DNA of 64,000 nucleotides from Desulfuromonadales bacterium (GTDB lineage Bacteria; Desulfobacterota; JAENJC01). The notes below the pieces were generated by a model. The model saw nothing but the letters and a program-made list of their open reading frames with translations, did not search any database and was not told where the DNA came from. The stretch covers positions 29,676 through 93,675 of the forward strand of contig CAKKSC010000021.1 in assembly GCA_919902985.1 (NCBI GenBank), in the 5' to 3' direction. The position numbers and the translations under genes are program-made. Positions 1 to 64,000 of the stretch are shown piece after piece. Positions within the stretch are counted from its first letter, which is position 1. Each line of letters begins with the position of its first letter.

Positions 1-891
1 GCAGAAACAGAACTTGACAAGCATATAGTTGAAGAGCTGGCAAACCCCCTCATCCACATAATAAGGAACTCTCTTGATCACGGCATTGAAGCTGCGGAGG
101 AAAGAAGGAGGGCGGGTAAGAAGGAAAAGGGGCTGATAAAGGTCAGCGCCTCTCAGAAAGGAAGTCATGTTGTTATTACGGTGGAAGATGACGGCAGGGG
201 AATAGACCATGATATGGTGTTGCGTAAAGCTGTAGAACTGGGTCTGGCCGAGAAAGGGGCCGTTCTGAAGAGGGAGCAGATCCTTGATTTCATGTTTCTT
301 CCAGGCTTTAGTACAAAGGAGAAGGTTAGCGAGATATCAGGCCGAGGCGTGGGGATGGATGTGGTCAAGAAGAACATCACAGACCTGTCGGGAATGGTAG
401 AGATAGAGACGGAAAAAGGGAGAGGGACTACAGTTATGTTGATACTTCCTCTGACCCTGGCCATTGTTAAGGCGCTGATCGTGGAGGAGGCGGGCTCTGT
501 ATACGCAATTCCGCTGAATGCTATACTTGAGAATTTTGTCCTTGAACCATCTAAAATCGAAACGATTGAGACCAGTGAATTCGTCTATCTCCGGGACACA
601 ACCCTGCCCCTCATCAGGCTTTGCAAGTTTTTTCAGCTTTCCGATAACTGTAAAAATGGAAATTACGTGGTTGTGGTAGGACTTGCAGAAAAGAAACTGG
701 GACTTGTGGTGGACGGGCTCCGTGGGCAGCAGGATATCGTTATGAAGTCGGTGGGAAAGAGGTTAGAAGAGGTAAAAGGAATAGCCGGCGCCACTGACAT
801 TGGGCAGAAGACCATCCTGGTGCTGGATGTCGGAGACATAATGGATGAATGCATGAAGGGTCAGGGGGGCTCCAGACTGGCCAAAGGATAG
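1..891 (+). CDS. cheA: Chemotaxis histidine kinase CheA, C-terminal part (HATPase_c + CheW-like regulatory domain); 5' end lies outside the window
   Basis: Reading frame is open from base 1, so the gene is 5'-truncated. Translation shows the G1/G2 ATP-binding boxes (DDGRGID, GRGVGMD) followed by a CheW-like domain. It sits directly upstream of cheW. Confidence 0.85.
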   Translation, partial: AETELDKHIVEELANPLIHIIRNSLDHGIEAAEERRRAGKKEKGLIKVSASQKGSHVVITVEDDGRGIDHDMVLRKAVELGLAEKGAVLKREQILDFMFLPGFSTKEKVSEISGRGVGMDVVKKNITDLSGMVEIETEKGRGTTVMLILPLTLAIVKALIVEEAGSVYAIPLNAILENFVLEPSKIETIETSEFVYLRDTTLPLIRLCKFFQLSDNCKNGNYVVVVGLAEKKLGLVVDGLRGQQDIVMKSVGKRLEEVKGIAGATDIGQKTILVLDVGDIMDECMKGQGGSRLAKG

Positions 892-911
892 CGAAGGGGT
901 AAGGAGCTGTT

Positions 912-1703
912 ATGGATATAGCAGAGATAAGAGAGAAGGCGAAGCAGCTTAAGGACAGTGGAGAAGAACCTGCTTTAAGAAATGAAGAGGCTCTTTCCAT
1001 CAAGGAGGTCGAAATCCAGCCTGAACCGGTGCCACAGGTGGAGTTGCCGGAAGATAATGAGGCACAGCCTTCAACTGACGATGCTCCTGAGGTTGAGGTG
1101 CGGTCTAATAAGACGTTTTTTGATCTTGAAGAAGAGAATAGGGCAGGGGAGCAGATCTTGGAATCTTGGGAACAGAAACTCGTTCATGCGGCGCCGGAAA
1201 ATTTTGCGCCTATGGTTCCTGATCCTCTGAAGCCTGTGCCTTCTGCTGATGAAGAGGTAGACGAGAGCGACAACGAAGGAGCTGCTGAAGGGGAGGTAGA
1301 TGCCATTGTCTTTTCCCTTGACAATGAGGATTACGGTGTCGACATACGTCAGGTGAAGGAGGTGATAAAGGTCAGGGACCTGACCGAGGTCCCAAAGGCC
1401 CCGAGATATATCATGGGTGTAATATCTCTTCGAGGTGTTGTGATACCTGTGATGAACCTCAGAGGAAGATTTGGCATGCCGATAAAGAGCAGCGGTGAGC
1501 GGATTATCATAGTCAGGGACGGAACAGGTCTCCTTGGCCTCCTCGTTGATACCGTCAGGCATGTGGTAAGGGTCCCTGAAAAGAGCATAGAGCCTGCACC
1601 TTCGATTAACACCATAGATGGGGAATTCATCAGAGGGATAGGAAGGCATAAGGGCGGGATGTTTATACTGTTAGATATGCAGAAGATGCTGGAGTTAAAA
1701 TGA
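912..1703 (+). CDS. CheW-like coupling protein with a long acidic N-terminal extension
   Basis: RBS AAGGAG 5 nt upstream of the ATG. The C-terminal ~150 aa is a CheW domain (VDIRQVKEVIKV...IMGVISLRGVVIPVMNLR). The N-terminal ~110 aa is rich in Glu/Asp/Pro. Confidence 0.75.
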   Translation: MDIAEIREKAKQLKDSGEEPALRNEEALSIKEVEIQPEPVPQVELPEDNEAQPSTDDAPEVEVRSNKTFFDLEEENRAGEQILESWEQKLVHAAPENFAPMVPDPLKPVPSADEEVDESDNEGAAEGEVDAIVFSLDNEDYGVDIRQVKEVIKVRDLTEVPKAPRYIMGVISLRGVVIPVMNLRGRFGMPIKSSGERIIIVRDGTGLLGLLVDTVRHVVRVPEKSIEPAPSINTIDGEFIRGIGRHKGGMFILLDMQKMLELK

Positions 1704-2158
1704 GTAACGAGATACAGCTTGCCTGTTTTAAGGTCGGGGAAGAGAGATATGCGGCAGACATAATGATGATAAAGGAGATAATCCTTTACCACAAGGCGAC
1801 TCATATCCAAAAGGCCCCGGAATTCATAGAGGGGATCATTAACCTGAGGGAGAAGGTCATCCCTGTGATAAATATGAGGAAGAGGCTTGGGTTACATGCA
1901 ACAGAGCCGACCGCTGCAACAAGGATCATAATAACCAAGGTTGAGGGGAAGAATATAGGTTTAATTGTCGATTCTGTTCTTGGTATACTGAGAGTAGGGA
2001 AGGGAGATATCCAGCCTCCGCCCAGGATAATAAAAGGGATAGAGTCGGAATATCTGTCAGGAATAGTTAGAGACGGGGATGAGTTGATACTTATCCTTGA
2101 TATGGAACGTGTGTTGACCACTATTGAAAAGGTCCGGCTCGGGGAGTTCAGTGAATAG
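1700..2158 (+). CDS. cheW: CheW coupling protein
   Basis: 152 aa with a CheW domain (QLACFKVGEERYAADIMMIKEII...GIINLREKVIPVINMRKRLGL). Its ATG overlaps the stop of the preceding gene (ATGA). Confidence 0.8.
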   Translation: MSNEIQLACFKVGEERYAADIMMIKEIILYHKATHIQKAPEFIEGIINLREKVIPVINMRKRLGLHATEPTAATRIIITKVEGKNIGLIVDSVLGILRVGKGDIQPPPRIIKGIESEYLSGIVRDGDELILILDMERVLTTIEKVRLGEFSE

Positions 2159-2195
2159 TAACGACTATTTGCTGATTTCAGGGGGTAAATGAATT

Positions 2196-3116
2196 ATGAT
2201 TGCGGTATGTCCTAAGTGCAAGACGAGGTTTAAAATAGATGAGTCGAAGATGGCTGGGGCAGGGGTAAAGCTGAGGTGCTCCAAGTGCAGGACGGTATTT
2301 ACTGTAAGGAAGAAGGCAGCTGATCGTGAGACCAGAGCGCCTTCTGCAGCCGCCAAGTCTTACAAGGTACTCATAGCAAACAGCGATGAAGACATCTGCA
2401 GCAGAGTAGAGGAGATCCTTAAGAATGAGCATTTTGAAGTCTTCAAGGCCTATGATGGCGTTGACGCCCTTGCCATAATTGAGAAAAACAGGCCCAATGT
2501 AGCCATACTCGATGTGGCCCTTCCGATGAAGTACGGTTTTGAGGTTTGTGAGCATATCAAGGGTCACGTGGAACTAAAGGAGGCTGTCAAGGTCATCCTC
2601 ATGGCAGCCATTTACGACAAGACAAGGTATAAGAGGAATCCCACGTCGCTTTATGGGGCAGATGATTTTATAGAGATACACCACCTTCACGATGACATTG
2701 TCCCGAAGATAAACAGGCTCATATTGTCTTCAGAGCATGAGCCTGCCGCGGCTGGAGCGCCTGCGAAGGAGGCGGAAGAGGTGGTAACCCGGGAGGTAAA
2801 ACCAGAGGCGCCTAGCGGAAAAGATTTAGAGACATTGAGGGCCGGAGAGAAGGTGATTGACGATAAGGACAGGGATGTCCAGGAAAAGGCGAGACGTCTG
2901 GCCAGGATAATTGTATCGGACATTGCCCTTTATAATGAAGACCTGGTATCTGAAGGGGTAAGGAACAGCAACTTATATAAGCTCCTGAAGGACGATATAA
3001 AAGAGGGGCTGGAGCATTTTAAGAAAAAGGTTTCCCCATCCATATCTGCGGAGACTTACCTCAAGGAGGCCTTTCAGGATTTTATCTCCAAGAGGAAGCT
3101 GGAGATGGGGCTTTAA
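2196..3116 (+). CDS. MJ0042-type zinc-ribbon + CheY-like receiver domain protein with a C-terminal domain of unknown function
   Basis: The N-terminus has CPKC...CSKC double CxxC motifs. The receiver-like core is KVLIANSDED...ILDVALP, and the conserved Thr/Ser position is partly degenerate. It lies in the che operon. Confidence 0.55.
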   Translation: MIAVCPKCKTRFKIDESKMAGAGVKLRCSKCRTVFTVRKKAADRETRAPSAAAKSYKVLIANSDEDICSRVEEILKNEHFEVFKAYDGVDALAIIEKNRPNVAILDVALPMKYGFEVCEHIKGHVELKEAVKVILMAAIYDKTRYKRNPTSLYGADDFIEIHHLHDDIVPKINRLILSSEHEPAAAGAPAKEAEEVVTREVKPEAPSGKDLETLRAGEKVIDDKDRDVQEKARRLARIIVSDIALYNEDLVSEGVRNSNLYKLLKDDIKEGLEHFKKKVSPSISAETYLKEAFQDFISKRKLEMGL

Positions 3117-3153
3117 GGCTGTGTGAGATGTGAGATGTGAGACTCAAAATAAC

Positions 3154-3183
3154 CAAGGGCAGCCCTCTGTGGCTGCCTTATTT
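3154..3183 (+). terminator. Candidate Rho-independent terminator / attenuator hairpin
   Basis: Hairpin GGCAGCC-ctctgt-GGCTGCC followed by TTATTTGT. It sits between the Zn-ribbon/REC gene and the HEAT-repeat gene. Confidence 0.4.
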
Positions 3184-3199
3184 GTGAAGAGGTAGGACG

Positions 3200-5014
3200 A
3201 TGATTGAAGATATGAAGAAAAGGCTTCTGGAAGGTGACGAGGAAGAAAGGAGGGTGGCGGTGGAGGCCCTCGGCGGAGTGAGAGATAGGGAGGCTGTTCT
3301 ACTTCTTGTCTCAGCACTTGGAGACCAGAGCTGGAGGGTCAGGAAGACCGCTGAAGAAATACTGGAGGGTTTTACAGAGGAAGAGAGTCTGGTCCCGGCC
3401 CTTATAGGGTCCCTCAGGTCCGAAGACAATGCAGGGATGAGAAACTCCGCTGCCTCTGTTCTGGTGAGAATAGGGTGGTCTGCAATTCCATATCTGATAG
3501 AGACATTGAAGGATGCTGACAAAGATATAAGGAAGTATGCAGCAGACATACTGGGAGAGATAGGAGACAGGAAGGCAATCTCTCCTCTTATTAACGCCCT
3601 CAGGGATAGTGATGATAATGTCAGGTCTTCCGCCGCAGAGGCGCTTGGAAAGATAGGGGGTGATGAGGTTGTTAACTCCCTTGTCTATGTCCTGACGAAT
3701 ACGGAGGATGACATCTGGCTCCGCTATTCCGCCCTGGAGGCGCTGGGAAAAACCGGAAGCAGGATGCCTATTGGGCCCATTGTCACCTTGCTGGATGAAA
3801 AACTTTTAAGGAAAGCGGCAATGGATGCCCTTGCCAAAAGCCGCGATCCGCAGGCGGTCCCTCACCTGCTTGCAGGCCTGCACGATAAAAGCAGGGGCTG
3901 CCGGGAGGCAGCGGTGACAGGTTTGAACAATATATACAAGTCCCTGCCTTTTCAGGAGAGGTTGGCGGTTGATGAAGAGATAAGAGGCAATGTCGAGCCC
4001 GGTTTATTGACAGGGCTTCTGGACTCCCCGTCTATAGATATAAAGCAAGGCGCTGTTGTTGTCCTCGGGATTATGGGAGGAGGTGCAGATCCATCCATGA
4101 TACTGGACCTTGCTTCAGATGAAAGGATGCAGGATGCCGTTACGGACGCATTTATCAAGATGGGTGAGAAAGGCCTGGAAGTCCTGACAGAGACCTTTTC
4201 AGAGGCAGATGATAAAATGAGGTCGTATATATGCAGGCTCATTGGGAAGCTTGGCGATAAAAAAGGAGTAGGCACCCTTACGAGCGCCCTCTCAGACCCT
4301 TACGGACATACAAGACAGTCGGCAGCCTTGGCAATAGCGGAAATCGGGGCTATAGAAACCCTTCCATTACTGGTTCCTCTGCTGCTTGATGAATATGAGG
4401 ACGTTGAAGAGGCCGCAGTCCAGGCCATCATCAGGTTATCCAAAGAGTCTCAGGGAAAGGCCATAAGTAGTTTACTGGATGGCATGGCTTCAAGGGAGCC
4501 CCATCTAAGGAGAAACATAACGGCGATCATAGGTGGGATAGGGAGTAAAGATGCATTGCCTGCAATCATATCATCACTCAAGGATGAGGATAGCGATGTG
4601 CGAAAGGCTGCGGCGACAGCCATAGGAAACCTCATGCTGAAGGAGGGGATTGACCATCTGGCCATTGCTCTGGCAGACGAGGACAGTCAGGTGAGGGTAG
4701 CTGGGGTCAATGCCCTGAGCAGATTCCAGAGCATTGAGGCAGGCAGGCTCCTGGCTCTTGCTTCTGATGACACGGATATATGGGTAAGGTGCGCCGCCCT
4801 GAAAGGCCTTTCAAAGATAGGCGACGAAAATGCCGAAAAGATACTGAGCAGAGCGGTAATGGATGAAGTGGGAGTCGTTGCCATTACTGCCATAGAATCC
4901 CTTTTTGCAATGAAGGGGGTGGAAGCTGTCGAAACTATCAAGAAAGGACTCCGTCACAACAACCCCGATGTGGCATGGGCTGCAGAAAAGACATTAAGCA
5001 AGACTGCAAAATAA
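3200..5014 (+). CDS. HEAT / PBS-lyase-like repeat protein (chemotaxis-operon associated)
   Basis: 604 aa built of about 15 tandem ~30-aa repeats with the pattern ...VRxxAAxALGxIGdxxAvxxLxxaLxDxdxxVR..., typical of PBS-lyase HEAT-like repeats. Confidence 0.7.
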   Translation: MIEDMKKRLLEGDEEERRVAVEALGGVRDREAVLLLVSALGDQSWRVRKTAEEILEGFTEEESLVPALIGSLRSEDNAGMRNSAASVLVRIGWSAIPYLIETLKDADKDIRKYAADILGEIGDRKAISPLINALRDSDDNVRSSAAEALGKIGGDEVVNSLVYVLTNTEDDIWLRYSALEALGKTGSRMPIGPIVTLLDEKLLRKAAMDALAKSRDPQAVPHLLAGLHDKSRGCREAAVTGLNNIYKSLPFQERLAVDEEIRGNVEPGLLTGLLDSPSIDIKQGAVVVLGIMGGGADPSMILDLASDERMQDAVTDAFIKMGEKGLEVLTETFSEADDKMRSYICRLIGKLGDKKGVGTLTSALSDPYGHTRQSAALAIAEIGAIETLPLLVPLLLDEYEDVEEAAVQAIIRLSKESQGKAISSLLDGMASREPHLRRNITAIIGGIGSKDALPAIISSLKDEDSDVRKAAATAIGNLMLKEGIDHLAIALADEDSQVRVAGVNALSRFQSIEAGRLLALASDDTDIWVRCAALKGLSKIGDENAEKILSRAVMDEVGVVAITAIESLFAMKGVEAVETIKKGLRHNNPDVAWAAEKTLSKTAK

Positions 5015-5270
5015 TATACAACCTAATAACTGCAAACCACAGAGGCCACAGAGATAAATTTTGGGTATAACTTTTCAATACCATTTTCTTCTCTGTGTTC
5101 TCGTGAGGTTGATTTAAAAAAATATCGGGTTTTTAAAAGTCCCCCTTTGAGTGCACAGAGAAAAGATTGAAAACAAGTTTATTCTTTTGTTATTAAAGGG
5201 TTTTCTCCGCGTGTCTGTGGTTAGATTGCAGGATTTAGGTACAATAAAACTCTTATATGTGGCGCATAGA

Positions 5271-6125
5271 ATGTTTGAAAACAAAAATATGGTAGAGATG
5301 CATGATGAGGAGTTTCTTCTTATAAGAGACTTTATCTACGACCACTGCGGACTCTTCTTTGAGACCGACAGCAAATACCTTCTGGAAAAGAGGCTTTCCG
5401 GGAGGATTGCCCTGCACCAGATCTCCAGCTACAGGGACTACTATCTATACCTGAAATACGACAGGCTCAGAGATGAAGAACTCAGTACTGTTTTAGACCT
5501 CCTCACAACTAACGAGACCTATTTTTTCAGGGAAGGGTATCAACTGAAGGCCTTTACTGAAGAAATAGTCCCGGAGATAACCGGCAGGAAGAGAGAGAAG
5601 GTGCTGAGGATATGGAGCGCCGGCTGTTCTACCGGGGAGGAGCCATATACAATAGCCATGATGCTTGTTGATCTTATGAAAAACGGGGTCCTTAACGGAT
5701 GGCATATAGAGATACTTGGAAGTGATATCTCCCAGAGGGTCTTGGGAGTAGCCAGGAAGGGGGCATACAGTCCCTCTTCATTCAGGGAGACGGATAAAAG
5801 GTATATGTCATATTTTGAAGAGGATGATGGGAAAAAGAGGATAAAGGATGAAGTCAGAAAGCTGGTAACTTTTACTCACCTGAACCTTCTGGATTCAAGT
5901 AAGATAAGTCTGCTGAAGACAATGGACGTAATATTTTGCCGAAATGTCATAATATATTTCGACATCAAGGCAAAAAAGAGAGTTATGCAAGAGTTTTATG
6001 ATAGACTTGATAAAGGAGGTTATCTGCTGCTTGGACATTCGGAGTCATTGATGAACATATCTGCACTATTTGACCTGAAGCACCTGAAAAATGACATGGT
6101 GTACCAAAAGCCCTTTGCTGTGTAA
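5271..6125 (+). CDS. cheR: Chemotaxis protein methyltransferase CheR
   Basis: Shows the SAM-dependent methyltransferase motif LRIWSAGCSTGEEPYTIAMML and the CheR C-terminal region. The ORF is open from 5151, but the first plausible ATG (MFENKN...) is at 5271. Confidence 0.85.
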   Translation: MFENKNMVEMHDEEFLLIRDFIYDHCGLFFETDSKYLLEKRLSGRIALHQISSYRDYYLYLKYDRLRDEELSTVLDLLTTNETYFFREGYQLKAFTEEIVPEITGRKREKVLRIWSAGCSTGEEPYTIAMMLVDLMKNGVLNGWHIEILGSDISQRVLGVARKGAYSPSSFRETDKRYMSYFEEDDGKKRIKDEVRKLVTFTHLNLLDSSKISLLKTMDVIFCRNVIIYFDIKAKKRVMQEFYDRLDKGGYLLLGHSESLMNISALFDLKHLKNDMVYQKPFAV

Positions 6126-6211
6126 AACGATAGAAGGATGAAATTATGTAGAGATGCCCCGGTTGGGCGTCTAAGACGGGTCACCGACCCATCTATACGG
6201 AGGTTTTTCAG

Positions 6212-7267
6212 GTGGAAAAGATAATAAAGGTACTTGTCGTAGACGACTCTGCCTACAACAGGATGATAATAACGGACATGTTGGAGTCATCCCCTGTTGT
6301 TAAGGTGGTGGGGGTGGCATTGGATGGCGAAGACGCCATAAAGAAGGCCATTAACCTCAAGCCTGACATAATTACGCTGGACTTGGAGATGCCAAGGATG
6401 GACGGTTTTACCTTCCTCAGGATAATGGCAAGCAACTTTCCTATTCCGACCATAGTGGTCAGTTCTCGGAGCGACGATCCGAACGTGTTCAAGGCCCTTG
6501 AACTTGGCGCAGTGGATTTTATCGCAAAGCCGATCCACCAGGCATCCCGCGAGCTTTTGAAGATCAGGGATGAACTTATTTATAAGGTCGGGATGGCCGG
6601 CCAAGTGAGCATAGACAGGATAAAGACTTTGCAGGTACCTGCCGTCGCCAAGTCACCTGCGAAAGGGATTGTTCCGTCCACTGCGGGAACAGGGTTTCCC
6701 GTGGTACTTATAGGGGCATCTACCGGGGGTCCGTCGGCGCTTCAGGCTGTCTTATCGATGCTCCCGCCGGATATACCGTCTGCTGTCGCCATCTCCCAGC
6801 ATATGCCTCCGGGGTTTACAAAGACCTTTGCAGAGAGGCTCAACAAGTTGTCTCCATTTGAGGTGAAGGAGGCCGAGAATGGGGATATCATCCGTCCTGG
6901 AAGGGTGCTTATATCTCCCGGAGGATTCAATATGACCTTTATTAAAAAGGGGGCATCTGTGGCAGCCTGCCTTCTGCCTGGTGAGGATATGGACAGGTAT
7001 ATCCCGTCCATAAACAGGATGTTTGTGTCAGCCTCTGAGTTATTCGGCAGCAGGGCAGTAGCTGTTGTCATGACAGGGATGGGAAACGATGGAAAGGAAG
7101 GTGTAGTAAAGATAAAGAGTGCAGGGGGAAAGATCATTGCCCAGTCAGAGGATACATCGGTTATCTTCGGGATGCCGAGGGAGGCAATTGCAACAGGTAT
7201 GGTAGACGTGGTATTGCCACTCCAGGGAATTGCAAAGGGGATAGTGGCAATGTGCAAAACACAATAA
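6212..7267 (+). CDS. cheB: Protein-glutamate methylesterase/deamidase CheB (REC + methylesterase)
   Basis: GTG start with a GGAGG RBS. The N-terminal receiver has VLVVDDS...ITLDLEMPRMDG. The C-terminal CheB catalytic domain has VVLIGASTGGPSAL and ...GMGNDG... Confidence 0.9.
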   Translation: MEKIIKVLVVDDSAYNRMIITDMLESSPVVKVVGVALDGEDAIKKAINLKPDIITLDLEMPRMDGFTFLRIMASNFPIPTIVVSSRSDDPNVFKALELGAVDFIAKPIHQASRELLKIRDELIYKVGMAGQVSIDRIKTLQVPAVAKSPAKGIVPSTAGTGFPVVLIGASTGGPSALQAVLSMLPPDIPSAVAISQHMPPGFTKTFAERLNKLSPFEVKEAENGDIIRPGRVLISPGGFNMTFIKKGASVAACLLPGEDMDRYIPSINRMFVSASELFGSRAVAVVMTGMGNDGKEGVVKIKSAGGKIIAQSEDTSVIFGMPREAIATGMVDVVLPLQGIAKGIVAMCKTQ

Positions 7268-7268
7268 A

Positions 7269-7367
7269 CCCACCCTCACCTTAATCCTCTCCCTGAGGGA
7301 GAGGAAAGTCTTTTCTCCCCTTCAAGGGTTTATGCCCTGTGGGTAGAGGGTTAGGGTGGGGATGGGG
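7269..7367. repeat. ~100-bp GC-rich palindromic intergenic element; a second copy at 35261..35350 is in inverted orientation
   Basis: The reverse complement of 7269..7367 matches 35261..35350 at roughly 90% identity by eye. Shared blocks are ccccatcccc.ccct.accctctacccacagggcataaacccttgaagggga and tcctctcc.tcagggagaggattaaggtgagggt. Confidence 0.6.
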
Positions 7368-7419
7368 TAAATAAGGTATTTCTATGGCAAAAGAGTAAAA
7401 GGCAAAGCCAAGGGCAGTT

Positions 7420-9252
7420 ATGATTCAGGAGATAACCCTTCACGGGAGGGTTGAAAACAGTATAGAGTTCTATGCCACTATCGCCGGACGCGGACTGGTG
7501 TACAGCTATTTTTATGAACCCTCAGAAGGCTCTTCAGACAGGTTCTTTTTCGGAGGGAGAGAGTTTGTTATCGATAAGGAGGGGATAAGGCACAAAGGTA
7601 ACGGCGGCAGCGTTTGCGAATATATGTTCGGCGTTGAGCAGCCGTTGAAAGACATGGTAAGAAGGGACGTATTGAACCGGCTTGCCATGTATGGGGCCTT
7701 GTTTGATGACGAAACAGGAAAGGTGATATTCACAGACAAGACAGACGGGTATTGCATGTATGACAGGGTTTTTCTGGAGGGGAATGCCGTAAGCAACTAC
7801 TACTTCTTCATAGATATTGACCTGCGCGGAGATATTGGCTCCCAGCAGGAACAGATACTTAAACTTGTCGGAAAGACCCTCAAATACTCCCCTGCAGTAG
7901 GGAAGGGGGACGATGTTTCTCTTATGAGGGAATTGACCACAGACTTAGACGGCTATAACCCTGTCATATTTCTCTTCCGGCTTGTGAACCGCTACCACAA
8001 GAAGTACTACGACCTTTTCAGGGACCTTTATGCTGAGAAGAAGGAGATATCTCCGAAAGGTGAGAAGGTGCTGTCTTCTCTTGTGGAAGAGTTCAATATA
8101 GACCAGTATCAGCAGGAGAGGATAAAGATTGATGTCATATACAACCATCCGGAGAACAGGCGCGTTCTGGATGAGTACAAGGATATCCTCATCTCTCTGG
8201 AAAAAATGGAGGAGATAGACCATTCCTATATAACCTCCCTAAACAGGCTAAGATCGCTGGCCATGAAGAACAATATCCCTCTCTCCCTGTTTGATCTCCT
8301 GGATGAGCTTCTGCTTAAAGACAAGAAACTTCTCCAGGGTGAGGAGCCTGACTATATCAAGCACAGCAGGGCATTGCTGGACGGGCTGTTCATAATAGAA
8401 GGCGGGTTTGGAGCAATCCTGAGCAAGCAGGACCTTGTAAAACTCCTCTTTGACAAGAAGCGTTCCCTGGAAAACAGGGACCTGGCGTTTGACAGTCTTT
8501 TGCTGGATATAGGAAAGGCCTGTGACGACAGCTTTCAGAAGGGCGACTCGAGGGCCATGGAGAGGTTCAGTGAGCTCATCACATATTTCGATAGATTTGA
8601 TACTACATCTTCCATGATCAGCATGATGGCCTTTATGGATGAGGATATGCCGATAGAAAAACTGAGGAGTATACTTGGGAACAAAAGGGCCATTGAGGAA
8701 ATACAGGAAGGGCTCTTCGAGTCCCTTTTTATCTCGGACCTACTTAAAAATAAATATATTTCCTCTTCAGGCAGGAGGAAGGTCTTAATTCTGAGCAAGG
8801 GGCTTGATGATGTCGAGAAGGGGTATAAATCCCTGAATGAAATTACCAGCACTATCGCTCATATTAATGAAGAGGACAGGATATACCATCTTCTATACAG
8901 CACCGCAAGGGAGAAGCTGAAAAAGATACCAGGCGCTATGGAGGGGAAAGGAGATTCTGACAAGCTTCTAAAGGAGGTACTGAAAAATCTTCTTCATGAA
9001 GGCCCTATAAAAAGAATACCAAGGGAGATAATGAAGAGGGTCTTCATAGCGCTTAAAATGGAGATATTCTATGTCAATGATATATTGCCGAAGATAATGG
9101 ATACATTTGACATGAAGCCGAGGGGGGATTTCCTTCATAACAGCGGGTTTGACAGGTTCTACGTAGAGGATATAGAGAGGCAGTATATGGAAAAGTACGA
9201 TGTCCCCCCGGAGATAGCAAAGAGGTTCCGGGAGCTGGTTGAACAGGGGTAG
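7420..9252 (+). CDS. Uncharacterized 610-aa protein embedded in the chemotaxis operon
   Basis: Long ORF co-directional with cheB and the second cheR. I could not recognise any catalytic motif. It is rich in Lys/Glu helical repeats. Confidence 0.5.
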   Translation: MIQEITLHGRVENSIEFYATIAGRGLVYSYFYEPSEGSSDRFFFGGREFVIDKEGIRHKGNGGSVCEYMFGVEQPLKDMVRRDVLNRLAMYGALFDDETGKVIFTDKTDGYCMYDRVFLEGNAVSNYYFFIDIDLRGDIGSQQEQILKLVGKTLKYSPAVGKGDDVSLMRELTTDLDGYNPVIFLFRLVNRYHKKYYDLFRDLYAEKKEISPKGEKVLSSLVEEFNIDQYQQERIKIDVIYNHPENRRVLDEYKDILISLEKMEEIDHSYITSLNRLRSLAMKNNIPLSLFDLLDELLLKDKKLLQGEEPDYIKHSRALLDGLFIIEGGFGAILSKQDLVKLLFDKKRSLENRDLAFDSLLLDIGKACDDSFQKGDSRAMERFSELITYFDRFDTTSSMISMMAFMDEDMPIEKLRSILGNKRAIEEIQEGLFESLFISDLLKNKYISSSGRRKVLILSKGLDDVEKGYKSLNEITSTIAHINEEDRIYHLLYSTAREKLKKIPGAMEGKGDSDKLLKEVLKNLLHEGPIKRIPREIMKRVFIALKMEIFYVNDILPKIMDTFDMKPRGDFLHNSGFDRFYVEDIERQYMEKYDVPPEIAKRFRELVEQG

Positions 9253-9334
9253 CCTCTCGCCTTCCTTGACAAACTCAAAATCCGTGGTAAGTTTTGTCAT
9301 CTTCTAACGAGGTCAACAATGGCACGCATTTTGA

Positions 9335-9382
9335 ACTCACTCACTCACTCACTCACTCACTCACTCACTCACTCACTCACTC
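9335..9382. repeat. Perfect tetranucleotide microsatellite (ACTC)12
   Basis: actcactcactc... runs uninterrupted for 48 nt in the intergenic region, ~80 nt after the 610-aa gene and ~240 nt before the second cheR. Confidence 0.95.
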
Positions 9383-9576
9383 ATAAAATCCACTCCTTAT
9401 TCATAATGAATCGAAAAGTAATTATATTCACGAATGGCACGAAGAAAAGAAATATGTTTTTCTATATCTCCCCTGACCTTACCCTCCGGGCATAAACTCT
9501 TTTCCAAACAGGGGAATATCGAAGATCATAGTAGCGGTACTCTTTACGGTTGCTAATTTGTTGGTGCAGGTATAAT

Positions 9577-9605
9577 GTAGGGGCGGGTTTGAAACCAGCC
9601 CCTAC
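9577..9605. repeat. GTAGGGGCGGG-loop-CCAGCCCCTAC hairpin (REP-like) in the 5' leader of the second cheR; a sister copy is at 59956..59984
   Basis: A near-perfect palindrome sits immediately after a TATAAT hexamer (9571..9576) and before the AAGAGG RBS. The same arm sequence recurs between panC and panD. Confidence 0.5.
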
Positions 9606-9624
9606 GTGCGCCGCAAGAGGATGT

Positions 9625-10533
9625 ATGGATGATAAACTACTACACCTGTTCAGGCGGCTCATATCGAGGAAGACCGGGATAGTGGTAAGGACGGAAGACT
9701 TAACGGCATTGGAGAAATGCATCTCCGCCCGGATTGCACTGTTGAGACTTTTAGAGCCGGTAGACTATCTCCGCCTCCTATCCGGCGATACATATGTGAG
9801 CAGGTGCGAGTGGAAGGAGCTTATAATCCCCCTGACAATCGGGGAGTCATTCTTCTTCCCGGACAAGGGGCAGTTTGAGGTTCTTAAGGAGAGGATACTC
9901 CCTGAGTTGATAGAGAAGAGAAAGGATGTCCGCTCTCTGCGGATATGGAGCGCAGGATGTTCCCGCGGGGAGGAGCCGTATTCGTTGGCCATCCTGCTGG
10001 ATGGGCTTTTACCAGACAGGAGAGACTGGAACATATCCATCGTAGGAACCGATATAAACGAGGATACCTTGGGGAAGGCGAGACTCGGAGCATATACACA
10101 ATGGTCTTTTCGTATGGTGGAGCAGGAGGTGCAGGGGCGTTATTTCAAGAGACGCAGGGATGAATGGGAGATTGATGAAAGGATAAGGAATATGGTGACC
10201 TTCAGTTATGGGAACTTGATAGAAGAGGCTTTTCCTAATCATGAGATATGCAATATGGACCTGATCATGTGCAGGAATGTATTTATCTACTTCAAGGAGC
10301 TGGTATTAACACAGGCGCAACTCTATGACCTCAATACAAAGCTTGAGGAGAAGGTGAAGGAGAGGACTGCGGCGCTGAAGGCGGAGATCGAGCAGCGTAA
10401 GGCCACTGAGGAGTCCCTGAAGAAGAGCGACGAGGAGCTCCGCAAAAGCCTCGATGAGGTGGAAAGGCTCAACAGGCTGATGGTGAATGGTGAAGAGGGA
10501 GTTCAGGATAGAAGAGCTGAGGAAGGAGAATGA
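9625..10533 (+). CDS. CheR-family methyltransferase with C-terminal signalling-helix/coiled-coil extension; the tail is frameshifted by a 7-bp tandem duplication
   Basis: RBS AAGAGG 5 nt before the ATG at 9625. The CheR motif is LRIWSAGCSRGEEPYSLAILL, followed by an ERT signalling-helix motif (KVKERTAALKAE). The conserved terminal motif continues in the +1 frame at 10487..10576. Confidence 0.8.
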   Translation: MDDKLLHLFRRLISRKTGIVVRTEDLTALEKCISARIALLRLLEPVDYLRLLSGDTYVSRCEWKELIIPLTIGESFFFPDKGQFEVLKERILPELIEKRKDVRSLRIWSAGCSRGEEPYSLAILLDGLLPDRRDWNISIVGTDINEDTLGKARLGAYTQWSFRMVEQEVQGRYFKRRRDEWEIDERIRNMVTFSYGNLIEEAFPNHEICNMDLIMCRNVFIYFKELVLTQAQLYDLNTKLEEKVKERTAALKAEIEQRKATEESLKKSDEELRKSLDEVERLNRLMVNGEEGVQDRRAEEGE

Positions 10534-10600
10534 GAAGCTGAAGGAGAGGATTGAGGAGATGGAGGCGAAGGGATGAAGAATCACCAACAGGAGTTGGTTC

Positions 10601-11020
10601 CTACCGGCTTTCGATTATTATAGAGCTTATTTCATTTAGAACATCTTTTATAGATGGCATGGTTGCATCTATCACTTTGTTCTGAATGTGTTTATGGTGT
10701 GGGAATGAGCTGACTTCAGGATGATGTGAGGCATTGTCATAGCGGAAAATCATCTCTTTGTTCGAATTCATGTAGTGCAGGCGGTATTTAGTGATGACCA
10801 GGGCATTGCGAAAATTAGTGGCAAATATGGATATCTCAAGGGAAGAAGAATCGATAAATATGAGGTTCCCTTTTAGGTATACGGTGTTTCGAGGTCCGAA
10901 GTGTTTTTGGATGTTTGAGGATAAGACGATAGAGGAGGATGCAATGGTTTTATCTATTTCTTCTGCGAGCTTTTCAATCACCGTATTGCCGATTGAATGG
11001 CGGAACGGGTTTCCTGCCAT
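10601..11020 (-). CDS. Conserved hypothetical protein with an R-Y-D-N-A-x-H-H-P-E ... F-P-H-H-K-H motif (resembles DUF6516-type toxin-antitoxin-associated proteins)
   Basis: 139-aa ORF that overlaps the upstream 98-aa ORF by 43 nt. Family assignment is from memory of the motif only. Confidence 0.4.
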   Translation of the reverse strand: MAGNPFRHSIGNTVIEKLAEEIDKTIASSSIVLSSNIQKHFGPRNTVYLKGNLIFIDSSSLEISIFATNFRNALVITKYRLHYMNSNKEMIFRYDNASHHPEVSSFPHHKHIQNKVIDATMPSIKDVLNEISSIIIESR

Positions 11021-11274
11021 TCAGAAAGGAGTTTTGCGAAGGCATACCAGTCAAAGAAATCTGCTTCATCACCCATTTGGCCTGATTCAAACTTCTTCAG
11101 GAATGAAGGGGTGGTGAGATGGTATTTTTGCTCAAACTCTTTTACAGCCTTTTTGTAAAAGGCCATAGCGCTTGAATAGAGGCTGTATTCTCTCTTCAGG
11201 GAGGTTTTTATTTCATTTGTAAGCTGCATAATGAATTTATAGAGCAAATGGTCCGGCAAGTCAAGCAATAACAA
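10978..11274 (-). CDS. Small hypothetical protein, upstream partner of the 139-aa protein (possible two-gene addiction-like cassette)
   Basis: 98-aa ORF co-oriented with and overlapping the downstream gene. No recognisable motif. Confidence 0.3.
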   Translation of the reverse strand: MLLLDLPDHLLYKFIMQLTNEIKTSLKREYSLYSSAMAFYKKAVKEFEQKYHLTTPSFLKKFESGQMGDEADFFDWYAFAKLLSEWQETRSAIQSAIR

Positions 11275-11285
11275 ACGGAAGTTTT

Positions 11286-13019
11286 ATGCCATTCAAGATA
11301 CGGACAAAACTCATCTTTGCATTCCTTGCAATAATAATCCCGTACATGGTTATTTCAGGAACAATCTTCCTTTATAACATGAATATTATCTACAAGGGGG
11401 TCAACAAGGTTGAGGCCGTCGCCGGAGAGATGAAGAAGAGCTATAACCTTCAGCTTGCCCTGGATATGGCATTGATGCCTATCAACGACTACATAATCAC
11501 AGGCGAGAAGAGGTATATGGAAGAGTTTCGGAAGACATCTCTGGAAGTAGAGAGGTGGCTGAAGGAGTTGGAAGGGGAACTGGCCGGTCTGGAGGGGTTG
11601 TTCCCTGCCGAGGTAAAGGAGGAGAAGGAGATACTGAATGACATCAGGGCCTCATGGCAGAAGGTAAAGGAGATGTCGCTTGAGATATTTGCGATCCCAA
11701 ACCCGGTCGGCAATAGTGACGCCGCAAGGCTTATGGAGGATATGGACTATAAATTGGCTTACCCTGCCATAGAAAGGCTCAGGAGATGGCAGGAGATTGA
11801 TAAGGAGGAATACAGGGAGGCCCATGAAGAGTCTGAGAGGGCGTTGAGGCTGGTAGTGATAATCATGATTGCGGGCGGAGTCATATTGGCCTTCATCGGC
11901 GGCTTCTTTGCTATTTTCTATTCCAGGATGTTCGTCAGGCCGATAGAGACCATTCATGAAAGGGTAGACGCCATAGCCGGAGGGGATTTCAAGACGAGGC
12001 TAGATATAAAGACAGATGATGAGATTGAGCAGCTTGCAAACGCCGTGAACGAGATGGCCGCCCAGCTTGACTCTTTTACCTCAAACCTTCAGGGTATGAT
12101 TGAGGAGAGGACGGCGGAGCTGAGGGAGAGTGAGGAGCATTACCGGGGTGTTTTTGAAAAAACGCCAAATGCGATTGTGATTTTTGACGCAGAGACATTG
12201 CACTTTGAAAAGGTCAACCGCGGTGCAGTAGACCTTTATGGGTACACAGAAGAAGAGTTCCGCTCCCTGACCCCACCGGACGTCTCGGCGGAGGTGGAAA
12301 AGACCAGGAAAGCCGTACAAGACGGCCTTGCCGAGAAGTTTGCCCATGTCCCTGTACGGTATCATAAGAAGAAGGACGGGACGGTCTTCCCTATTGAAAT
12401 ATTCATGGGGACCTTTTTATCCAATGGACGCCAGAAGGGTTTTGCGGTCATAGTTGACCTTACAGCGATAAAAAAGAACGAGGAAATGTTAAAGGCGAGC
12501 GAGGAGCGGTTCCGCACCATTACAAATACCGCTGGCGATGCCATTATCTGTCTGGAGGCTCCCGGTAATATTAATTTATGGAATAAAAAGGCAGAGGAGA
12601 TGTTCGGATACACGGCAGATGAGGTGATGGGAAGGGATATGCATGACCTCATTGTCCCTGAAAAATACCGTGAAAAGGCCCGCGAGGGTTTGAAGGGATT
12701 TTTCCAGACAGGCGCAGGGCCTGTTGTCGGCAAGACCGTCGAGCTTACAGCCCTTCGTAAGGATGGGACGGAGTTCCCTATCGCCCTTTCCATCTCGGCA
12801 ATGAAGATACAGGAAGAGTGGCAGACCACAGGCATCATCAGGGACATCACCGAAAGGAAGAAGGCGGAGGATAAGATAAAGGAGCAGCTGGATCTCCTTA
12901 AACGGTTTGAGAAGGTGGCGATAGACAGGGAGTTCAGGATAAAGGAACTCCGGGATGAGAACGATTTGCTGAAAAAGAGGATTGGGGAGATGGAGAAAAG
13001 ATTCAAAACTAATGCATAA
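11286..13019 (+). CDS. Membrane-anchored sensor: TM helix - helical sensor region - HAMP - signalling helix - PAS - PAS - conserved C-terminal coiled-coil tag. No kinase, GGDEF or MCP output domain
   Basis: N-terminal hydrophobic helix and a second TM (VVIIMIAGGVILAFIGGFFAIFY). The HAMP region ends in DEIEQLANAVNEMA, followed by the ERT motif (IEERTAELRESEE). Two PAS folds follow. It ends in DREFRIKELRDENDLLKKRIGEME. Confidence 0.75.
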   Translation: MPFKIRTKLIFAFLAIIIPYMVISGTIFLYNMNIIYKGVNKVEAVAGEMKKSYNLQLALDMALMPINDYIITGEKRYMEEFRKTSLEVERWLKELEGELAGLEGLFPAEVKEEKEILNDIRASWQKVKEMSLEIFAIPNPVGNSDAARLMEDMDYKLAYPAIERLRRWQEIDKEEYREAHEESERALRLVVIIMIAGGVILAFIGGFFAIFYSRMFVRPIETIHERVDAIAGGDFKTRLDIKTDDEIEQLANAVNEMAAQLDSFTSNLQGMIEERTAELRESEEHYRGVFEKTPNAIVIFDAETLHFEKVNRGAVDLYGYTEEEFRSLTPPDVSAEVEKTRKAVQDGLAEKFAHVPVRYHKKKDGTVFPIEIFMGTFLSNGRQKGFAVIVDLTAIKKNEEMLKASEERFRTITNTAGDAIICLEAPGNINLWNKKAEEMFGYTADEVMGRDMHDLIVPEKYREKAREGLKGFFQTGAGPVVGKTVELTALRKDGTEFPIALSISAMKIQEEWQTTGIIRDITERKKAEDKIKEQLDLLKRFEKVAIDREFRIKELRDENDLLKKRIGEMEKRFKTNA

Positions 13020-13257
13020 GTAAGGCAAAAAGGAATGCAAGTTTTTCTCTTGAGATGCCTGCTTTTTTGAGGATGTTATGGAGGGTCCCTTTCTTAAGGG
13101 ACTTATTGGAGTGAACAGGGATGGGAATGGTTAAAGCGCCTTCTTCAGTCTGTTTCTGGTATATGCGGTGGCTGCCTGTCTGTCTCACAAAGACAAAGCC
13201 TTCTTTTTCAAGAGCCCTGCACAGTTCTTGTCCGCTGATTTGCGGCAACTTACCCAT
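13009..13257 (-). CDS. hicA: HicA-family mRNA interferase toxin
   Basis: 82 aa with the HicA hallmarks (ELCRALEKEGFVFVRQTGSHRIYQK...GTLHNILKKAGI). It overlaps the upstream hicB by 8 nt. Confidence 0.8.
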   Translation of the reverse strand: MGKLPQISGQELCRALEKEGFVFVRQTGSHRIYQKQTEEGALTIPIPVHSNKSLKKGTLHNILKKAGISREKLAFLFALLMH

Positions 13258-13477
13258 TTATGACAAGTTCCAGTTCCTTAACCTGATGCCCCTTGGCGAA
13301 ATGCGGTATATTTTCAAGGCCGACAACATCTACGTATCCATTTGCGGCGTCTTTGAGCATATAAACAGCCTCTTCAACGGTTTCGCCTTCTGTGGTGATG
13401 TCAAGTTCCGGGCAATATACAACGTAACCGCCTTCTTCAGCGGGGGTGAGCTCCGCAGTGATTTTTATCGTTGTCAT
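13250..13477 (-). CDS. hicB: HicB-family antitoxin (UPF0150-like)
   Basis: 75 aa (TIKITAELTPAEEGGYVVYCPELDITTEGETVEEAVYMLKDA), typical of the HicB N-domain. Lies immediately upstream of hicA. Confidence 0.75.
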   Translation of the reverse strand: MTTIKITAELTPAEEGGYVVYCPELDITTEGETVEEAVYMLKDAANGYVDVVGLENIPHFAKGHQVKELELVING

Positions 13478-13553
13478 AAAGACCTCCTGTTTCAGAGGAT
13501 AGCATTTTGCCGGATAAAGTCAAGTATTGAACTGGAACCGGGTGAGGGAAAGT

Positions 13554-15659
13554 ATGTCTAATGAGGTTCTTATATCAGAATTAGAGGCCGAAAACAAAAA
13601 GCTCAGGGCCGAACTTGAGAAGGCCCATGAGAAGGAGCAGGATGCTGAGAAAAGCAGTACGGCTACGCTCTTTATGCTGGAAGATATTGGAAGGTCACGT
13701 GACGAGATAGAGAGGAGTAAGAAGGAGTGGGAGGCGACATTTGACAGCATTTCTGATCCTCTTTTCATCCATGATAAAGAGATGAGACTTATAAGAGTGA
13801 ACAGGGCATACCTATTGGTTTCCGGCGAGGAAAAGTTCAAGAAGATAATCGGAAGGCCATATTACGAGGTCTTTCCGAAGATAGACGGGCCGTTCAAGAC
13901 ATGTCTGAAGGCATTTGAATTGCAGGAGGAGGAGCAGCAGGAGGTTTTACTGCCCTCTATAAACAAGGCCTTTAAGGTCAGGTTCTACCCCATAAAGGAT
14001 GAAAACGGCAGTCTCCTTTATTCCATCCATATCCTTGAAGACATAACAGAGGCGAAGAGGGCGGAGGAGAGGATAAAAGAGGAGATGGAGGTCACCACCC
14101 ATCTCCTTATGATCTCCGAGGCCACCGCCCATACAACAGATATAGACAAGCTCATGCAGCAGGTCGTCCACTGCGGCCACGAGATAATGAGGTGCGGTAT
14201 ATGCCTGTCATATCTCTATGATGAGGACTCAAGGGTATTCCAGCCATGTCAGGAGTTTGGTCTTTCTCATGAATTGATCCCGGTTTTCAGGACAGAGCCG
14301 ATAGATGAAGAGATGGAGTTTGTCAGAAAGGCGGTAAAGGGGAAGGAGCCGGCGGTAGATCAGGTAGGTGCGATTCATGAATCGCACCTACAATGGTTGC
14401 CCGACTTCAAAACCCTCGCTGTCATTCCACTTATTGGCAAGACCGGCCCCCTCGGCCTCATTGTCGGTATTTACAAAAGGCCAACCGAGACTACGGAAAG
14501 GGATAAAAAGATAATGGTGGGGATATCACAGCAGGTCTCTGTTGCTCTCGAGCAGGCAAGGCTTTACAAGGAGTCTATAGACAAAACTCTGGAGCTTTCC
14601 CACAAGATAGAGACGATAAGGGTGATGAACGAGATAGACAGGTCTATCCTCTCGACCCTGAAGGCGGATGAACTGCTTGAGACTGTGACGAGACTTATTT
14701 CAAAGGTGATCCCCTGTGACCGGGCGACAGTCTCACTTGTTGACAGGGAGAGGGGCGGGTTCATATACAAGGCCGGTTTTGGGACAGCAGTGGTCCAAAA
14801 GGGTGCCTTTGTCTCCTTTGCCGATATGTCTGCCAGGGGAATTGTTGAGACAGGCAGAACGGAGTGCGTTAACAACCTCTCGGAGATGACGCCGCTTCTA
14901 CCCATAGAGAAGAGATTTCTTGATGAAGGGTTTCTATCCCACATAAGGGTCCCCATAACGATAAAGGGGAATGTGGCCGGGATATTGACGGTTGGCGCAA
15001 AGAGGGTTGCGGCCTTTACAAAGGAAAATCTCTCGACCCTCGAATATCTCTGCTCCCAGATAGGCGTTGCCCTGTCCAATGCAGGGCTTATATCAGACCT
15101 TGAGGAGCTTTTTGTCGGTGTGGTAAAGTCACTGTCCTCCGCCATAGACGCCAAGTCACCGTGGACAGCCGGTCATTCGGAGAGGGTCACGAAATATGCC
15201 CTTGATATTGCGAAGCAGATGGGCTTGCCTGAGAAGGAGCTTAAAGACCTTGAGCTTGCCGGACTCCTGCACGACATCGGGAAGATAGGGACTTACGAGT
15301 CCATACTCGATAAACCTGCAAAGCTTAACGATGAGGAGCAGGCCGTGATGAGGCAGCATCCTGTAATGGGCGCTGAGATACTTGCTCACATTAGACAATT
15401 GAAAGATATTATCCCTGGAGTGAAATACCACCATGAATTCTATGACGGGACGGGTTACCCTGAAGGGCTCAAGGGAGAGGCTATACCGTTACACGCACGA
15501 ATCCTCACCGTTGCCGATACCGTAGACGCGATGGGTGCGGACAGGCCTTACAGGGAGGGGATGACAATGGATGTTATCATTGCAGAGCTGAAGAGATGCT
15601 CCGGGACGCAGTTTGATCCTAAGGTGGCGGAGGCGTTTCTGGAAGTGATTGGAACATAG
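13554..15659 (+). CDS. Coiled-coil - PAS - GAF - GAF - HD-GYP c-di-GMP phosphodiesterase-type protein
   Basis: HD motif in LAGLLHDIGKIG and GYP motif in HHEFYDGTGYPEGL. The ORF is open from 13527, but GAGGGA lies 4 nt before the ATG at 13554. Confidence 0.8.
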   Translation: MSNEVLISELEAENKKLRAELEKAHEKEQDAEKSSTATLFMLEDIGRSRDEIERSKKEWEATFDSISDPLFIHDKEMRLIRVNRAYLLVSGEEKFKKIIGRPYYEVFPKIDGPFKTCLKAFELQEEEQQEVLLPSINKAFKVRFYPIKDENGSLLYSIHILEDITEAKRAEERIKEEMEVTTHLLMISEATAHTTDIDKLMQQVVHCGHEIMRCGICLSYLYDEDSRVFQPCQEFGLSHELIPVFRTEPIDEEMEFVRKAVKGKEPAVDQVGAIHESHLQWLPDFKTLAVIPLIGKTGPLGLIVGIYKRPTETTERDKKIMVGISQQVSVALEQARLYKESIDKTLELSHKIETIRVMNEIDRSILSTLKADELLETVTRLISKVIPCDRATVSLVDRERGGFIYKAGFGTAVVQKGAFVSFADMSARGIVETGRTECVNNLSEMTPLLPIEKRFLDEGFLSHIRVPITIKGNVAGILTVGAKRVAAFTKENLSTLEYLCSQIGVALSNAGLISDLEELFVGVVKSLSSAIDAKSPWTAGHSERVTKYALDIAKQMGLPEKELKDLELAGLLHDIGKIGTYESILDKPAKLNDEEQAVMRQHPVMGAEILAHIRQLKDIIPGVKYHHEFYDGTGYPEGLKGEAIPLHARILTVADTVDAMGADRPYREGMTMDVIIAELKRCSGTQFDPKVAEAFLEVIGT
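15134..15640. repeat. ~500-bp block almost identical to 18418..18924 (HD-GYP domain-encoding 3' ends of two paralogues)
   Basis: By-eye alignment shows only a handful of substitutions (for example atgacaatgg/atggcgatgg, gcagagctg/gcggaactg, and the last ~15 nt). Upstream of the block the paralogues are much more diverged at nucleotide level. Confidence 0.85.
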
Positions 15660-15725
15660 GTCCCTTGCATACATTCTACTTGCTGGTAAAATTTAACAGA
15701 TAATCAATATCTAAGGAGGTATTTT

Positions 15726-16280
15726 TTGGCTAATATCAGTGTATTAATTGTTGAAGATGAGGAGTTTTTTGCAAGCGAAGTCCAAGATATATTGAATAAG
15801 CTAGGATACGATGTCTTAGGTATCGCTTCGACTGGAGAGGATGCCGTTAAGATGACGGAAGAGACCCACCCTGATCTGGTCCTCATGGATATTGTCCTTA
15901 AAGGGGAAATGGATGGTGTTACAGCTGCTGAACAGATCCATGAACGTCTCGATATACCTGTCATATATCTTACCGGTCTTACAGGTGACCAGATAACGGA
16001 GAGGGCAAAAACAACAGAACCTTTCGGATATATCCTGAAACCTTTTCAGGAAAGGGAATTGCATGTTGCGATAGAGATAGCCCTTTATAGGCATAAGATG
16101 GAGAAGAAGTTTAGGGAGATTTCAGAAGAGCGTGAAAAATATACCGCCGATCTGGAAAGGATGAATAAGCTGATGATAGGACGGGAATTAAAGATGGAGG
16201 AGCTTAAGAAGAAAAATGAGAGGTTGAAGGAGTTGGTTGAGGAACTGGAAAGCAAAATCAGGGCAGGAGAAAGACCGTGA
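15726..16280 (+). CDS. Single-domain response regulator (REC) with conserved C-terminal coiled-coil tag
   Basis: TTG start with an AAGGAGG RBS. REC motifs VLIVEDEE...LVLMDIVL...IYLTG...K are present. The C-terminus is IGRELKMEELKKKNERLKELVEELES. Confidence 0.75.
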   Translation: MANISVLIVEDEEFFASEVQDILNKLGYDVLGIASTGEDAVKMTEETHPDLVLMDIVLKGEMDGVTAAEQIHERLDIPVIYLTGLTGDQITERAKTTEPFGYILKPFQERELHVAIEIALYRHKMEKKFREISEEREKYTADLERMNKLMIGRELKMEELKKKNERLKELVEELESKIRAGERP

Positions 16281-16302
16281 AGAAGGTCCAACGGTAAGGC
16301 TT

Positions 16303-18954
16303 ATGGGAAACAACCCCGAAATCGAAAGACTCGAAGTTGAGGTAAGCAGGCTCAAATTGGACCTTGAAAAGGCCCAAGAACGTGAGGAGCTTGCCGAGGT
16401 GTCCCGAAGGATTATCCTCAACATGATGGAGGAGGTGAATGAGTCTGCCGAAAACATAGAGAAGGGAAAGCGGGAGTGGGAGGCGACCTTTGATGCCATC
16501 TCAGAGCCACTCTTCATCCATGATAAAGAGATGAGGATAATCAGGGCGAACAAGGCATATCTTAGTGCATCCGGCGAGGGCGGGTTCGAGCATATAATCG
16601 GCAGACCGTATTACGAGGTCTTCCCCAAGAGGGATGGTCCTTTCAGGATGTGCTCGAAGTCATTGGAATTGCGGGAGGAGGTGGAGGAGGTTTCTCTTCC
16701 AGCTACAGGCAAGGTTTTCAGGGTAAGGTTTTATCCAGTCCAAGGTCCGGCCAAAGAATCCCTTTACTCCATTCATGTCATGGAGGACATAACCGATTCA
16801 AAGAGGGAAGAGGAGAAGCGTAAGATACTGTATGAGTTTAGCAATAGAATGATCGCCAGTATGGACCTTGATTACAGGTTGAACCACATCTGTTCAACGA
16901 TAGTTGATTTCGGTTATAGAATGGCCTGGATAGGCACCTTGAGAGATGATACCAAAGAGGTGGTCCCCAGGTCCCAGGCTGGATTTGAGGAGGGGTACAT
17001 ATCCACCGTCAGGGTAAGATATGACGACTCACCTTTAGGGCAGGGGCCAACGGGGATAGCGATTAAGAGTAAGAAGCCTGAATTTCAGAACCACATTGCA
17101 ACAGATCCGAGGTATGGGCCTTGGAGAGAGGCTGCCTTGAAAAGAGGGTATGGTTCTTCGGCTGCCTTCCCTATCATGCACGAAAACAAGGTCATTGCCG
17201 TACTTAATATATACAACTCGAATGAGACCTTCCCGGAGAAGGAGATAAATTTCCTTCAGACCTTCGCCAATCAGACTGGAACGGCCCTGAGAAATGCCCA
17301 GCTGTTTGAGGAGGTTAAGGGATCGGCTGAAAGGATAAGGCAGGAGATGGAGGTGACGACCCATCTCCTGATGATCGCGGACGCCGTTGCCGGGACGACG
17401 GATATAGACAGGCTCATGGAGCAGGTTGTTCACTGCGGGCACAAGATCACAGGCTGTGATATCTGTCTTTCATACCTATGGGACAAGGACTTAAATGCCT
17501 TTCAACCATGCCAGGAGTTTGGCCTGCCTAAAGAATTACTTCCCATCTTCAGGACGGAACCGTTGGGCATTAAGGCAGAGTTTGTCAAACAAGCTCTAAC
17601 GAAGAAGGCCCCGGTGATAGAAAAGGTAGGGGCGGTCTGCGAACCCACCCTACAGTGGATTGCCGACATTAACACCATTGCCGTAATTCCCCTGACAGGC
17701 AAGAAGGATTATCTCGGCCTGATAGTAGGCATCTATCAGGCAGGGAAGGGTTTGAAATCCGCCCTTACGGAATTCACAGAAAGGGACATAAATCTTATGC
17801 AGGGGATCTCCCACCAGGTCTCAGTTGCCCTTGAGGAGGCAAGCCTTTACAAGGAATCCACCGACAGGGCCATGGAGCTTTCCCATAAGATTGAGACCAT
17901 AAAGGTGATGCATGAGATAGACAGGAGCATCCTCTCGACCCTGGCATCTACTGAGATACTTGAGACCGTTACCAGGATGATTGGTAGGTTGATCCCCTGC
18001 GACAGGGCAACCATTGCCCTTGTGGATAAGGAAAGAGAGGGGTTTATCTATGAGGCAGGTTTTGGGTTGATATTTATCCAGAAGGGGGCGCTGGTACTTT
18101 TTGCTGAGACATCGGCAACAGAGGTGGTAACGACAGGTAGGCCTCAATACATCCAGGATCTTGAGATAGTCAATGAACCGCTGCCTTTTGAGCAGAGGCT
18201 CCTCAAAGATGGTTTCCTTTCACATATCAGGCTCCCCCTCGCAGTAAAGGGTGAGGTAGTGGCGGTCTTAAACGTTGGTGCAAAGAGGTCCGCCGCATTT
18301 ACAAAGGAAAACCTGTCTACTCTTGAGTATCTTGCATCCCAGATAGGCGTTGCCCTCTCAAATGCAGGTCTTGTATCAGACCTTGAGGGGCTTTTCATAG
18401 GAGTGGTCAAGTCCCTCTCCTCCGCCATAGACGCCAAGTCACCGTGGACAGCCGGTCATTCGGAGAGGGTCACGAAATATGCCCTTGATATTGCGAAGCA
18501 GATGGGCTTGCCTGAGAAGGAGCTTAAAGACCTTGAGCTTGCCGGACTCCTGCACGACATCGGGAAGATAGGGACTTACGAGTCCATACTCGATAAACCT
18601 GCAAAGCTTAACGATGAGGAGCAGGCCGTGATGAGGCAGCATCCTGTAATGGGCGCTGAGATACTTGCTCACATTAGACAATTGAAAGATATTATCCCTG
18701 GAGTGAAATACCACCATGAATTCTATGACGGGACGGGTTACCCTGAAGGGCTCAAGGGAGAGGCTATACCGTTACACGCACGAATCCTCACCGTTGCCGA
18801 TACCGTAGACGCGATGGGTGCGGACAGGCCTTACAGGGAGGGGATGGCGATGGATGTTATCATTGCGGAACTGAAGAGATGCTCCGGGACGCAGTTTGAT
18901 CCTAAGGTGGCGGAGGCGTTTTTAAAGGTTTTACCTCAAAAAGATATTGTCTAA
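16303..18954 (+). CDS. Coiled-coil - PAS - GAF - GAF - GAF - HD-GYP protein (paralogue of 13554..15659)
   Basis: Same architecture as the paralogue plus an extra GAF domain. The HD-GYP domain is near-identical to the paralogue's. The ORF is open from 16237 (overlapping the preceding gene); by homology to the paralogue's N-terminus, M at 16303 is the likely start. Confidence 0.8.
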   Translation: MGNNPEIERLEVEVSRLKLDLEKAQEREELAEVSRRIILNMMEEVNESAENIEKGKREWEATFDAISEPLFIHDKEMRIIRANKAYLSASGEGGFEHIIGRPYYEVFPKRDGPFRMCSKSLELREEVEEVSLPATGKVFRVRFYPVQGPAKESLYSIHVMEDITDSKREEEKRKILYEFSNRMIASMDLDYRLNHICSTIVDFGYRMAWIGTLRDDTKEVVPRSQAGFEEGYISTVRVRYDDSPLGQGPTGIAIKSKKPEFQNHIATDPRYGPWREAALKRGYGSSAAFPIMHENKVIAVLNIYNSNETFPEKEINFLQTFANQTGTALRNAQLFEEVKGSAERIRQEMEVTTHLLMIADAVAGTTDIDRLMEQVVHCGHKITGCDICLSYLWDKDLNAFQPCQEFGLPKELLPIFRTEPLGIKAEFVKQALTKKAPVIEKVGAVCEPTLQWIADINTIAVIPLTGKKDYLGLIVGIYQAGKGLKSALTEFTERDINLMQGISHQVSVALEEASLYKESTDRAMELSHKIETIKVMHEIDRSILSTLASTEILETVTRMIGRLIPCDRATIALVDKEREGFIYEAGFGLIFIQKGALVLFAETSATEVVTTGRPQYIQDLEIVNEPLPFEQRLLKDGFLSHIRLPLAVKGEVVAVLNVGAKRSAAFTKENLSTLEYLASQIGVALSNAGLVSDLEGLFIGVVKSLSSAIDAKSPWTAGHSERVTKYALDIAKQMGLPEKELKDLELAGLLHDIGKIGTYESILDKPAKLNDEEQAVMRQHPVMGAEILAHIRQLKDIIPGVKYHHEFYDGTGYPEGLKGEAIPLHARILTVADTVDAMGADRPYREGMAMDVIIAELKRCSGTQFDPKVAEAFLKVLPQKDIV
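18418..18924. repeat. Second copy of the near-identical HD-GYP-encoding block (see 15134..15640)
   Basis: See the paired feature. Even antisense ORFs translate identically (15156..15434 and 18439..18717). Confidence 0.85.
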
Positions 18955-19006
18955 ATCCCTTCTTTCTGATAAATTCCAATCATAACTAATTTTTCGGAGG
19001 TATGTT

Positions 19007-20791
19007 TTGGCAGAATCGCTGGAAGGATGGAAGAGGAGCAATAGTTGCGGAGAGCTTAATTCCTCGTATATTGATAAGGATGTTCTTCTGATGGGCTGGG
19101 TACAGAGAAGAAGGGACCATGGTGGTCTTATATTCATAGACCTTCGGGACAGGGAAGGGCTTACACAGGTCGTCTTTAACCCGGAATCCGGGGCTGCATC
19201 CCATGCAAAGGCCCATTCCCTTAGAAGCGAGCATGTTGTTGCCATAAAGGGAAAGGTCTCCAAAAGACCGGAAGGGACTGTGAACCCCAATCTGAAGACA
19301 GGTGAGATAGAGGTCATAGCCGATTCACTTAAGCTGCTTAACGAATCTAAGACACCGCCCTTTGCAATAGAGGACGACCTCGATGCTGCTGAGACCCTGA
19401 GGCTCAGGTACCGTTACCTGGATCTGAGGAGGCCATTAATTCAGAGCAAGATCATTCTCCGCCACAAGGTAGTGCAGAAGTTCAGAGGGTTTCTAAGCAA
19501 CAACGGTTTTCTTGAGATAGAGACACCTATGCTCACAAAGAGCACGCCTGAAGGGGCAAGGGACTTCCTTGTCCCGAGCAGACTCAGCCCTGGTGCGTTC
19601 TATGCACTCCCGCAGTCCCCGCAACTGTTTAAACAGATCCTGATGGTTTCAGGGTTTGATAAATATTATCAGGTTGTAAGGTGTTTCAGGGACGAGGACC
19701 TCCGGGCAGACAGGCAGCCTGAGTTCACCCAGATAGATATTGAGATGTCCTTTATTGATATGGATGATCTCATGGGTCTGATGGAGGAGATGATCGGAGA
19801 TGTTTTCCACGAGGCCAGGGGGGTCAGACCAAACACCCCCTTCTCACGGCTCACATACAAAGAGGCTATTGACAGGTTCGGTCTTGATGCCCCTGATACA
19901 AGGTTTGGGATGGAGTTAAATGACATATCGGATGTGGTGAAGAACTCCTCATTTAAGGTCTTTGCAGACCCACTTTCAAAGGGCGGGGTTGTAAAGGTAA
20001 TTAATGTCAGGGGCGGAGGTTCCATGTCCAGGGCAGAGATAGATCTACTTACGGAATTTGCAAGGTCCCACGGCGCAAAGGGTCTTGCATGGGTCAAGGT
20101 GACGGCAGAAGGCTGGCAGTCGCCGATCGCAAAGTTCCTTACAGAGGATGAGATAAAGGGGGTAAATGAGAAGTCAGGCGCCGAAATTGGAGATATCCTC
20201 CTGTTCGCTGCTGATAGCTACAAGGTTGCAAATACGCTCCTCGGCAGGCTGAGGGTGCATCTCGGTCATAAGCTTGGGCTGATAGACAAGGCTATCTTTA
20301 ACTTTGTTTGGGTGACTGAGTTTCCTCTGCTTGAATTTGACGAGGCAGAAAAGAGGTATGTAGCTGTTCATCATCCTTTTACAGCTCCTATGGACGAGGA
20401 CATGCCGCATATTTCGGACCAGCCTGAAAAGGTCAGGGCAAAGGCCTATGATCTTGTTCTGAACGGCACCGAGATTGGTGGAGGGAGTATCAGGATACAC
20501 CGCCAGGACATACAGTCTATGATTTTTACCAAGCTTGGGATAACCGAGGAGGAGGGGAGGGAGAAGTTCGGTTTCCTCCTGGAGGCCCTTGAATACGGCG
20601 CCCCGCCGCATGGAGGAATAGCATTCGGACTCGACAGGCTTATTGCGATACTAACAGGCTCCGACTCCATCAGGGATGTCATCGCGTTCCCCAAGACACA
20701 GAAAGGGACGTGCCTCATGACCGATGCACCTTCAAAGGTCGGGAAGAGGCAGTTAGATGAGCTTTCTATAAAGGCGAATATAGTTGAGTGA
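19007..20791 (+). CDS. aspS: Aspartyl-tRNA synthetase
   Basis: TTG start 6 nt after GGAGG. The class II aaRS AspRS signature runs throughout (anticodon-binding OB fold, [33 protein letters not shown]). Confidence 0.9.
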
Positions 20792-20798
20792 TGGCTGC

Positions 20799-21947
20799 TT
20801 ATGCCGGAGGTATGATAAAGCTTATCCTTGTTCCTTTACCGTATTCACTTTCGATACTTAACTTCCCACCCATTGATGCTACAAGATGCTTTACAATGGC
20901 AAGTCCCAGGCCGGTTCCGCCCAGTTCTCTTGAGCGGGCAGGGTCAACCCTGTAGAAGCGCTCACCGAGCCTCGGGATATCCTTTGGCGGTATTCCGGTC
21001 CCGGTGTCAGTGACGGAGATTTGTACTAACGCCCCAGAAGTTAAGAGGTTAAGAGGTTGAGAGGTTATTATTCGTGCGTTGATTCTCACTGACCCTTTCT
21101 CTGTGAACTTTATCCCGTTGTCTACGAGATTTAAAAGTATCTGAGCCAGCCTGTCCTTGTCAGAAAGGGCATGGACCCCTTTTTCAATATCCAGTTCAAG
21201 GTTTAGCCCCTTGGCCTTTGCCTTAGGTTCCAGGGTTGAAATAACCATTCTTGCCACTTCTTCGATCTCCACAGCCCTTATATCAAAGCTTACCTTACCG
21301 AGTTCGATGTTGGACAGGGTCAGGAGGTCTTCCACAAGCCTTGAGAGCCTGTCGGCATTCTCCTTTATTATATCAACAAACCTGGCGGCGTGTTCCTTGT
21401 CGTTAATGGCCCCTTCCTTCAACGTCTCAGCAAACCCTTTAATGGCGGTCAGCGGGGTCTTTAGCTCGTGGGATACATTGGCCACAAAGTCTATCCTCAT
21501 TGTCTCAAGTTTTTTGAGCAGGGTTATCTCATGGAAGACTATGACCGAACCGAGTCTTTCAGTATTGCGAATGAGAGGGGTCATTGTCACTGAGAGGCTT
21601 ACGGAATTAGGGGCAGCAATAGTTATTTCTCCGGTTACCGTCTCTCCCTTTTTACTCCCCTCCTCAATGATCCTGTGAAGCTCAGGGTTTCTTGATATCT
21701 CAACAACTCTTTTCTCAAGGAGTTCTTTGCCGAAAAGCTCTTCAGCCTTCCTGTTGGCCATTGTCACGTTCCCTTTGGGGTCCGTAACTATGACCCCCTC
21801 TTCCATACTGGCAAGGATGGCCTCTCTCTGCTCTTTTTCGTCTTTAAGCTTTTCCAGAGTGACCCTTAGTTCAGATGAGAGCCTGGAAAGCTCGGAATCT
21901 GGTTCTTTTTTTCCTGATGGGAAGAGCTTGGTAAACATATCTTTCAA
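20799..21947 (-). CDS. PAS-domain sensor histidine kinase (PAS - HisKA - HATPase_c), PhoR-like core
   Basis: H-box VANVSHELKTPLTAIKGF. N, G1 and G2 boxes are present (NLVDNGIKF, DTGTGI, GTGLGLAIV). Convergent with aspS with only a 7-nt gap. Confidence 0.85.
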   Translation of the reverse strand: MKDMFTKLFPSGKKEPDSELSRLSSELRVTLEKLKDEKEQREAILASMEEGVIVTDPKGNVTMANRKAEELFGKELLEKRVVEISRNPELHRIIEEGSKKGETVTGEITIAAPNSVSLSVTMTPLIRNTERLGSVIVFHEITLLKKLETMRIDFVANVSHELKTPLTAIKGFAETLKEGAINDKEHAARFVDIIKENADRLSRLVEDLLTLSNIELGKVSFDIRAVEIEEVARMVISTLEPKAKAKGLNLELDIEKGVHALSDKDRLAQILLNLVDNGIKFTEKGSVRINARIITSQPLNLLTSGALVQISVTDTGTGIPPKDIPRLGERFYRVDPARSRELGGTGLGLAIVKHLVASMGGKLSIESEYGKGTRISFIIPPA

Positions 21948-22191
21948 AAATATACCTTCGTCGGTTTTTTATGAAACTTGACAGTCATATTAATAACAGC
22001 TTTCCGTCCGCCGATTCTAAGTAGACTTTAGAGAATAAAGCATACTCTGTCAAGAAAAATGAACTGAAAAATGAGCTGAATTGTACTCCTGTTTCAGGGT
22101 AAATTTATCAACTTACCCACTTTGCAAAATTCCGCACCCGTGCTAAGCTTTCTCTGTAAAACTGGAGAAACAGTTATGGCACCTACCTTGC

Positions 22192-22230
<39 letters not shown>

Positions 22231-22334
22231 TTTGCCCTAGCGGCAAGTCTGTTGCGGATTTTGGAAATTCAAAAACCTCGGTTTCACCGGAGCAGCGGTG
22301 GCCGGGGTTTTTGTTTTTTAGGGCGGAGGGGTAC

Positions 22335-23987
22335 ATGAGCGTCAGGACGAAATTGATCTTAATGTTTGCGGGCATTGCTATGCTTGTCGGTATTGGCGCC
22401 TCCTTCTACGTCATATATGACCATTGGATAGAAGCCGATGAGCACGCTGCACGCCATGCTGAAGGCTCCGCCAGAGCCTTTGCCTTTGCCATGGTCTCCG
22501 AGGATCTATCAGCAAACTCCACACCCATATATAAATCTCCAGTGCAGCTACAGAATTTCATTACCGATCTGCACGCGAAACTCAAACAAGATATTGAGTT
22601 GGTGGATACCCAAAAGAAGATACTCGGAGACGCAATCCCCGAAGATGTGGGCACAGTACTTGACCATGATAGTAATGACGAAGTGGGGCAGACGATAAGG
22701 GACGGCATCACCAGGACGCTGATTGAAACAAGCGCGGATTATCCCCAGGGGATTCGTCAGATCGCAGTCCAGGTCAAGACGAAACAGGGGGAAGTAGTTG
22801 GCGCCCTCCTCCTTGAGTACACAAATGTTTATGACGAACACATTGCCGATGCAAAAAGAGAGATGCTCTATTTTTACATGGAAGCACTCATCTCGGTATT
22901 CATGGTCAGCCTGATCGGGTTTTGGTTCGCCAGAAGCATCACCAATCCGATTCTGAAGTTGGCCAAGGCGAGCGGCGAGATGGCAGCAGGCAATCTTGAT
23001 GTAATAGTGGAGGTTGCATCGAAGGACGAGATTGGCGACCTCGCCACGGCCTTTAACAATATGGTGGAATCGAGGAAGTTGGCAGAGAAAAAGGCAAGGG
23101 AGAGCGAAAACCGCTTCAGGAAACTCTTTGAAAACTCCAACGACGCCATCTTCATCAATGATGCAGAAACGAGCCGTATTCTCGATGTCAACGAGCGGGT
23201 GCTGAAAAACCTGGGATATACCAGGGAAGAATTACTGGCGATGAGGGTCACCGATATCGAGGCTACCCTGCCGGATAAATTCTCATGGGAAAACCACATG
23301 AGGGAACTCGACGCAGCGGGTTTCATGCTCCTCGAAGGCCGACACAGGAGAAAGGATGGCGTCGTATTCCCCGTTGAGATCAGTGTAAGGAACATTCAGG
23401 CGGAAGAGAAAAAGTTCAATCTTGCCATCGTCCGCGACATCACCGAGCGGAAAAAGGCGGAGGAAAAGCTATTGGAGAGCAGGAAGACGATAGAATCTGT
23501 CCTGAACGCTACCACTGACGCGCTGTTTCTGATAGATGCCGCAGGGAATATCCTTGCATTGAATGAAACAACCGCCGGGAGGCTTGCTAAAAAACCAGGG
23601 GAGCTTATCGGTTCCTGCATATATGACCATCTGCCTCCCGCTATTGCGCAGGCAAGGAAGGCGTATGTTGATGAGGCGATGCGCACCGGCAAAACCGTAA
23701 GGTTTGAAGATGAACACAATGGAGAGTGGCTGGACAACAGTATATTCCCTATCTCTGATGAACAGGGAAAGCTTGTAAGGGCTGTCATTTATGGCCACTA
23801 CATCACAGACCGCAAGAACGCGGAGAAGGAGCTTAAGGAAAAGTCCGCAAATCTTGAGAGGTTCAACAGGCATATGGTCGGCAGGGAGATGCGTATGCTT
23901 GAGATGAAAAAAGAGGTGAACGACCTCCTTGAGAGGCTGGGAGAGCCGAAGAGGTATGAATGGACGAAAGAGGGGGAATCTTCATGA
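22335..23987 (+). CDS. Membrane sensor: TM - periplasmic-type sensor region - TM - HAMP - PAS - PAS - conserved C-terminal coiled-coil tag. No enzymatic output domain
   Basis: GGAGGG RBS 4-5 nt before the ATG at 22335 (MSVRTKLILMFAGIAML...). The second TM is followed by HAMP (ITNPILKLAKASGEMAAGNLD...EIGDLATAFNNM). Two PAS folds follow. It ends in GREMRMLEMKKEVNDLLERLGE. The ORF is open from 22122. Confidence 0.7.
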   Translation: MSVRTKLILMFAGIAMLVGIGASFYVIYDHWIEADEHAARHAEGSARAFAFAMVSEDLSANSTPIYKSPVQLQNFITDLHAKLKQDIELVDTQKKILGDAIPEDVGTVLDHDSNDEVGQTIRDGITRTLIETSADYPQGIRQIAVQVKTKQGEVVGALLLEYTNVYDEHIADAKREMLYFYMEALISVFMVSLIGFWFARSITNPILKLAKASGEMAAGNLDVIVEVASKDEIGDLATAFNNMVESRKLAEKKARESENRFRKLFENSNDAIFINDAETSRILDVNERVLKNLGYTREELLAMRVTDIEATLPDKFSWENHMRELDAAGFMLLEGRHRRKDGVVFPVEISVRNIQAEEKKFNLAIVRDITERKKAEEKLLESRKTIESVLNATTDALFLIDAAGNILALNETTAGRLAKKPGELIGSCIYDHLPPAIAQARKAYVDEAMRTGKTVRFEDEHNGEWLDNSIFPISDEQGKLVRAVIYGHYITDRKNAEKELKEKSANLERFNRHMVGREMRMLEMKKEVNDLLERLGEPKRYEWTKEGESS

Positions 23988-24005
23988 AATATGGAGGGTT
24001 TTTAA

Positions 24006-25265
24006 ATGCTTAATACGGTAAAGGTCCCGGAACAGCTTGCGCCTCTGTTTGAAAAGGCCCAGGAGTACGTCGGGAGGTATTTTCAGGAAAGGAAGGAGGA
24101 CCCGTCTAAGGGGACTATCGAGATATTCGGGGAGCGGTACATACTTGTAAGGGCTGCCTCCATGTCCGTGGATTTTTTTGAGACTGTTTCAAAGCTGTAT
24201 GAAAAGGAGGGGGAAGAAGAGGGAAGAAATATTGCAAGGCAACTCCTTTTTGATATAGCCCATGCCATAGGCAAACAGGACGCCCGAAACTTCCATAAAA
24301 AGATGGAGCTGAAAGACCCCATCGAAAAGCTGTCTGCGGGGCCTATCCATTTTTCCCATACTGGTTGGGCCTTTGTTGATATCTTTGCGGAATCCAGACC
24401 TTCCTCAGACGAAGATTATTACCTCATCTATGACCATCCTTATGCCTTTGAGTCTGCCGCATGGATTGCATCGGGGAAAAAGAGCGACTTCCCTGTCTGT
24501 GTGATGAACGCGGGTTACTCATCAGGATGGTGCGAGGAGAGCTTCGGCATCCCCCTTGTGGCCTCGGAGATCATGTGCACGGCAAAGGGGGATGAAGCCT
24601 GCCGGTTTATCATGGCGCCGCCGTCAAGGATCGAAGGGCATATAGCAGACTACATGAAAAGGGAGCCGGAACTGGCAAAGAAGATCACAAGATACGAGGT
24701 GCCCGGTTTCTTCAAGAGAAAGGAGATGGAAGACGAACTGAAAAAGGCATACGAGTTTATGAACGCCATTATAAACGCCATCCCTTCGCCTTTTTACGTC
24801 ATAGATGCAGATGATTACAAGGTCAAGCTGGCCAACGCGGCATTTGGTCCAAGAGATGGATGGGAGGGGAAGACCTGTTATGATGTTACTCATCATAGGG
24901 ATGAACCCTGCACCGGCGAGCATGTATGCCCTCTCGCTGAGGTAAAGAGGACAAAGAGACCTGTGGTAGTCGAGCATATTCATTACGACGAGGACGGCAG
25001 GCCAAGACTATACGAGGTACACGGGTCTCCCATATTAGACAAAGACGGCAATGTCGTCCATATGATTGAGTACAATCAGGACATTACAGAGAGGAAGAAG
25101 ATGGAGGAATCTTTGAAAAAGGCCAATAAGGAGCTTCTGGATAAGACCACCCGTCTTGAGATGTTCCAGAAGATGACTATGGGGAGGGAGCAGAGGATAA
25201 TGGAGTTGAAGAAGGAAGTGAACGAGCTCCTTGAAAGGCTTGGCGAGCATAGGAGATATGAATAG
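24006..25265 (+). CDS. V4R-like (4-vinyl-reductase-type) ligand-binding domain - Cys-rich PAS domain - conserved C-terminal coiled-coil tag
   Basis: The N-terminal ~200 aa resembles the V4R/XylR-N fold (ERYILVRAASM...GWCEESFGIPLVASEIMCTAKGDEACRF). The PAS region carries a CxxxxxxxxCxxxxxC cluster (CYDVTHHRDEPCTGEHVCP). It ends in GREQRIMELKKEVNELLERLGE. Confidence 0.55.
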   Translation: MLNTVKVPEQLAPLFEKAQEYVGRYFQERKEDPSKGTIEIFGERYILVRAASMSVDFFETVSKLYEKEGEEEGRNIARQLLFDIAHAIGKQDARNFHKKMELKDPIEKLSAGPIHFSHTGWAFVDIFAESRPSSDEDYYLIYDHPYAFESAAWIASGKKSDFPVCVMNAGYSSGWCEESFGIPLVASEIMCTAKGDEACRFIMAPPSRIEGHIADYMKREPELAKKITRYEVPGFFKRKEMEDELKKAYEFMNAIINAIPSPFYVIDADDYKVKLANAAFGPRDGWEGKTCYDVTHHRDEPCTGEHVCPLAEVKRTKRPVVVEHIHYDEDGRPRLYEVHGSPILDKDGNVVHMIEYNQDITERKKMEESLKKANKELLDKTTRLEMFQKMTMGREQRIMELKKEVNELLERLGEHRRYE

Positions 25266-25353
25266 GGTTCTTTTTCATTCCAAATGGGTGATCTTTGGAT
25301 GTTAGTGTTTGAAATTCCTCCCCCCAGCGGGGGGAGGTTGGGAGGGGGGAAAG

Positions 25354-25821
25354 ATGGGGGAATTTACCACCGGCAATTCAGTAAAAAAGCTTTTTATTCC
25401 CCAGCCTGTGCCTGCTCCCCTTCTTGAGGCTGCCCGTAATATGAGAAAGGGGATGACAGATGCGAAGCAACTGTTATGGTTCTGCCTGCGCCGCAAGCAG
25501 ATTGGCGGGTTCAGATTTCGCAGGCAGCATCCGTTTGAGCGATTTGCCCTTGACTTCTACTGCTGCGAAGCAAAACTTGCGATGGAGCTTGACGGCGGGC
25601 ATCACAATGAAGTCGGCGTCCATGCCCGCGATAATGAGAGGACCGCAATCCTTGAGCATCATGGCATTAAGGTAATCAGATTCTGGAATAACGAGGTTTT
25701 TCGCAATATGGAGGGCGTATTGCAAACAATTTATGATACGTTGCTGGAGAGAACGACAAAGAACCCCCTCCCCGACCCTCCCCCGCTTGGGGAGGGAAAT
25801 GCATTTCCCCACTTTAAATGA
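25354..25821 (+). CDS. DUF559 / Vsr-like endonuclease-domain protein
   Basis: Has the pattern ARNMRKGMTDAKQLLW...FRFRRQHPFERFALDFYC...LAMELDGGHH...ILEHHGIKVIRFWNNEV. It is flanked on both sides by CCCCCTCC/GGAGGGGG-type GC-rich hairpins. Confidence 0.6.
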   Translation: MGEFTTGNSVKKLFIPQPVPAPLLEAARNMRKGMTDAKQLLWFCLRRKQIGGFRFRRQHPFERFALDFYCCEAKLAMELDGGHHNEVGVHARDNERTAILEHHGIKVIRFWNNEVFRNMEGVLQTIYDTLLERTTKNPLPDPPPLGEGNAFPHFK

Positions 25822-25855
25822 GAAAGAACTTGAATAGTCTAAAAAGGAGGCGGTC

Positions 25856-26398
25856 ATGAAAGGGATAGTCTTTAACCTGCTTGAGGAGTTCATCACTTCG
25901 ATGCTTGGCGAGGAGAAGTATGAGGAGATAGTTGCCGGATGCGACCTGAAGACAAAGGAGCCGTTTGTCGGCCCGGGCACATATCCCGACGAGGACCTGT
26001 TTGCAATCGTGGGCAAGACGGTTGCGGTAAGCGGGATTGCACTGCCTGATGCACTTCGTGGATTCGGCAGATTTTGTTTTCCGAGGCTGGCTGAAAAGTT
26101 CCCGGTGTTTGTGACTGCCCATAATCATCCGAAACCGTTCCTCAAAAGCGTGGAGACCGTAATACATGTTGAGGTAAAAAAACTCTATCCTGATGCAGTG
26201 CTGCCCTCTTTCACCTATGACAACCCTGCCCCTGATAGGCTCATCATGAGATATTCATCTAAAAGGAGGCTCTGTCATCTCATGGAAGGGTTGATTGACG
26301 GAGTCGCCGAATATTACAAAACCCCAATCAGGCGCAGGCAGACAAAGTGTCTGCTGGAAGGGGGGAATGAGTGCGAGTTTGAGCTGAGCTTTGGTTAA
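25856..26398 (+). CDS. Stand-alone H-NOX (heme nitric oxide/oxygen-binding) sensor domain protein
   Basis: AAGGAGG RBS. The N-terminus MKGIVFNLLEEFI matches the H-NOX start. A proximal His-Pro pair is in VETVIHVEVKKLYPDAVLP. The heme-propionate-binding Y-x-S-x-R motif is present as RYSSKRR. Confidence 0.8.
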   Translation: MKGIVFNLLEEFITSMLGEEKYEEIVAGCDLKTKEPFVGPGTYPDEDLFAIVGKTVAVSGIALPDALRGFGRFCFPRLAEKFPVFVTAHNHPKPFLKSVETVIHVEVKKLYPDAVLPSFTYDNPAPDRLIMRYSSKRRLCHLMEGLIDGVAEYYKTPIRRRQTKCLLEGGNECEFELSFG

Positions 26399-26562
26399 AT
26401 CTAAAAAGAACATTTAACCGCAGAGGGCGCAGAGGGAACTCTAATACTCCCCTCCCCTGGCGGGAGGGGATTGAGGGGAGGGGGAACGTGTTATAAGTCT
26501 AAGGGAACAGCATTGGGGTTAGGGGGCGCTATGAGGGACTATTTCCGCAGCAGAGAGAAAAG

Positions 26563-27849
26563 ATGAAAGAGGAAATCCTTGAAAAGAAGTTGGAGAGGGA
26601 GCGGCAAAAGGTCAATATCCTCGAGAAGATGATAGAGGACAGGACCCGCGAACTCTACATCGTCAATGAATATCTCCAGAACATCAACAACTCTATGGCG
26701 GACACCCTTATCGTCGTCAACCCGGACGGCACGATAAGGAGCGCCAACCGCGCCGCCCTTAATATGCTCGGATACACTGAAGATGAACTGAGGGGAAAAG
26801 ATATTGAGACCCTTTTCGAGAAAGGAGTGGGAACCGGGCCTTCCGGTTTCGGCAGACAAGACTCCGCCGCGAGGAGCGAGACGACCTGCGTCACAAAGGC
26901 CGGAAGGAATATCCCTGTCATACTCTCACGCTCGACAATGAAAGACCTGGACGGGGCCGTCCTTGGCGTCGTATGCCTGGCCCTTGATATCTCGGAACGC
27001 AAAAAAACTGAGGAAAAACTCAGGAAGGCATACGATGAAATCAAGGCGACCCAGGACGCAAGCCTCAGCATCATGGAGGACATGGAGATCCAGAGGAAGA
27101 AGCTGGAGGCAACCGTCAGGGAGAAGGACGCCCTAATGAGTCAGGTTGAAAGGGCCAACAAGGAGCTGCAGGACTTTGCATATATCGTCTCCCACGACCT
27201 CAAGGCCCCGCTCCGTGCCATAGGCACAATTTCAAGCTGGATAGCGGAGGACTATAAGGACAAACTTGACGATGCAGGCAGGGAACAGCTCTTCGTCCTC
27301 CTCCAGAGGACGAAGAGGATGCACGATATGATAGAGGGAATACTCCAGTATTCGAGGGTGGGGAGGATAAAGGGGACGCCTGAGACAATAGACACGGGGA
27401 AGGTTGCGGAACAGGTGAGAGAGGCGCTTTCTTCGCCTGCCAATATGCAAATCAAAATTCATGCGCCGATGCCTGCTATTTTCATAGATCCTGTCCAGAT
27501 AAACCAGATCATCCAAAACCTGATAAGCAACGCAATCAAATATATGGACAAGCCGGAGGGTCTGGTAGAGGTGGGTTGCAGGGATGCAGGAGAGTTTTGG
27601 GAGTTCTATGTTAAGGACAACGGCCCCGGCATAGAAGAAAAGCACTTTGAACGGATATTCCAGATATTCCAGACCCTGAAGGCGCGCGACGAGTTTGAGA
27701 GCACGGGGATAGGTCTGACGATAGTAAAGAAGATAATAGAGCAGAGCGGCGGAAGGGTTTGGGTGGAATCGGAGGTCGGGAATGGGAGCACGTTTAAATT
27801 TACAATACCGAAAGGTACAACGCCCCCGACTTCGTTACCCCCTCTTTAG
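26563..27849 (+). CDS. PAS-domain sensor histidine kinase, a candidate H-NOX partner kinase
   Basis: PAS fold (SMADTLIVVNPDGTIRSAN...). HisKA H-box FAYIVSHDLKAPLRAI. N, G1 and G2 boxes of HATPase_c (ISNAIKY, DNGPGI, GIGLTIVKKI). Confidence 0.85.
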   Translation: MKEEILEKKLERERQKVNILEKMIEDRTRELYIVNEYLQNINNSMADTLIVVNPDGTIRSANRAALNMLGYTEDELRGKDIETLFEKGVGTGPSGFGRQDSAARSETTCVTKAGRNIPVILSRSTMKDLDGAVLGVVCLALDISERKKTEEKLRKAYDEIKATQDASLSIMEDMEIQRKKLEATVREKDALMSQVERANKELQDFAYIVSHDLKAPLRAIGTISSWIAEDYKDKLDDAGREQLFVLLQRTKRMHDMIEGILQYSRVGRIKGTPETIDTGKVAEQVREALSSPANMQIKIHAPMPAIFIDPVQINQIIQNLISNAIKYMDKPEGLVEVGCRDAGEFWEFYVKDNGPGIEEKHFERIFQIFQTLKARDEFESTGIGLTIVKKIIEQSGGRVWVESEVGNGSTFKFTIPKGTTPPTSLPPL

Positions 27850-27891
27850 TAAAGAGGGGGTTGGGGGGAGTTGAAAGGGGGAGGGTTTTAA

Positions 27892-28815
27892 ATGGGAGAG
27901 CGTATCCGCATTCTCCATATAGAAGACGATGAGGTGGTTCAAATGGCAGTAAAAAGGAAGGTAAAGGTCGACGGCCTTCCATACGATATTGACGTAGCGC
28001 CGACCCTCGCTGCGGCATTGGAGCTTTTTGGAAAGAAGAGGTATGACATTGCGGTTCTCGACTATATGCTCCCGGACGGGACAGGACTTGACCTGCTTCC
28101 GAAGATAAAAGGGGTTCCGGCCATTTTTGTGACCGGAAGCGGGGATGCCACTGTGGCTGTTAAAGCTTTAAAGGGCGGGGCTTATGATTATCTTATAAAG
28201 GATGCAGGGAATGAATATATAGAACTCCTTCCTGCGACTATAGAAAAGGTCTTGCGCACCTTTAGTTTGGAGCAGGAGCACATAAAGGACGAGGAGCAGA
28301 TTCGCATATTGAACAAAGAGTTGTCAAAGATGTACGAAGAGGCCAGGGAATGTTCACTCCACGATCCGCTCACCGGGCTTGCCAACAGGCGCCTCATGGA
28401 AATTAACCTTAAGCGGGATATTGAAAGGACAAAGAGGACAGACGGGCGGCTTTCCGTATTAATGCTGGACATTGACTATTTCAAAAAATACAACGACACG
28501 CACGGTCATCCGGCAGGGGACAGGCTCCTTGCCGCAATAGCAAAGGTGCTGACCGAGGAGGTAAGGGGGGCGGACCTTGTTGCGAGGTACGGCGGGGAGG
28601 AGTTCTTTGTACTCCTTCCTGACACAAACCTTGACGGAGCGCTGAATACGGCCGAAAGAGTAAGGAAGGCTGTCTCCGGGAGTCTTGGCGTCACCATTAG
28701 CATCGGAGCGGTTTCATACAGAAAGGAAGAGAAGATGGAGGAGTTCATAAACAGAGCGGATGCGGCGCTTTATAGGGCAAAAGAGGGCGGGAGAAACAGG
28801 GTGGAGGAGGGTTAA
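27892..28815 (+). CDS. Response regulator - diguanylate cyclase (REC-GGDEF, PleD/WspR-like)
   Basis: REC motifs ILHIEDDE...AVLDYMLPDGTG...FVTG...K. The GGDEF domain has HDPLTGLANRR and an intact active site RYGGEEF. Confidence 0.85.
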   Translation: MGERIRILHIEDDEVVQMAVKRKVKVDGLPYDIDVAPTLAAALELFGKKRYDIAVLDYMLPDGTGLDLLPKIKGVPAIFVTGSGDATVAVKALKGGAYDYLIKDAGNEYIELLPATIEKVLRTFSLEQEHIKDEEQIRILNKELSKMYEEARECSLHDPLTGLANRRLMEINLKRDIERTKRTDGRLSVLMLDIDYFKKYNDTHGHPAGDRLLAAIAKVLTEEVRGADLVARYGGEEFFVLLPDTNLDGALNTAERVRKAVSGSLGVTISIGAVSYRKEEKMEEFINRADAALYRAKEGGRNRVEEG

Positions 28816-28882
28816 AGAAGCCGTCAGCGGTCAGCAGAATCTTTGGCTGAAAACTGAAAGCTGATAGCTGTTTGGAGGTTTT

Positions 28883-29314
28883 ATGCGCAATAACATACCT
28901 ATTTTGCTGCTTGAGGACGACCGGGTGGACGTGATGACGGTCCGGAGGGCATTTAAGGTGAATAAGATAGCAAACCCGCTCTTTGTCGTCCAGAATGGGG
29001 AGGAGGGCCTGAAATTCCTGCGGCATCAGGACGGGTTCAGCGACCCTGAAAAATCGCCGAAGCCGGGGATAATGCTCCTTGACCTGAACATGCCTCTAAT
29101 GAACGGGATAGAGTTCCTGAAGGTCGTTAAGTCTGATGACGATTTGAAACGTATTCCGGTTGTCGTCCTTACTACTTCAAAGGTCGATGAAGACAGGGTC
29201 GAGAGCTTCAATCTAAGCGTTGCGGGCTACATAATAAAGCCTGTGGAGTTTGAAAAGTTCGTGGAGGCGGTAAAGCTCATTGATCTTTACTGGACGCTGA
29301 GCGAGTTGGGTTGA
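28883..29314 (+). CDS. Single-domain CheY-like response regulator
   Basis: 143 aa with the REC signature (ILLLEDD...MLLDLNMPLMNG...VVVLTTS...K). Confidence 0.8.
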   Translation: MRNNIPILLLEDDRVDVMTVRRAFKVNKIANPLFVVQNGEEGLKFLRHQDGFSDPEKSPKPGIMLLDLNMPLMNGIEFLKVVKSDDDLKRIPVVVLTTSKVDEDRVESFNLSVAGYIIKPVEFEKFVEAVKLIDLYWTLSELG

Positions 29315-29338
29315 TATCTATGTTTAAAGGAGGCAGTT

Positions 29339-29881
29339 ATGGAAGAGAAACGTATCAAGATACTGAATATTGAGGACGAGGACATTGACCATCTGGCATT
29401 GATGAGAATGGTGAAGGAAAAGGGCCTTCTTTATGAGGTGGAGAGGGCGGCCAATCTTGCAGGGGCATTAAAGCTCCTTGGAGAGAAGAAGTATGACGTT
29501 GCCCTGATAGACTACAGGCTTCCGAACGGGACAGGCCTTGACATCCTGGATAAACTTAAAGGGACAGCCTCAATCTTTGTTACCGGAAGCGGGGATGAAA
29601 GGGTGGCTGTGAAGGCGATGAAGGGCGGGGCAAATGACTACATCATAAAAGACCCGAATGGGGCATATCTGGAGATGCTTCCGGCAGTGGTTGACAAGGC
29701 TATGGAGGCGGTCAGCCTGAAGAAGGAAAAGGAAGAGGCTGAAAGGAAGCTCAGGGAGAAGCTGGACACAGAAGAACGATTGAATAAACTGCTGCTCAAA
29801 AGGGAGTTCAGGATAAAGGAGCTCAGGGATGAGAACGACAAGTTGAAGGAGAGGATCGGAGAGCTTCAGAAGAAGCTGTAG
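29339..29881 (+). CDS. Response regulator (REC) with conserved C-terminal coiled-coil tag
   Basis: REC signature (ILNIEDED...ALIDYRLPNGTG...FVTG...K). It ends in KREFRIKELRDENDKLKERIGELQKKL. Confidence 0.75.
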   Translation: MEEKRIKILNIEDEDIDHLALMRMVKEKGLLYEVERAANLAGALKLLGEKKYDVALIDYRLPNGTGLDILDKLKGTASIFVTGSGDERVAVKAMKGGANDYIIKDPNGAYLEMLPAVVDKAMEAVSLKKEKEEAERKLREKLDTEERLNKLLLKREFRIKELRDENDKLKERIGELQKKL

Positions 29882-29896
29882 AGACGTTGTCTCTGC

Positions 29897-30580
29897 TTAT
29901 TCCATTGAGAACCTGTATCCAGTGCCTCTTACGGTCTTTATCAACCTTGCCCCCTCGGGCTCTATCTTTTCCCTGAGCCTTCTTATGTGGACATCAACGG
30001 TCCTCGGCTCTACAAACGCCTCATCTCCCCATACAAGGTCAAGGAGCTGGTCCCTGTTGTACACCCTTTCCTGATGGGTGATGAAGAACTTTAAAAGCCT
30101 GAATTCGAGGGGGCTCAGCGTTATAACCCTTCCATTCAGTTTGACCTCGTGGGTTGAGAGGTCTGCATGGAGCCCTTCGAAGTCATAGACCTCATTCCCA
30201 GCGCCCTCCTTACTGGTTCTCCTGAGCAACGCCCTGACCCTTGCGGTAATCTCCCTTACGCTGAACGGTTTTGTCACATAGTCGTCTGCGCCGGTTTCCA
30301 GCCCGGTTATCTTATCGGTCTCCTGTCCCCTGGCAGTAAGCATGATTATCGGTATCAACGCAGTTTTGGGGTCTTTCTTCAATATCCCGCATAGCTCCAG
30401 TCCGTCAATCCCTGGAAGCATGAGGTCGAGGATTATAAGGTCTGGATTTGAATTCCTGGCCGCTTCTTTCCCGCTTATTCCATCTTTGGCGGTAAGGATG
30501 GAAAACCCTTCTTTCTTAAGGTTGTAGGAGAGAAGGTCCAGGATATCCTGTTCGTCATCTATTATAAGGATAGTGGGCAT
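29897..30580 (-). CDS. phoB: OmpR/PhoB-family response regulator (REC + winged-helix); last gene of the pst-phoU cluster
   Basis: REC motifs ILIIDDEQD...IILDLMLPGIDG...IIMLTARG...K. The C-terminal trans_reg_C part has VHIRRLREKIE...IKTVRGTGYRF. Synteny is with phoU-pstBACS; no phoR is adjacent. Confidence 0.75.
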   Translation of the reverse strand: MPTILIIDDEQDILDLLSYNLKKEGFSILTAKDGISGKEAARNSNPDLIILDLMLPGIDGLELCGILKKDPKTALIPIIMLTARGQETDKITGLETGADDYVTKPFSVREITARVRALLRRTSKEGAGNEVYDFEGLHADLSTHEVKLNGRVITLSPLEFRLLKFFITHQERVYNRDQLLDLVWGDEAFVEPRTVDVHIRRLREKIEPEGARLIKTVRGTGYRFSME

Positions 30581-30590
30581 AGTTACATCC

Positions 30591-30649
30591 GGGGACAGTC
30601 CCTATTCTACGACTTCGCTGCGCTTCGTCCGTAAATAGGGACAGTCCCC
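30591..30649. repeat. 59-bp REP-like element, copy 1 of 3 (GGGGACAGTCCC...core...GGGACAGTCCCC)
   Basis: Each end is a GGGAcagTCCC mini-hairpin flanking a 35-nt core (tattctacgacttcgctgcgcttcgtccgtaaat). Lies between phoB and phoU. Confidence 0.8.
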
Positions 30650-30655
30650 TCCGGT

Positions 30656-31342
30656 TCACGGATTTTCCTGCTGCGGCTTTATATGCCTTATCACCTTTCC
30701 CTTGACCATGAAGACCACCATTTCTGCGATGTTTGTGGCGTGGTCTGCAATGCGTTCAAGGTATTTAGAGATGAAAAGGATCTTCATTGCCCTTGATATG
30801 GTGTTGGGGTCCTCCATCATGAATGTCAGGAGTTCCCTGAATATCTGCCTGTTTAGGTCGTCCACAAAGTCATCCTCTGCAAGGACCCTTGTGGCCAGGT
30901 CGGTGTCTCCGTTTACAAAGGCGTCAAGGCTCTCTTTCAGCATCCTCTGGGCGGCCTCGGCCATTCGCGGTATATCTATGTAAGGCTTCAGAGGAGCCTC
31001 CTCGTTAAGCTCAAGGACCCTTTCACAGACGTTTACAGCCATGTCCCCGATCCTTTCAAGGTCGGTGATTATCTTTATGGCTGTTGTGATGAGCCTCAGG
31101 TCTGAAGCAGCAGGTTGACGCAGTGCCAGTACCTTGAGGCAGAGCTCGTCAATCTCAACCTCCAGACCGTTCACCACATGGTCATTCTCAATGGTACTTT
31201 CGGCCAATTGCGTATCCCTTTCCACCAGGGCCTTTATGGAATTAGCAATCCCTTCCTCGACAAGGCCGCCAAGCCGGAGGACCTTCTCCTTGATCAACCT
31301 CAGTTCTTCTTCGTACTGCTTTATTATATGTGTCTCGGACAT
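30656..31342 (-). CDS. phoU: Phosphate-transport system regulatory protein PhoU
   Basis: Two PhoU repeats with the conserved ...LERIGD... motifs. Sits downstream of pstB. Confidence 0.85.
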   Translation of the reverse strand: MSETHIIKQYEEELRLIKEKVLRLGGLVEEGIANSIKALVERDTQLAESTIENDHVVNGLEVEIDELCLKVLALRQPAASDLRLITTAIKIITDLERIGDMAVNVCERVLELNEEAPLKPYIDIPRMAEAAQRMLKESLDAFVNGDTDLATRVLAEDDFVDDLNRQIFRELLTFMMEDPNTISRAMKILFISKYLERIADHATNIAEMVVFMVKGKVIRHIKPQQENP

Positions 31343-31371
31343 ATTTCCTCCAAGTGGCTGATTTCAATACC

Positions 31372-31430
31372 GGGGACAGTCCCTATTCTACGACTCCGTT
31401 TCACTCCGTCCGTAAATCGGGACAGTCCCC
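31372..31430. repeat. 59-bp REP-like element, copy 2 of 3
   Basis: Same termini as copy 1. The core is cgactccgtttcactccgtccgtaaatc, with a few substitutions. Lies between phoU and pstB. Confidence 0.8.
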
Positions 31431-31431
31431 T

Positions 31432-32202
31432 CTATCCAAACCTTCCTGTTATGTAATCTTCTGTAAGTTTGTGAGACGGGACTGTGAAGACCTTTTCCGT
31501 TTTATCGAATTCGATTAGCTCTCCTATATACATGAATGCCGTGTAGTCTGAAACCCTCGCAGCCTGTTGCATATTGTGGGTTACAATTAATATGGTTACT
31601 TCTTTCTTCAACTCAAGTATCAGTTCTTCTATCTTTGCCGTAGCTATTGGGTCAAGGGCCGATGTAGGTTCATCAAATAAAAGTATCTCAGGATCGGTAG
31701 CAAGGGCCCTTGCTATGCAGAGTCTCTGCTGCTGACCACCGGACAGGTTAAAGGCCAGGTCATGGAGCCTGTCCTTTGCCTCTTCCCATATGGCGGCGCC
31801 CCTGAGTGACTTTTCAACTCTTTCATCCAGTTCACTCCTCCTCCGTATCCCCCTCACCTTTGGTCCATAGGCTACGTTTTCGTAAATAGATTTTGGGAAA
31901 GGGTTAGGCCTCTGGAATACCATACTGATCCGCATCCTTACCTCTATGGGGTCGATATCGGGGCCGGCGATATTAAGAGCGTCCGGGTGCAGGATTATCT
32001 CTCCTTCGTACCGGTTGTTAGGGTAAAGGTCATGCATCCTGTTGAAACACCTGAGATAAGTAGTCTTTCCGCAACCGGACGGGCCAATCAGCGCTGTAAC
32101 CTTTTTCTCGGCAATATTGAGATTTATATCTTTTAATGCCTTCACCGAACCGTAATAAAAATTCAGGTTCCTGACCTCTGCCTTGATTTTTTCATCTACC
32201 AT
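31432..32202 (-). CDS. pstB: Phosphate ABC transporter ATP-binding protein PstB
   Basis: Walker [13 protein letters not shown] signature LSGGQQQRL, Walker [13 protein letters not shown]. The N-terminal pattern is typical of PstB. Confidence 0.9.
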
Positions 32203-33122
32203 TTTATCCTCTTTCTGAATCTGTATCTTATGTAAATAGCTATTCCATTCATTATGAGCGTCATGACCAGGAGGATTACTCCGGCAGCAGCTGCATTATG
32301 TTGAAACGCTGCCTCTGGACGGGATGTCCAGTTAAACATCTGTATGGGCATCACAGTAAAAGGATCCATCAGCCACCTGAAGGATACGAAGGGGAAAACG
32401 TCGCTGAAAGGAGACTGCGGCAAGAACGCTATGAATGTCAGAGCGCCGATGGTGATGACAGGGGCGGTCTCTCCTATTGCCCTTGACAGTCCCATTATAG
32501 TTCCCGTAAGTATCCCGCCAAGGGAATACGGCAGGACATGGTCCCTTACCGTCTGCCATTTGGTAGCGCCTAAGGCGTAGGCCGCCTCCCTTATGCTCCC
32601 CGGAACAGCGCGGATGGCCTCCCTTGCAGACACTATGACAATCGGCAATATCAGGAGGGCAAGTGTGAGACCGGCAGAAAGGATGCTCTGCCCGAAGTCA
32701 AGTTTATAGACAAATAACCCCAACGCCAGCAGGCCGTAAACAATGGACGGCACGCCTGCCAGGTTTGTCACATTTATTTCAATTATGGCGGTAAGCCAGT
32801 TTTTTCGGGCATATTCCTCAAGATAGACGGCTGATGCTACGCCGAGGGGAACGGCGGAAGCGGCCGTAACCAGCATGATCAGGGTGGTGCCTACCCATGC
32901 GGAAAGTATCCCTGCTTTTTCCGGGTGACGGGAAGGGAAGGAAGTAAATAACTTCCAGCCTATACGCGGCGCCCCTTCAATTGCCAGTTCCGTAAATAAT
33001 GCCAGTAAGGTCAGAATCCCAACCATGAGTGAGAGGATGCCTACTATGGCGAATATGTGGTCCCAAAGCTTGTGCCGGGCAATCATTCTGCGGATATGGT
33101 CAATGGACTGCTCAGGCATCAA
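32196..33122 (-). CDS. pstA: Phosphate ABC transporter permease PstA
   Basis: Polytopic permease with the [15 protein letters not shown]-loop motif. Overlaps pstB and pstC. Confidence 0.85.
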
Positions 33123-34039
33123 TAAACCTCCCTGAATCGTTTCGCCAGGAAGTAGCCGAGAATATTAAAGATCAGGGTGATCAGCATAAGTGACAGGCCC
33201 GCGACGAATATGGTCTGATACCCGATGCTTCCGTGTGGCAGGTCTCCCAGGCTGACCTGGACAATATATGCGCTAATGGTTGCTGCCGGTTCCATGGGGT
33301 TCAATGTCAGGTTCGGCTGCTGACCTGCGGCTATGGCCACGATCATTGTTTCTCCGACTGCGCGGGATATGCCGAGTATATAGGCGGAGGCAATGCCTGA
33401 AAAAGCGCTTGGTATAATCACCCTGACAGCGGTCTGGAACCTCGTTGCTCCCATGGCATAAGAACCTTCAAGGATGTGTTTCGGAACTGCATGCATGGCA
33501 TCCTCGCTCACTGATGCGATATAAGGCACGATCATTATACCCATAACCAGTCCGGCGCTCAACATATTAAATCCAGGTAAGCCAGGGATGAGCTTTTGCA
33601 TGATAGGGGTCACGAAGATAAGGGCAAAATATCCGAATACAACGGTAGGGACGGCGCCCAGCAGTTCGAGAAATGGTTTTATGATTTCACGCACACGGTG
33701 CGGGGCGAATTCACAAAGATATATAGCAATGGTAGTGCCCAGAGGGATGGCAACCAGCAATGCCACGCCGGTTGTCACAAGGGTGCCTGCCATGAGGGGC
33801 ATGATGCCGTAATGGGCGTCGTCAAACAGCGGCGTCCACTGAATGTCTGTAAGAAAAACAAGCAGCGGGACATGCCTGAAAAACGGGATGGACTCGATGA
33901 CAAGTATTGAGACAATTGCGAATGTGGTGGCTACCGATGACAGAGCGGCAAGGAAAAGGATTGATTCAATAATAAATTCGCGCACACGCCGCAAACGGCT
34001 GCGGCCTGAGTATTTATTGTTAGCTTTGTTTGATGGCAA
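33119..34039 (-). CDS. pstC: Phosphate ABC transporter permease PstC
   Basis: Polytopic permease with the EGSYAMGATRFQT EAA-loop. Sits between pstS and pstA. Confidence 0.85.
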   Translation of the reverse strand: MPSNKANNKYSGRSRLRRVREFIIESILFLAALSSVATTFAIVSILVIESIPFFRHVPLLVFLTDIQWTPLFDDAHYGIMPLMAGTLVTTGVALLVAIPLGTTIAIYLCEFAPHRVREIIKPFLELLGAVPTVVFGYFALIFVTPIMQKLIPGLPGFNMLSAGLVMGIMIVPYIASVSEDAMHAVPKHILEGSYAMGATRFQTAVRVIIPSAFSGIASAYILGISRAVGETMIVAIAAGQQPNLTLNPMEPAATISAYIVQVSLGDLPHGSIGYQTIFVAGLSLMLITLIFNILGYFLAKRFREVY

Positions 34040-34140
34040 GAATTAACACCTTAAGAACATTTATTAAAACAATGGAGTCAAAAAAGACCACCCTTAATCC
34101 CCTCCTTGACAAGGAGGGGAATGGGAAGGTGGCCCGTTTT

Positions 34141-35154
34141 TTAATATATCCCTTCTCTCTTCAGAAGGTCCTTGATCAGCACGCCAACCTCAGCAACGCC
34201 GCCAAAGCCGGTGCCGAGCTTCTTCTTGCCAAATGCCTCTATAACCAGTTTGAAATCTTCCTCAGGGATCGGCACATACTGTACCTCTTTTACCAGTTTT
34301 GCCGCATGTTTGAGGTAGAATTCAACGAACTCCTTGACCTCCGGCTTATTCACGGACTTGGCATTGATGTAGATGAAGATCGGGCGCGCCAGCGGCTGGT
34401 ATGTCCCGTTCATTACCGTTTCGAAAGAAGGAGAGACTGCCGGTTTACCTTCCTTTTCCACTATAGGAACGGCCTTCAGCTTTTCTGTGTTTTCGGCATA
34501 GTAGGCATAACCAAAGTAACCAAGGGCATTGACATCGCGGCTTACGCCCTGGACCAGGACGTTATCGTCCTCGCTTGCAGTGAAATCGCCCCTGCTTGAC
34601 TTGGCCTTGCCAACAATGGCCTCGGTAAAGTAGTCAAAGGTGCCGGAATCGGAGCCGGCGCCGAAAAGGTTCAGCGGCGCATCAGGCCATGCAGGGTTGA
34701 CCTGGTTCCACTTCGTTATTTTACCCTGGGCGGCAGGTTCCCATATCTTCTTGAGTTCAGCAACGGTCATGCTTTTGATCCAGTCGTTCTTCGGGTTTAT
34801 CACTACTGTAAGAGCGTCGTATGCCACAGGCAGCTCAATATATTGAATGCCCGCCTGCTTGCATATCTCCATCTCCTTTGTGAGTATCGGGCGCGAGGCG
34901 TCCTGAATATCGGTTTCGCCGCGGCAGAACTTTTTAAAACCGCCTCCTGTCCCGGATATTCCTACCGTGACCCTGGCAGAGCCTCTCTTTTCCTTCTGAA
35001 ACTCCTCGGCGACAGCCTCGGTTATCGGATACACGGTGCTTGAACCGTCAATCTTTATGACTGGAACAGCAGCATGAGCTGTAACAGTGAACGTTGAATA
35101 GTAAATAGTGAATAGTGAAACCAGAAGCAGTAAGTGTAGCTTTGAAATTTTCAT
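34141..35154 (-). CDS. pstS: Phosphate ABC transporter substrate-binding protein PstS
   Basis: Signal peptide, then the PstS/PBP fold (IDGSSTVYPI...ISGTGGGFKKF...). The ORF is open to 35175, but the GGAGG RBS fits the ATG at 35154 (MKISKLHLL). Confidence 0.85.
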   Translation of the reverse strand: MKISKLHLLLLVSLFTIYYSTFTVTAHAAVPVIKIDGSSTVYPITEAVAEEFQKEKRGSARVTVGISGTGGGFKKFCRGETDIQDASRPILTKEMEICKQAGIQYIELPVAYDALTVVINPKNDWIKSMTVAELKKIWEPAAQGKITKWNQVNPAWPDAPLNLFGAGSDSGTFDYFTEAIVGKAKSSRGDFTASEDDNVLVQGVSRDVNALGYFGYAYYAENTEKLKAVPIVEKEGKPAVSPSFETVMNGTYQPLARPIFIYINAKSVNKPEVKEFVEFYLKHAAKLVKEVQYVPIPEEDFKLVIEAFGKKKLGTGFGGVAEVGVLIKDLLKREGIY

Positions 35155-35202
35155 TTTTCCTCCATTTGCTAACATTTTACCAGCAGAGTATGCCAGAGAA
35201 AT

Positions 35203-35235
35203 GTTACAGTTATATTACAGTTCCCTTAAAATTGT
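35203..35235 (-). promoter_or_regulatory. Pho-box-like array upstream of pstS: GTTACA / ATTACA / CTTAAA hexamers at exact 11-bp phasing
   Basis: On the plus strand the hexamers start at 35203, 35214 and 35225. Read on the gene's coding strand they are TGTAAC-type repeats 49-80 nt upstream of the pstS ATG. This resembles PhoB/PhoP boxes (E. coli CTGTCAT-N4 repeats; B. subtilis TT(A/T/C)ACA repeats). Confidence 0.6.
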
Positions 35236-35260
35236 CAAGCCGTGCTTCTACCCCATCCCC

Positions 35261-35350
35261 GCCCTGACCCTCTACCCACAGGGCATAAACCCTTGAAGGG
35301 GAGGAACTTTTTTCCTCTCCATCAGGGAGAGGATTAAGGTGAGGGTAGGG
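35261..35350. repeat. ~100-bp GC-rich palindromic element, inverted copy of 7269..7367
   Basis: See the paired feature. Located between the porin gene stop and the pstS promoter. Confidence 0.6.
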
Positions 35351-35356
35351 TAATCT

Positions 35357-36601
35357 TTAGAAGTACAACTGGGCCTGTACCTGATAGACATCTTTTTTGG
35401 CTGCATCCGCTAAATAGCCGCTCGCGTTTTTGCCGTAGGATGAATTTACCCAGTTGGCGCCAATCTTGAAGCTGTGGCCTTTGCCGTACCAGTTTACACC
35501 TATGGTGGTGTCCTTTTCCTCAGTGTCATCCGCACCGGCGGCCGCATTGGAGTTGTGGTCATAGATTTCATACCTTACAACAGGCTCAAGGTTTATGCCG
35601 GGGATGAAGTAACCTGCCTGCGCATACCAGCCCGTCGGCTCCTTGTCACTTGTTGCTGCATTGCTGTAATCGATCTTCCATGCCGTATATTCGCCCTGAA
35701 GGGTAAGGCCTCCAAAGTGGGCCGAGATGTCCACTCCCATAAGGGTCCTGCTCTCGCTGTCGCCGCTGGCGCCTGTGTATTCTATGGAGCCCTGTGATGC
35801 AGTGCTGAAGCCGAGGGTTACATGCTGTCCTTCTCCAAGATGAGCGTCGCTCTTACCCTTCTCCACAAATCCAGGAGGTGAGACCTCTACCCTTCCCATA
35901 AAGACCGGGTTGGACTTTTGGACTTTTACATCTGTAGAGGTTGTAGTAACAACACCAGTTGTGAGGTCTGCAGTAGATGTGCTTGTTCCTGTTTTAATTA
36001 TGTTCTTGTTCTCCCATCCGTCTGCCGTTGCCAGATTGTAAGATATCATCCCTTCCGCAATGCTGCCGTGGAGCATGGCATTGGTCTGGTAGTAGTCATC
36101 GAAAAGCTTCTTTGCCGCCTCTGTGGATACCGGCCTCTCAATCAGGAGCTGCTTTGATGAAGAGGTGAGGGATATCCTTGAGTATGGAAGCTTTGCCTTC
36201 CCGAAGCGGAGGTTAGCGGTATCCGCAAACTTATAGTCAAGATATGCATACAGCACCTTGACTTCATTTGCAGCGGATGCACTGGTGCTCCCACTCTTGC
36301 CGTTCTTGTCCATCTCCAGGGTCAGGTTGTACTTCAACTCCTTTGTAAGCTTTCCGTCCATCTCAAGGCGGAGCCTCCTGAGATACATATCCGTTTCGGA
36401 CTCATAGGACTTCCCGTCCTTGCTTGTTATCAGGTCGCCCATATCAAACCTCGGCTGCATGCGGGTCCTGATGCTGAAGTCGGTATCATCGCTGATCTTT
36501 ACCTTAAGTCCCTTTGTCTCCTCGCCCATTGCAAAATCCTGAGCAAATGCCGGCGCGGTCATTGAGAGCGCCAGAGTTAATGCTAATAACGTTTTTTTCA
36601 T
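35357..36601 (-). CDS. Outer-membrane beta-barrel porin, probably a phosphate-selective porin O/P family member
   Basis: Signal peptide (MKKTLLALTLALSMTAPAFA). Alternating amphipathic beta-strand character and a C-terminal ...QAQLYF aromatic terminus. Adjacent to the pst operon. Confidence 0.55.
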   Translation of the reverse strand: MKKTLLALTLALSMTAPAFAQDFAMGEETKGLKVKISDDTDFSIRTRMQPRFDMGDLITSKDGKSYESETDMYLRRLRLEMDGKLTKELKYNLTLEMDKNGKSGSTSASAANEVKVLYAYLDYKFADTANLRFGKAKLPYSRISLTSSSKQLLIERPVSTEAAKKLFDDYYQTNAMLHGSIAEGMISYNLATADGWENKNIIKTGTSTSTADLTTGVVTTTSTDVKVQKSNPVFMGRVEVSPPGFVEKGKSDAHLGEGQHVTLGFSTASQGSIEYTGASGDSESRTLMGVDISAHFGGLTLQGEYTAWKIDYSNAATSDKEPTGWYAQAGYFIPGINLEPVVRYEIYDHNSNAAAGADDTEEKDTTIGVNWYGKGHSFKIGANWVNSSYGKNASGYLADAAKKDVYQVQAQLYF

Positions 36602-36655
36602 CTGTTTTTCTCCTTTTTTATTTGATTTTACATCTTACGTCTTTCGTCTAACGTC

Positions 36656-37009
36656 TCACTTGGTCTCATGCCTCTTGTCATATTCCTTCTGTGCCAGTTC
36701 AGACTCGAAGATCACGGTTTCGCTGTTCGGGCCATAACCGAAACCGCTTACAGGCTTTCCGCCGAGCTTCCCTGTATTTTCCCATGCAGCCTTTGCCTTA
36801 GGCGAGACGAAGACATAAATCTTTTCGTCCTTTGGCACCTCAAAGTAGGCATTTGCTTTTTCTTTGCCCGGAACGAGCTTACCGCCATCCAGCTTGAAGT
36901 ATTCGACAGTCGGTTCTGCCGGCGCCTTGGCTGTCTGTGAAGTTGCGCAGCCGCTGATCAGCCCGGCCACGAGCAATCCAATTAAAGTGATGTATCTTTT
37001 AACCCTCAT
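36656..37009 (-). CDS. Small lipoprotein of unknown function
   Basis: Signal peptide with lipobox LISGC. 117 aa. Lies immediately upstream of, and co-directional with, the porin gene. Confidence 0.5.
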   Translation of the reverse strand: MRVKRYITLIGLLVAGLISGCATSQTAKAPAEPTVEYFKLDGGKLVPGKEKANAYFEVPKDEKIYVFVSPKAKAAWENTGKLGGKPVSGFGYGPNSETVIFESELAQKEYDKRHETK

Positions 37010-37059
37010 TTATTCACCCCCTTTCATTTAAGATTTTTCTGTTTTTCATCTCTGATGAA

Positions 37060-37190
37060 GTCGTAAAAAGTCCGAGAAATACTTTTTTTTCGTCATTCCG
37101 GCGAAAGCCGGAATCCAGTGATTTTAAATAGTTATAAAAATCCTGGACACCGGTTTTCACCGGCGAGACGACTTTTTACGAGACCATCAT
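37060..37190. repeat. Structured ~130-nt element bounded by a perfect 12-bp inverted repeat (TCGTAAAAAGTC / GACTTTTTACGA) containing two internal hairpins
   Basis: Internal hairpins are TTCCGGCgaaaGCCGGAA and CACCGGttttCACCGG. It lies in the long leader between a Pho-box-like array (37323..37361) and the lipoprotein gene. Confidence 0.4.
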
Positions 37191-37322
37191 CTCTAACACA
37201 GCCACCCTACTTCCTTTTACCCCGAACTTTATTTGTCCCTCCTGCCTCATCCTGCCGGTAGCATCGGCAAGAGGAAGCAGAAGGAAACGGCGGGTAGAAC
37301 GAGGCCAGTATAGTTTAGGATT

Positions 37323-37361
37323 GTTACGGTGTTATTACGGGAATATTAAGATTAGGTTACA
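37323..37361 (-). promoter_or_regulatory. Pho-box-like array: GTTACG / ATTACG / ATTAAG / GTTACA at 11-bp phasing
   Basis: Hexamers start at 37323, 37334, 37345 and 37356. It lies ~310 nt upstream of the lipoprotein-porin unit and just 3' of the response-regulator gene stop. Confidence 0.5.
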
Positions 37362-37719
37362 ATAGGTATGTGGCTACCTTCCTCTTTAAATCAAAGATGT
37401 CTCCTTTGCATATATATCCCTTTACCCTGCACTCTGCCACCGCTCTCCTCAGGCTGTCCTCATCATTGGAGGAATGAAAGACGATAGGCACATCACACCT
37501 TTGAAGCACCAGCTTTGCGAGGTTGTCACCGGAGAGGGCGGGCATGTTTATATCAAGCAGGACAATATCCGGCCGGGATGTGGTGATGCGATTTATGACT
37601 CCAAATCCGCTGACATGGGTGGCTACATCATATCCCTCAGCAGTCAACAACTCCTTCGTTGCCATTAGCAGCATCTCATCATCATCTACAACAAGAATCT
37701 TCTTTTTAAACTTTTCCAT
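37357..37719 (-). CDS. Single-domain CheY-like response regulator
   Basis: REC signature (ILVVDDDE...VLLDINMPALSG...IVFHSS...K). 120 aa. Confidence 0.8.
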   Translation of the reverse strand: MEKFKKKILVVDDDEMLLMATKELLTAEGYDVATHVSGFGVINRITTSRPDIVLLDINMPALSGDNLAKLVLQRCDVPIVFHSSNDEDSLRRAVAECRVKGYICKGDIFDLKRKVATYLL

Positions 37720-38905
37720 GATCTATTACCTCCTCTTTTGAGTTTTTTATCGGCAGATGGACTTCAAACGAAGTCCCCTCCCCGAACCTGCTTGATACCG
37801 AAATAGAGCCTCCCAACAAATCCACAAGGTTTTTTGTTATTGTCAGGCCGAGTCCTGTCCCTTCATGCCTTTTTGTCTTTGCATCCTCAACCTGGCTGAA
37901 CGCCGTGAAGAGCTTGTCGAGGTCTGCCTCTTTTATCCCTATTCCCGTATCCTTGACAGATATCGCAACCATCTCTTCCCCAGCGGTCACTGCCAGTGTC
38001 AATCTTCCCTTGTCTGTGAATTTTGCCGCATTGCTTGTAAGATTTATCAGTATCTGACGGACTTTGATGGGATCGGAGACCGTAAATACGGGGCCGTCGT
38101 GGGCAACCACCTCAACATCGACCGGCTTGTTCCCTACGAGAATCCTTGCAGTCTCCGCCACTTCCCGAAGAAGAGGTATAATGTCAAAAGTCTCAAGGAA
38201 GACGTCCATCTTTCCCGCCTCAATCTTGGAAAGGTCGAGGATGTTGGTAATAATGGTCCTCAGATGGGTTGCGCTTGACATCATGACGGACAGGCGGTCC
38301 CTCAGTTGGCCTATGTCGCTTTTTTCGGAAGAAATCCTCATCAGTTCCGCCAGACCGATGATGGCGTTCACCGGCGCCCTTAGCTCATGTGTGACATGGG
38401 CAATAAACTGGGACTTCACCTGATTCACTTTTTCAAGTTCCTTCGCCCTCTCCCGCGCCATCTCTTTCTGAACAACGCTGTTTGCAAGGGCATGGCTCTG
38501 GTGGATCACCATCTGCTTCACTGATAGAAGCCCCTTGTAACGGTTGTCCCAGTCCACCAGCATGATTTCGTCATAGATGTCCTGGTCAGGCCTTGACAAT
38601 GCCCTGTCTATGGCGATGTCAAGCTTTTCGTCTTCTCTCATAATGAGGGGATTTGTGTCCGCAATAGCAATGATGGGCTTTTTGCCGAAAAGTTCAAACC
38701 CGAACCTTCGGAACAATGTAAACAGGAGCTTGGGCCTTGTAACGAGCCCCACAGGTCTTCCATCATCAACCAGAGCTACGGCGTCAAGGGTGGTAGATTG
38801 GTAAAACCTGTCTGCCACGTGGCCGGTAAGCGTGGTCGGAGAGAGCCATTCTTTTGATGTAATAAGGCTTCCGATAGGTTGCGAATCGGTCTGTAATGGT
38901 TCCAT
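37706..38905 (-). CDS. Sensor histidine kinase with N-terminal CBS-pair-like domain (HisKA + HATPase_c)
   Basis: H-box FIAHVTHELRAPVNAI. N, G1 and G2 boxes (LTSNAAKFT, DTGIGI, GTGLGLTITKNL). The ORF is open to 38995, but a GGAGA RBS precedes the ATG at 38905. Overlaps the RR gene by 14 nt. Confidence 0.75.
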   Translation of the reverse strand: MEPLQTDSQPIGSLITSKEWLSPTTLTGHVADRFYQSTTLDAVALVDDGRPVGLVTRPKLLFTLFRRFGFELFGKKPIIAIADTNPLIMREDEKLDIAIDRALSRPDQDIYDEIMLVDWDNRYKGLLSVKQMVIHQSHALANSVVQKEMARERAKELEKVNQVKSQFIAHVTHELRAPVNAIIGLAELMRISSEKSDIGQLRDRLSVMMSSATHLRTIITNILDLSKIEAGKMDVFLETFDIIPLLREVAETARILVGNKPVDVEVVAHDGPVFTVSDPIKVRQILINLTSNAAKFTDKGRLTLAVTAGEEMVAISVKDTGIGIKEADLDKLFTAFSQVEDAKTKRHEGTGLGLTITKNLVDLLGGSISVSSRFGEGTSFEVHLPIKNSKEEVIDHGKV

Positions 38906-39032
38906 ATCTTTCTCCGGCAAAGTCCCCGTGTATTGGGAATTTATTCTTGTTCTTCCCCCGCCCGATCTACCGGTAGCAGGGCCGCCGGGCCGCACATACC
39001 AATGGTCAGGTCTTGAAAAATCAGTCAGCCTG

Positions 39033-39515
39033 TCAAACCAGCTCCAATCGCCCCTTCGTAAATCCCCCTTTGCCCACTTTGTAAAGGGGGGTAATGGTTA
39101 AGAGTTTTTCCGCGAAAAAGGATAAGAGCCTATCCTTTATCTCATCCCGCACATGGCGGAATTCATACATAATCTCCTCTTCGCTGCCAATAGCGCCTGC
39201 CGGGTCCGAAAAGCCTATATGGGTTATCTCCACCCCGCCGAAAAAGTAGGGACATGTCTCATGAGCGCTGTCGCACAGGGTGATGACGTAATCGAAGGTT
39301 TGATCTTGAAATTCAGACATCTCTTTTGAGCGATGTCCGGAGATGTCTATCCGTATCTCCTTCATGACTGCGATCGCACGGGGATTGACGTAAGTCGCCC
39401 TGGTCCCTGCTGAAAAGGCCTCTATCCTGTCTCCCAGGAAGTGGTTTACAATCCCCTCAGCCATCTGGGAACGGCATGAGTTTGCGGTGCAAAGGAATAG
39501 TACTCGTTTTTTCAT
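39033..39515 (-). CDS. Low-molecular-weight phosphotyrosine phosphatase / ArsC-type arsenate reductase family protein
   Basis: P-loop signature LCTANSCRSQMAEG (C-X5-R) near the N-terminus, typical of LMW-PTP/ArsC (Trx-type). Confidence 0.7.
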   Translation of the reverse strand: MKKRVLFLCTANSCRSQMAEGIVNHFLGDRIEAFSAGTRATYVNPRAIAVMKEIRIDISGHRSKEMSEFQDQTFDYVITLCDSAHETCPYFFGGVEITHIGFSDPAGAIGSEEEIMYEFRHVRDEIKDRLLSFFAEKLLTITPLYKVGKGGFTKGRLELV

Positions 39516-39708
39516 CTTATGCTCAATTCAGCGAAATATTTATTCACTGGTCCTCTTGAGAAGAGCAAGCCTTTCCAGGACTATTTCTATTATCCTGAAA
39601 GTCTTAGCGACAACTTGTTTCGGGAACCTTCCTGGTCTCGTCAGGCGATACCTCCACACCAGCAGGCCGTTTCTGATCCTGTCATCTGCCATATTTCTAA
39701 ATATCTGT

Positions 39709-40731
39709 CTATATCTTTTTAACATCGATTCTCTTCCGCACAGCCTCACGGAGCGAATCCATTGTCGGGCATAGCTCCGCAAGATTCTTTCTGCTCAAAA
39801 AGGTCATATTCTCTGTCTCAGGGCCGGGAAGGGGAGGGCGGCAGGCTATCATTGGCAAACCCTTTACCAGGCATTCTGCTACCGTAGCCCCTCCCGGCTT
39901 TGTAATGCAGAGATCACTTATATCCATCAGCTCGTACATATTCTCAATATAGCCAAATACAAAGAGACGAGGATAGTTTTGTTTTAACAGGTCGAGCCTC
40001 TGCCTCAGCTTTTCATTTCTGCCTGTCACTATGAGGCACTGAACTGGAAACTCCTTTAAGACCTTGACAACATCTTCTATCCTCCCCAGCCCCTCTCCGC
40101 CTCCCAGGACAAGCACTGTATAAGTTTCAGGTTTCAGGTCCGGATCAATTTTCCTGCAGAGCTCTTTTCTGTTCCCCTTTCTGTGAAAAACCTGTCTTAC
40201 AGGAAAGGGCTTCACCACTATAGTCATTTCCGGTACGCCGTTCAGTATCATCCTCTCTCTCAGTTCTTCAGTGGCCACAGAAAAGCAGTCCAGGCGGCAG
40301 GTGTTCCAGTATGTGTCGTCAAGGAAATCGGTCAGGACTCCATGAACGGCCTTTATTGATGGGTATCTCGCTTTTAATTCGGATGAAGCCATGGCGCAGA
40401 AGACATGCGTGGATATGATCAGGTCCGGCGAAAAGTTGTTGACAAACTTTTCCATCTTCTTTAGATAAGGCCTGAAGAGAAGATTCGAGAACCATTTATA
40501 TTCGGCAAACCTTTGATAAAAGAAGTGGTACGCGCCAGGTGTAAATCTGATTGTTGAAAAATAGAAGGCGCTCCTTAGTTTGTCTCTCAGCCCTCCGTCA
40601 TAACTCAAAAAATCCACAACCCGGACATCCGCGCCTGGGAAGTCACGACAGACAGATTCAGCCAGTGCCTCTGCCGCCATATTGTGGCCTGAACCGTAGC
40701 CGATGGTCGCGATCAATATTTTTTTATACAT
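39709..40731 (-). CDS. GT28-family glycosyltransferase (MGDG-synthase / processive diacylglycerol glycosyltransferase-like), a candidate glycolipid synthase
   Basis: The N-terminus IATIGYGSGHNMAAEAL and overall length match bacterial/plant MGDG-synthase-like (UgtP/MGD) enzymes. Co-operonic with the PAP2 and DAG-kinase-like genes. Confidence 0.6.
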   Translation of the reverse strand: MYKKILIATIGYGSGHNMAAEALAESVCRDFPGADVRVVDFLSYDGGLRDKLRSAFYFSTIRFTPGAYHFFYQRFAEYKWFSNLLFRPYLKKMEKFVNNFSPDLIISTHVFCAMASSELKARYPSIKAVHGVLTDFLDDTYWNTCRLDCFSVATEELRERMILNGVPEMTIVVKPFPVRQVFHRKGNRKELCRKIDPDLKPETYTVLVLGGGEGLGRIEDVVKVLKEFPVQCLIVTGRNEKLRQRLDLLKQNYPRLFVFGYIENMYELMDISDLCITKPGGATVAECLVKGLPMIACRPPLPGPETENMTFLSRKNLAELCPTMDSLREAVRKRIDVKKI

Positions 40732-41259
40732 CTACCCGATCACCCATATCAGGGTGCTGGACACCCCTATCCCTATGAGGCCCCCGACGATGACATCGGT
40801 CGGATAATGGAGCGACAGAAAGACCCTGGAGATGGCAATTAGGGACGCCATGACGAAAAGCGGAATAAACAGTAGCGGGAAGAACCAGGCCGCTGCCGTT
40901 GCAATGGCAAAGGCGTTTATTGAATGACCGGATGGGAATGAGTATTCATCAGGCGGTGGAAGGATAAACTCCATGTCTACGTAAGTCTCAAAGGGCCTCT
41001 TTCTTGTAGTGCTGTGCTTGATGGCCTTAAATACCGCCACGCACAGGATGACCGATATGATTCCTATTAATACAGCTTTCTGCCCGTCACTGCCCCCAAA
41101 TATGAGCAAAGACAGGCTCAGGAAGAGCCATATTGGGCCGTCCCCCAGCTTGCTTGAAATGACCATCAGGTCGCTTAGCCACCGGTGCGACTTGAGGTCC
41201 CCCAGACGGTAACTTATGAGAGAGTCGTATTTATATATTGTTTCCATAATTACTGCCAT
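40732..41259 (-). CDS. PAP2-family (type 2 phosphatidic acid phosphatase) membrane phosphatase
   Basis: All three PAP2 motifs are present: KxxxxxxRP (KHSTTRKRP), PSGH (FPSGHS) and SRxxxxxHxxxD (SRVFLSLHYPTD). Confidence 0.75.
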   Translation of the reverse strand: MAVIMETIYKYDSLISYRLGDLKSHRWLSDLMVISSKLGDGPIWLFLSLSLLIFGGSDGQKAVLIGIISVILCVAVFKAIKHSTTRKRPFETYVDMEFILPPPDEYSFPSGHSINAFAIATAAAWFFPLLFIPLFVMASLIAISRVFLSLHYPTDVIVGGLIGIGVSSTLIWVIG

Positions 41260-41279
41260 ATATTCCTCCTTAACTATTC

Positions 41280-41338
41280 GGGGACAGTCCCTATTCTACG
41301 ACTTCGCTGCGCTTCGTCCGTAAATTGGGACAGTCCCC
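41280..41338. repeat. 59-bp REP-like element, copy 3 of 3
   Basis: The core is identical to copy 1 (tattctacgacttcgctgcgcttcgtccgtaaat) with the same GGGACAGTCCC termini. Lies between the PAP2 and DAG-kinase-like genes. Confidence 0.8.
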
Positions 41339-42208
41339 ATCTTTCGGAAGGATTACTGTTATGCCTTCCTCTGCTGTTGAAAACTCAGCGGGCAACTGCC
41401 CCACCACATCCCCGTCAGCCTGTATGTAAGTCTTTCCTTTTGATGTTATCTTTAGACTCTTTACCGTGTGATATTCAACATCAGGGTACGTCAGATGCCT
41501 GTTTCGCATGACGCCCCATGTATACCTAAGTATGTTCCCGAACCCCTTGCTCTTGAATATGCATACATCCAGATCATTTCGTTCCATATCCGCAAAGGGG
41601 GTTATAGATATGGTCCCGCCATAATATTTCATATTCCCAACTACTGTCCCGTAACCATTGATCTTCTTGCCGCTGTCAAGCTCTATCTCCAGAGGGGAGG
41701 ACCGATAGGTCAACCCCCTCCCTAGTGCGGTCAGGAGATAAGACAGCCTTCCTGAGAGCCGCTTGAGCCTGACATCAAGGCCGTAAACCACATATGCATC
41801 AAACCCGACGCCCCCCATCAGGAGAAAATAGCGGCCGTTGACCCTTCCAAGGTTTAGCTTTCTTGGCAAACCTTCAAGAATGATGTTGCAGGCCCCTACA
41901 GGGTCCATAGGGATGCCAGTTTCAAGGGCGAATACGTTGACAGTCCCCAGAGGGATGACGCCAAGCGGAATGTCCGAGCCTGCAAGACCGTTTATGATCT
42001 CATTTATGGTCCCGTCCCCGCCTGCGCCTACCACAATATCAACATTTTGGCAGCGAGCATCCCTTGCTGCCTGAAGGGCATCCCCCCTCTTGCTTGTCTC
42101 ATAGAGGTGGACCGTTGCGCCTCTTAGTCTCAAATATGCCCTGACCTGCAGGATGATGTCCTTACCGCCTCGTCCTGCAGTAGGGTTTGCAATAAGTTTA
42201 ATAACCAT
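41291..42208 (-). CDS. Diacylglycerol-kinase catalytic-domain lipid kinase (YegS/BmrU family)
   Basis: Has the GAGGDGT-type motif in IVVGAGGDGTINEIINGL and the overall DAGK_cat layout. Confidence 0.75.
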   Translation of the reverse strand: MVIKLIANPTAGRGGKDIILQVRAYLRLRGATVHLYETSKRGDALQAARDARCQNVDIVVGAGGDGTINEIINGLAGSDIPLGVIPLGTVNVFALETGIPMDPVGACNIILEGLPRKLNLGRVNGRYFLLMGGVGFDAYVVYGLDVRLKRLSGRLSYLLTALGRGLTYRSSPLEIELDSGKKINGYGTVVGNMKYYGGTISITPFADMERNDLDVCIFKSKGFGNILRYTWGVMRNRHLTYPDVEYHTVKSLKITSKGKTYIQADGDVVGQLPAEFSTAEEGITVILPKDGDCPNLRTKRSEVVE

Positions 42209-42407
42209 AAGAAACCGATTCCATTACCCTGGAAATCGTCCGGCTCCTGAACTCGTTCCGAAAGAGATGGGCCAGGAGTATAGGGCAATTGGAGTGGTCC
42301 TCTGACTCGCAGTATTTCACCAGGTCAGAGAGATCTGGAGTCAGCTGGCCCAAAGAGGCCTGACAAAAAGATTTGTGTTCTTTATGCCCAAGATATATAC
42401 AGGTCAT
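42198..42407 (-). CDS. Small Cys4-His protein, paralogue of 55176..55379; first gene of a Pho-box-preceded operon
   Basis: 69 aa with the pattern C-x-Y-L-G-x9-C-x-A-S...Y-C-x-x-E-x-H-x-x-C-P-x-L-L-x-H, shared with the paralogue. Overlaps the DAGK-like gene start by 11 nt. Confidence 0.45.
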   Translation of the reverse strand: MTCIYLGHKEHKSFCQASLGQLTPDLSDLVKYCESEDHSNCPILLAHLFRNEFRSRTISRVMESVSYGY

Positions 42408-42460
42408 CTACATTACCTTCTGATTTGGAATTATATATGATGAGATTTTAACAGGCAGAT

Positions 42461-42499
42461 GTTACGGAATAGTTACAGGGAAATTAAGATTTGGTTACA
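42461..42499 (-). promoter_or_regulatory. Pho-box-like array: GTTACG / GTTACA / ATTAAG / GTTACA at 11-bp phasing
   Basis: Hexamers start at 42461, 42472, 42483 and 42494. The nearest repeat is 54 nt upstream of the small Cys-protein ATG (42407). A TATATAAT-like -10 hexamer lies between the array and the ATG. Confidence 0.6.
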
Positions 42500-42527
42500 A
42501 TTCGCATGTTTTTTATAGATCGAACTT

Positions 42528-43568
42528 CTATACCCTGTCTTTGTGGATATGGAAGGTGATGGTGGAGCCTGTGATAGTGCTGCGGCCGGTATGGATAAAG
42601 ACAGCCATCCATAAGATTATCAGGGAGTATAAAACTGGCGGCGTCAATGAGGCGAGGCCGAGGGTTACGCTTTCCGTCCCCGAAACCCGTGAATTGAACA
42701 AAAGGGATACAGCAGCAGCCAATATGATGGAGATTATCGCCATGATCTGGTACGAGGAAATCTGTCTTTCCCCCCTGTAATCGGCCCTCAATATCTCTGA
42801 GAATGTCCTCCATCCCTGGGTTACGGCGATGGTCAGCATAAAGGCGAGTGTAAAATGAGACATCAGGAACAGAAGAGTAGCGGCTATGCCTGTAACACAG
42901 TAAAGCAGCGCGGTAATTGCCTGAATGGGAACGACTTTGACTCCGTCCAAGCCTCTTTCGTATGCGATCTTCTTGGTTTTACCGATAAAAATAAAGGAGT
43001 ATCTGCCGAAGCACCTTTGAAATAGCGGATGCGTATCGGCCAGTGCCCTTCCATAACAGCAGCCAAAGCTGATGCATGCGAGGCGTCCTGTCCCTTCTCC
43101 GAGTGTGTACGATATGGCAATGGCAGTCATGGCCGGAACTATAGGGATATTGCTGTTTAAGATACGGTTTATAAGGAGGATGGCTGCGGGGGCCATTATT
43201 ATGCCCACGAAAGATGCCCCTCCGACCGTAAATGTATGCCTCTTTTTCTCCACAATAATTGCCACTATCCTTGATGCAGGCACACAGATCAAAAGTATGG
43301 AGAGCGTCATAATCGCAGTTCCTTCAAGCGGGACATGAATGGCCTCCATAAGGACCAGGAACACGGCCACCGCAATAACATAGGCATTTGCCGTCAGCAG
43401 GCCGTAGTACGTGAGATTAATTCCTCTCCATTCGCCTGATATGTTCTTGGATACAGGCAGTGAAGCTATAATCTGCCACTCCTCTCCAGGCAGCGTACGG
43501 AACCCCCATCTGAGGAGGAGCAACAGCATCAATGCAAGCGTTGAAACAAAGATCATTTCATTTGACAT
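42528..43568 (-). CDS. Polytopic membrane protein, possibly prolipoprotein diacylglyceryl transferase (Lgt)-like
   Basis: At least seven TM segments. GEGTGRLACISFGCCYGR resembles the Lgt region GLGAGRLGNFINGELWGR. The match is weak. Confidence 0.35.
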   Translation of the reverse strand: MSNEMIFVSTLALMLLLLLRWGFRTLPGEEWQIIASLPVSKNISGEWRGINLTYYGLLTANAYVIAVAVFLVLMEAIHVPLEGTAIMTLSILLICVPASRIVAIIVEKKRHTFTVGGASFVGIIMAPAAILLINRILNSNIPIVPAMTAIAISYTLGEGTGRLACISFGCCYGRALADTHPLFQRCFGRYSFIFIGKTKKIAYERGLDGVKVVPIQAITALLYCVTGIAATLLFLMSHFTLAFMLTIAVTQGWRTFSEILRADYRGERQISSYQIMAIISIILAAAVSLLFNSRVSGTESVTLGLASLTPPVLYSLIILWMAVFIHTGRSTITGSTITFHIHKDRV

Positions 43569-43608
43569 AACCTCTCCTTATATATTTGTCCCGAAAATAG
43601 CCGTTCTT

Positions 43609-43672
43609 TTGTAGGGGAGGGGCTTGTCCCCTCCAGATTATTCGGGCGGTCGCAAGGGACCACCCCTACGGA
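43609..43672. repeat. GTAGGGGAGGGGCTTGTCCCCTCCAG...GCAAGGGACC.CCCCTAC REP-like element; a second copy at 56649..56708
   Basis: The two copies share ttgtaggggaggggcttgtcccctccag and caagggacc(a/g)cccctac blocks. Both lie between co-directional minus-strand genes. Confidence 0.7.
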
Positions 43673-43675
43673 GCT

Positions 43676-44680
43676 TCAAGATTTTTTTGCTATTGACGAA
43701 CGCACCTTGACGTCGGTCTCTACGAGTGGAACCCCAAACCCTTTTGAGAAGCGGCTTTGCACGTCCTGACGTCTCATGTTCCCGACAATGTCTTCATCAA
43801 AACGAACACATCCTTTCTGAAATATCAGCAGATCTGTACTGCTGCCAGGACGGTACAGGCTCTTGGGCTGCCCCTTTTTAAGAAACATGCCGGGGACCAC
43901 AGGTTGCGGAGATTCATACCGTTCCCCGGAATAGCACTGGATTATCTCCCCTATCATAAGGGCCACTACTTCGATCATTGCCACCAACCCGATCCCAGTC
44001 CCCCCTGGGACATCGGTATCCATTACAGTGACAATCCTCTTGTTCTTTGAATAAGGAGTCACTACCTTCACAACCGCACCGGGGTTGCACGCATGATATG
44101 TCCCGTCTATCTCGTATATATCCCTGACCAGGCCGTCAACGGGAATATGGTTGTAATGATATTGTTCCGGCGTCAGGCGGAACAGGGCGAAATCGCCTTC
44201 TTTAAACGCCTCAAGCCACTCTTCTTTGTTGCGCCCCAACAGTTCCTCATAAACAAAGAACTTGTCCTTTAAGAATAAGGACAGGCCGTCAAAGGAGCCC
44301 ACCAGGACCTTTGAATCCGCTGGAGAAACGATTACAGAGCGGTCATCCGGCATGGGACGGCAATCCCAGTATCGTATCTTTCTTTCAAAGAAATGTCTTG
44401 GTGTTTTGAGGATTTCCGGGCTGTCCAGGCATTCATTCAGGTCAATCCCAGGGGTACTCAGCAACCATTTGGTAAATCCTGCTCCTGAACCCGGATAATC
44501 TCCGTAATTAATGAGTCCAATCAGGTCGGACGCCCAGGCGCTGGTCAGTCCCCTGAAGAGCGCAGGCATCTTCTCCCTTACTGAGGAATAAAGGAAGCTG
44601 ACGGGTCCGTCCTTATACAGCGGCTCTGTACATATCCTGTTCGTACTGCGTTCTAAATACTGATGTTTTATCGTAAACAT
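43676..44680 (-). CDS. Phosphatidylserine decarboxylase-family protein (Psd-like)
   Basis: PSD hallmark LTPEQYHYNHIPVDG (Y-H-x-x-H-x-P). A C-terminal G-S-S/T self-cleavage-type site (LYRPGSSTDLL). Length ~330 aa. Confidence 0.55.
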   Translation of the reverse strand: MFTIKHQYLERSTNRICTEPLYKDGPVSFLYSSVREKMPALFRGLTSAWASDLIGLINYGDYPGSGAGFTKWLLSTPGIDLNECLDSPEILKTPRHFFERKIRYWDCRPMPDDRSVIVSPADSKVLVGSFDGLSLFLKDKFFVYEELLGRNKEEWLEAFKEGDFALFRLTPEQYHYNHIPVDGLVRDIYEIDGTYHACNPGAVVKVVTPYSKNKRIVTVMDTDVPGGTGIGLVAMIEVVALMIGEIIQCYSGERYESPQPVVPGMFLKKGQPKSLYRPGSSTDLLIFQKGCVRFDEDIVGNMRRQDVQSRFSKGFGVPLVETDVKVRSSIAKKS

Positions 44681-47102
44681 AGTTTTCCTTGTCCATTATT
44701 TTCTCATATTGGCAGGCATCGTGATCGACGGAGGCAATGATTATACATATGAGCCTGATTATCTCTTCTATCGGCGCCGTCTCATCAAGTACCGCTTCCC
44801 GCATCCTGTCGAGAAACCTCTTAGGGTCTTCTCCCCCAAGTATTTTACCAAGCGCCGCCAGATGATCTGAACTCCCCTCTTTGAATAAGCTCTGAAGGTC
44901 TTCCTTAAGCATCATGAAGGATTCGGCGATATGAAGCTTCCTGAGGTCTTCCCTGTAATATCTCTCAGCTGAAAGATTGAACTCCTCAGCCTCAATGTTC
45001 ATGGGAGAGCGGGTGTTTAATTTCCCCATGATTCCGCTGGTCAACTTAGCTGAAACTGAATATTTCCGGGGATCGAATATCCGCTCCTTCAGGTCTGCCA
45101 CGGTCTCCTGCAAGTTCAGCATTTCTATCAGGTCTGCCGCATCTTCCTGTAGAATGCTTACTAATGTCTTACGGTACTGATCAATGCAGATACGCAGATA
45201 TCCGGGGTATCTGCGGCTATGCCGCACCGCTTTGGTCTTCTCCACTATCCTCTTGAGGAAAAGGTTGCCGGTGTCGCTCTTCACAAAAAAGGTGGGTATG
45301 TCTGTGGCTGCACAGAAGAATATCTGGCGGCGCTCACTTTCAACAGCCGGGTCATCAGGTATGTGCGAGTGAGTGAGCTTTCCCTCCGCCATATATTTGA
45401 ATGCCAATGCATTCAAAAGGTTTTGCAGGTTGGCGGCCTTCCCCATATCTTCCTCGATACTGGAGAAAAGACTGTAATAGCGCCCCTCAAAGCCGGAAAA
45501 CCCCATCTTTTCAAACTCCCTGAGCTTGTAGAGCAGATAAAGGGACATCTTGGAATCAAATATCCCCAGGTCAGCCAGGTCTTTTTTCAGGCGCAAATCG
45601 TTGCCGGGAGAGCCGTCAAGGGCGTTGCACTGATCTGTACTCATAAGAGATACAAGGTAATCGATAAGGCGCATATCAGGGACAAAATCCCCTCTGAGCC
45701 CCAATATATTCCTGATCGGGTTATCCAGCCATACCGGCCCGAACGGACTAATTGTCTGTCCCATGAATCTCAACCGTGCCTTGCTCTTCCATTTGCGCCA
45801 GATCATCCTGAGGTGTGTATAGTCAAGTTCATGAGGGAGGAACCCCAAGGCCTTTTCCGGGCGAAAGTCCGTAAAGTCGAGACGGTGAGGCGCTGCGCTG
45901 TATGTCCCTACGAATAAGGGCAGGAAATGCTCCACCATCTTGATTGACAGGTCGCCAAGGTACTTTTCGTGCGCCGCTGTAAACCCGGATGACTTGTCCT
46001 GGAGGTGATCCGACAATCTGATGCTCCCAAGGCTTATGTGCGTGCCGTTATTGGCAAGGCTGATGTTTGAAGTATTCGGCAATACAACCAGGTTGTTAGT
46101 GATGATCTCAGCGTCCCTAAGTTTGGCGACGCCGTTTAGCTGGCTTCTACTCAGGACCTGGTGACAGAGGTGCATATAGTTGTACTTTTCCTCCCCCCTG
46201 TCCCACCCTGAAAGGCAGGGGTTCATGAACAACTCTCTGTAAAAGGAGTCTGAGATGATCCCGTTCAACTGTTTCTGCCTGACCGGCGGAAGGGAGGAAA
46301 AATATACCTTTACCTTCTGTCCGTTTTCTCTGAGCATGAATTTGTTGTTTGCGTAGGCAGTTAGAAGCTGTGTAAGGAGGAACCTCTTTGAGCTTTCCTT
46401 TGCAACAGCCCTTCCCATGCCTGTTGCAGACCTCAGAGGCACGACATAAAAGGAGAATGTCTCCGGGGATGTGTTGTCGTTGAGAAAGTGGTCAAGCAGC
46501 CGCTCCCCCCTGTGTAAGACGAGTCCGGGACTGCTTCCCTGTGAGGCCATTGCATCGGCCAGGGAAAGTTTTAGAAGATAGCTGACAGGGATGCGGATAA
46601 ACTCCCTGCCATGTTCATAGAGGAAAAACCTGTCCTTGTCGCTCCTGGAACTGCTGAAAGGATTTTTCTTGTCGGCTCGGAGGTCCGAGATGAAGAGGTT
46701 GTAGACCTGCCGTGACAGGGTCTCCCTTGGGAATCTGACCCAACTGTTTTCCCATACATTGTCGGCGTTATCGTTGAGGAACCTCTCAAGCTCTGAAATC
46801 ACTTTTTTGGGCGCCACGCCGGATGAGGCCCTCCTGATGATGTTCCTGAAGTAGTTGGACTCCCTTATAGTCAGGGGGAGGTCGACGTTGTCGGCTGTGC
46901 CTTCAACCGCAACCTGAAGCTCGTTTTCAGAACCGGAGGTAGTGTCGTTCAGGGAAAAGGGGAGCGCCTCGACAGGCAGCCGGGATGTCCCAAGATCAAT
47001 CCCGAGCAGTTCAAGCATCTTCCTTGGGTCATCTGGCAGGCTTCCGCTTCTCCCCCAGTCATATGATAGCCGGTCATTCGTAAGCGCCATAAGCCTGCTC
47101 AT
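44613..47102 (-). CDS. Uncharacterized 829-aa protein, translationally coupled to the downstream Psd-like gene
   Basis: Long ORF that overlaps the Psd-like gene's 5' end by 68 nt. I recognised no known catalytic motifs. A Pho-box-like array lies ~200 nt upstream. Confidence 0.5.
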   Translation of the reverse strand: MSRLMALTNDRLSYDWGRSGSLPDDPRKMLELLGIDLGTSRLPVEALPFSLNDTTSGSENELQVAVEGTADNVDLPLTIRESNYFRNIIRRASSGVAPKKVISELERFLNDNADNVWENSWVRFPRETLSRQVYNLFISDLRADKKNPFSSSRSDKDRFFLYEHGREFIRIPVSYLLKLSLADAMASQGSSPGLVLHRGERLLDHFLNDNTSPETFSFYVVPLRSATGMGRAVAKESSKRFLLTQLLTAYANNKFMLRENGQKVKVYFSSLPPVRQKQLNGIISDSFYRELFMNPCLSGWDRGEEKYNYMHLCHQVLSRSQLNGVAKLRDAEIITNNLVVLPNTSNISLANNGTHISLGSIRLSDHLQDKSSGFTAAHEKYLGDLSIKMVEHFLPLFVGTYSAAPHRLDFTDFRPEKALGFLPHELDYTHLRMIWRKWKSKARLRFMGQTISPFGPVWLDNPIRNILGLRGDFVPDMRLIDYLVSLMSTDQCNALDGSPGNDLRLKKDLADLGIFDSKMSLYLLYKLREFEKMGFSGFEGRYYSLFSSIEEDMGKAANLQNLLNALAFKYMAEGKLTHSHIPDDPAVESERRQIFFCAATDIPTFFVKSDTGNLFLKRIVEKTKAVRHSRRYPGYLRICIDQYRKTLVSILQEDAADLIEMLNLQETVADLKERIFDPRKYSVSAKLTSGIMGKLNTRSPMNIEAEEFNLSAERYYREDLRKLHIAESFMMLKEDLQSLFKEGSSDHLAALGKILGGEDPKRFLDRMREAVLDETAPIEEIIRLICIIIASVDHDACQYEKIMDKENYVYDKTSVFRTQYEQDMYRAAV

Positions 47103-47298
47103 ATTTCTTCCTCATTGGATATCTGTGGTTATAGTCAATAGCAAACTTGCGTAAACAATATCTTCACTTAAGACCGGCCATAAGTTTGCAGCTTCGATAT
47201 AAAAACTTTCTGATGGCAGTCTATGGCCTTTTCGCCTCGTTCGGCAGTGGGGTTTGCAATGACCTTGGTCCTCACACTGGCAACTATAAATACTTTAT

Positions 47299-47337
47299 GT
47301 TACAGGGATGTTAAGGTTGTGTTAAGAATTGGTTAAT
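47299..47337 (-). promoter_or_regulatory. Pho-box-like array (variant): GTTACA / GTTAAG / GTTAAG / GTTAAT at 11-bp phasing
   Basis: Hexamers start at 47299, 47310, 47321 and 47332. It sits upstream of the 829-aa/Psd-like operon. Confidence 0.5.
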
Positions 47338-47357
47338 TTTTTGGGGAGAGAGATGGT

Positions 47358-47651
47358 TTACCCGTTAAGACCTTCAATAAAGCCCATCACCTCTTCATTT
47401 GAAGCCATATCGGAGATCATGGAGTCGATGAACTTCATGATGTCTATCTCACTGGGCTTATAAAGGAGTGTAAGGCTTCCTGTCATAGGGTTAGTCTGGA
47501 TGTCTATTATTGACGGGGGGAATGTGACAAAGGAAAAGTTTCTGATGACCTCTGGGATATCTTCGACCTTGACGGAGGAAAGTCTCTTAATAAAGGGGAC
47601 ATCAAGTCTAATGCGTCCAGGGATATGATGGGCAACTTTGTAGGTAATCAT
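47358..47651 (-). CDS. Small HMA-like domain protein with conserved basic motif H-H-I-P-G-R-I-R-L (CoBaHMA-like, tentative)
   Basis: 97 aa (MITYKVAHHIPGRIRLDVP...NPMTGSLTLLYK). It shares the H-x-x-PGR-[IL]-R ... NP[LM]TGS[IL] pattern with 54785..55156, 53996..54454 and the N-terminus of the P-type ATPase. Confidence 0.45.
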   Translation of the reverse strand: MITYKVAHHIPGRIRLDVPFIKRLSSVKVEDIPEVIRNFSFVTFPPSIIDIQTNPMTGSLTLLYKPSEIDIMKFIDSMISDMASNEEVMGFIEGLNG

Positions 47652-47655
47652 CTGG

Positions 47656-47889
47656 CTATCCTATTTGTCTGAAATGAAGTCTTGCTGTCAGAACGTATTT
47701 TACCTTTCTGGGGACGAGTATGGGAAGATAGTCCTTAACCTTTGCCCCTTTCCTGGTCTTATCTAAGGCAACTTCATAGAGGAGTGCGACGTCGTCAAAA
47801 GGTATCCCCGTATCGTTGGCGATTGACTCAATATTATGAAGATGCTGCTTTTTTTCCTTTTCGTTGCCATAGAGTGCGGTTTTGTCCAT
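47656..47889 (-). CDS. Small hypothetical protein
   Basis: 77-aa ORF between the HMA-like gene and the CDF gene. No recognisable motif. The ORF is open to 47925. Confidence 0.3.
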   Translation of the reverse strand: MDKTALYGNEKEKKQHLHNIESIANDTGIPFDDVALLYEVALDKTRKGAKVKDYLPILVPRKVKYVLTARLHFRQIG

Positions 47890-47942
47890 AGAGATGCCCT
47901 TTTTATATAAGAATGATCGTAACAATGACGAAATCTACCAGC

Positions 47943-48803
47943 TTATCCCTCTTCATAAATCTCAACATAGACATCATGGAAACCGAACTTGCTCTCCAAT
48001 CTTTTCTTCAAGGCCTTTATCTCATCCCTGCTGCAAACCTGCCCATCTGTCCTTACCCTTGCAGCCATTATTGTCTTTTCTGGGGTTAATACCCAGACAC
48101 GCAGGTCTTTCACCTGCTTTATGCAGTCAAGACCGTTCCCTATAAATCTTCTTACTCCCTCAATGTCCATCCCGACAGGAGTCCCCTCCATGAGTATCCC
48201 AATGCTGCCTTTCAATAAACTGTATATTGGATATGCCACCAGGAGACCTATAAAGATACTTGTTACTGCATCCATCACGTAAAGACCGGTGAGTTGAATT
48301 ATCACTGAGGATACGATGACTCCCACGGAACCCAGGGCATCATTCAGAATGAGGATATAAGCCCCTTTTATGTTTATATCCCCGGAGCTTTTGTAGAGTT
48401 TGAGCAAGCCAAAACCGTTTACCAGAAGACCGAGAAGCGCTATGTAAAACACCTTCCCTGCATCCAATGCTTGGGGATTTCTTATCCTGTTGTAGGAATC
48501 GACCAGAACAAAAAAAAGCACAAAACCCACCAGCATTCCGTTAAAGAGCCCGGACAGGACCTTGGCCCTTTCATAGCCGAATGTATTGTTATTGTCCGCA
48601 GGCCTTTTGCTGAGTTTCGCGACATAAAGGACTATCAACTGGCCTGTTATGTTAATCGCCATGAATGACGCGTCTGTAAGCAGGGCAAGACTGTTATAAT
48701 AGAGCCCTCCAAGCAGTTCTATAAAAAAGTAACCTATTGTTAATATAAAGACAGTGCCCAGGTTGTAGGTCATTGTTTGCTCCGAAAATAGTTTTTTAAC
48801 CAC
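47943..48803 (-). CDS. Cation diffusion facilitator (CDF) family divalent-cation efflux transporter
   Basis: Six TM helices with the CDF signature region (SLALLTDASFMAIN in TM2, ILNDALGSVGVIV in TM5) and a C-terminal cytoplasmic domain. Confidence 0.8.
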   Translation of the reverse strand: MVKKLFSEQTMTYNLGTVFILTIGYFFIELLGGLYYNSLALLTDASFMAINITGQLIVLYVAKLSKRPADNNNTFGYERAKVLSGLFNGMLVGFVLFFVLVDSYNRIRNPQALDAGKVFYIALLGLLVNGFGLLKLYKSSGDINIKGAYILILNDALGSVGVIVSSVIIQLTGLYVMDAVTSIFIGLLVAYPIYSLLKGSIGILMEGTPVGMDIEGVRRFIGNGLDCIKQVKDLRVWVLTPEKTIMAARVRTDGQVCSRDEIKALKKRLESKFGFHDVYVEIYEEG

Positions 48804-48879
48804 CCCACCGAACCTCCCCTTACCAAGGGGAGGAATTAAATATTCCCCTCCTTGGCAAGGAGGGGCTAGGAAGGTGGTT
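48804..48879. repeat. GC-rich CCCCTCC...GGAGGGG hairpin cluster (REP-like), one of about seven similar hairpins in the window
   Basis: ccaccccacc...cccttaccaaggggagg...cccctccttggcaaggagggg...ggtgg. Similar CCCCTCCC/GGGAGGGG hairpins occur near 25316, 25770, 26446, 27836, 52868 and 62935. Confidence 0.6.
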
Positions 48880-50073
48880 CTAAAGCATCCCTGCCTTATC
48901 CGTAAGTTCCCACGGAAGCCCTATATCCATCCTCCCCACATGGCCATAGGCAGCCAGTTTTCTGTAAAAGCCCCCCTTATTGCTGGATGGCAAGTGCCTG
49001 AGATTGAATTGTCTTATTATTCCGGCAGGCCGAAAGTCGAAATGTCTTTCAATCCGAGAGGCTATTTCTTTATCCGGCATCTTCCCTGTTCCGAAGGTCT
49101 CAACTTGAATGCTTACGGGCCTTGAAAGGCCGATAGAATAGCTTAACATTACTTCACATTCGTCAGCCAGCCGGGCTGCCACAACATTCTTGGCGGCATA
49201 ACGGGCTGCATAGGCCCCGATCCTGTCGATACGCGATGGATCCTTGCCGCTCAAGGCTGCTCCGCTGTGTCTTGAATATTCTCCGTAAGTGTCTATGGCG
49301 TTCTTCCTTCCGGTCAGGCCCGAATGGATCGCAGGTCCTCCCAGGATAAAAGGCCCGTCGGGGTTGACGAATATCCTTGTATCGTTATCCGGTTTTATCT
49401 CTTCATCCTGAAACACGGAGTTGATGAGTGCTTCCCTTATATCCTCCTCAAGCTTATTCAAGCCTGGCCCTCCTGATGAGGCAACTATATTCTGGCTTGC
49501 GATCACTGTTATGCTATGGATCCTGAACGGCCGCCCATCTTTATATTCAACTCCTACCTGGGTCTTGCCGTCAGGGGCAAGGTATGGAAGCGTCCTTTGA
49601 AGTCTGGCTGACGTAAGCTTCCTTGAAAGCTTGTGAGCAAGCCAGATCGGGAGCGGCATAAGGGAAGGGGTCTGGTTGCAGGCAAAGCCGAAGACCGTAA
49701 CCTGGTTCTTGGCCTGGATGCGCTCAATATCATCATCGGAAAGGTTCTTCTCATCAAAAAAATCCTGTCCGTCATAAGGCTGTTCCCTGAGGCTCGTAAT
49801 TATACTGCACGTCTTAGAGTTAAAGGCGTTCTGGTCATAACCTATCTGGCTTATCACCTGCCTTGCAACGTTTGAAAAATCTATAATTGCCCTTGACTCA
49901 AAGCGGGCTGCGATAAAAACAATGGCGGTAGAGAGGGCACACTCCGCAATGACCTTTGAATAAGGGTCCTGCTGGAGAAAGTGATCGACAACGGCGTCGC
50001 TGATAATGTCGCAAAGCTTGTCAGGATGCCCTTCTGTTACCGACTCGGATGTAAACATAAAGTCCTGTTTCAT
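48880..50073 (-). CDS. S-adenosylmethionine synthetase (MetK)-like protein, divergent
   Basis: FTSESVTEGHPDKLCDIISDAV matches the MetK N-terminal motif. GGPAIHSGLTGRKNAIDTYGEYSRHSGAALSGKDPSRIDRIGAYAARYAAKNVVAARLA matches the MetK C-terminal P-loop region, but the usual GGGAFSGKD appears as SGAALSGKD. Overlaps the ATPase stop by 4 nt. Confidence 0.65.
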   Translation of the reverse strand: MKQDFMFTSESVTEGHPDKLCDIISDAVVDHFLQQDPYSKVIAECALSTAIVFIAARFESRAIIDFSNVARQVISQIGYDQNAFNSKTCSIITSLREQPYDGQDFFDEKNLSDDDIERIQAKNQVTVFGFACNQTPSLMPLPIWLAHKLSRKLTSARLQRTLPYLAPDGKTQVGVEYKDGRPFRIHSITVIASQNIVASSGGPGLNKLEEDIREALINSVFQDEEIKPDNDTRIFVNPDGPFILGGPAIHSGLTGRKNAIDTYGEYSRHSGAALSGKDPSRIDRIGAYAARYAAKNVVAARLADECEVMLSYSIGLSRPVSIQVETFGTGKMPDKEIASRIERHFDFRPAGIIRQFNLRHLPSSNKGGFYRKLAAYGHVGRMDIGLPWELTDKAGML

Positions 50074-53000
50074 TGTTTCACCTCGCTTTTTGTCGCCTCA
50101 TTTACCACCAGCGGAAGAAATGCGCTCCCCCCGATAACAAGACCGTCAACAATGCTTAACGGAGCAATTCCAAGGAGACCTCGCAACCCCGGCACTACAA
50201 GGGTCAATCCCTGCAATGCAAAGGAACCGGCCAGGGCGGCGTTCAGATAGCCGTTGGACTGCATGCCCGATCCGGGGGCACTATCGAAGATCCCATGTGT
50301 CTCCGACCTGCAGCTTAACGCATGAAGAAGCTGTCCGGAGGTCAGACTCATAAATGCCATGGTGCTTGCCTGCGGCCCAATTCCATACCTCATAATGCCG
50401 TATCCATATGCGCTGAGGGCCCCGGCTGAAAGCACTGAGGACTCGAAGAAAATCCGCTTGAAATCAGAACTCTTTACAATCGGCTCATCGGGGTCCCTTG
50501 GGGGGCGTGTAAGAACGTCCGGTTCCGGCGGCTCCATTGCCAGGGCAAGGCCTGGCGCTATATCGGACATGATATTGATCCATAAGAGCTGAATTGCGCT
50601 CAACGGCTCTCCAAAGCCTCCGGCGATAGATGTGAACATGACCGTTATCTCACTGATATTCGTGGAAAGAAGGAAATGGACAGACTTCCTTATGTTGTGG
50701 TAGATGGTCCTCCCCTGACTTATGGCAATGATCATGGTTTCAAGGTTGTCATCCTCAATCACGACATCCGCAACCTCGCGGGCTACATCGGTTCCGGTCT
50801 GCCCCATGGCTATCCCCACGTCTGCTGCTTTCAAAGCCGGGCCGTCGTTAATCCCGTCACCCGTCATGGCGACAACCTTGCCGGCCCTTTGAAAGGACTG
50901 GACTATCTGGAGCTTATGGGCCGGACTGACCCTGGAGAAGACCCGGACCCTCTCGCACAGGGCCGTCAACACCTTGGGATCCATTTCTTTCAGGTGGGAA
51001 GAGTCAAGTATCTCAAGCTGCTCCTCCATGCTGAGATTCAACTCTTTCCCGATAGAGTAGGCGGTGGGGCTCTGGTCGCCGGTGATCATGACCGTATCAA
51101 TACCTGCTGCATGGAATTTGCCTATCAGTTCTTTAACGCCTTTACGGACAGGGTCTGCCATGCCTACAAGGCCCAGCCATATAAGGTCGTATGAGGTCGA
51201 GAGGTCGAGAGGTTGAGAGGTTGAGAACTCCTCATCATCACAGATTCTCAACTTCTCATCTTCTGAATGAGTATAAGCCATGCCGAGAACCCGCAATGCA
51301 TCCCCTGCCATGCGCTCATTCACAGTCTCTATAGAGAAACGGTCGTTGTCGGTCAAAGGAAGTTTTTGGCCGTCTTTTATAAACCAGTTACATTGAGAGA
51401 GCACCTCATTGGGGCTCCCCTTTACCGCCGCCAAAAGTCTCTGTCCACCTGTCCCTTCTGCTGATGCATGATAGGAAACCATGTAGTTGCGGTTTTCGGA
51501 GCGGTGGACCATCCTGGTCAGCGGAAATTTCTTCCTTAGGCGGTCTATATCAACGCCGGTGCTGATTGCCATATGCAGCAGCGCATTCTCGGTAGACGAA
51601 CCGTTCAGGATGTATTCTCCATCGTTCATGGTTACCTCACTCTCATTGCACAGTACTGATATATGAATTAACCTGAGCAATTCGTCGTTGGAGTAAGGAT
51701 TTACGATGCCGTTTCCGGAAACAAAATTATTTTCAGAGATCCTTATATGTTTCATTCCGGTGTGTATTGCAACAACCGACATCCTGTTCATGGTAACGGT
51801 CCCTGTCTTGTCAAGGCAGATGGTCTGGACCGCACCCAGCGCCTCCACAGCGTCAAGATGCCTTATCAGGACGTTGTGTCTGCGCATCTTTCGAATGCCT
51901 AAAGCCAGGGTGGTTGTTGCGACCGTTGGAAGACCTTCCGGAACTGCGGCAACGGCCAGGGATATGGCAGACTTAAACATATGAAGAAAACCGTATCCTC
52001 TAAGAATGCCTGCAATGAATACTATGCCGCACACACCGCCGCAGATAAGCACTATTTGAGTGCCTATAGTATCAAGTTGTTTTTCCATGGGAGTTTGAGG
52101 AGGCCTTGTCCCGCCGACCAGGATTTGAATCATCCCTATCTCTGTATATCTGCCGGTGGCAATAATCACAGCCAGCCCCTGTCCGCCGGTAACGAGGGTC
52201 CCCATGTAGACGATGTTCGTCCTGTCCGCAAGAGGGATATTCTCGTCGGATGCAATAATTTCAGCCGTCTTGATAGCAGGCATACTTTCGCCTGTGAGGG
52301 CCGATTCGTCGACGCTTAAGTGTGTGGCCTCTATAAGTCTGGCATCTGCTGCCACATAACTTCCAGGTCTAAGGACAATAATGTCGCCAGGCACAAGTTT
52401 ACCGGCATTTATATTAGTGTAAAGGCCGTCTCTTATAACAATGGCTGACGGTCTGACAAGGCTCTTAAGGGAATGGATCGTCCTTTCCGTCTGCATTTCG
52501 GTAAAATACCCTATGGCCGCATTTATGCCTACTACACCAATTATAACCGCCGCATCAGCCACTCCTCCGGTAAAAATGGATATGCCAGCGGCCACTCCCA
52601 GGAGCGCTACAGGCAAAGATTTAAACTGTTCAAACAGCACGCTGAGCCCGGAGCGCGGGACAGACTCAGGGAGAAGATTCGGGCCGAATCTTTTTGTCCT
52701 GTCACTGACCGATTCAACAGTTAATCCGTTTTTCCGGTCAGTACCCATCAGATCAAGGACCTGGGCAGTACCCATAAGGTGCCAGGCTTCTACCGGCTGT
52801 TCCTGAGCACTGTTAATCAGCTTTCTGAGGGCCGGTCTGCCTGTTATCGGGGAGAAGCCAACTAACTTTTCCCCCCCTTTAGAAAAAGGGGGAGAGGAGG
52901 GGTTTGGTGTCTCAGGATTACTATTGTTGAAATAATCAATTACTACGCTTTCAAGGAGAGATGCAATGTCATTGGATGTATTCCCGGAGTTGAAGAGGAC

Positions 53001-53159
53001 AAGGACGTTGCCGGTCAGAGTATTAATGGCAACGTATGAAATCTCCTGCCTGTGTGAGAACCTTGCCTCTATATATTCCCTCAGGGGCTCCGAACGGTAA
53101 AGCCCTTTTACCTTATATCGAGCCCTTCCGCTTACAGCGGTGTTTATAGTCTGAACCAT
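50070..53159 (-). CDS. P-type cation-transporting ATPase (type II, Ca2+/cation-ATPase-like) with an extra N-terminal HMA-like (CoBaHMA-like) domain
   Basis: Phosphorylation site CLDKTGTVTMN; TGDQ (MITGDQ); hinge GDGINDGPALKAADVGIAMG; a Cation_ATPase_N-like segment (AWHLMGTAQVLDLMGTDRKNGLTVESVSDRTKRFGPN). The first ~60 aa (RARYKVKGLYRS...AINTLTGNVLVLFN) resemble the small HMA-like proteins. Confidence 0.85.
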   Translation of the reverse strand: MVQTINTAVSGRARYKVKGLYRSEPLREYIEARFSHRQEISYVAINTLTGNVLVLFNSGNTSNDIASLLESVVIDYFNNSNPETPNPSSPPFSKGGEKLVGFSPITGRPALRKLINSAQEQPVEAWHLMGTAQVLDLMGTDRKNGLTVESVSDRTKRFGPNLLPESVPRSGLSVLFEQFKSLPVALLGVAAGISIFTGGVADAAVIIGVVGINAAIGYFTEMQTERTIHSLKSLVRPSAIVIRDGLYTNINAGKLVPGDIIVLRPGSYVAADARLIEATHLSVDESALTGESMPAIKTAEIIASDENIPLADRTNIVYMGTLVTGGQGLAVIIATGRYTEIGMIQILVGGTRPPQTPMEKQLDTIGTQIVLICGGVCGIVFIAGILRGYGFLHMFKSAISLAVAAVPEGLPTVATTTLALGIRKMRRHNVLIRHLDAVEALGAVQTICLDKTGTVTMNRMSVVAIHTGMKHIRISENNFVSGNGIVNPYSNDELLRLIHISVLCNESEVTMNDGEYILNGSSTENALLHMAISTGVDIDRLRKKFPLTRMVHRSENRNYMVSYHASAEGTGGQRLLAAVKGSPNEVLSQCNWFIKDGQKLPLTDNDRFSIETVNERMAGDALRVLGMAYTHSEDEKLRICDDEEFSTSQPLDLSTSYDLIWLGLVGMADPVRKGVKELIGKFHAAGIDTVMITGDQSPTAYSIGKELNLSMEEQLEILDSSHLKEMDPKVLTALCERVRVFSRVSPAHKLQIVQSFQRAGKVVAMTGDGINDGPALKAADVGIAMGQTGTDVAREVADVVIEDDNLETMIIAISQGRTIYHNIRKSVHFLLSTNISEITVMFTSIAGGFGEPLSAIQLLWINIMSDIAPGLALAMEPPEPDVLTRPPRDPDEPIVKSSDFKRIFFESSVLSAGALSAYGYGIMRYGIGPQASTMAFMSLTSGQLLHALSCRSETHGIFDSAPGSGMQSNGYLNAALAGSFALQGLTLVVPGLRGLLGIAPLSIVDGLVIGGSAFLPLVVNEATKSEVKQ

Positions 53160-53225
53160 GACAGAACTGGTTTCCTTTCTAACTTCTACAGGAGTGACAG
53201 CTTTTACAAGACCTTATTAGTGTCT

Positions 53226-53948
53226 TTATCGTTTATTAATAGGATATTTGCCCTGTTTCCCTTTTACCCTGCCGGCAGCCTCAGGCTCCTCAATTTCTTC
53301 CTTTACCGGAAAGACCCTTTCTTCCAGAGTGGCTGCAGCAGCCGTCCTCGGCTCCGGCAGGGCAGCACATGCGATGTCCTTAATGCCGCCAACCACACCG
53401 ACCAGTATGTCTTTAACCGACCTGACGGCTGTGTTTCCGATATCGCCGGCCGCCTCAATGGCGCTACTGACAGCGACAGCAGCCACCTGTCCCACATTTC
53501 CACCTACTTCCCTTGTTGCCTCTATGACGCCGTCAACTGTCCTTCTGGCGACCATGGCCACATCGGCCCCGATCTCAGCTGCTCCATTGACAGCGCCTTT
53601 TACCGTCTGTCCAGCAGCAGTAATCACGTCTCCGCCCACATCGCTCACACCCATTACGACCCCCTTTGCCACACTCTTGGTGCTAAGGGTGAGCCCTGTG
53701 CCTACCTCCTCAGTTGCGGCTATTGCCCCCTTAATGACATCTTTTGTAATGTTTACGGTTTCGCCCGCCACGTCGCCTGTTGTCCGCAGGGCATTGGAAA
53801 CAGTGGCCCTCACAAGGCCCACGATCTCCGCCTGGATTTCATTTATTCCTTTCAGGCTTCCTACGATACCTTCCTTAACCGAGTTGCCTGTGCTGCTTAA
53901 TCCTACTTTGATTGTTGTCCCGCTTGTTTCTGTTGTTTCGGTGATCAT
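53226..53948 (-). CDS. Repeat-rich amphipathic protein (Val/Gly/Ala/Thr-rich ~11-residue periodic repeats)
   Basis: AAGGAGG RBS 7 nt before the ATG at 53948. The sequence is dominated by repeats such as TVKGAVNGAAEIGADVAMVARRTVDGVIEATREVGGNVGQVAAVAVSSAIEAAGDIGNTAV. The opposite-strand ORF is low-complexity and rejected. Confidence 0.45.
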   Translation of the reverse strand: MITETTETSGTTIKVGLSSTGNSVKEGIVGSLKGINEIQAEIVGLVRATVSNALRTTGDVAGETVNITKDVIKGAIAATEEVGTGLTLSTKSVAKGVVMGVSDVGGDVITAAGQTVKGAVNGAAEIGADVAMVARRTVDGVIEATREVGGNVGQVAAVAVSSAIEAAGDIGNTAVRSVKDILVGVVGGIKDIACAALPEPRTAAAATLEERVFPVKEEIEEPEAAGRVKGKQGKYPINKR

Positions 53949-53995
53949 TTTATTCCTCCTTTGAATTTTTACCACAAAGCCTTGCGGGTTAATTT

Positions 53996-54454
53996 TTATG
54001 CTCCTTTGAGAAAGATGTTCATCCCGTACCAGATAGCTGTATACCAGGGGATTGAAGCCGCGTTTCCAATACTGATCTGGTATAGACCCGCAGCCAAAAG
54101 TATTAGAAAGGCCAGGGTTGAGATATCCAGTTCATGGCCTGTTAACCTTTTAACCTGCGTATTGAAGTCATTGAAAGTAGTTTTTATCCCTGCAGCCACA
54201 GTAGGGGTCTGATTTGCTCCGTTAAGCCTGAAGAGCTTATTGGTTTCAGCAATTTTCATTACCGATGTAGAGTTTCCTGAATGGATTATCAGTATACTCC
54301 CGGTCAGTGGATTGACCTCTGTCCGGTCTATTCCCTTATGTTGCTGCAATAAGGCGTTGGCGTTCTTAAAGTAACTATCATCGCCCTTTTTGGATGGAAT
54401 TTTTACCCGTATTCTTCCAGAGGTCTGATGGCTGAGGTACGCATCAGGCAGCAT
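53996..54454 (-). CDS. HMA-like (CoBaHMA-like) domain protein with C-terminal hydrophobic segment
   Basis: MLPDAYLSHQTSGRIRVKIP...NPLTGSILIIHS, then a predicted TM helix (ISTLAFLILLAAGLYQI). The ORF is open to 54535. Confidence 0.4.
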   Translation of the reverse strand: MLPDAYLSHQTSGRIRVKIPSKKGDDSYFKNANALLQQHKGIDRTEVNPLTGSILIIHSGNSTSVMKIAETNKLFRLNGANQTPTVAAGIKTTFNDFNTQVKRLTGHELDISTLAFLILLAAGLYQISIGNAASIPWYTAIWYGMNIFLKGA

Positions 54455-54755
54455 TAACAGCGCCCTCCTGAGCGATGCCGGCTGTTTGCACGACCTCCTG
54501 CTGGGGCTCGGCCAGCTCGGATTTCGACTCGGCAATAAGGTCTTCGACTACCTCCTGCATCTCGGCCATTACCTCTTTTCCTTTTTCAAAGACGATGAGT
54601 CCCCCCTTGATTGCGCCCTTGGCCAGGGGCTTTGCGACCGCTGCCGCAATAGGTATAACGATAGGCGCCAGTATTGCAGCGCCCAGACCTATTACAAGCA
54701 TAGGTACGATGTTGCTCCCTTTTAGAACGCCTGTGATGTCATCAAACAGTGCCAT
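54444..54755 (-). CDS. Small membrane-associated protein resembling the DUF5132 family (tentative)
   Basis: 103 aa: MALFDDITGVL...PMLVIGLGAAILAPIVIPIAAAVAKPLAKGAIKGGLIVFEKGKEVMAEMQEVVEDLIAE. One hydrophobic helix followed by an amphipathic acidic tail. Confidence 0.4.
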   Translation of the reverse strand: MALFDDITGVLKGSNIVPMLVIGLGAAILAPIVIPIAAAVAKPLAKGAIKGGLIVFEKGKEVMAEMQEVVEDLIAESKSELAEPQQEVVQTAGIAQEGAVNAA

Positions 54756-54784
54756 TTGTCCTTTACCTCCTGATTTGAAATAGG

Positions 54785-55156
54785 CTATATGAGTATAGCC
54801 AAATATGATAAAGCGCTTCCTTCAAATGCCTTCTCTACAAATGTCCCGAAAAGGGCTTTTTTAACGACATGTCCTGCCTTTGTAACAGCAGAGTGTATAT
54901 ACTGGTCGTTTGTTATGGCCCTTGAAGGATCAAAATAGCTGGCCCTTCTGAGAACGCCTAATATCTCCCTGGAATGAACAGTCCTTGGATCATAGTTGAT
55001 TACAATGCTTCCAGTAATAATATTAATTTCGGTAGACAATATTCCCTTGATTTGCCGGAGCAGACCCCCAACCTCCTCAGCTATCCAACCTTTCCCTTTA
55101 ATCGCTGGATTTTTAACCCTTAATCTACCAGGGACATCGTGAATATAATGATCCAT
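54785..55156 (-). CDS. Small HMA-like (CoBaHMA-like) domain protein
   Basis: GGAGGTG RBS 8 nt before the ATG at 55156. MDHYIHDVPGRLRVKNPAIK...NIITGSIVINYDP. The ORF is open to 55189. Confidence 0.45.
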   Translation of the reverse strand: MDHYIHDVPGRLRVKNPAIKGKGWIAEEVGGLLRQIKGILSTEINIITGSIVINYDPRTVHSREILGVLRRASYFDPSRAITNDQYIHSAVTKAGHVVKKALFGTFVEKAFEGSALSYLAILI

Positions 55157-55175
55157 CCAACTCACCTCCACTTTT

Positions 55176-55379
55176 TTATTTAAAAGCAAAGTCGTTATAT
55201 CTTTGTCCGTGATTTAAGCCATGCACCATGAGTAGTGGACAGCGGTGATGCTCTTCGGTTTTGCAGTACCTTTCAAGTTCAAAGGCGCTTGGAGTCATAT
55301 GAAATGTAGAGGCATTACACATCTTATTTTTTTTGATAGTTCCTAAATACGGGCAATCGCCTATTTCACTTGGCTTCAT
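55176..55379 (-). CDS. Small Cys4-His protein, paralogue of 42198..42407; first gene of the cation-cluster operon
   Basis: 67 aa: CPYLGTIKKNKMCNASTFHMTPSAFELERYCKTEEHHRCPLLMVH, with the same Cys/His spacing as the paralogue. Confidence 0.45.
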   Translation of the reverse strand: MKPSEIGDCPYLGTIKKNKMCNASTFHMTPSAFELERYCKTEEHHRCPLLMVHGLNHGQRYNDFAFK

Positions 55380-55422
55380 AAAAACCCCCTCATTTTGATC
55401 TGCTACACTTTAAACTATAAAT

Positions 55423-55461
55423 ATTACAAGATTGTGACAGTTGCATTAAGATTTGGTTACA
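55423..55461 (-). promoter_or_regulatory. Pho-box-like array: ATTACA / GTGACA / ATTAAG / GTTACA at 11-bp phasing
   Basis: Hexamers start at 55423, 55434, 55445 and 55456. The nearest repeat is 44 nt upstream of the ATG at 55379. A TATTTATAG -10-like element follows. Confidence 0.6.
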
Positions 55462-56512
55462 GTTGAGCCTTTCTGAACGATACTGTAAAGGTGCTTCCGA
55501 CTCCCTCTTTGCTTTTTACCGAGATACTGCCGCCCATTGCATCCATAAGCAATCCGACAATATAAAGGCCCAGTCCGGTCCCTTGTGCCCGTTCGCTGCC
55601 TTTAGCACGAAAAAACTTTTCAAATATCTTTGGCAATTCATCCTCAAAGATTCCGTATCCTGTATCCTTGACAGAGACCTCAATGCCGTTGGATATATTG
55701 TTGGTATATATCCAGATATTCCCATTTTTCCTGTTATATTTAACGGCATTGGATAAGAGGTTTATCAGTACCTGTCTTATCGCAACGGTATTACCGCCGA
55801 CCACACAGGGCTGGTCGTTTATGAGATGGATATCTATCTCCTTACTCACCGTATTGGCACTGACTGTGTTTATTGCCCAGTTAAGCTGCTCGGAAATGTC
55901 GACATTTTCCAAAGGAAATAAACCATCGCCTTTCTCAAGTTTAGACAAGAGAAAGGCATCGTTTAAAAGGCTGTCCATATGGTTGGCGCTGGAATTTACG
56001 TAATACAGGTATTTGCCGTTATCTCCATTCTCCATTGCCAGCTTGCTGAAGCCTCCAACAGTAGTAAGAGAGTTTTTCAGCTCATGGACCAGATATTGAA
56101 GGGAGTCATGCCCTTCTTTCTCTTTTCTTTTAAGGGTTTTTATAGTCTTTTCTTTTTCCAGAAGCCTCTTTACCCTGAGCATCAGTTCCTTTACTGAAAA
56201 CGGCTTCGAAAGGTAATCATCAGCGCCAATGGTTAGACCCTTAATCTGTTCCTCCTTTGTAGACAGGGCAGTGAGCATGATTATAGGTATAGTCATACCT
56301 TTAGAACGCAAGGCTTCACAAGTTTCCCATCCGTTAAGACCTGGGAGCATTATGTCCAAAAGTATGAGATCGAGGTTATGCGTCTGTAAAGCAATTATAG
56401 CCTCTTCCCCGTTTTGGGCAGTCACGGTGCTGTACCCTTCCTTGTGGAGGTTGTACCTGAGCAGCTCAATAGTGTCCTTTGTGTCCTCAACGATTAAGAC
56501 CGTTTCATTCAT
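55457..56512 (-). CDS. Hybrid response regulator - histidine kinase (REC - HisKA - HATPase_c)
   Basis: N-terminal REC (VLIVEDTKD...ILLDIMLPGLNG...IIMLTA...K). H-box LVHELKNSLTTV. N, G1 and G2 boxes (LLSNAVKYN, DTGYGI, GTGLGLYIV). Confidence 0.8.
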   Translation of the reverse strand: MNETVLIVEDTKDTIELLRYNLHKEGYSTVTAQNGEEAIIALQTHNLDLILLDIMLPGLNGWETCEALRSKGMTIPIIMLTALSTKEEQIKGLTIGADDYLSKPFSVKELMLRVKRLLEKEKTIKTLKRKEKEGHDSLQYLVHELKNSLTTVGGFSKLAMENGDNGKYLYYVNSSANHMDSLLNDAFLLSKLEKGDGLFPLENVDISEQLNWAINTVSANTVSKEIDIHLINDQPCVVGGNTVAIRQVLINLLSNAVKYNRKNGNIWIYTNNISNGIEVSVKDTGYGIFEDELPKIFEKFFRAKGSERAQGTGLGLYIVGLLMDAMGGSISVKSKEGVGSTFTVSFRKAQL

Positions 56513-56648
56513 CTCGGCATCCAGTGGAATATGGCTGTCACTATCCCGACAACTGTAATGGCTGCCAGAAACATTTCTATTACCTTCTGTGATTCGTCGT
56601 TAAACATCTTCCCCTCCTTTTTGTTTCCGAAAATAATACCCGCCGTTT

Positions 56649-56708
56649 TGTAGGGGAGGGGCTTGTCCCCTCCAGTTGCGGGGGGGCACAAGGGACCGCC
56701 CCTACATG
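56649..56708. repeat. Second copy of the GTAGGGGAGGGGCTTGTCCCCTCCAG...CCCCTAC REP-like element
   Basis: See 43609..43672. The 69-aa ORF 56509..56718 is largely a translation of this repeat. Confidence 0.7.
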
Positions 56709-57130
56709 GATGTTTCAATTATTTTACCTGGAGACCTTGTAATAGCCATGAGTCTCAACCCTCCAAGCGCTGTAATCAAAAGGGACATGGCAATCAGTTC
56801 CTGCCACTCAAGTCTGTGTTGATAGAGCGCTATCATTAGTTCCCTCATGATAAAGACCAGGGTCATGTCTGCGATAAGGGTTATCCTGACCCTGTGGAGC
56901 TCAAAGTATTCCAGGAGTCCCTTGAAAAGCTCCAGGACAACAATCATCCCAAGGATGTCCGAGACCAGCGTATTAAACCCGACCTCTATGCTTGCACTGA
57001 ATATCTTTCCCATGTCGAGAAAAATCCTGGCAGTGCCGATCACGAGGGCAAGGATGACAAACAGGGTAAGTGTCTTGAACACAGTATCTGTTGCGACCTG
57101 CGAGGCCTTCTTAAAATCAACATTTATCAT
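56702..57130 (-). CDS. Small 4-TM membrane protein resembling the phosphate-starvation-inducible PsiE family (tentative)
   Basis: 142 aa with four hydrophobic helices and a central ...LELFKGLLEYFELHRVRITLIADMTLVFIMREL... region similar in layout to PsiE. Preceded by a Pho-box-like array. Confidence 0.4.
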   Translation of the reverse strand: MINVDFKKASQVATDTVFKTLTLFVILALVIGTARIFLDMGKIFSASIEVGFNTLVSDILGMIVVLELFKGLLEYFELHRVRITLIADMTLVFIMRELMIALYQHRLEWQELIAMSLLITALGGLRLMAITRSPGKIIETSM

Positions 57131-57177
57131 ACGTTTATCTCCTTTTTATGATTTCAGATGGAGTTTAACAAAGGATT

Positions 57178-57216
57178 GTTACGGGTTTATGACGGATAGG
57201 TTAAGATTTAGTTACA
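57178..57216 (-). promoter_or_regulatory. Pho-box-like array: GTTACG / ATGACG / GTTAAG / GTTACA at 11-bp phasing
   Basis: Hexamers start at 57178, 57189, 57200 and 57211. The nearest repeat is 48 nt upstream of the PsiE-like ATG (57130). It lies in the intergenic region shared with the divergent intI gene. Confidence 0.55.
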
Positions 57217-57243
57217 ATTTTAATTAAAAGGATTTTCTGTGTT

Positions 57244-58293
57244 ATGATGAAATACAAAGGGGATATGAAATGGTCAAGATTGAAGGGCGGCAGTCGTTTC
57301 AATGAATGGCGATGCCTTGATAAGTCCGGTTCCCCGGACTGGGACAAGATAATAGAAGACCTTGCTGCTGAGATCAAGACCCGTCACTATTCCCGGAAGA
57401 CCCTAAAGACTTATGCGGACTGGTGCCGAAAGTTTCAGAAATTCCTGAAAAACAAGCCTACAGAGGCATTGACATCGGATGATGTGAAGGCATATCTCAC
57501 CTATCTTGCCGTGAAGCGCAAGGTTGCCGCATCTACTCAGAACCAGGCTTTCAATGCTCTATTGTTTTTATACCGGCATATCCTGAAGCAGGATTTTGGC
57601 GTCCACAAGGACATCCCACGCGCCAAGAGATCGAGATATATTCCGGTGGTGCTATCGCGTCAGGAGATTGAGGCCGTGCTGAATCATCTCGATCATCCTT
57701 ACAGCCTTGCGGTTAAGCTGCTGTATGGTTGCGGACTCCGTCTTTTTGAATGTGTGAACCTGAGGGTGAAGGATTTTAATTTCGATGCCCGGGTACTTAC
57801 AGTCCGCGGAAAAGGGAATAAAAGCAAGACCGTGCCTATCCCGAAAAAGATAGTACAGGAACTGACAGCCCAGCTTGAGGCTGTAAAAAGGCTCCACGAC
57901 GAAGATTTGGCGGCGGGGTTTGACGGCGTTTTTTTAGATGACCAACTCGAAAAGAAATATCCGAGGGCCGCGAAGGAGTTTATCTGGCAATGGTTCTTCC
58001 CTCAGAAATCATTGACTCTTGTTGATGAAACTAAGGAGCGGAGACGGTATCATCTTCATGACTCACACGTCCAGCAGGCGTTGTACGAGTCGGTAAGACT
58101 GGCAAAACTCACGAAGCGGGTCACCTGTCACACCTTCCGCCACTCTTTTGCCACTCACCTATTGCAGGCCAATTACGATATCCGTACCATACAGGTGCTT
58201 CTCGGCCACAGCGATGTGCGGACGACTATGATATATACCCACTGTGTGCCAAGCAGGACTGTGAAGGAGGCGAAGAGTCCGCTGGATTTCTGA
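57244..58293 (+). CDS. intI: Integron-type tyrosine recombinase (IntI)
   Basis: Tyrosine recombinase boxes (R...HxxR...Y: TFRHSFATHLL...IRTIQVLLGHSDVRTTMIYTHC). The IntI-specific additional domain is LEKKYPRAAKEFIWQWFFPQ...RRRYHLHDSHVQQA (compare IntI1 [21 protein letters not shown]...RRHHMYDQTFQRA). Confidence 0.8.
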   Translation: MMKYKGDMKWSRLKGGSRFNEWRCLDKSGSPDWDKIIEDLAAEIKTRHYSRKTLKTYADWCRKFQKFLKNKPTEALTSDDVKAYLTYLAVKRKVAASTQNQAFNALLFLYRHILKQDFGVHKDIPRAKRSRYIPVVLSRQEIEAVLNHLDHPYSLAVKLLYGCGLRLFECVNLRVKDFNFDARVLTVRGKGNKSKTVPIPKKIVQELTAQLEAVKRLHDEDLAAGFDGVFLDDQLEKKYPRAAKEFIWQWFFPQKSLTLVDETKERRRYHLHDSHVQQALYESVRLAKLTKRVTCHTFRHSFATHLLQANYDIRTIQVLLGHSDVRTTMIYTHCVPSRTVKEAKSPLDF

Positions 58294-58401
58294 AGTTGTG
58301 ATAAAGGCCCGGCAAATTTCCTTACTGACTGAAATCTCCGTTTGTAAAAAAGTTCAATTTAAAATATAATCGAAAACCGTAAATGTGCGGAGGACTTTTA
58401 A

Positions 58402-58737
58402 ATGAACCCAAAAGTAAGAAACGCCGTTACAGACTTTGTAAAGATGGTAAAAGAAGGGGATGTGGCCTCAAAAATAGATTTTATAAGGCTCTATGGTTCA
58501 GCATTGGGCGATGAATACAAGCCGGAAAAAAGCGATGTGGATTTATTCATTGTCTCTGCCGATAAGGGTGTCTATGAAAGGATACTCGATTATCAGAATG
58601 AAGTGGGGCTCAAATACGGCATTCCTCTTTCTATTGTTTTTGATACAGAGGACGAGTTTGAGAAAGAAATGTCATACGGCTCCTCTTTTTTGAAGAATGT
58701 CATTAACAGCGGGGAGCTGCTATATGGGCGAGGCTGA
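58402..58737 (+). CDS. Minimal nucleotidyltransferase (MNT) domain protein, antitoxin-like partner of the HEPN gene
   Basis: GSxxxG...D-x-D motif in LYGSALGDEYKPEKSDVDLFIV. 111 aa. Immediately followed by a HEPN-domain gene. Confidence 0.7.
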   Translation: MNPKVRNAVTDFVKMVKEGDVASKIDFIRLYGSALGDEYKPEKSDVDLFIVSADKGVYERILDYQNEVGLKYGIPLSIVFDTEDEFEKEMSYGSSFLKNVINSGELLYGRG

Positions 58738-59114
58738 TGTTCAGCTAAAGATAGCTGAAAATGCTTGCTGATGCAAAGCTTCTGTATGAGCAGAAACGGT
58801 ACAGGTCGGCGGCAAGCAGGGCATATTATGCCATCTTTCACGCGGCGAAGGCCTTGCTTAACCAAGTTGGTCAAAGCTGCCAGTCTCACGGTGGCGTCAT
58901 AAGCAGGTTTGGGCAATATGTCGTGAATACGGGCCTTATGGATAAAGACTTTTCATAATTTTTTGGCCGCGCATATAACCTTAGAGAGAAAAGCGATTAC
59001 GGACTTCTATTTGAGGGTATAGAGGAAGAGGTTGGAAGAGTGGTTTCAGATGCTGAAAAGTTTATTGACGAGGCGACAAAGGTTTTGCACCAACTGCAAA
59101 GTAAACTAAAATGA
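58724..59114 (+). pseudogene. HEPN-domain toxin-like gene, disrupted (N-terminal frameshift and an in-frame TAA)
   Basis: Three collinear pieces rebuild a complete HEPN domain: MGEADVQLKIAENA (frame of 58724); MLADAKLLYEQKRYRSAASRAYYAIFHAAKALL...GLMDKDFS then TAA at 58959; then FFGRAYNLREKSDYGLLFEGIEEEVGRVVSDAEKFIDEATKVLHQLQSKLK in the same frame, ending at the TGA overlapping the panC ATG. Confidence 0.55.
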
Positions 59115-59959
59115 AGGTCATTGAATACATTCATGAGATGAAAGAGGCATCTCAGGCCTTGAGAGCTGAGGGTAACAAGATATCCTTTGTCCCTACAATG
59201 GGCTATCTTCACCAGGGTCATCTGAGCCTGTTGAAGAAGGGGAGAGATGTTGGTGATCTCCTTGTTATGAGCATATTTGTAAACCCTGCCCAGTTTGCCA
59301 AAGGCGAAGACTTTGAACGATATCCCAGGGATTTTGAGAGAGATAAAAAGATGTGCGAAAGCGAATCTGTAGATATCCTCTTTCTTCCTAACGCCAGAGA
59401 GATATACCCTGATGGATATCAGACATATGTTGAAGTTGAGGGGGTCACAAAAAACCTTTGTGGAACCTCAAGACCTGGGCACTTCAGGGGCGTGGCAACT
59501 GTGGTGACTAAGCTGTTTAATATCGTCAGGCCGCATTATGCGATATTCGGGGAGAAGGACTTTCAGCAGTTAGTTACGATAAAGAGGCTTGCACTCGACC
59601 TGGATATGGATGTGGATGTCATCGGGATGCCGATTGTCAGGGAGGCCGACGGCCTTGCAATGAGTTCCAGGAACAGTTATTTGGGCCAGGAAGAGAGGGC
59701 GGCAGCCGGAAGCATCTACAGGGCTATTCAGCGGTCAAAAGAGGTGTTTGATGAAGGGGAAAGGTCTGCCGGGATACTCTTGAACGAGGCCAGGAAAGTG
59801 GTGGAAATCAGTCCCCTTATCGAGCCGGAATATGTTAAACTGGTAAATATGGGGACAATGGAAGAGGTAGACAGGGTTGAGAATGAGGCCCTGCTGGCCA
59901 TTGCTGTGAGGATTGGGAAGACAAGGCTGATAGATAATATTATATTACGGAAGGCGTAG
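59111..59959 (+). CDS. panC: Pantoate--beta-alanine ligase (pantothenate synthetase)
   Basis: HIGH-like motif VPTMGYLHQGHLSLL and overall PanC pattern. 282 aa. Confidence 0.9.
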   Translation: MKVIEYIHEMKEASQALRAEGNKISFVPTMGYLHQGHLSLLKKGRDVGDLLVMSIFVNPAQFAKGEDFERYPRDFERDKKMCESESVDILFLPNAREIYPDGYQTYVEVEGVTKNLCGTSRPGHFRGVATVVTKLFNIVRPHYAIFGEKDFQQLVTIKRLALDLDMDVDVIGMPIVREADGLAMSSRNSYLGQEERAAAGSIYRAIQRSKEVFDEGERSAGILLNEARKVVEISPLIEPEYVKLVNMGTMEEVDRVENEALLAIAVRIGKTRLIDNIILRKA

Positions 59960-59984
59960 GGGCGGGTTTCAAACCCGCCCCTAC
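59956..59984. repeat. Perfect 12-bp-stem hairpin GTAGGGGCGGGT-ttcaa-ACCCGCCCCTAC overlapping the panC stop codon (REP-like; sister of 9577..9605)
   Basis: The palindrome is read directly from the sequence. No U-tract follows it, so it is not a canonical intrinsic terminator. Confidence 0.6.
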
Positions 59985-60003
59985 AATTCATGGAGGGGTA
60001 GAA

Positions 60004-60366
60004 TTGCAAAGAATAATGCTGAAATCTAAGATACACAGGGTCACGGTGACTGACGCCAACCTTGAATACGAGGGAAGCGTAACTATTGACGAGACACTCA
60101 TGAAAGAGGCGGACATTATTCCGTTTGAACAGGTTCGGATATACAACATCTCCAACGGCAACCGCTTTGAGACGTATGCTATAAAGGGGAAGAAGGGGTC
60201 GGGGACAATCTGTCTCAATGGTGCGGCTGCCAGAAAAGCCCACAGGGGGGACCTTCTTATAATTGCAACATATGTCTCTATAGAGGACAAAGAGTTAAAG
60301 GGGTTCACTCCAAAACTCGTGCTGGTTGATGATAGAAACAAGATGATAAAGAAAGGAATGAAATGA
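60004..60366 (+). CDS. panD: Aspartate 1-decarboxylase
   Basis: MLKSKIHRVTVTDANLEYEGSVTID... with the G-S self-processing site and PanD length (120 aa). Confidence 0.9.
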   Translation: MQRIMLKSKIHRVTVTDANLEYEGSVTIDETLMKEADIIPFEQVRIYNISNGNRFETYAIKGKKGSGTICLNGAAARKAHRGDLLIIATYVSIEDKELKGFTPKLVLVDDRNKMIKKGMK

Positions 60367-62078
60367 AAAGAATACCCAAACTGTTGATAATAATGCCGCT
60401 ACTGCTTTCAGCATGCGCAACGCCCACGGTAAAAATGTCCCTTGTCAAGACAGAAGTTTTGACGGAGCCGGAAGGGAAGATCTCGCCGGCAAAGGCTTAT
60501 CTCCATTTCACCCAGGCCGAGCTTATGCTACTGGAGGGCAACATCGACGGCGCCATTGATGAACATAAAAAGGCACTTTTTTATGATCCGAAGTCCTCAT
60601 TCCTCCATAGAAGCCTGGCCGGCCTTTATGCGAGGAAAGGGACAATTGAGGATGCAATAAGGGAGGCTTCGGTTGCGGTCTCTCTGGATCCCTATTCTCT
60701 TAATGCACGGATGCTCCTGGGTGGACTCTATTCAGTGACTAAGAACAGCATCAAGGCCCTGGAAGAATATAAAACCGCCATATCTATAGATCCTGAGAAA
60801 CCGGATGCTTATTTTTACATGGGAACCATATACGCGGATATAGGGGAGTTAGATAAGTCGCTGGAGATAATGAATAAACTTCTTAAAATTGACCCTAACT
60901 CACTCCTTGGCAACTACTACATAGGAAGGATATATGCTAATAAGAAACTCTTTTCCGAGGCGGAGGTTTATTTCAAAAAGGCGCTGGAAATCAAGCCCCA
61001 CTTTGATTCCGCCATAGTAGACCTTGCCCTTGTATATGAGATAGAGGGTAAAATCGACAAGGCAATTGACCTGTACAAGGAGATGCTGGCATTCCAGGGT
61101 CACAATCCGAAGATTAGAGGCAAGCTTGGGGAACTTTATATAAGACAACAGAAGCTGGGAGAGGCCTTGGGAGAGTATAAGGAGATAGAGAAGTTTGAGG
61201 CGGGAAATTTAGATGCCAGGTTAAAGATAGGGCTTATCTATCTGGAGCAGGATAAGCTTAATGAGGCTATAGCTGAGTTTCAGCTTATCCTGTCGGCAAA
61301 CCCTGAACTTCACAGGATAAGGTATTACCTCGCCATGGCCTATGGTGAAAAAGAGGACATGGAAAAGGCAATAGAAGAGCTAAAGAAGATACCTGAGGGT
61401 GCGGATGTCTATACAGATTCCATGATGTATCTGGCCTCATCCCTTGCCCAGAAGAAGAAGTTTGATGAGGCCATAGGTTATATAAAAGAGGTTCTCAGGA
61501 TTGAGCCTGAGCTGGTGGCAGCCTGGTCGATGCTGGGGACACTCTATCAGGAGAAAAAGGATTACAAGAATTCTGTAGACGCTTTTAGAGAGACTGTAAG
61601 GCTGGAACCTCAGAATGCGGGGAACTATTTCAGCCTTGGCGCGGCATACGACAAGCTGGAGAGGTTTGATGACATGGTCTCTGCCATGAAAAAGGCCATA
61701 GAGCTTCATCCCAATCATGTCGGCGCCCTTAACTACCTGGGCTATTCATATGCTGACAGGGGGATCGAGCTGGATGAGGCAGAGGTGCTGATAAGGAAGG
61801 CCCTGGAACTCAAACCAGGGGATGGATATATCACTGACAGTTTAAGCTGGGTGCTTTTTAAAAAAGGGAGCATGAAGGAGGCCCTTGAAGCGATAAAGGA
61901 GGCGGTCCGTATTGTCCCTGATGATGCGGTAATAATTGAACATGCAGGCGACCTCTATTCAGCCATGAACGAGAAAACAGCGGCCTTGGAGTTTTATCAG
62001 AAGGCCATTGACCTTGATCCGAATAATGTGAAACTGATGGAAAAGGTCGAGAAGCTGATAAAAGAGATGGGGAAGTGA
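60363..62078 (+). CDS. TPR-repeat lipoprotein
   Basis: Signal peptide with lipobox LLSAC. About 13 TPR units (W-LG-Y...A...F...A...P pattern) across 571 aa. Confidence 0.7.
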   Translation: MKRIPKLLIIMPLLLSACATPTVKMSLVKTEVLTEPEGKISPAKAYLHFTQAELMLLEGNIDGAIDEHKKALFYDPKSSFLHRSLAGLYARKGTIEDAIREASVAVSLDPYSLNARMLLGGLYSVTKNSIKALEEYKTAISIDPEKPDAYFYMGTIYADIGELDKSLEIMNKLLKIDPNSLLGNYYIGRIYANKKLFSEAEVYFKKALEIKPHFDSAIVDLALVYEIEGKIDKAIDLYKEMLAFQGHNPKIRGKLGELYIRQQKLGEALGEYKEIEKFEAGNLDARLKIGLIYLEQDKLNEAIAEFQLILSANPELHRIRYYLAMAYGEKEDMEKAIEELKKIPEGADVYTDSMMYLASSLAQKKKFDEAIGYIKEVLRIEPELVAAWSMLGTLYQEKKDYKNSVDAFRETVRLEPQNAGNYFSLGAAYDKLERFDDMVSAMKKAIELHPNHVGALNYLGYSYADRGIELDEAEVLIRKALELKPGDGYITDSLSWVLFKKGSMKEALEAIKEAVRIVPDDAVIIEHAGDLYSAMNEKTAALEFYQKAIDLDPNNVKLMEKVEKLIKEMGK

Positions 62079-62896
62079 AAACAGGTCAGCTATCAGCAGT
62101 CAGTTGTCAGCAGTTGTTGTTCACTATTATTCACTCTTCACTATTCACTGTTCTCTTAATTACCGGCTGTGCCGCCAGGCAGGAGATCAAGCCTTCAAAA
62201 ACACTTCCTGCAGCCGGTGAAATCATCAGGCATATAGAAGAGAGACGTGGAAAGGTATATTCCCTGAAGGGTATGGCAAATATCAAGGGAACCTATAACG
62301 GCAAGGACAGTAACTTCAAAGAGGTATTGGTCGTAAAAAGACCTTCAAAGATAAGAGCTGAGACTGTTGGCCTGTTTGGTAATCCAGTGTTTACCCTTGC
62401 CCTTGACGGACCGGCTCTCAGCATTTACAAACCCGAGGAAAACATCTTTTATAAAGGGAGTATCTCCTCCCATGAGATACGGCTTCCAATCCCTCTGAAC
62501 GAGTTGGGGGGTGAGGAACTGGCCAATATCCTTCTGGGCGGTATCTCACTGATTGAATACAGTAACAATAACATCGAGTTTTCGGAAGCCAAAAATAGTT
62601 ATATACTCACCCTACGGTCACCGGATGGATTCAAGAAACAGATTATCACAACAGACACCAGGAACCTGCGGCTCAAGAAGAGCGAGACAATAGATGATGA
62701 AAGGAGAATGACATTATCCGCCACATTCGACAACTATCAGGATATTGGCAGTCTCTCTTTTCCAAAGGAGATAAAGATACAGTTCTCCAACAGGCCTGAT
62801 ACCCTACAGATCAACTATGAGGATATAGATCTGAATACAGATTTGCCGGATGAACTGTTTGTCTTGACACCGCCTGAAAGTAACAATAAACAATAA
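62075..62896 (+). CDS. Lipoprotein, LolB/DUF4292-like outer-membrane lipoprotein (tentative)
   Basis: Lipobox ITGCAA after a hydrophobic signal peptide. Size and beta-rich composition are consistent with the LolA/LolB-like fold. Its start overlaps the TPR gene stop. Confidence 0.4.
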   Translation: MKTGQLSAVSCQQLLFTIIHSSLFTVLLITGCAARQEIKPSKTLPAAGEIIRHIEERRGKVYSLKGMANIKGTYNGKDSNFKEVLVVKRPSKIRAETVGLFGNPVFTLALDGPALSIYKPEENIFYKGSISSHEIRLPIPLNELGGEELANILLGGISLIEYSNNNIEFSEAKNSYILTLRSPDGFKKQIITTDTRNLRLKKSETIDDERRMTLSATFDNYQDIGSLSFPKEIKIQFSNRPDTLQINYEDIDLNTDLPDELFVLTPPESNNKQ

Positions 62897-63013
62897 GAGA
62901 TAATTGATGGGAGTCTCCACTTTGAAGCTATTATATCCCCCCTCCCGCAAGGGGAGGTTATTGATCTAATGTACCAACAAATTTGTCGTAGACCATATGT
63001 TAAGGAGCAATCG

Positions 63014-64000
63014 ATGAGCTTCATAAATGTATTACTATTGGCATTTGTTCTTTTTTCCTTTACCGGATGCAAGAAGGCGGAGGCCCCGCCTACGGCCCAA
63101 AAGACTGAAGAGCCCCCGGCCTATGGCGACACCATAGTCGTAGGTTCCATTGGAGATGCCTCCAACCTTATCCCCCTTCTGGCATCTGACAGCGCATCCC
63201 ACGATATTGCAGGGCTTATCTACAACGGGCTTGTCCGATACGACAAGAACCTTAATCTGGAAGGAGACCTGGCTGAGTCATGGGAGGTCTCGAAGGACGG
63301 CCTTGAAATAACCTTTCATCTCAGAAATGGTGTTAAATGGCATGACGGCGCTGATTTTACCGCTGATGACGTCATCTATACATACAAGGTGACCATAGAC
63401 CCCAAGACGCCGACCGCTTATTCAGGCGACTTCCTCATGGTAAAGAAGGCAGAGGTATTGGACAAATATACATTCAGAGTGACCTATCCCAGGCCGTTCG
63501 CCCCTGCCCTTGCATCCTGGGGGTCAGCAATTTTGCCTAAGCACCTCCTTGAAGGGAAGGAGATAGCGAAGTCTGAACTGGCAAGGCATCCCATCGGTAC
63601 CGGCCCATATAAGTTCGTAGAATGGAAGACCGGTGAAAAGATTGTCCTTGAGGCAAACACTGAATACTGGGAGGGGAGACCTTACATAGAACGTTATATA
63701 TACAGGATAATCCCTGACCAGGCCACACTCTTCCTGGAGCTGAAATCCGGTGGAGTGGATTATACCGGACTGACTCCGTTACAGTATGCGAGACAGACAG
63801 AGTTTTCGGAGTTCAAGAAGAACTTCAACAAGTATAAATACCTTGCCTTTGCGTATACATATATGGGGTACAACCTGACAAACCCGGTATTTCAGGACAA
63901 GAGGGTGAGGAAGGCGATGTCTTACGCCATAGACAAGCAGGAACTGGTGGACGGCGTGCTGTTGGGGCTTGGAAAGTCGGCTTCCGGGCCTTATAAGCCA
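63014..64000 (+). CDS. ABC transporter substrate-binding protein, family 5 (peptide/nickel/opine-type), 3' end outside the window
   Basis: TAAGGAG RBS. Signal peptide with lipobox FTGC. The region DTIVVGSIGDASNLIPLLASDSASHDIAGLIYNGLVRYD...YTFHLRNGVKWHDGADFTADDVIYTY is typical of the SBP_bac_5 N-lobe. No stop codon before position 64000. Confidence 0.7.
   Translation, partial: MSFINVLLLAFVLFSFTGCKKAEAPPTAQKTEEPPAYGDTIVVGSIGDASNLIPLLASDSASHDIAGLIYNGLVRYDKNLNLEGDLAESWEVSKDGLEITFHLRNGVKWHDGADFTADDVIYTYKVTIDPKTPTAYSGDFLMVKKAEVLDKYTFRVTYPRPFAPALASWGSAILPKHLLEGKEIAKSELARHPIGTGPYKFVEWKTGEKIVLEANTEYWEGRPYIERYIYRIIPDQATLFLELKSGGVDYTGLTPLQYARQTEFSEFKKNFNKYKYLAFAYTYMGYNLTNPVFQDKRVRKAMSYAIDKQELVDGVLLGLGKSASGPYKP

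What the first reader, a model, noticed from the sequence alone, without database searches (positions are those of the whole stretch)
47358..55379. Uncharacterized cation-handling cluster: P-type ATPase with N-terminal HMA-like domain, three small paralogous HMA-like proteins, a DUF5132-like protein, a repeat-rich amphipathic protein, CDF, MetK-like and a Cys4 protein
Seen in sequence: a ten-gene co-directional minus-strand cluster with overlapping or closely spaced genes, running 55379 down to 47358.

Four proteins share an N-terminal ~60-aa module: 47358..47651, 53996..54454, 54785..55156 and the first ~60 aa of the 1029-aa P-type ATPase. The module contains H-x-x-P-G-R-[IL]-R-[LV] and N-P-[LM]-T-G-S-[IL]-x-[IL]. 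It lacks the CxxC metal site of classical HMA domains. This resembles the recently described CoBaHMA (conserved-basic-residue HMA) family that is associated with calcyanin and intracellular Ca-carbonate biomineralization in cyanobacteria. My assignment is from motif memory only.

The ATPase core looks like a type II (Ca2+-type) pump, not a P1B heavy-metal pump. The 241-aa protein at 53226..53948 consists of Gly/Val/Ala-rich ~11-residue amphipathic repeats of the glycine-zipper or apolipoprotein/phasin type. A CDF transporter and a divergent MetK-like gene complete the operon. The operon is headed by a Pho-box-like array.

Inference: this is a coordinated system for sequestration or export of a divalent cation (Ca2+, Mn2+ or Fe2+), possibly linked to intracellular inclusion or polyphosphate metabolism under Pi stress. 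The HMA-like proteins would act as membrane-associated adaptors.
Basis: partly seen in the sequence, partly recalled or inferred. Interest (0 to 1): 0.8.

Follow-up and report, generated by a model that had tools for sequence, protein, structure and literature searches.

The report
Phosphate-starvation calcium-type pump operon with CoBaHMA partners
This is a real ten-gene operon, conserved in at least three bacterial phyla and apparently switched on by phosphate starvation, that couples a calcium-type ion pump to several uncharacterised small proteins so far discussed only near a cyanobacterial calcium-carbonate gene; its function has not been described.

Summary
Window 55379→47358 (minus strand) carries ten tightly packed genes:
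- a Cys4 protein
- a tail-anchored CoBaHMA protein
- DUF5132
- a CoBaHMA protein with a TM hairpin
- an 11/22-residue helical-repeat protein ("Rep")
- a 1029-aa P2-type ATPase with an N-terminal CoBaHMA domain
- a MetK paralogue
- a CDF transporter
- DUF3562
- a solo CoBaHMA protein

The operon is headed by a four-repeat Pho-box array. The same array precedes pstS and psiE and heads three more minus-strand units, within a ~27-kb Pho island.

The core order DUF5132–CoBaHMA-TM–Rep–ATPase–MetK recurs in dozens of metagenomic loci. It also occurs in Nitrospirota, Chloroflexota and Desulfobacterota MAGs, often beside pstSCAB-phoU.

The ATPase keeps a SERCA-like Ca2+-site residue set. The CDF lacks the His/Asp Zn site. 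The MetK paralogue has conserved changes around the methionine pocket.

Best reading (confidence 0.45): a Pho-controlled divalent-cation (probably Ca2+) extrusion unit regulated by CoBaHMA and accessory proteins. The links to inclusions or biomineralisation are untested. Rep is not a calcyanin-type glycine zipper.

The parts
55423..55462 (-). Pho-box array heading the operon. Four 7-nt direct repeats at 11-bp period: CTGTAAC-N4-TCTTAAT-N4-CTGTCAC-N4-TTGTAAT. It ends 43 nt before the first ATG.
   Evidence: The same array type lies upstream of pstS (35203-35231) and psiE (57167-57228). 13 matches against 0.48 expected.
55176..55379 (-). 67-aa Cys4 protein, first gene of the operon. No Pfam or NCBIfam hit. 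C9, C21, C39 and C47 are conserved.
   Evidence: Homologues in 21 related loci. A paralogue at 42198-42407 heads another Pho-box unit.
54785..55156 (-). 123-aa CoBaHMA (HMA_2) protein with a conserved hydrophobic C-terminal tail (ALFG..VEKA.EGS.LS.L..LI).
   Evidence: (45.7 bits), (L004 homologue with the same tail).
54444..54755 (-). 103-aa DUF5132 protein. N-terminal hydrophobic stretch (residues ~13-46), then a conserved helix with an acidic face (E57, E61, E65, E68, E71, D72, E76, E80, E83).
   Evidence: (PF17195, 42.8 bits).
53996..54454 (-). 152-aa CoBaHMA domain, linker helix and C-terminal hydrophobic helical hairpin. It matches the whole 154-position HMA_2 profile.
53226..53948 (-). 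240-aa V/A/G/T-rich helical-repeat protein (Rep) with 11/22-residue periodicity. No Pfam model. Predicted soluble, with no TM segment.
   Evidence: The family has 787 representatives at E<=1e-3.
50070..53159 (-). 1029-aa P2-type (Ca2+-type) P-type ATPase. The N-terminal CoBaHMA domain is aa ~1-76 (about 52932-53159).
   Evidence: NCBI MEK6725793.1.
48880..50073 (-). 397-aa MetK paralogue, overlapping the ATPase stop by 4 nt. GAGDQG is changed to QAKNQV, with D238H and K269R (E. coli numbering).
48845..48865 (-). G+C-rich hairpin between MetK and the CDF. Possible partial terminator or processing site at the end of the conserved core.
   Evidence: This is a consensus scan only, and the tail is not T-rich.
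47943..48803 (-). 286-aa CDF transporter with a non-canonical transport site: TM2 F..N and TM5 L..D in place of H..D / H..D.
47656..47889 (-). DUF3562 protein, 77 aa from the ATG (the ORF extends to 47925).
   Evidence: 34.6 bits against 26.3. (22 homologues in related loci).
47358..47651 (-). 97-aa stand-alone CoBaHMA protein, last gene of the operon.
   Evidence: (29.3 bits, just under the cut-off).
55457..57228 (-). Upstream Pho-box-headed unit: Pho box 57167-57228, psiE 56702-57130, and a hybrid response-regulator/histidine kinase 55457-56512. It is conserved next to the cluster in close relatives.
29897..47338 (-). The rest of the Pho island (context). Gene starts are given, in order along the minus strand:
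- Pho box 47299-47338, then an 829-aa unknown protein, a PSD-like and an Lgt-like gene.
- Pho box 42461-42500, then a second Cys4 gene (Cys4b), DAG kinase, PAP2, an MGDG-synthase-like gene and an ArsC-like gene.
- Histidine kinase (37706) and a REC-only gene (37357).
- Pho box 37323-37362, then a lipoprotein and porin O/P.
- Pho box 35203-35231, then pstSCAB-phoU and a PhoB-like response regulator (29897-30580).

Best explanation
The cluster is a Pho-regulon operon. Its conserved core (DUF5132, CoBaHMA-TM, Rep, CoBaHMA-P2-ATPase, MetK paralogue) most likely forms a regulated divalent-cation extrusion unit, probably for Ca2+, made when phosphate runs out.

Proposed mechanism.
1. Under Pi limitation a PhoB-type regulator binds the 11-bp-periodic repeats and turns the operon on. 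This happens together with pstSCAB-phoU, psiE and the lipid-remodelling genes.
2. The ATPase pumps Ca2+ (or a similar hard cation) out of the cytoplasm. The CDF here, and CorA in other lineages, handle a second cation.
3. The need arises because Pi starvation changes cation buffering. Polyphosphate, nucleotides and anionic phospholipids are consumed, and metal-phosphate may be imported. A second possible reason is that periplasmic Pho enzymes need metals.
4. The cysteine-free CoBaHMA modules work as regulators or adaptors at the cytoplasmic face of the membrane. One is on the pump, two are membrane-anchored and one is soluble. They could act through their conserved basic patch. They could act by docking onto the pump's own CoBaHMA domain, as CopZ docks onto CopA. 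They could also act by binding an anionic partner, such as anionic lipids or the acidic helix of DUF5132.
5. Rep would be a soluble scaffold.

What is shown in silico: gene content, fold, motif arrays, synteny and ion-site residues.
What is inferred: induction by low Pi, the ion, the direction of transport, all protein-protein contacts, and the physiological reason.
The MetK paralogue is not explained by this model.
For: Pho control.
- Four-repeat arrays resembling the E. coli Pho box (CTGTCAT-N4-CTGTCAT; my own knowledge) head this operon. They also head psiE, pstS, the DAG-kinase/PAP2/glycolipid operon and the 829-aa operon. There are 13 matches against 0.48 expected, all on the coding strand.
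- A PhoB-like response regulator follows phoU.
- Similar arrays lie upstream of psiE, Cys4, pstS, pstC and Rep in related loci.
- pstSCAB-phoU lies directly beside the cluster in L013, L017, L022, L026, L036, L037, L064, L083, L089, L090, L092 and L093.

Pump.
- DKTGT, and a P2 architecture whose best NCBIfam and PDB matches are Ca2+ pumps.
- The positions matching SERCA E309, N768, E771, N796, T799, D800 and E908 are E, N, E, N, S, D and Q. They are conserved in 27-31 of 31 cluster ATPases at 55-90% identity.
- The N-terminal G-R-x-R is kept in 29 of 31.
- More than 100 of the top 120 homologue clusters carry PF19991.

CoBaHMA fold.

Functional linkage.
- Rep is followed by the ATPase in 43 of 55 loci.
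- Rep is preceded by CoBaHMA-TM in 40 of 48 and by DUF5132 in 41 of 48.
- MetK follows the ATPase in 19 of 25.
- Apparent Rep-ATPase-N-terminus and CoBaHMA-TM-Rep fusions exist.

Parallel and precedent.
- The Microcystis ccyA neighbourhood holds CoBaHMA proteins, two DUF5132 genes and a Ca2+/H+ exchanger.
- Phosphate and metal homeostasis are coupled in fungi (PMC5007097 and PMC10437122, listed).
Against: - There are no experimental data at all.
- The ATPase scores below the curated cut-off of every Ca2+-ATPase equivalog (622 against 798 for PMR1-type; 542 against 703 for SERCA-type; 394.5 against 507 for PMCA-type). It is its own subfamily, so ion specificity cannot be read off safely. TM8 has Q where SERCA has E908.
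- The second transporter varies (CDF, CorA, both or none). The CDF site has no His. The cation could therefore be Mg2+, Mn2+ or something else.
- A cation-export model does not explain the strictly linked MetK paralogue with its altered methionine pocket. It also does not explain Rep homologues fused to a MucR/Ros zinc finger.
- In most related loci the core operon is preceded by a different conserved box (TAGGYAAGTAATGAAA). The nearby Pho boxes there point toward the divergent genes. Pho control of the core outside the window's close relatives therefore rests on adjacency.
- The metagenomic loci are not independent lineages; several are near-duplicates.
Confidence: 0.45

Rival explanations
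1. Compartment or inclusion system. The pump, the membrane-anchored CoBaHMA and DUF5132 proteins and the Rep scaffold build or load an intracellular membrane-bounded cation store formed at low Pi. This could be Ca-carbonate-like as in calcyanin-bearing cyanobacteria, acidocalcisome-like, or analogous to ferrosomes made by a P1B-ATPase operon.
For: - The same trio (CoBaHMA with a TM hairpin, solo CoBaHMA, DUF5132) sits with a Ca2+ transporter next to ccyA, the iACC marker, in Microcystis, and is co-expressed with it.
- All soluble domains are predicted cytoplasmic, and a repeat scaffold is present.
- P-limited Desulfovibrio alaskensis forms new, unidentified inclusions (PMC5193443).
- The ferrosome analogy is my own knowledge.
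Against: - No calcyanin-like (GlyZip)3 protein is present. Rep has period 11/22, no TM segment and no similarity to known coat proteins.
- No bicarbonate or carbonic-anhydrase genes were identified in the island; a few ORFs remain unassigned.
- Nothing distinguishes an internal membrane from the cytoplasmic membrane.
- The carriers are diverse anaerobes for which I found no report of inclusions linked to these genes.
Confidence: 0.15
2. Membrane-remodelling module. The operon mainly serves the swap from phospholipids to P-free lipids. The MetK paralogue supplies an adenosylated donor (SAM or an analogue) for headgroup synthesis. CoBaHMA, DUF5132 and Rep sense or organise anionic lipids. The pump is merely co-regulated, or adjusts cations bound to the changing membrane.
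For: - The island encodes DAG kinase, a PAP2 phosphatase, an MGDG/diglucosyl-DAG-synthase-like glycosyltransferase, and PSD-like and Lgt-like proteins, all behind Pho boxes.
- OlsB/OlsA-like genes flank the cluster in L007 and L090.
- CoBaHMA has been proposed to bind anionic lipids (Gaschignard 2024, as cited).
- Sulfate reducers replace more than 90% of their phospholipids at low Pi. The replacements include unexplained butyramide-cysteine lipids (PMC5193443; PMC11181052).
- The MetK paralogue has conserved changes at residues around the methionine moiety.
Against: - The tightest and most conserved links are pump-centred. The ATPase-MetK overlap and the DUF5132-CoBaHMA-Rep-ATPase order are conserved, whereas the lipid genes vary between loci.
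- No lipid-synthesis enzyme lies inside the operon itself.
- Lipid binding by CoBaHMA has not been demonstrated.
Confidence: 0.2
3. Cofactor supply for secreted Pho enzymes. The pump and the CDF or CorA deliver Ca2+ and other metals to the periplasm, to metallate phosphatases induced at low Pi. This would be analogous to SPCA and ZnT5/6/7 loading secretory-pathway enzymes in eukaryotes.
For: - The best PDB relatives are SPCA1 for the pump and ZnT7 for the CDF.
- Alkaline phosphatase and Metallophos genes, and in one locus a TatA gene, flank the cluster in L007 and L091.
- The metal dependence of PhoX, PhoD and PhoA, and ZnT-dependent activation of alkaline phosphatase, are my own knowledge.
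Against: - No phosphatase gene lies in or next to the window's operon.
- The CDF lacks His ligands, so Zn2+ delivery is unlikely.
- This explains neither MetK nor the CoBaHMA set.
Confidence: 0.08
4. An ordinary heavy-metal (Cu/Zn/Cd) resistance operon, as the label 'HMA' would suggest.
For: The HMA-superfamily fold of the four modules. A CDF is present.
Against: - There are no Cys residues in any module.
- TM4 reads PEGLP, not CPx.
- P1B models score far below their cut-offs (230 against 346).
- The CDF lacks the H-D/H-D site.
- Regulation is by Pho boxes.
Confidence: 0.02

Closest known systems
ccyA (calcyanin) gene neighbourhood of Microcystis aeruginosa PCC 7806 (bioRxiv 10.1101/2024.07.07.602159)
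   Same: It has a CoBaHMA protein with a C-terminal helical hairpin, a solo CoBaHMA protein, two DUF5132 proteins (TM segment plus a long soluble helix) and a Ca2+ transporter side by side. PF19991 is equated with CoBaHMA there.
   Different: - That transporter is a Ca2+/H+ exchanger, not a P-type ATPase.
- The central gene there is calcyanin, with (GlyZip)3, which is absent here.
- It has no MetK, Rep or DUF3562, and no Pho boxes are reported.
- The host is an oxygenic phototroph, whereas the carriers here are mainly MAGs assigned to largely anaerobic groups (Desulfobacterota, Thermodesulfovibrionales).
CoBaHMA domain family (Benzerara 2022, PMC8890360; Gaschignard 2024, Proteins, not readable here)
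   Same: HMA-type ferredoxin fold, an extra β0 strand with a His, no CxxC, and conserved basic residues in β1.
   Different: - Here four paralogues sit in one operon, one of them fused to a P2 ATPase.
- The ATPase copy lacks the β0 His.
- The published abstract, as I recall it, mentions fusions to transport and lipid-metabolism membrane proteins. I could not check whether this operon or its Pho link is described there.
Cu(I) P1B-ATPase CopA with the CopZ/Atox1 chaperone (own knowledge)
   Same: A pump bearing an N-terminal HMA-fold domain, plus stand-alone proteins of the same fold encoded alongside.
   Different: No metal-binding cysteines, a P2-type core, and several membrane-anchored copies. 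Any docking between copies is hypothetical.
P2A Ca2+ pumps: SERCA, SPCA1/PMR1, Listeria LMCA1
   Same: Domain architecture, DKTGT, PEGLP in TM4, and Ca2+-site residues in TM5 and TM6.
   Different: - It is below every curated equivalog cut-off.
- It has Q at the SERCA E908 position.
- It has an extra N-terminal CoBaHMA domain.
- It shows Pho-linked synteny.
Pho-regulon lipid remodelling of sulfate reducers (Desulfovibrio alaskensis G20, PMC5193443; Desulfatibacillum alkenivorans, PMC11181052)
   Same: Pst, PhoR and glycolipid or ornithine-lipid genes matter at low Pi. The window's island carries the same kinds of genes behind Pho boxes.
   Different: In term searches of their main texts, those papers gave no hit for 'P-type' (PMC5193443), 'ATPase' (PMC11181052) or 'adenosylmethionine' (both); CoBaHMA and DUF5132 occur in neither.
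Ferrosome fez operon (P1B6-ATPase plus small membrane proteins; own knowledge)
   Same: A stress-regulated operon built around a P-type ATPase with small membrane partners.
   Different: A different ATPase class, a different metal and no shared accessory families. This is an analogy only.

Membership tests
CoBaHMA / Pfam HMA_2 (PF19991) | Profile match above Pfam's gathering score | tested here: met
   56.6 and 45.7 bits (cut-off 30) for 53996-54454 and 54785-55156. 29.3 and 26.6 bits for 47358-47651 and the ATPase N-terminus are just under the cut-off. The precomputed Pfam column lists PF19991 for the ATPase orthologues.
CoBaHMA / Pfam HMA_2 (PF19991) | Ferredoxin-like βαββαβ HMA fold with an extra N-terminal strand β0 | tested here: met
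CoBaHMA / Pfam HMA_2 (PF19991) | No CxxC metal site | tested here: met
   Zero Cys in the first 75 residues of all four modules.
CoBaHMA / Pfam HMA_2 (PF19991) | Conserved His in β0 and conserved basic residues in β1/β2 (PMC8890360) | tested here: met
   His is present before G-R-x-R in the three stand-alone proteins; the ATPase copy has no His there. R14 and R16 are invariant, and H9 and K23 are at least 90% conserved in 56 homologues. G-R-x-R is kept in 29 of 31 ATPases. The β2 basic residues were not mapped individually.
CoBaHMA / Pfam HMA_2 (PF19991) | Binding of an anionic partner through the basic patch | not testable with these tools
   This is a hypothesis in the literature. DUF5132's conserved acidic helix is a candidate partner.
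P2A Ca2+-ATPase (SERCA / PMR1-SPCA type) | P-type core motifs and the P2 N- and C-terminal domains | tested here: met
   DKTGT at residue 450, PEGLP at 406, Cation_ATPase_N and Cation_ATPase_C.
P2A Ca2+-ATPase (SERCA / PMR1-SPCA type) | Ca2+-coordinating residues of TM4, TM5, TM6 and TM8 | tested here: inconclusive
   E408, N834, E837, N862, S865 and D866 are present and conserved. Q943 sits at the SERCA E908 position. The mapping to SERCA numbering rests on my memory of the rabbit SERCA1a motifs and on the SPCA1 alignment.
P2A Ca2+-ATPase (SERCA / PMR1-SPCA type) | Score above NCBIfam's equivalog cut-off | tested here: not met
   622 against 798 (PMR1-type), 542 against 703 (SERCA-type), 394.5 against 507 (PMCA-type). 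It is a separate subfamily.
P2A Ca2+-ATPase (SERCA / PMR1-SPCA type) | Ca2+ transport | not testable with these tools
   Needs biochemistry.
P1B heavy-metal ATPase | CPx motif in the transport helix and a profile match | tested here: not met
   PEGLP in place of CPx. TIGR01525 scores 230 against 346.
Calcyanin (GlyZip)3 domain | Three ~50-aa apolar motifs of Gly-X3-Gly units with a central Gly-Pro (PMC8890360) | tested here: not met
   Rep has period 11/22 and no period-4 signal (lag-4 score -0.1). It has only 7 GxxxG, no hydrophobic segment, and helices of 19-22 residues separated by short turns. No calcyanin sequence was available for a direct comparison.
Methionine adenosyltransferase MetK (TIGR01034) | Equivalog score and three MAT domains | tested here: met
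   384.2 bits against 309.4. All three Pfam domains are present.
Methionine adenosyltransferase MetK (TIGR01034) | Canonical active-site residues (GAGDQG with D118; D238; K269; GGGAF loop; E. coli numbering) | tested here: not met
   QAKNQV (D118N), D238H in 29 of 29, K269R in 29 of 29, and SGAAL. HPDK, K165, K265 and D271 are kept.
CDF Zn2+/H+ antiporter (ZitB / ZnT type) | Transport site H/D-x3-D in TM2 and H-x3-D in TM5 | tested here: not met
   F..N in TM2 and L..D in TM5. The residues at these four site positions are the same in all 8 cluster-linked CDFs. The family-level hit to TIGR01297 (190.6 against 82.35) is met.
DUF5132 (PF17195) and DUF3562 (PF12085) | Profile match above the gathering score | tested here: met
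   42.8 against 25, and 34.6 against 26.3.
Pho regulon | Pho-box direct repeats (7 nt + 4 nt spacer) at the promoter, shared with pst genes | tested here: met
Pho regulon | PhoB-dependent induction at low Pi | not testable with these tools
   Needs expression or binding experiments.

The most novel reading that the evidence does not exclude
The conserved core (DUF5132, CoBaHMA-TM, Rep, CoBaHMA-P2-ATPase, MetK paralogue) is the machinery of a so far unknown phosphate-starvation organelle or store in anaerobic bacteria. It would be a membrane-bounded, Ca-loaded compartment related in its parts list to cyanobacterial intracellular Ca-carbonate formation. Rep would be its scaffold. The MetK paralogue would make a non-canonical adenosylated donor, for instance for the unexplained P-free sulfur/nitrogen lipids of sulfate reducers.
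Probability: 0.1. Interest if true: 0.9.

Novelty: new variant of a known kind. Interest (0 to 1): 0.7.

Why it matters
The CoBaHMA and DUF5132 proteins have so far been discussed only around cyanobacterial calcium-carbonate biomineralisation. Here they form a conserved operon with a Ca2+-type pump in Desulfobacterota, Nitrospirota and Chloroflexota MAGs, with one homologue annotated as Planctomycetota. That operon is wired to the phosphate-starvation regulon.

This gives a concrete and testable setting for a domain family of unknown function: induce with low Pi, then measure pump activity with and without the partners. It also suggests that the pair CoBaHMA + DUF5132 + Ca2+ transporter is a general module rather than a calcyanin accessory.

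It adds three unstudied components to the bacterial Pho response:
- a family of about 800 helical-repeat proteins with no Pfam model
- a MetK paralogue with a remodelled substrate pocket
- a His-less CDF

If the cation link is right, it would document a prokaryotic coupling between phosphate and calcium homeostasis. If the MetK lead is right, it may point to the missing genes for P-free lipids in sulfate reducers.

Tried and rejected
- **Heavy-metal resistance reading.** Rejected: no Cys, a P2 core, and a CDF without the Zn site.
- **Rep as calcyanin, glycine zipper, apolipoprotein or phasin.** No Pfam or NCBIfam hit. Foldseek against the PDB returns only de novo designed helical repeats. The periodicity is wrong for GlyZip. 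A lipid-binding amphipathic state cannot be excluded from a monomer model.
- **Rfam scan** of the window plus L007, L089 and L090: nothing at gathering scores, so no riboswitch before MetK.
- **afdb50 fold library:** not available.
- **Gaschignard 2024 CoBaHMA paper:** not held. Its list of domain architectures could not be checked.
- **Literature searches.** DUF3562 gave no paper. DUF5132 and PF19991 gave only the Microcystis preprint.
- **Genome scan with the ATPase:** only 5 loci, because of the pattern-based search. The metagenome scan with the Rep alignment was far more productive.
- **Promoter and terminator consensus scan:** counts were at the level of shuffled sequence. It was used only to flag the hairpin after MetK.
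- **The 829-aa protein downstream:** no hit in Pfam or NCBIfam.
- **A cultured carrier:** not found. The best lead, Dissulfurispira sp. GCA_036745535.1, appears to be a MAG judging by its accession.

Full report
**1. What is there**

The minus strand between 55379 and 47358 carries ten ORFs with spacings of -11 to +76 nt. In order they are:

| Coordinates | Product | Evidence |
|---|---|---|
| 55176-55379 | 67-aa protein with four conserved Cys | No family hit |
| 54785-55156 | 123-aa HMA_2 protein | 45.7 bits |
| 54444-54755 | DUF5132 | 42.8 bits |
| 53996-54454 | 152-aa HMA_2 protein covering the whole 154-position profile | 56.6 bits |
| 53226-53948 | 240-aa V/A/G/T-rich repeat protein (Rep) | No family hit |
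| 50070-53159 | 1029-aa P-type ATPase | HMA_2 at residues 5-76, 26.6 bits |
| 48880-50073 | MetK | Overlaps the ATPase stop by 4 nt |
| 47943-48803 | CDF transporter | |
| 47656-47889 | DUF3562 | 34.6 bits |
| 47358-47651 | 97-aa HMA_2 protein | 29.3 bits |

The source is a Deltaproteobacteria MAG. The ATPase is identical to NCBI MEK6725793.1 and the 152-aa protein to MEK6725795.1.

**2. The shared module is CoBaHMA**

- The four modules align with invariant G-R-x-R and N..TG. They contain no cysteine.
- A Microcystis preprint states that Pfam HMA_2 (PF19991) corresponds to CoBaHMA.
- The original description defines the family by four features: an HMA ferredoxin fold, no CxxC, an extra strand β0 carrying a conserved His, and conserved basic residues.
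- An AF2 model of the 152-aa protein (56-sequence alignment, pLDDT 83) gives β0-β1-α1-β2-β3-α2-(β4). A linker helix and a hydrophobic helical hairpin follow.
- The three stand-alone proteins have the β0 His. The ATPase copy does not.
- The operon therefore holds four flavours: soluble, tail-anchored, hairpin-anchored and pump-fused.

**3. The pump**

- Domain content is P2. The best NCBIfam models are PMR1-type and SERCA-type Ca2+-ATPases, but all fall below their equivalog cut-offs. The best solved relatives are human SPCA1 and Listeria LMCA1.
- Across 31 cluster-linked orthologues (55-90% identical), the positions that I map to SERCA E309, N768, E771, N796, T799, D800 and E908 read E, N, E, N, S, D and Q, and they are conserved. 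The mapping uses the SPCA1 alignment and my memory of the SERCA1a motifs.
- This is a Ca2+-pump-like set with both sites nearly intact. It is neither a P1B nor a flippase signature.
- More than 100 of the 120 best homologue clusters carry PF19991 at the N-terminus. They come from MAGs annotated as Nitrospirota, Thermodesulfovibrionales, Dissulfurispiraceae, Planctomycetota and Deltaproteobacteria.

**4. The other components**

*Rep*
- It has self-similarity peaks at lags 11, 22 and 44 and no hydrophobic segment.
- AF2 (pLDDT 76, above 90 for residues 90-180) folds it as seven helices: one long, then six of about 18-25 residues joined by short turns.
- Only de novo designed helical-repeat proteins match it in the PDB.
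- An exhaustive profile search finds 787 representatives at E<=1e-3. The family has no Pfam model.
- Some homologues carry a C-terminal MucR/Ros zinc finger. Others look fused to the hairpin of the CoBaHMA-TM protein or to the ATPase N-terminus (gene-calling artefacts are possible).

*CDF*
- It has F..N and L..D where ZnT8 has H..D and H..D. The residues at these four site positions are the same in all eight cluster-linked CDFs.

*MetK*
- It passes NCBI's cut-off. In 29 cluster-linked sequences, however, GAGDQG reads x-x-[KR]-N-Q-V in most sequences.
- D238 is always His, K269 is always Arg, and GGGAF is most often SGAAL. The Mg/phosphate residues are kept.
- As I recall the MAT literature, the altered residues surround the amino-acid part of methionine/SAM. 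A changed substrate or changed kinetics is therefore possible.

*DUF5132*
- It has a hydrophobic N-terminal stretch and a conserved helix with a continuous acidic face. That helix is an obvious candidate partner for a basic CoBaHMA patch.

**5. Regulation and neighbourhood**

- The 77-nt region before the first gene contains CTGTAAC-N4-TCTTAAT-N4-CTGTCAC-N4-TTGTAAT.
- A three-repeat pattern occurs 13 times in the window against 0.48 expected. All hits are on the minus strand, grouped at six sites:
  - before pstS
  - in the region upstream of the porin O/P unit (37323-37362, overlapping the 3' end of the REC-only gene)
  - before the Cys4b-DAG kinase-PAP2-glycosyltransferase-ArsC-like operon
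  - before the 829-aa/PSD-like/Lgt-like operon
  - before this operon
  - before psiE
- Downstream lie pstSCAB-phoU and a PhoB-like response regulator.
- The finding is thus one transcription unit of a ~27-kb Pho island. Pho control is inferred from motif and context. It has not been measured.

**6. Conservation**

- A metagenome scan with the Rep alignment found 483 loci; 79 were fetched.
- I searched their ORFs with the window proteins. Counts below use only loci with enough flanking sequence.

| Arrangement | Loci |
|---|---|
| Rep followed by the ATPase | 43 of 55 |
| Rep preceded by CoBaHMA-TM | 40 of 48 |
| Rep preceded by DUF5132 | 41 of 48 |
| MetK after the ATPase | 19 of 25 |

- The usual order is: Cys4< soloCoBaHMA< | DUF5132> CoBaHMA-TM> Rep> ATPase> MetK> (CDF and/or CorA) DUF3562> CoBaHMA-tail<.
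- The same order is seen in a Limnocylindrales (Chloroflexota) MAG, a Nitrospirae MAG, a Dissulfurispira MAG and other long contigs. It usually lies directly beside pstSCAB-phoU. Flanking genes include alkaline phosphatase, Metallophos, PhoH, MGS-domain or OlsB/OlsA-like genes.
- Twelve of the 55 loci have other arrangements. Several loci are near-duplicates, so the counts overstate independence.
- Pho-box-like arrays recur in these loci before psiE, Cys4, pstS, pstC and Rep.
- In most of them, however, the core operon is preceded by another conserved box. TAGGYAAGTAATGAAA lies ~8 nt upstream of -35/-10-like hexamers. It occurs 48 times, 36 of them before DUF5132, against about 1.6 expected by my estimate. 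This box is absent from the window.

**7. Interpretation**

- The best-supported reading is a Pho-controlled cation-extrusion unit built around a Ca2+-type pump. The CoBaHMA paralogues, DUF5132 and Rep would be its regulators or scaffold at the cytoplasmic face of the membrane.
- The physiological reason is inferred. Possibilities are loss of phosphate-based cation buffers, metal-phosphate co-import, and metal supply to periplasmic Pho enzymes.
- The closest published parallel is the Microcystis ccyA neighbourhood. There a CoBaHMA-hairpin protein, a solo CoBaHMA protein and two DUF5132 genes accompany a Ca2+/H+ exchanger and are co-expressed with calcyanin. This suggests a general CoBaHMA + DUF5132 + Ca2+-transporter module.
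- Rivals are a starvation-induced compartment, a primary role in lipid remodelling, and metallation of secreted enzymes. None is excluded.
- The MetK paralogue and the MucR fusions remain unexplained under every model.

**8. Novelty**

- I found no paper describing this operon, the Rep family, the MetK subfamily or a Pho link for CoBaHMA.
- The 2024 CoBaHMA survey could not be read. It may already list the ATPase fusion.
- I therefore rate the finding as a new variant built from known kinds of parts, of considerable interest and directly testable.

Noticed in passing
window 42198-42407 (-); L010 17259-17468: A second Cys4 paralogue (69 aa, same C-x11-C-x17-C-x7-CP pattern) is the first gene after the Pho box at 42461-42500. 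It heads the DAG kinase-PAP2-glycosyltransferase-ArsC-like operon. Small Cys4 proteins are therefore recurrent leader genes of Pho-box units, not specific to the cation cluster.
   Followed up: partly
window 42528-47338 (-), especially 47168-47275: A 35-aa ORF just after the Pho box at 47299-47338 resembles the N-terminus of the DAG kinase at 41291-42208. Close relatives L010 and L011 go straight from the solo CoBaHMA gene to Cys4b-DAG kinase. The 829-aa/PSD-like/Lgt-like block therefore looks like an insertion that duplicated the Pho box and the 5' end of the kinase gene.
   Followed up: partly
window 44613-47102, 43676-44680, 42528-43568 (-): A Pho-box-headed trio: an 829-aa protein with no family hit, a divergent phosphatidylserine-decarboxylase-like protein and a very divergent Lgt-like protein (Lgt transfers diacylglyceryl to a Cys thiol). 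Desulfatibacillum alkenivorans makes unexplained 'butyramide cysteine' lipids at low Pi (PMC11181052). These genes and the MetK paralogue are speculative candidates for that pathway.
   Followed up: no
Related loci, e.g. L090 8582-8597, L089 8556-8571, L007 8999-9014: A conserved 16-nt box, TAGGYAAGTAATGAAA, lies ~8 nt upstream of -35/-10-like hexamers and 40-150 nt before DUF5132 in most related loci across phyla. It is absent from the window and its close relatives, which use a Pho box before Cys4 instead. The regulator is unknown.
   Followed up: partly
L008 10001-11077, L009 1747-2823; proteins P0003, P0005, P0007 and others: A subgroup of Rep homologues carries a C-terminal MucR/Ros zinc-finger domain. 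It sits next to DUF5132 and two 242-aa unknown proteins, with no ATPase in view. This is a variant system with a DNA-binding Rep.
   Followed up: no
L004 3031-3722, L090 16641-17316, L093 16122-16792: The tail-anchored 123-aa CoBaHMA protein is repeatedly preceded by a Zn_ribbon_InsA-like protein, with PhoH nearby in L004 and L093. In the window the Cys4 protein occupies that position, which suggests a zinc-ribbon/CoBaHMA pair.
   Followed up: no
window 39033-39515 (-): The LMWPc gene at the end of the Pho-regulated lipid operon is closest to thioredoxin-type arsenate reductase ArsC (132.7 bits, below the cut-off of 174). That would fit arsenate entering through phosphate transporters at low Pi. 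LMWPc genes also lie near the cluster in L004, L010, L017 and L092.
   Followed up: no
window 57244-58293 (+): A tyrosine recombinase (Phage_integrase + Phage_int_SAM_4) sits immediately outside the psiE end of the Pho island. It is not conserved in the close relative L001.
   Followed up: no
window 56515-56613 (-): Between psiE and the hybrid RR-histidine kinase, the sequence read shows an AAGGAGG site followed by an ATG. That ATG opens a ~32-codon ORF with a hydrophobic core (MFNDESQKVIEMFLAAITVVGIVTAIFHWMPR), and its stop overlaps the kinase start. It may be a small membrane peptide. It was read by eye only, and the corresponding gap in L001 is too short for it.
   Followed up: no
window 11286-28815 (+): The plus-strand half of the window is dense in signalling proteins: several PAS/HAMP sensors, two GAF-HD-GYP-like proteins and a histidine kinase. 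It also has a HEAT-repeat protein and AspRS. These are unrelated to the finding.
   Followed up: no

Follow-up and report, generated by a model that had tools for sequence, protein, structure and literature searches.

Canonical integron integrases known to be active from experiments, such as VchIntIA (320 residues) and IntI1 (337 residues), have no extra N-terminal domain, and MNT/HEPN gene pairs are common among the cassettes of integrons. An integrase gene may also be found alone: in the IntegronFinder sense, an In0 element is an intI without attC sites within 4 kb on either side, and as many as 51 of 215 IntI were of this kind (Cury et al. 2016, PMC4889954). In addition, integrases are able to place cassettes close to promoters, at sites in the genome other than att (Loot et al., bioRxiv 10.1101/2022.09.11.507474). 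Here, we analysed a 64-kb window (one contig; the whole stretch of DNA considered in this study), in which an intI without a recognisable cassette array is directly followed by an MNT/HEPN pair and panC. Our results suggest that this solitary In0-type gene is probably what is left of a sedentary integron of the chromosome, belonging to a clade that is common in Nitrospirota and Desulfobacterota.

Results

The intI open reading frame occupies positions 57244–58293 of the + strand and encodes 349 residues counted from the ATG at 57244. The ATG at 57265 is the more likely start, as it is preceded by the SD-like sequence AAAGGGG and yields a protein of 342 residues, the same as NCBI protein P0001. 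The product scores 375.5 bits against the 'integron integrase' model TIGR02249 (cutoff 265), covering model positions 2–313 of 315, and contains PF13495 and PF00589 (the latter at 1.7e-35); the scores of XerC and XerD models are far below their cutoffs. It can be aligned with residues 13–310 of VchIntIA (IntI4 of Vibrio cholerae, PDB 2A3V; E 8e-77), although identity is only ~40% and VchIntIA W157 is aligned to an R. The alignment includes the IntI-specific segment KKYPRAAKEFIWQWFFPQ...RRYHLHD (approximately residues 190–250 of 2A3V), and the two proteins share the IntI-specific helix region (WQWFFPQ against WHYLFPS). Residues R166, K190, H296, R299, H322 and Y331 match the catalytic positions of VchIntIA and are invariant in our alignment of homologues (A1). 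In comparison with 120 homologues, the window protein departs from the ≥95% consensus at two positions only; at position 195 it has K where R is strictly conserved. Judged by these alignments, the gene is a genuine integron integrase and not XerC/D. The preliminary description of this DNA had proposed an IntI-specific insertion and had suggested checking the catalytic residues and looking for XerC/XerD features; the insertion is borne out by both the profile and the structural alignment, and the two checks point the same way.

The window protein nests inside a clade of long IntI proteins from sedentary integrons of Nitrospirota, Desulfobacterota and Geobacter type (P0002–P0120, L006–L098), whose cores are 76–92% identical to it. 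These proteins carry an additional N-terminal domain and a linker of 39–101 residues, whereas the window copy has neither: a tblastn search with the domain gave no match anywhere in the window. A Pfam scan identified the domain as a second PF13495 (SAM-like, Phage_int_SAM_4; 37.5 bits) and was decisive, since the direct hhalign comparison with the core SAM domain gave a weak match (probability 24%). Relatives from several phyla have kept the domain almost without exception. It was found by tblastn at 86 loci of relatives, and homologues annotated as short proteins still encode it in their DNA. In targeted full-text searches of the literature, we found no description of a long IntI with such an N-terminal extension. 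Both the loss of this domain and the position of the gene at a synteny breakpoint (see below) are absent from the preliminary description.

The reading frame of intI contains neither frameshifts nor stops. Its dN/dS against L009 is 0.078, indicating strong purifying selection, and the ratio of synonymous to nonsynonymous changes along the window branch (22–37 : 3–5) is similar to that of a full-length sister, but these values are averaged over the whole branch and the truncation may be recent, so that selection after truncation is not separable. A non-functional gene that requires the lost SAM-like domain and/or its native promoter, and has not yet accumulated lesions, might look the same. The near-universal retention of the domain among relatives argues for its importance, the native upstream region has been wholly replaced, and the strictly conserved R at position 195 has become K. 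On the other hand, canonical IntIs are active without such a domain, the window protein covers residues 13–310 of VchIntIA, the intact frame has an SD and an ATG, and a promoter-like site is present upstream. We consider a dead gene unlikely.

DNA-level homology to the intI genes of relatives (73–87% identity) extends over 57286–58293 (+), from the GGSRFNEW core to the stop codon. The whole intI-specific segment spans approximately 57255–58313 (+) and on both sides is bounded by DNA shared with relatives in which intI is absent from these places. The left boundary lies at ~57250–57255 and the right one at ~58313–58331, the exact breakpoints being inferred from hand-read alignments. To the left is the upstream (regulatory) region of a psiE-like gene (57131–57254), which contains a weak promoter-like site (57189–57218, +). 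When this region was assessed as a possible attI at the 5' end of intI, it turned out to be homologous to the DNA in front of psiE in relatives lacking intI (87% in L103 and L105, 78% in L106); it is probably not an attI. The 'Pho-box-like array' that had been described as shared with the intI 5' region is indeed present, but, since it is conserved in the relatives without intI, it is a feature of psiE rather than of the integron. The psiE-like gene itself (PF06146; 56702–57130, −) is divergent from intI and is part of a conserved chromosomal block. The upstream DNA of the window intI has no homology to that of relatives' intI genes.

To the right, the best promoter of the region, a sigma-70-type site TTGTAA-17-TATAAT (58342–58370, +), has conserved counterparts in front of panC (L094) and in front of MNT (L099 and L101). 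A second conserved block, 89–90% identical to L094, L095 and L099, begins with panC (59111–59959, +), and panD comes next. The integrase gene is thus located at the junction of two chromosomal blocks, one on the psiE side and one on the panC side, which are not adjacent in relatives. Neither panB and dNK nor the genes flanking the L009 intI were found in the window. Conversely, the integron loci of relatives contain no homologues of MNT or HEPN and a single psiE-like match, in L052, ~5 kb downstream of intI and off the array side. All five sampled contigs are ~100% identical, and the window arrangement is carried by one population only.

The search for attC sites relied on two covariance models (R1 and R2) trained on the sites of relatives, which a very atypical attC might escape. 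R1 was built from a 17-sequence alignment (A3) with a hand-set structure, which is backed by covariation: 87% of cells are paired, and the observed value was reached in 0 of 500 shuffles. An earlier seed (A2; 35 attCs of mixed length aligned with MAFFT) was abandoned, because RNAalifold recovered only the R-box helix. Applied to the loci of relatives, R1 produced 129 matches at E≤1, all of them on the strand opposite intI and 128 upstream of it; none of the arrays is inverted. Such divergent arrays were detected in 31 of the 46 relatives (67%) having at least 3 kb of upstream sequence, and the models also detected sites in L097 and L098. The window copy has none. Both models found nothing above background on either strand of the 64 kb, including 57 kb on the left of intI and 5.7 kb on its right. 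When filters were switched off, scores in the window peaked at 10.5 bits for R1 (E 4) and 11.3 bits for R2 (E 2.7), none within 53.5–64 kb, and an Rfam scan of the whole window at gathering thresholds gave 0 matches. The window intI is accordingly an In0 as defined by IntegronFinder, and not a complete integron, which has at least one nearby attC. Attachment sites had not been seen by eye in the preliminary description, which recommended a covariance scan; the validated models agree with it, and In0, with no cassette array in the window, is the best fit among the three readings offered there.

Hairpin-based searches were also negative near intI. A strict attC hairpin heuristic was dropped because it missed a known copy in L006, and a relaxed energy-based scan returned four matches in the window, none of them beside intI. 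The match at 55917–55967 lies inside an RR-HK gene, and those at 27815–27876 and 48794–48883 are dispersed palindromes. The GTAGGGGCGG palindrome at 56649–56706, downstream of psiE, was rejected as attC, being a member of a dispersed REP-like family with 13 half-sites that scores at background with R1 and R2. Dispersed palindromes are abundant in the window in general; one family has AAC...GTT ends, and their scores in the attC models are at background level.

In an alternative reading, the IntI core has been domesticated, that is, kept by selection for a non-integron role such as rearrangements at non-canonical sites or at hairpin-forming palindromes. The breakpoints fall within ~30 nt and ~20 nt of an open reading frame that is intact, with a usable SD and ATG, purifying selection without lesions is strong, the gene sits where two otherwise separate blocks meet, and dispersed palindromes, one family of them with AAC...GTT ends, are plentiful. 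However, no substrate was found, as the palindromes do not rise above background in the attC models; the truncation is perhaps too recent for selection to inform; and only one population has the arrangement. Domestication seems improbable to us.

The two genes downstream of intI correspond, as had been recognised earlier, to an MNT nucleotidyltransferase and a HEPN protein. The former, a putative antitoxin (58402–58737, +), is intact and encodes 111 residues with a GS-x11-DVD motif; PF18765 and PF01909 match above their cutoffs, and orthologues 95% and 87% identical are among the two clusters returned by a protein search restricted by its word index. The latter is a pseudogene of UPF0332/AF0298 type (58724–59114, +), and its ATG at 58724 overlaps the 3' end of MNT by 14 nt. 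Its decay is real: there is a 2-nt deletion after 58758, as judged against the intact 130-residue orthologue in L101, and an AAA to TAA change at 58956–58958 (previously placed at 58959). When repaired, HEPN matches positions 5–113 of 117 in PF05168 with 70 bits (41 bits for the 65-residue fragment alone). The HEPN score against AF0298 (PDB 2HSB) is 73 bits. The pair resembles the MntA/HepT type VII toxin–antitoxin in its two-gene organisation, the 14-nt overlap and the GS...DxD motif of MNT. It differs in that MNT is far under the cutoff of the NCBIfam MntA model NF047752 (19.4 bits against 60), the HEPN motif R-E-K-S-D-Y is R-x4-Y rather than the RNase motif Rx4-6H, and the toxin gene has been inactivated. 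The HEPN gene had also been described as fused onto panC. Its TGA (59112–59114) does overlap the panC ATG (59111–59113), but this is not a sign of decay, since an identical 4-nt ATGA overlap links the intact L101 HEPN to the ORF that follows it, and this ORF can be read as a panC N-terminus.

The entire promoter–MNT–HEPN–panC unit is present in other lineages without intI: in L101 and L102 it is preceded by a 208-residue ORF and an HNH gene, and in L099 by a group II intron. Homology of these units to the window starts only at 58332, beyond the intI stop. A direct repeat (D1; 58214–58241 and 58383–58410, 79% identical) was rejected as a duplication scar, because its second copy represents the ribosome-binding region native to MNT, which is also conserved in L099 and L101. 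Because the unit is common to relatives with no intI there, the comparison indicates that the pair is not an integron cassette but a separate insertion that preceded adjacency to intI. The preliminary description had raised a degenerate, possibly inverted integron remnant; with attI downstream of intI and MNT/HEPN as its last, decaying cassette, such a reading does have some appeal. Such pairs are typical cassette cargo, the two genes lie directly 3' of intI on the same strand, and their position just downstream of a promoter is reminiscent of non-att insertions (Loot et al., bioRxiv 10.1101/2022.09.11.507474). Yet the proposed search for flanking attC remnants, carried out with R1 and R2 on both strands, revealed none beside the pair in the window or in L099–L102; the HEPN/panC overlap in L101 leaves no room for a 3' attC; two other lineages have the unit with no intI next to it; and arrays of relatives are all upstream and divergent. 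We regard this explanation as very unlikely. The similarity to single cassettes inserted into genomes (attG insertions/SALIN; Loot et al., bioRxiv 10.1101/2022.09.11.507474) is limited to a small promoterless module located just past a host promoter and beside an integrase gene; the window module has no attC and predates its adjacency to intI.

Discussion

Taken together, the comparisons favour a remnant of a sedentary integron. In the clade, IntI has ~460–500 residues, with an additional SAM-like domain at the N-terminus, then a linker that varies and the canonical IntI core; the cassette array is positioned upstream of the gene, on the other strand. The window copy appears to have lost everything that precedes the linker end, namely the first SAM-like domain, the native promoter, attI and the cassettes, which would leave ~1.06 kb of integron DNA (~57255–58313) wedged between the promoter regions of psiE and panC. 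Compared with VchIntIA, the window gene lacks a cognate attC or attI nearby. The locus also differs from the original In0, in which attI is retained: the promoter region of a neighbour has taken the place of all upstream DNA, including any attI and, relative to the gene usual in the clade, its 5' third. We infer that this came about either by deletion in place or by import of a gene-sized fragment. The MNT/HEPN pair would be an older, separate insertion into the panC leader, probably transcribed from the conserved panC promoter, with the toxin gene inactivated since and the MNT gene remaining intact.

What is left is an ORF of VchIntIA/IntI1 size, apparently with a new SD and ATG at 57265. Given the complete catalytic residues, the IntI-specific domain and purifying selection, it could still encode an active recombinase with no substrate in cis, which, if it acts at all, would presumably do so in trans, on attC sites in another part of the genome, where an array or CALIN may lie. 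We think it rather doubtful that the bare core is a trans-acting or domesticated recombinase maintained by selection, and not debris; the idea stems from breakpoints that spare the ORF, the SD and ATG it has gained and a dN/dS of ~0.08. If it were true, catalysis would not require the second SAM-like domain found throughout the clade, the targets of the enzyme would be distant attC arrays or non-canonical sites in the genome, and IntI may itself have made the psiE|panC junction where its gene sits.

As a relic, the gene adds a further In0, from an uncultured groundwater bacterium, and would represent a clean natural example of the death of an integron platform, in which the losses begin with the array side and the 5' part of the integrase gene and the canonical core survives intact between unrelated chromosomal blocks. 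The comparative loci also show that a cassette-like toxin–antitoxin pair near intI is no evidence of cassette origin. A more interesting lead is found beyond the window, in a very large IntI clade that crosses phyla and has a duplicated N-terminal SAM-like domain, with attI recognition as one candidate role; of this domain the window gene would be a natural deletion variant.

An intact integrase core without attC sites

The 349-aa ORF at 57244-58293 (+ strand; ORF listing and raw sequence) encodes an authentic IntI core that is both intact and conserved. The protein scores 375.5 bits against the NCBIfam model TIGR02249 'integron integrase' (cutoff 265) and, in the same scan, far under every cutoff of the XerC, XerD and XerA models. 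It comprises the Pfam domains PF13495 and PF00589, and its top solved-structure match is VchIntIA/IntI4 (2A3V; E 8e-77, residues 13-310 aligned), an alignment that takes in the IntI-specific insertion. The integron-integrase call of the preliminary description is thus borne out, and the catalytic R, K, H, R, H and Y, which it had left to be checked, all align to 2A3V.

Rfam at the gathering threshold gave zero matches in the entire window, and we therefore built an attC detector from the sites of relatives. The IntI alignment, scanned against the genome collection, yielded 80 loci from Nitrospirota, Desulfobacterota, Geobacterales, anammox Planctomycetes and other groups, and a crude hairpin scan (AAC...GTT ends plus DNA folding energy) revealed attC-like sites of 50-110 nt 5' of many of their intI genes. 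Seventeen cleanly alignable sites formed the seed, in which we assigned the R''/R' and L''/L' helices. Covariation supports these helices, with 87% of cells paired and 66 carrying double-sided changes; 0 of 500 shuffles attained this level, and slid controls were 30-42% paired. Run over 1.2 Mb, the resulting covariance model (R1) gave 129 matches at E<=1, all on the strand opposite to intI and all but one 5' of it (the exception, in locus L072, is borderline at E 0.82). None of the 129 lies in the window, where the top score with filters off was 10.5 bits (E 4) versus 20-60 bits at the relatives' sites. A model rebuilt from all 129 sites (R2) reached 11.3 bits (E 2.7) in the window with filters off, and even then neither model matched anywhere within 53.5-64 kb. 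As positive controls, R2 detected attC sites 5' of intI in two newly fetched loci (L097 and L098); it detected none in the panC-side or psiE-side loci. Upstream sequence of 3 kb or more was available for 46 relatives, of which 31 carry one or more attC hits at E<0.01. Relatives thus possess classical divergent attC arrays, and the 64-kb window has no attC site in either orientation. That no attC could be recognised by eye therefore holds under the covariance models, which gave nothing above background on either strand. The locus is accordingly an In0 in the IntegronFinder sense (intI without attC within 4 kb either side), a class to which 51 of the 215 IntI from complete genomes belong (PMC4889954).

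Several other repeats were noted. A ~62-nt palindrome (..ATAACTCCCCC..CCCCCTCTTATCTTAAGAGGGGG..GGGGGCGTTAT..) occurs within the linker part of the intI ORF in several relatives (L014 1226-1287, L015 615-676, L024 778-839, L039 325-386), translated in frame as ..PPLILRGG(G/E)AGGVT.., with related copies scattered through the window (27815-27876, 48794-48883). Its AAC...GTT ends are attC-like, yet it scores at background in the attC models. A REP-like palindrome family (GTAGGGGCGG...CCGCCCCTAC) is dispersed at 9577-9605, 17626-17768, 43611-43669, 56650-56705 and 59956-59984, with 13 half-sites observed versus 2.9 by chance and copies often directly after stop codons (e.g. psiE, panC). A 60-70-nt repeat (GGGGACAGTCCCTATTCTACGAC...AAATAGGGACAGTCCCC) is common to the window (30591-30650, 31372-31431, 41273-41342) and the panC locus L096 (402-468, 9117-9184); its copies are 87-95% identical although panC there is only 75% identical, suggesting a mobile or strongly constrained intergenic element.

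Loss of an N-terminal domain

A protein search returned thousands of IntI homologues at 76-92% identity, mostly 460-500 aa long. Their alignment consists of a conserved N-terminal segment (~85 aa), a variable linker (39-101 aa) and the core, starting at GGSRFNEW. Pfam identifies the N-terminal segment as a second copy of the Phage_int_SAM_4 domain (PF13495, 37.5 bits versus cutoff 27), which tblastn placed directly 5' of the core in 86 fetched loci (e.g. L009 189-476; L059 9605-9865) and nowhere in the window. In two homologues shortened by gene calling (P0004 and P0030) the DNA still encodes the domain. At the nucleotide level the window matches the relatives' intI over exactly 57286-58293; both the clade's N-terminal domain and the intI upstream region are missing. 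Because the window protein falls within the long forms, the parsimonious reading would be a loss in its own lineage. The remaining ORF spans the full canonical IntI, window residue 44 being aligned with residue 13 of VchIntIA. Its new start is likely ATG 57265, preceded by AAAGGGG, at which the NCBI protein P0001 also begins.

The tandem-SAM clade itself, in which the extra domain is joined in frame to canonical IntI through the linker, spans Nitrospirota, Desulfobacterota, Geobacter/Geomonas isolates, anammox Planctomycetes, Acidobacteria and Tectomicrobia at 60-92% identity. Targeted full-text literature searching found no description of this architecture. In L098 (N-terminal domain 4052-4294, core 4354-5400) and at ~680-700 in L097, the two parts are out of frame with each other or the start carries a frameshift, so that gene calling yields short genes; candidate causes are sequencing error, genuine decay and recoding.

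A synteny break between ordinary chromosomal flanks

To the left of intI lie the divergent psiE-like gene (56702-57130, - strand) and a response-regulator/histidine-kinase hybrid gene, whose protein served as the query for retrieving left-flank relatives. Their homology to the window extends across psiE and the DNA upstream of it to ~57249 (L103 and L105, 87%) or 57218 (L106, 78%), after which they run into an outer-membrane-like or HD-domain gene, not intI. The 'Pho-box-like array' previously described at the intI 5' region is therefore the conserved psiE regulatory region and probably not attI, being present in all three without intI. Further left (~47500-55400, - strand) is a metal-homeostasis cluster on one strand: several small HMA_2 proteins, DUF5132, a P-type ATPase, metK and a cation-efflux gene. 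Its small-ORF run was ruled out as a cassette array, being 88-92% conserved in relatives.

On the right, panC (59111-59959, + strand) is followed by panD. In L095 and L096 homology to the window begins at the panC ATG; panB overlaps panC in the former, and in the latter a four-gene JetABCD-like (Wadjet-type) block (DUF3375, MksE/JetB, SMC-like ATPase, JetD_C) separates them. Both panB and dNK were searched for in the window and are absent. A third locus, L094, has a TTGTAA-17-TATAAT promoter immediately 5' of panC, and this promoter recurs at window 58342-58370 as the region's top promoter-like site. Both flanks are thus common to relatives lacking intI in those places, leaving only ~57255-58313 as integron-specific DNA: the truncated ORF, ~30 nt of former linker and a ~20-nt 3' tail, whose first 10-12 nt are similar to the L009 and L097 3' flanks. 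By these comparisons, intI sits at a synteny break between ordinary chromosomal flanks.

The DNA just 5' of panC is a hotspot of variable DNA in this lineage, containing the L096 block (1395-7933), a group II intron fragment in L099 (1-114; RF02005, 51.5 bits), HNH-like and unknown genes in L101 (207-2263) and only a terminator hairpin in L094 (1-60).

An independent MNT/HEPN pair

Between intI and panC the listing and raw sequence give an MNT ORF (111 aa, 58402-58737, + strand) and a 65-aa ORF (58761-58958, + strand). Three-frame translation and alignment to L101 place the HEPN start at ATG 58724, overlapping MNT by 14 nt. Relative to the L101 orthologue, 2 nt are lost after 58758 (GCTGAGGAAATG to GCTGAAAATG) and AAA has become TAA; the stop codon, TGA 59112-59114, overlaps the ATG of panC. 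The frameshift, in-frame TAA and overlap noted earlier therefore stand, with the TAA at 58956-58958 rather than 58959. The repaired protein covers PF05168 positions 5-113 of 117 (70 bits), and that of L101 matches the UPF0332 protein AF0298 (2HSB, 73 bits).

In L101 and L102 (MNT 87% identical to the window's) the order is promoter-MNT-HEPN-panC, downstream of a 208-aa ORF and the HNH-like gene. Here HEPN is intact at 130 aa and again shares an ATGA overlap with the following ORF, of which the 35 residues called read like the N-terminus of panC. The overlap, earlier described as a fusion onto panC, is thus native to the pair and did not arise by decay. In L099 and L100 (MNT 95% identical), downstream of the intron fragment, the promoter and MNT are followed by a GxxExxY/PDDEXK_3 gene where HEPN stood, and then panC; in L099 (649-1069) HEPN is reduced to its first ~5 codons (MGEAD) before that gene (TIGR04256, 138 bits). 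The window and L099 represent two independent losses of the toxin gene, with MNT intact in both. In L005, from another sequencing run, one extra T in the MNT T-run (window 58685) would shift the frame, either through a homopolymer assembly error or as MNT decay starting in part of the population.

One of the readings offered in the preliminary description was a degenerate, possibly inverted integron remnant, in which MNT/HEPN, a common kind of cassette lying here beside intI, would be a decayed cassette. R2, however, found no attC flanking the MNT/HEPN or MNT/PDDEXK_3 modules in L099-L102 or the window, and the same units occur in relatives without adjacent intI, with homology starting at 58332, 3' of the intI stop. 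These observations effectively exclude the inverted integron and a cassette origin and demonstrate independence from intI; the pair, missing in L094, is a separate, older insertion in the panC leader.

State and significance of the locus

Against the >=95% consensus of 120 homologues, the window IntI departs twice, R to K at 195 and A to S at 283. Residue 195 (57826-57828), R in all ~118 compared homologues, sits in the beta-hairpin GKGNKS(R/K)TVP adjoining the catalytic lysine. Nei-Gojobori dN/dS is 0.078 versus the closest full-length relative (L009), and four different outgroups assign 22-37 synonymous versus 3-5 nonsynonymous changes to the window branch, a pattern indistinguishable from that of the full-length sister branch. 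This shows purifying selection along the branch as a whole, not specifically after the truncation, which may be recent. Five other contigs with this locus are 99.9-100% identical over the region.

We infer that deletion or rearrangement reduced a sedentary integron to the window intI. With its core intact, it may still give an active enzyme, able to act only in trans; such a trans-acting enzyme, a domesticated integrase and a silent relic are alternative present states, among which computation does not discriminate.

As an In0, the locus belongs to a known class, and it is chiefly useful as a documented case of integron decay. It also cautions that closeness to intI does not prove cassette origin. 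The more interesting by-product is the tandem-SAM architecture of the wider IntI clade.
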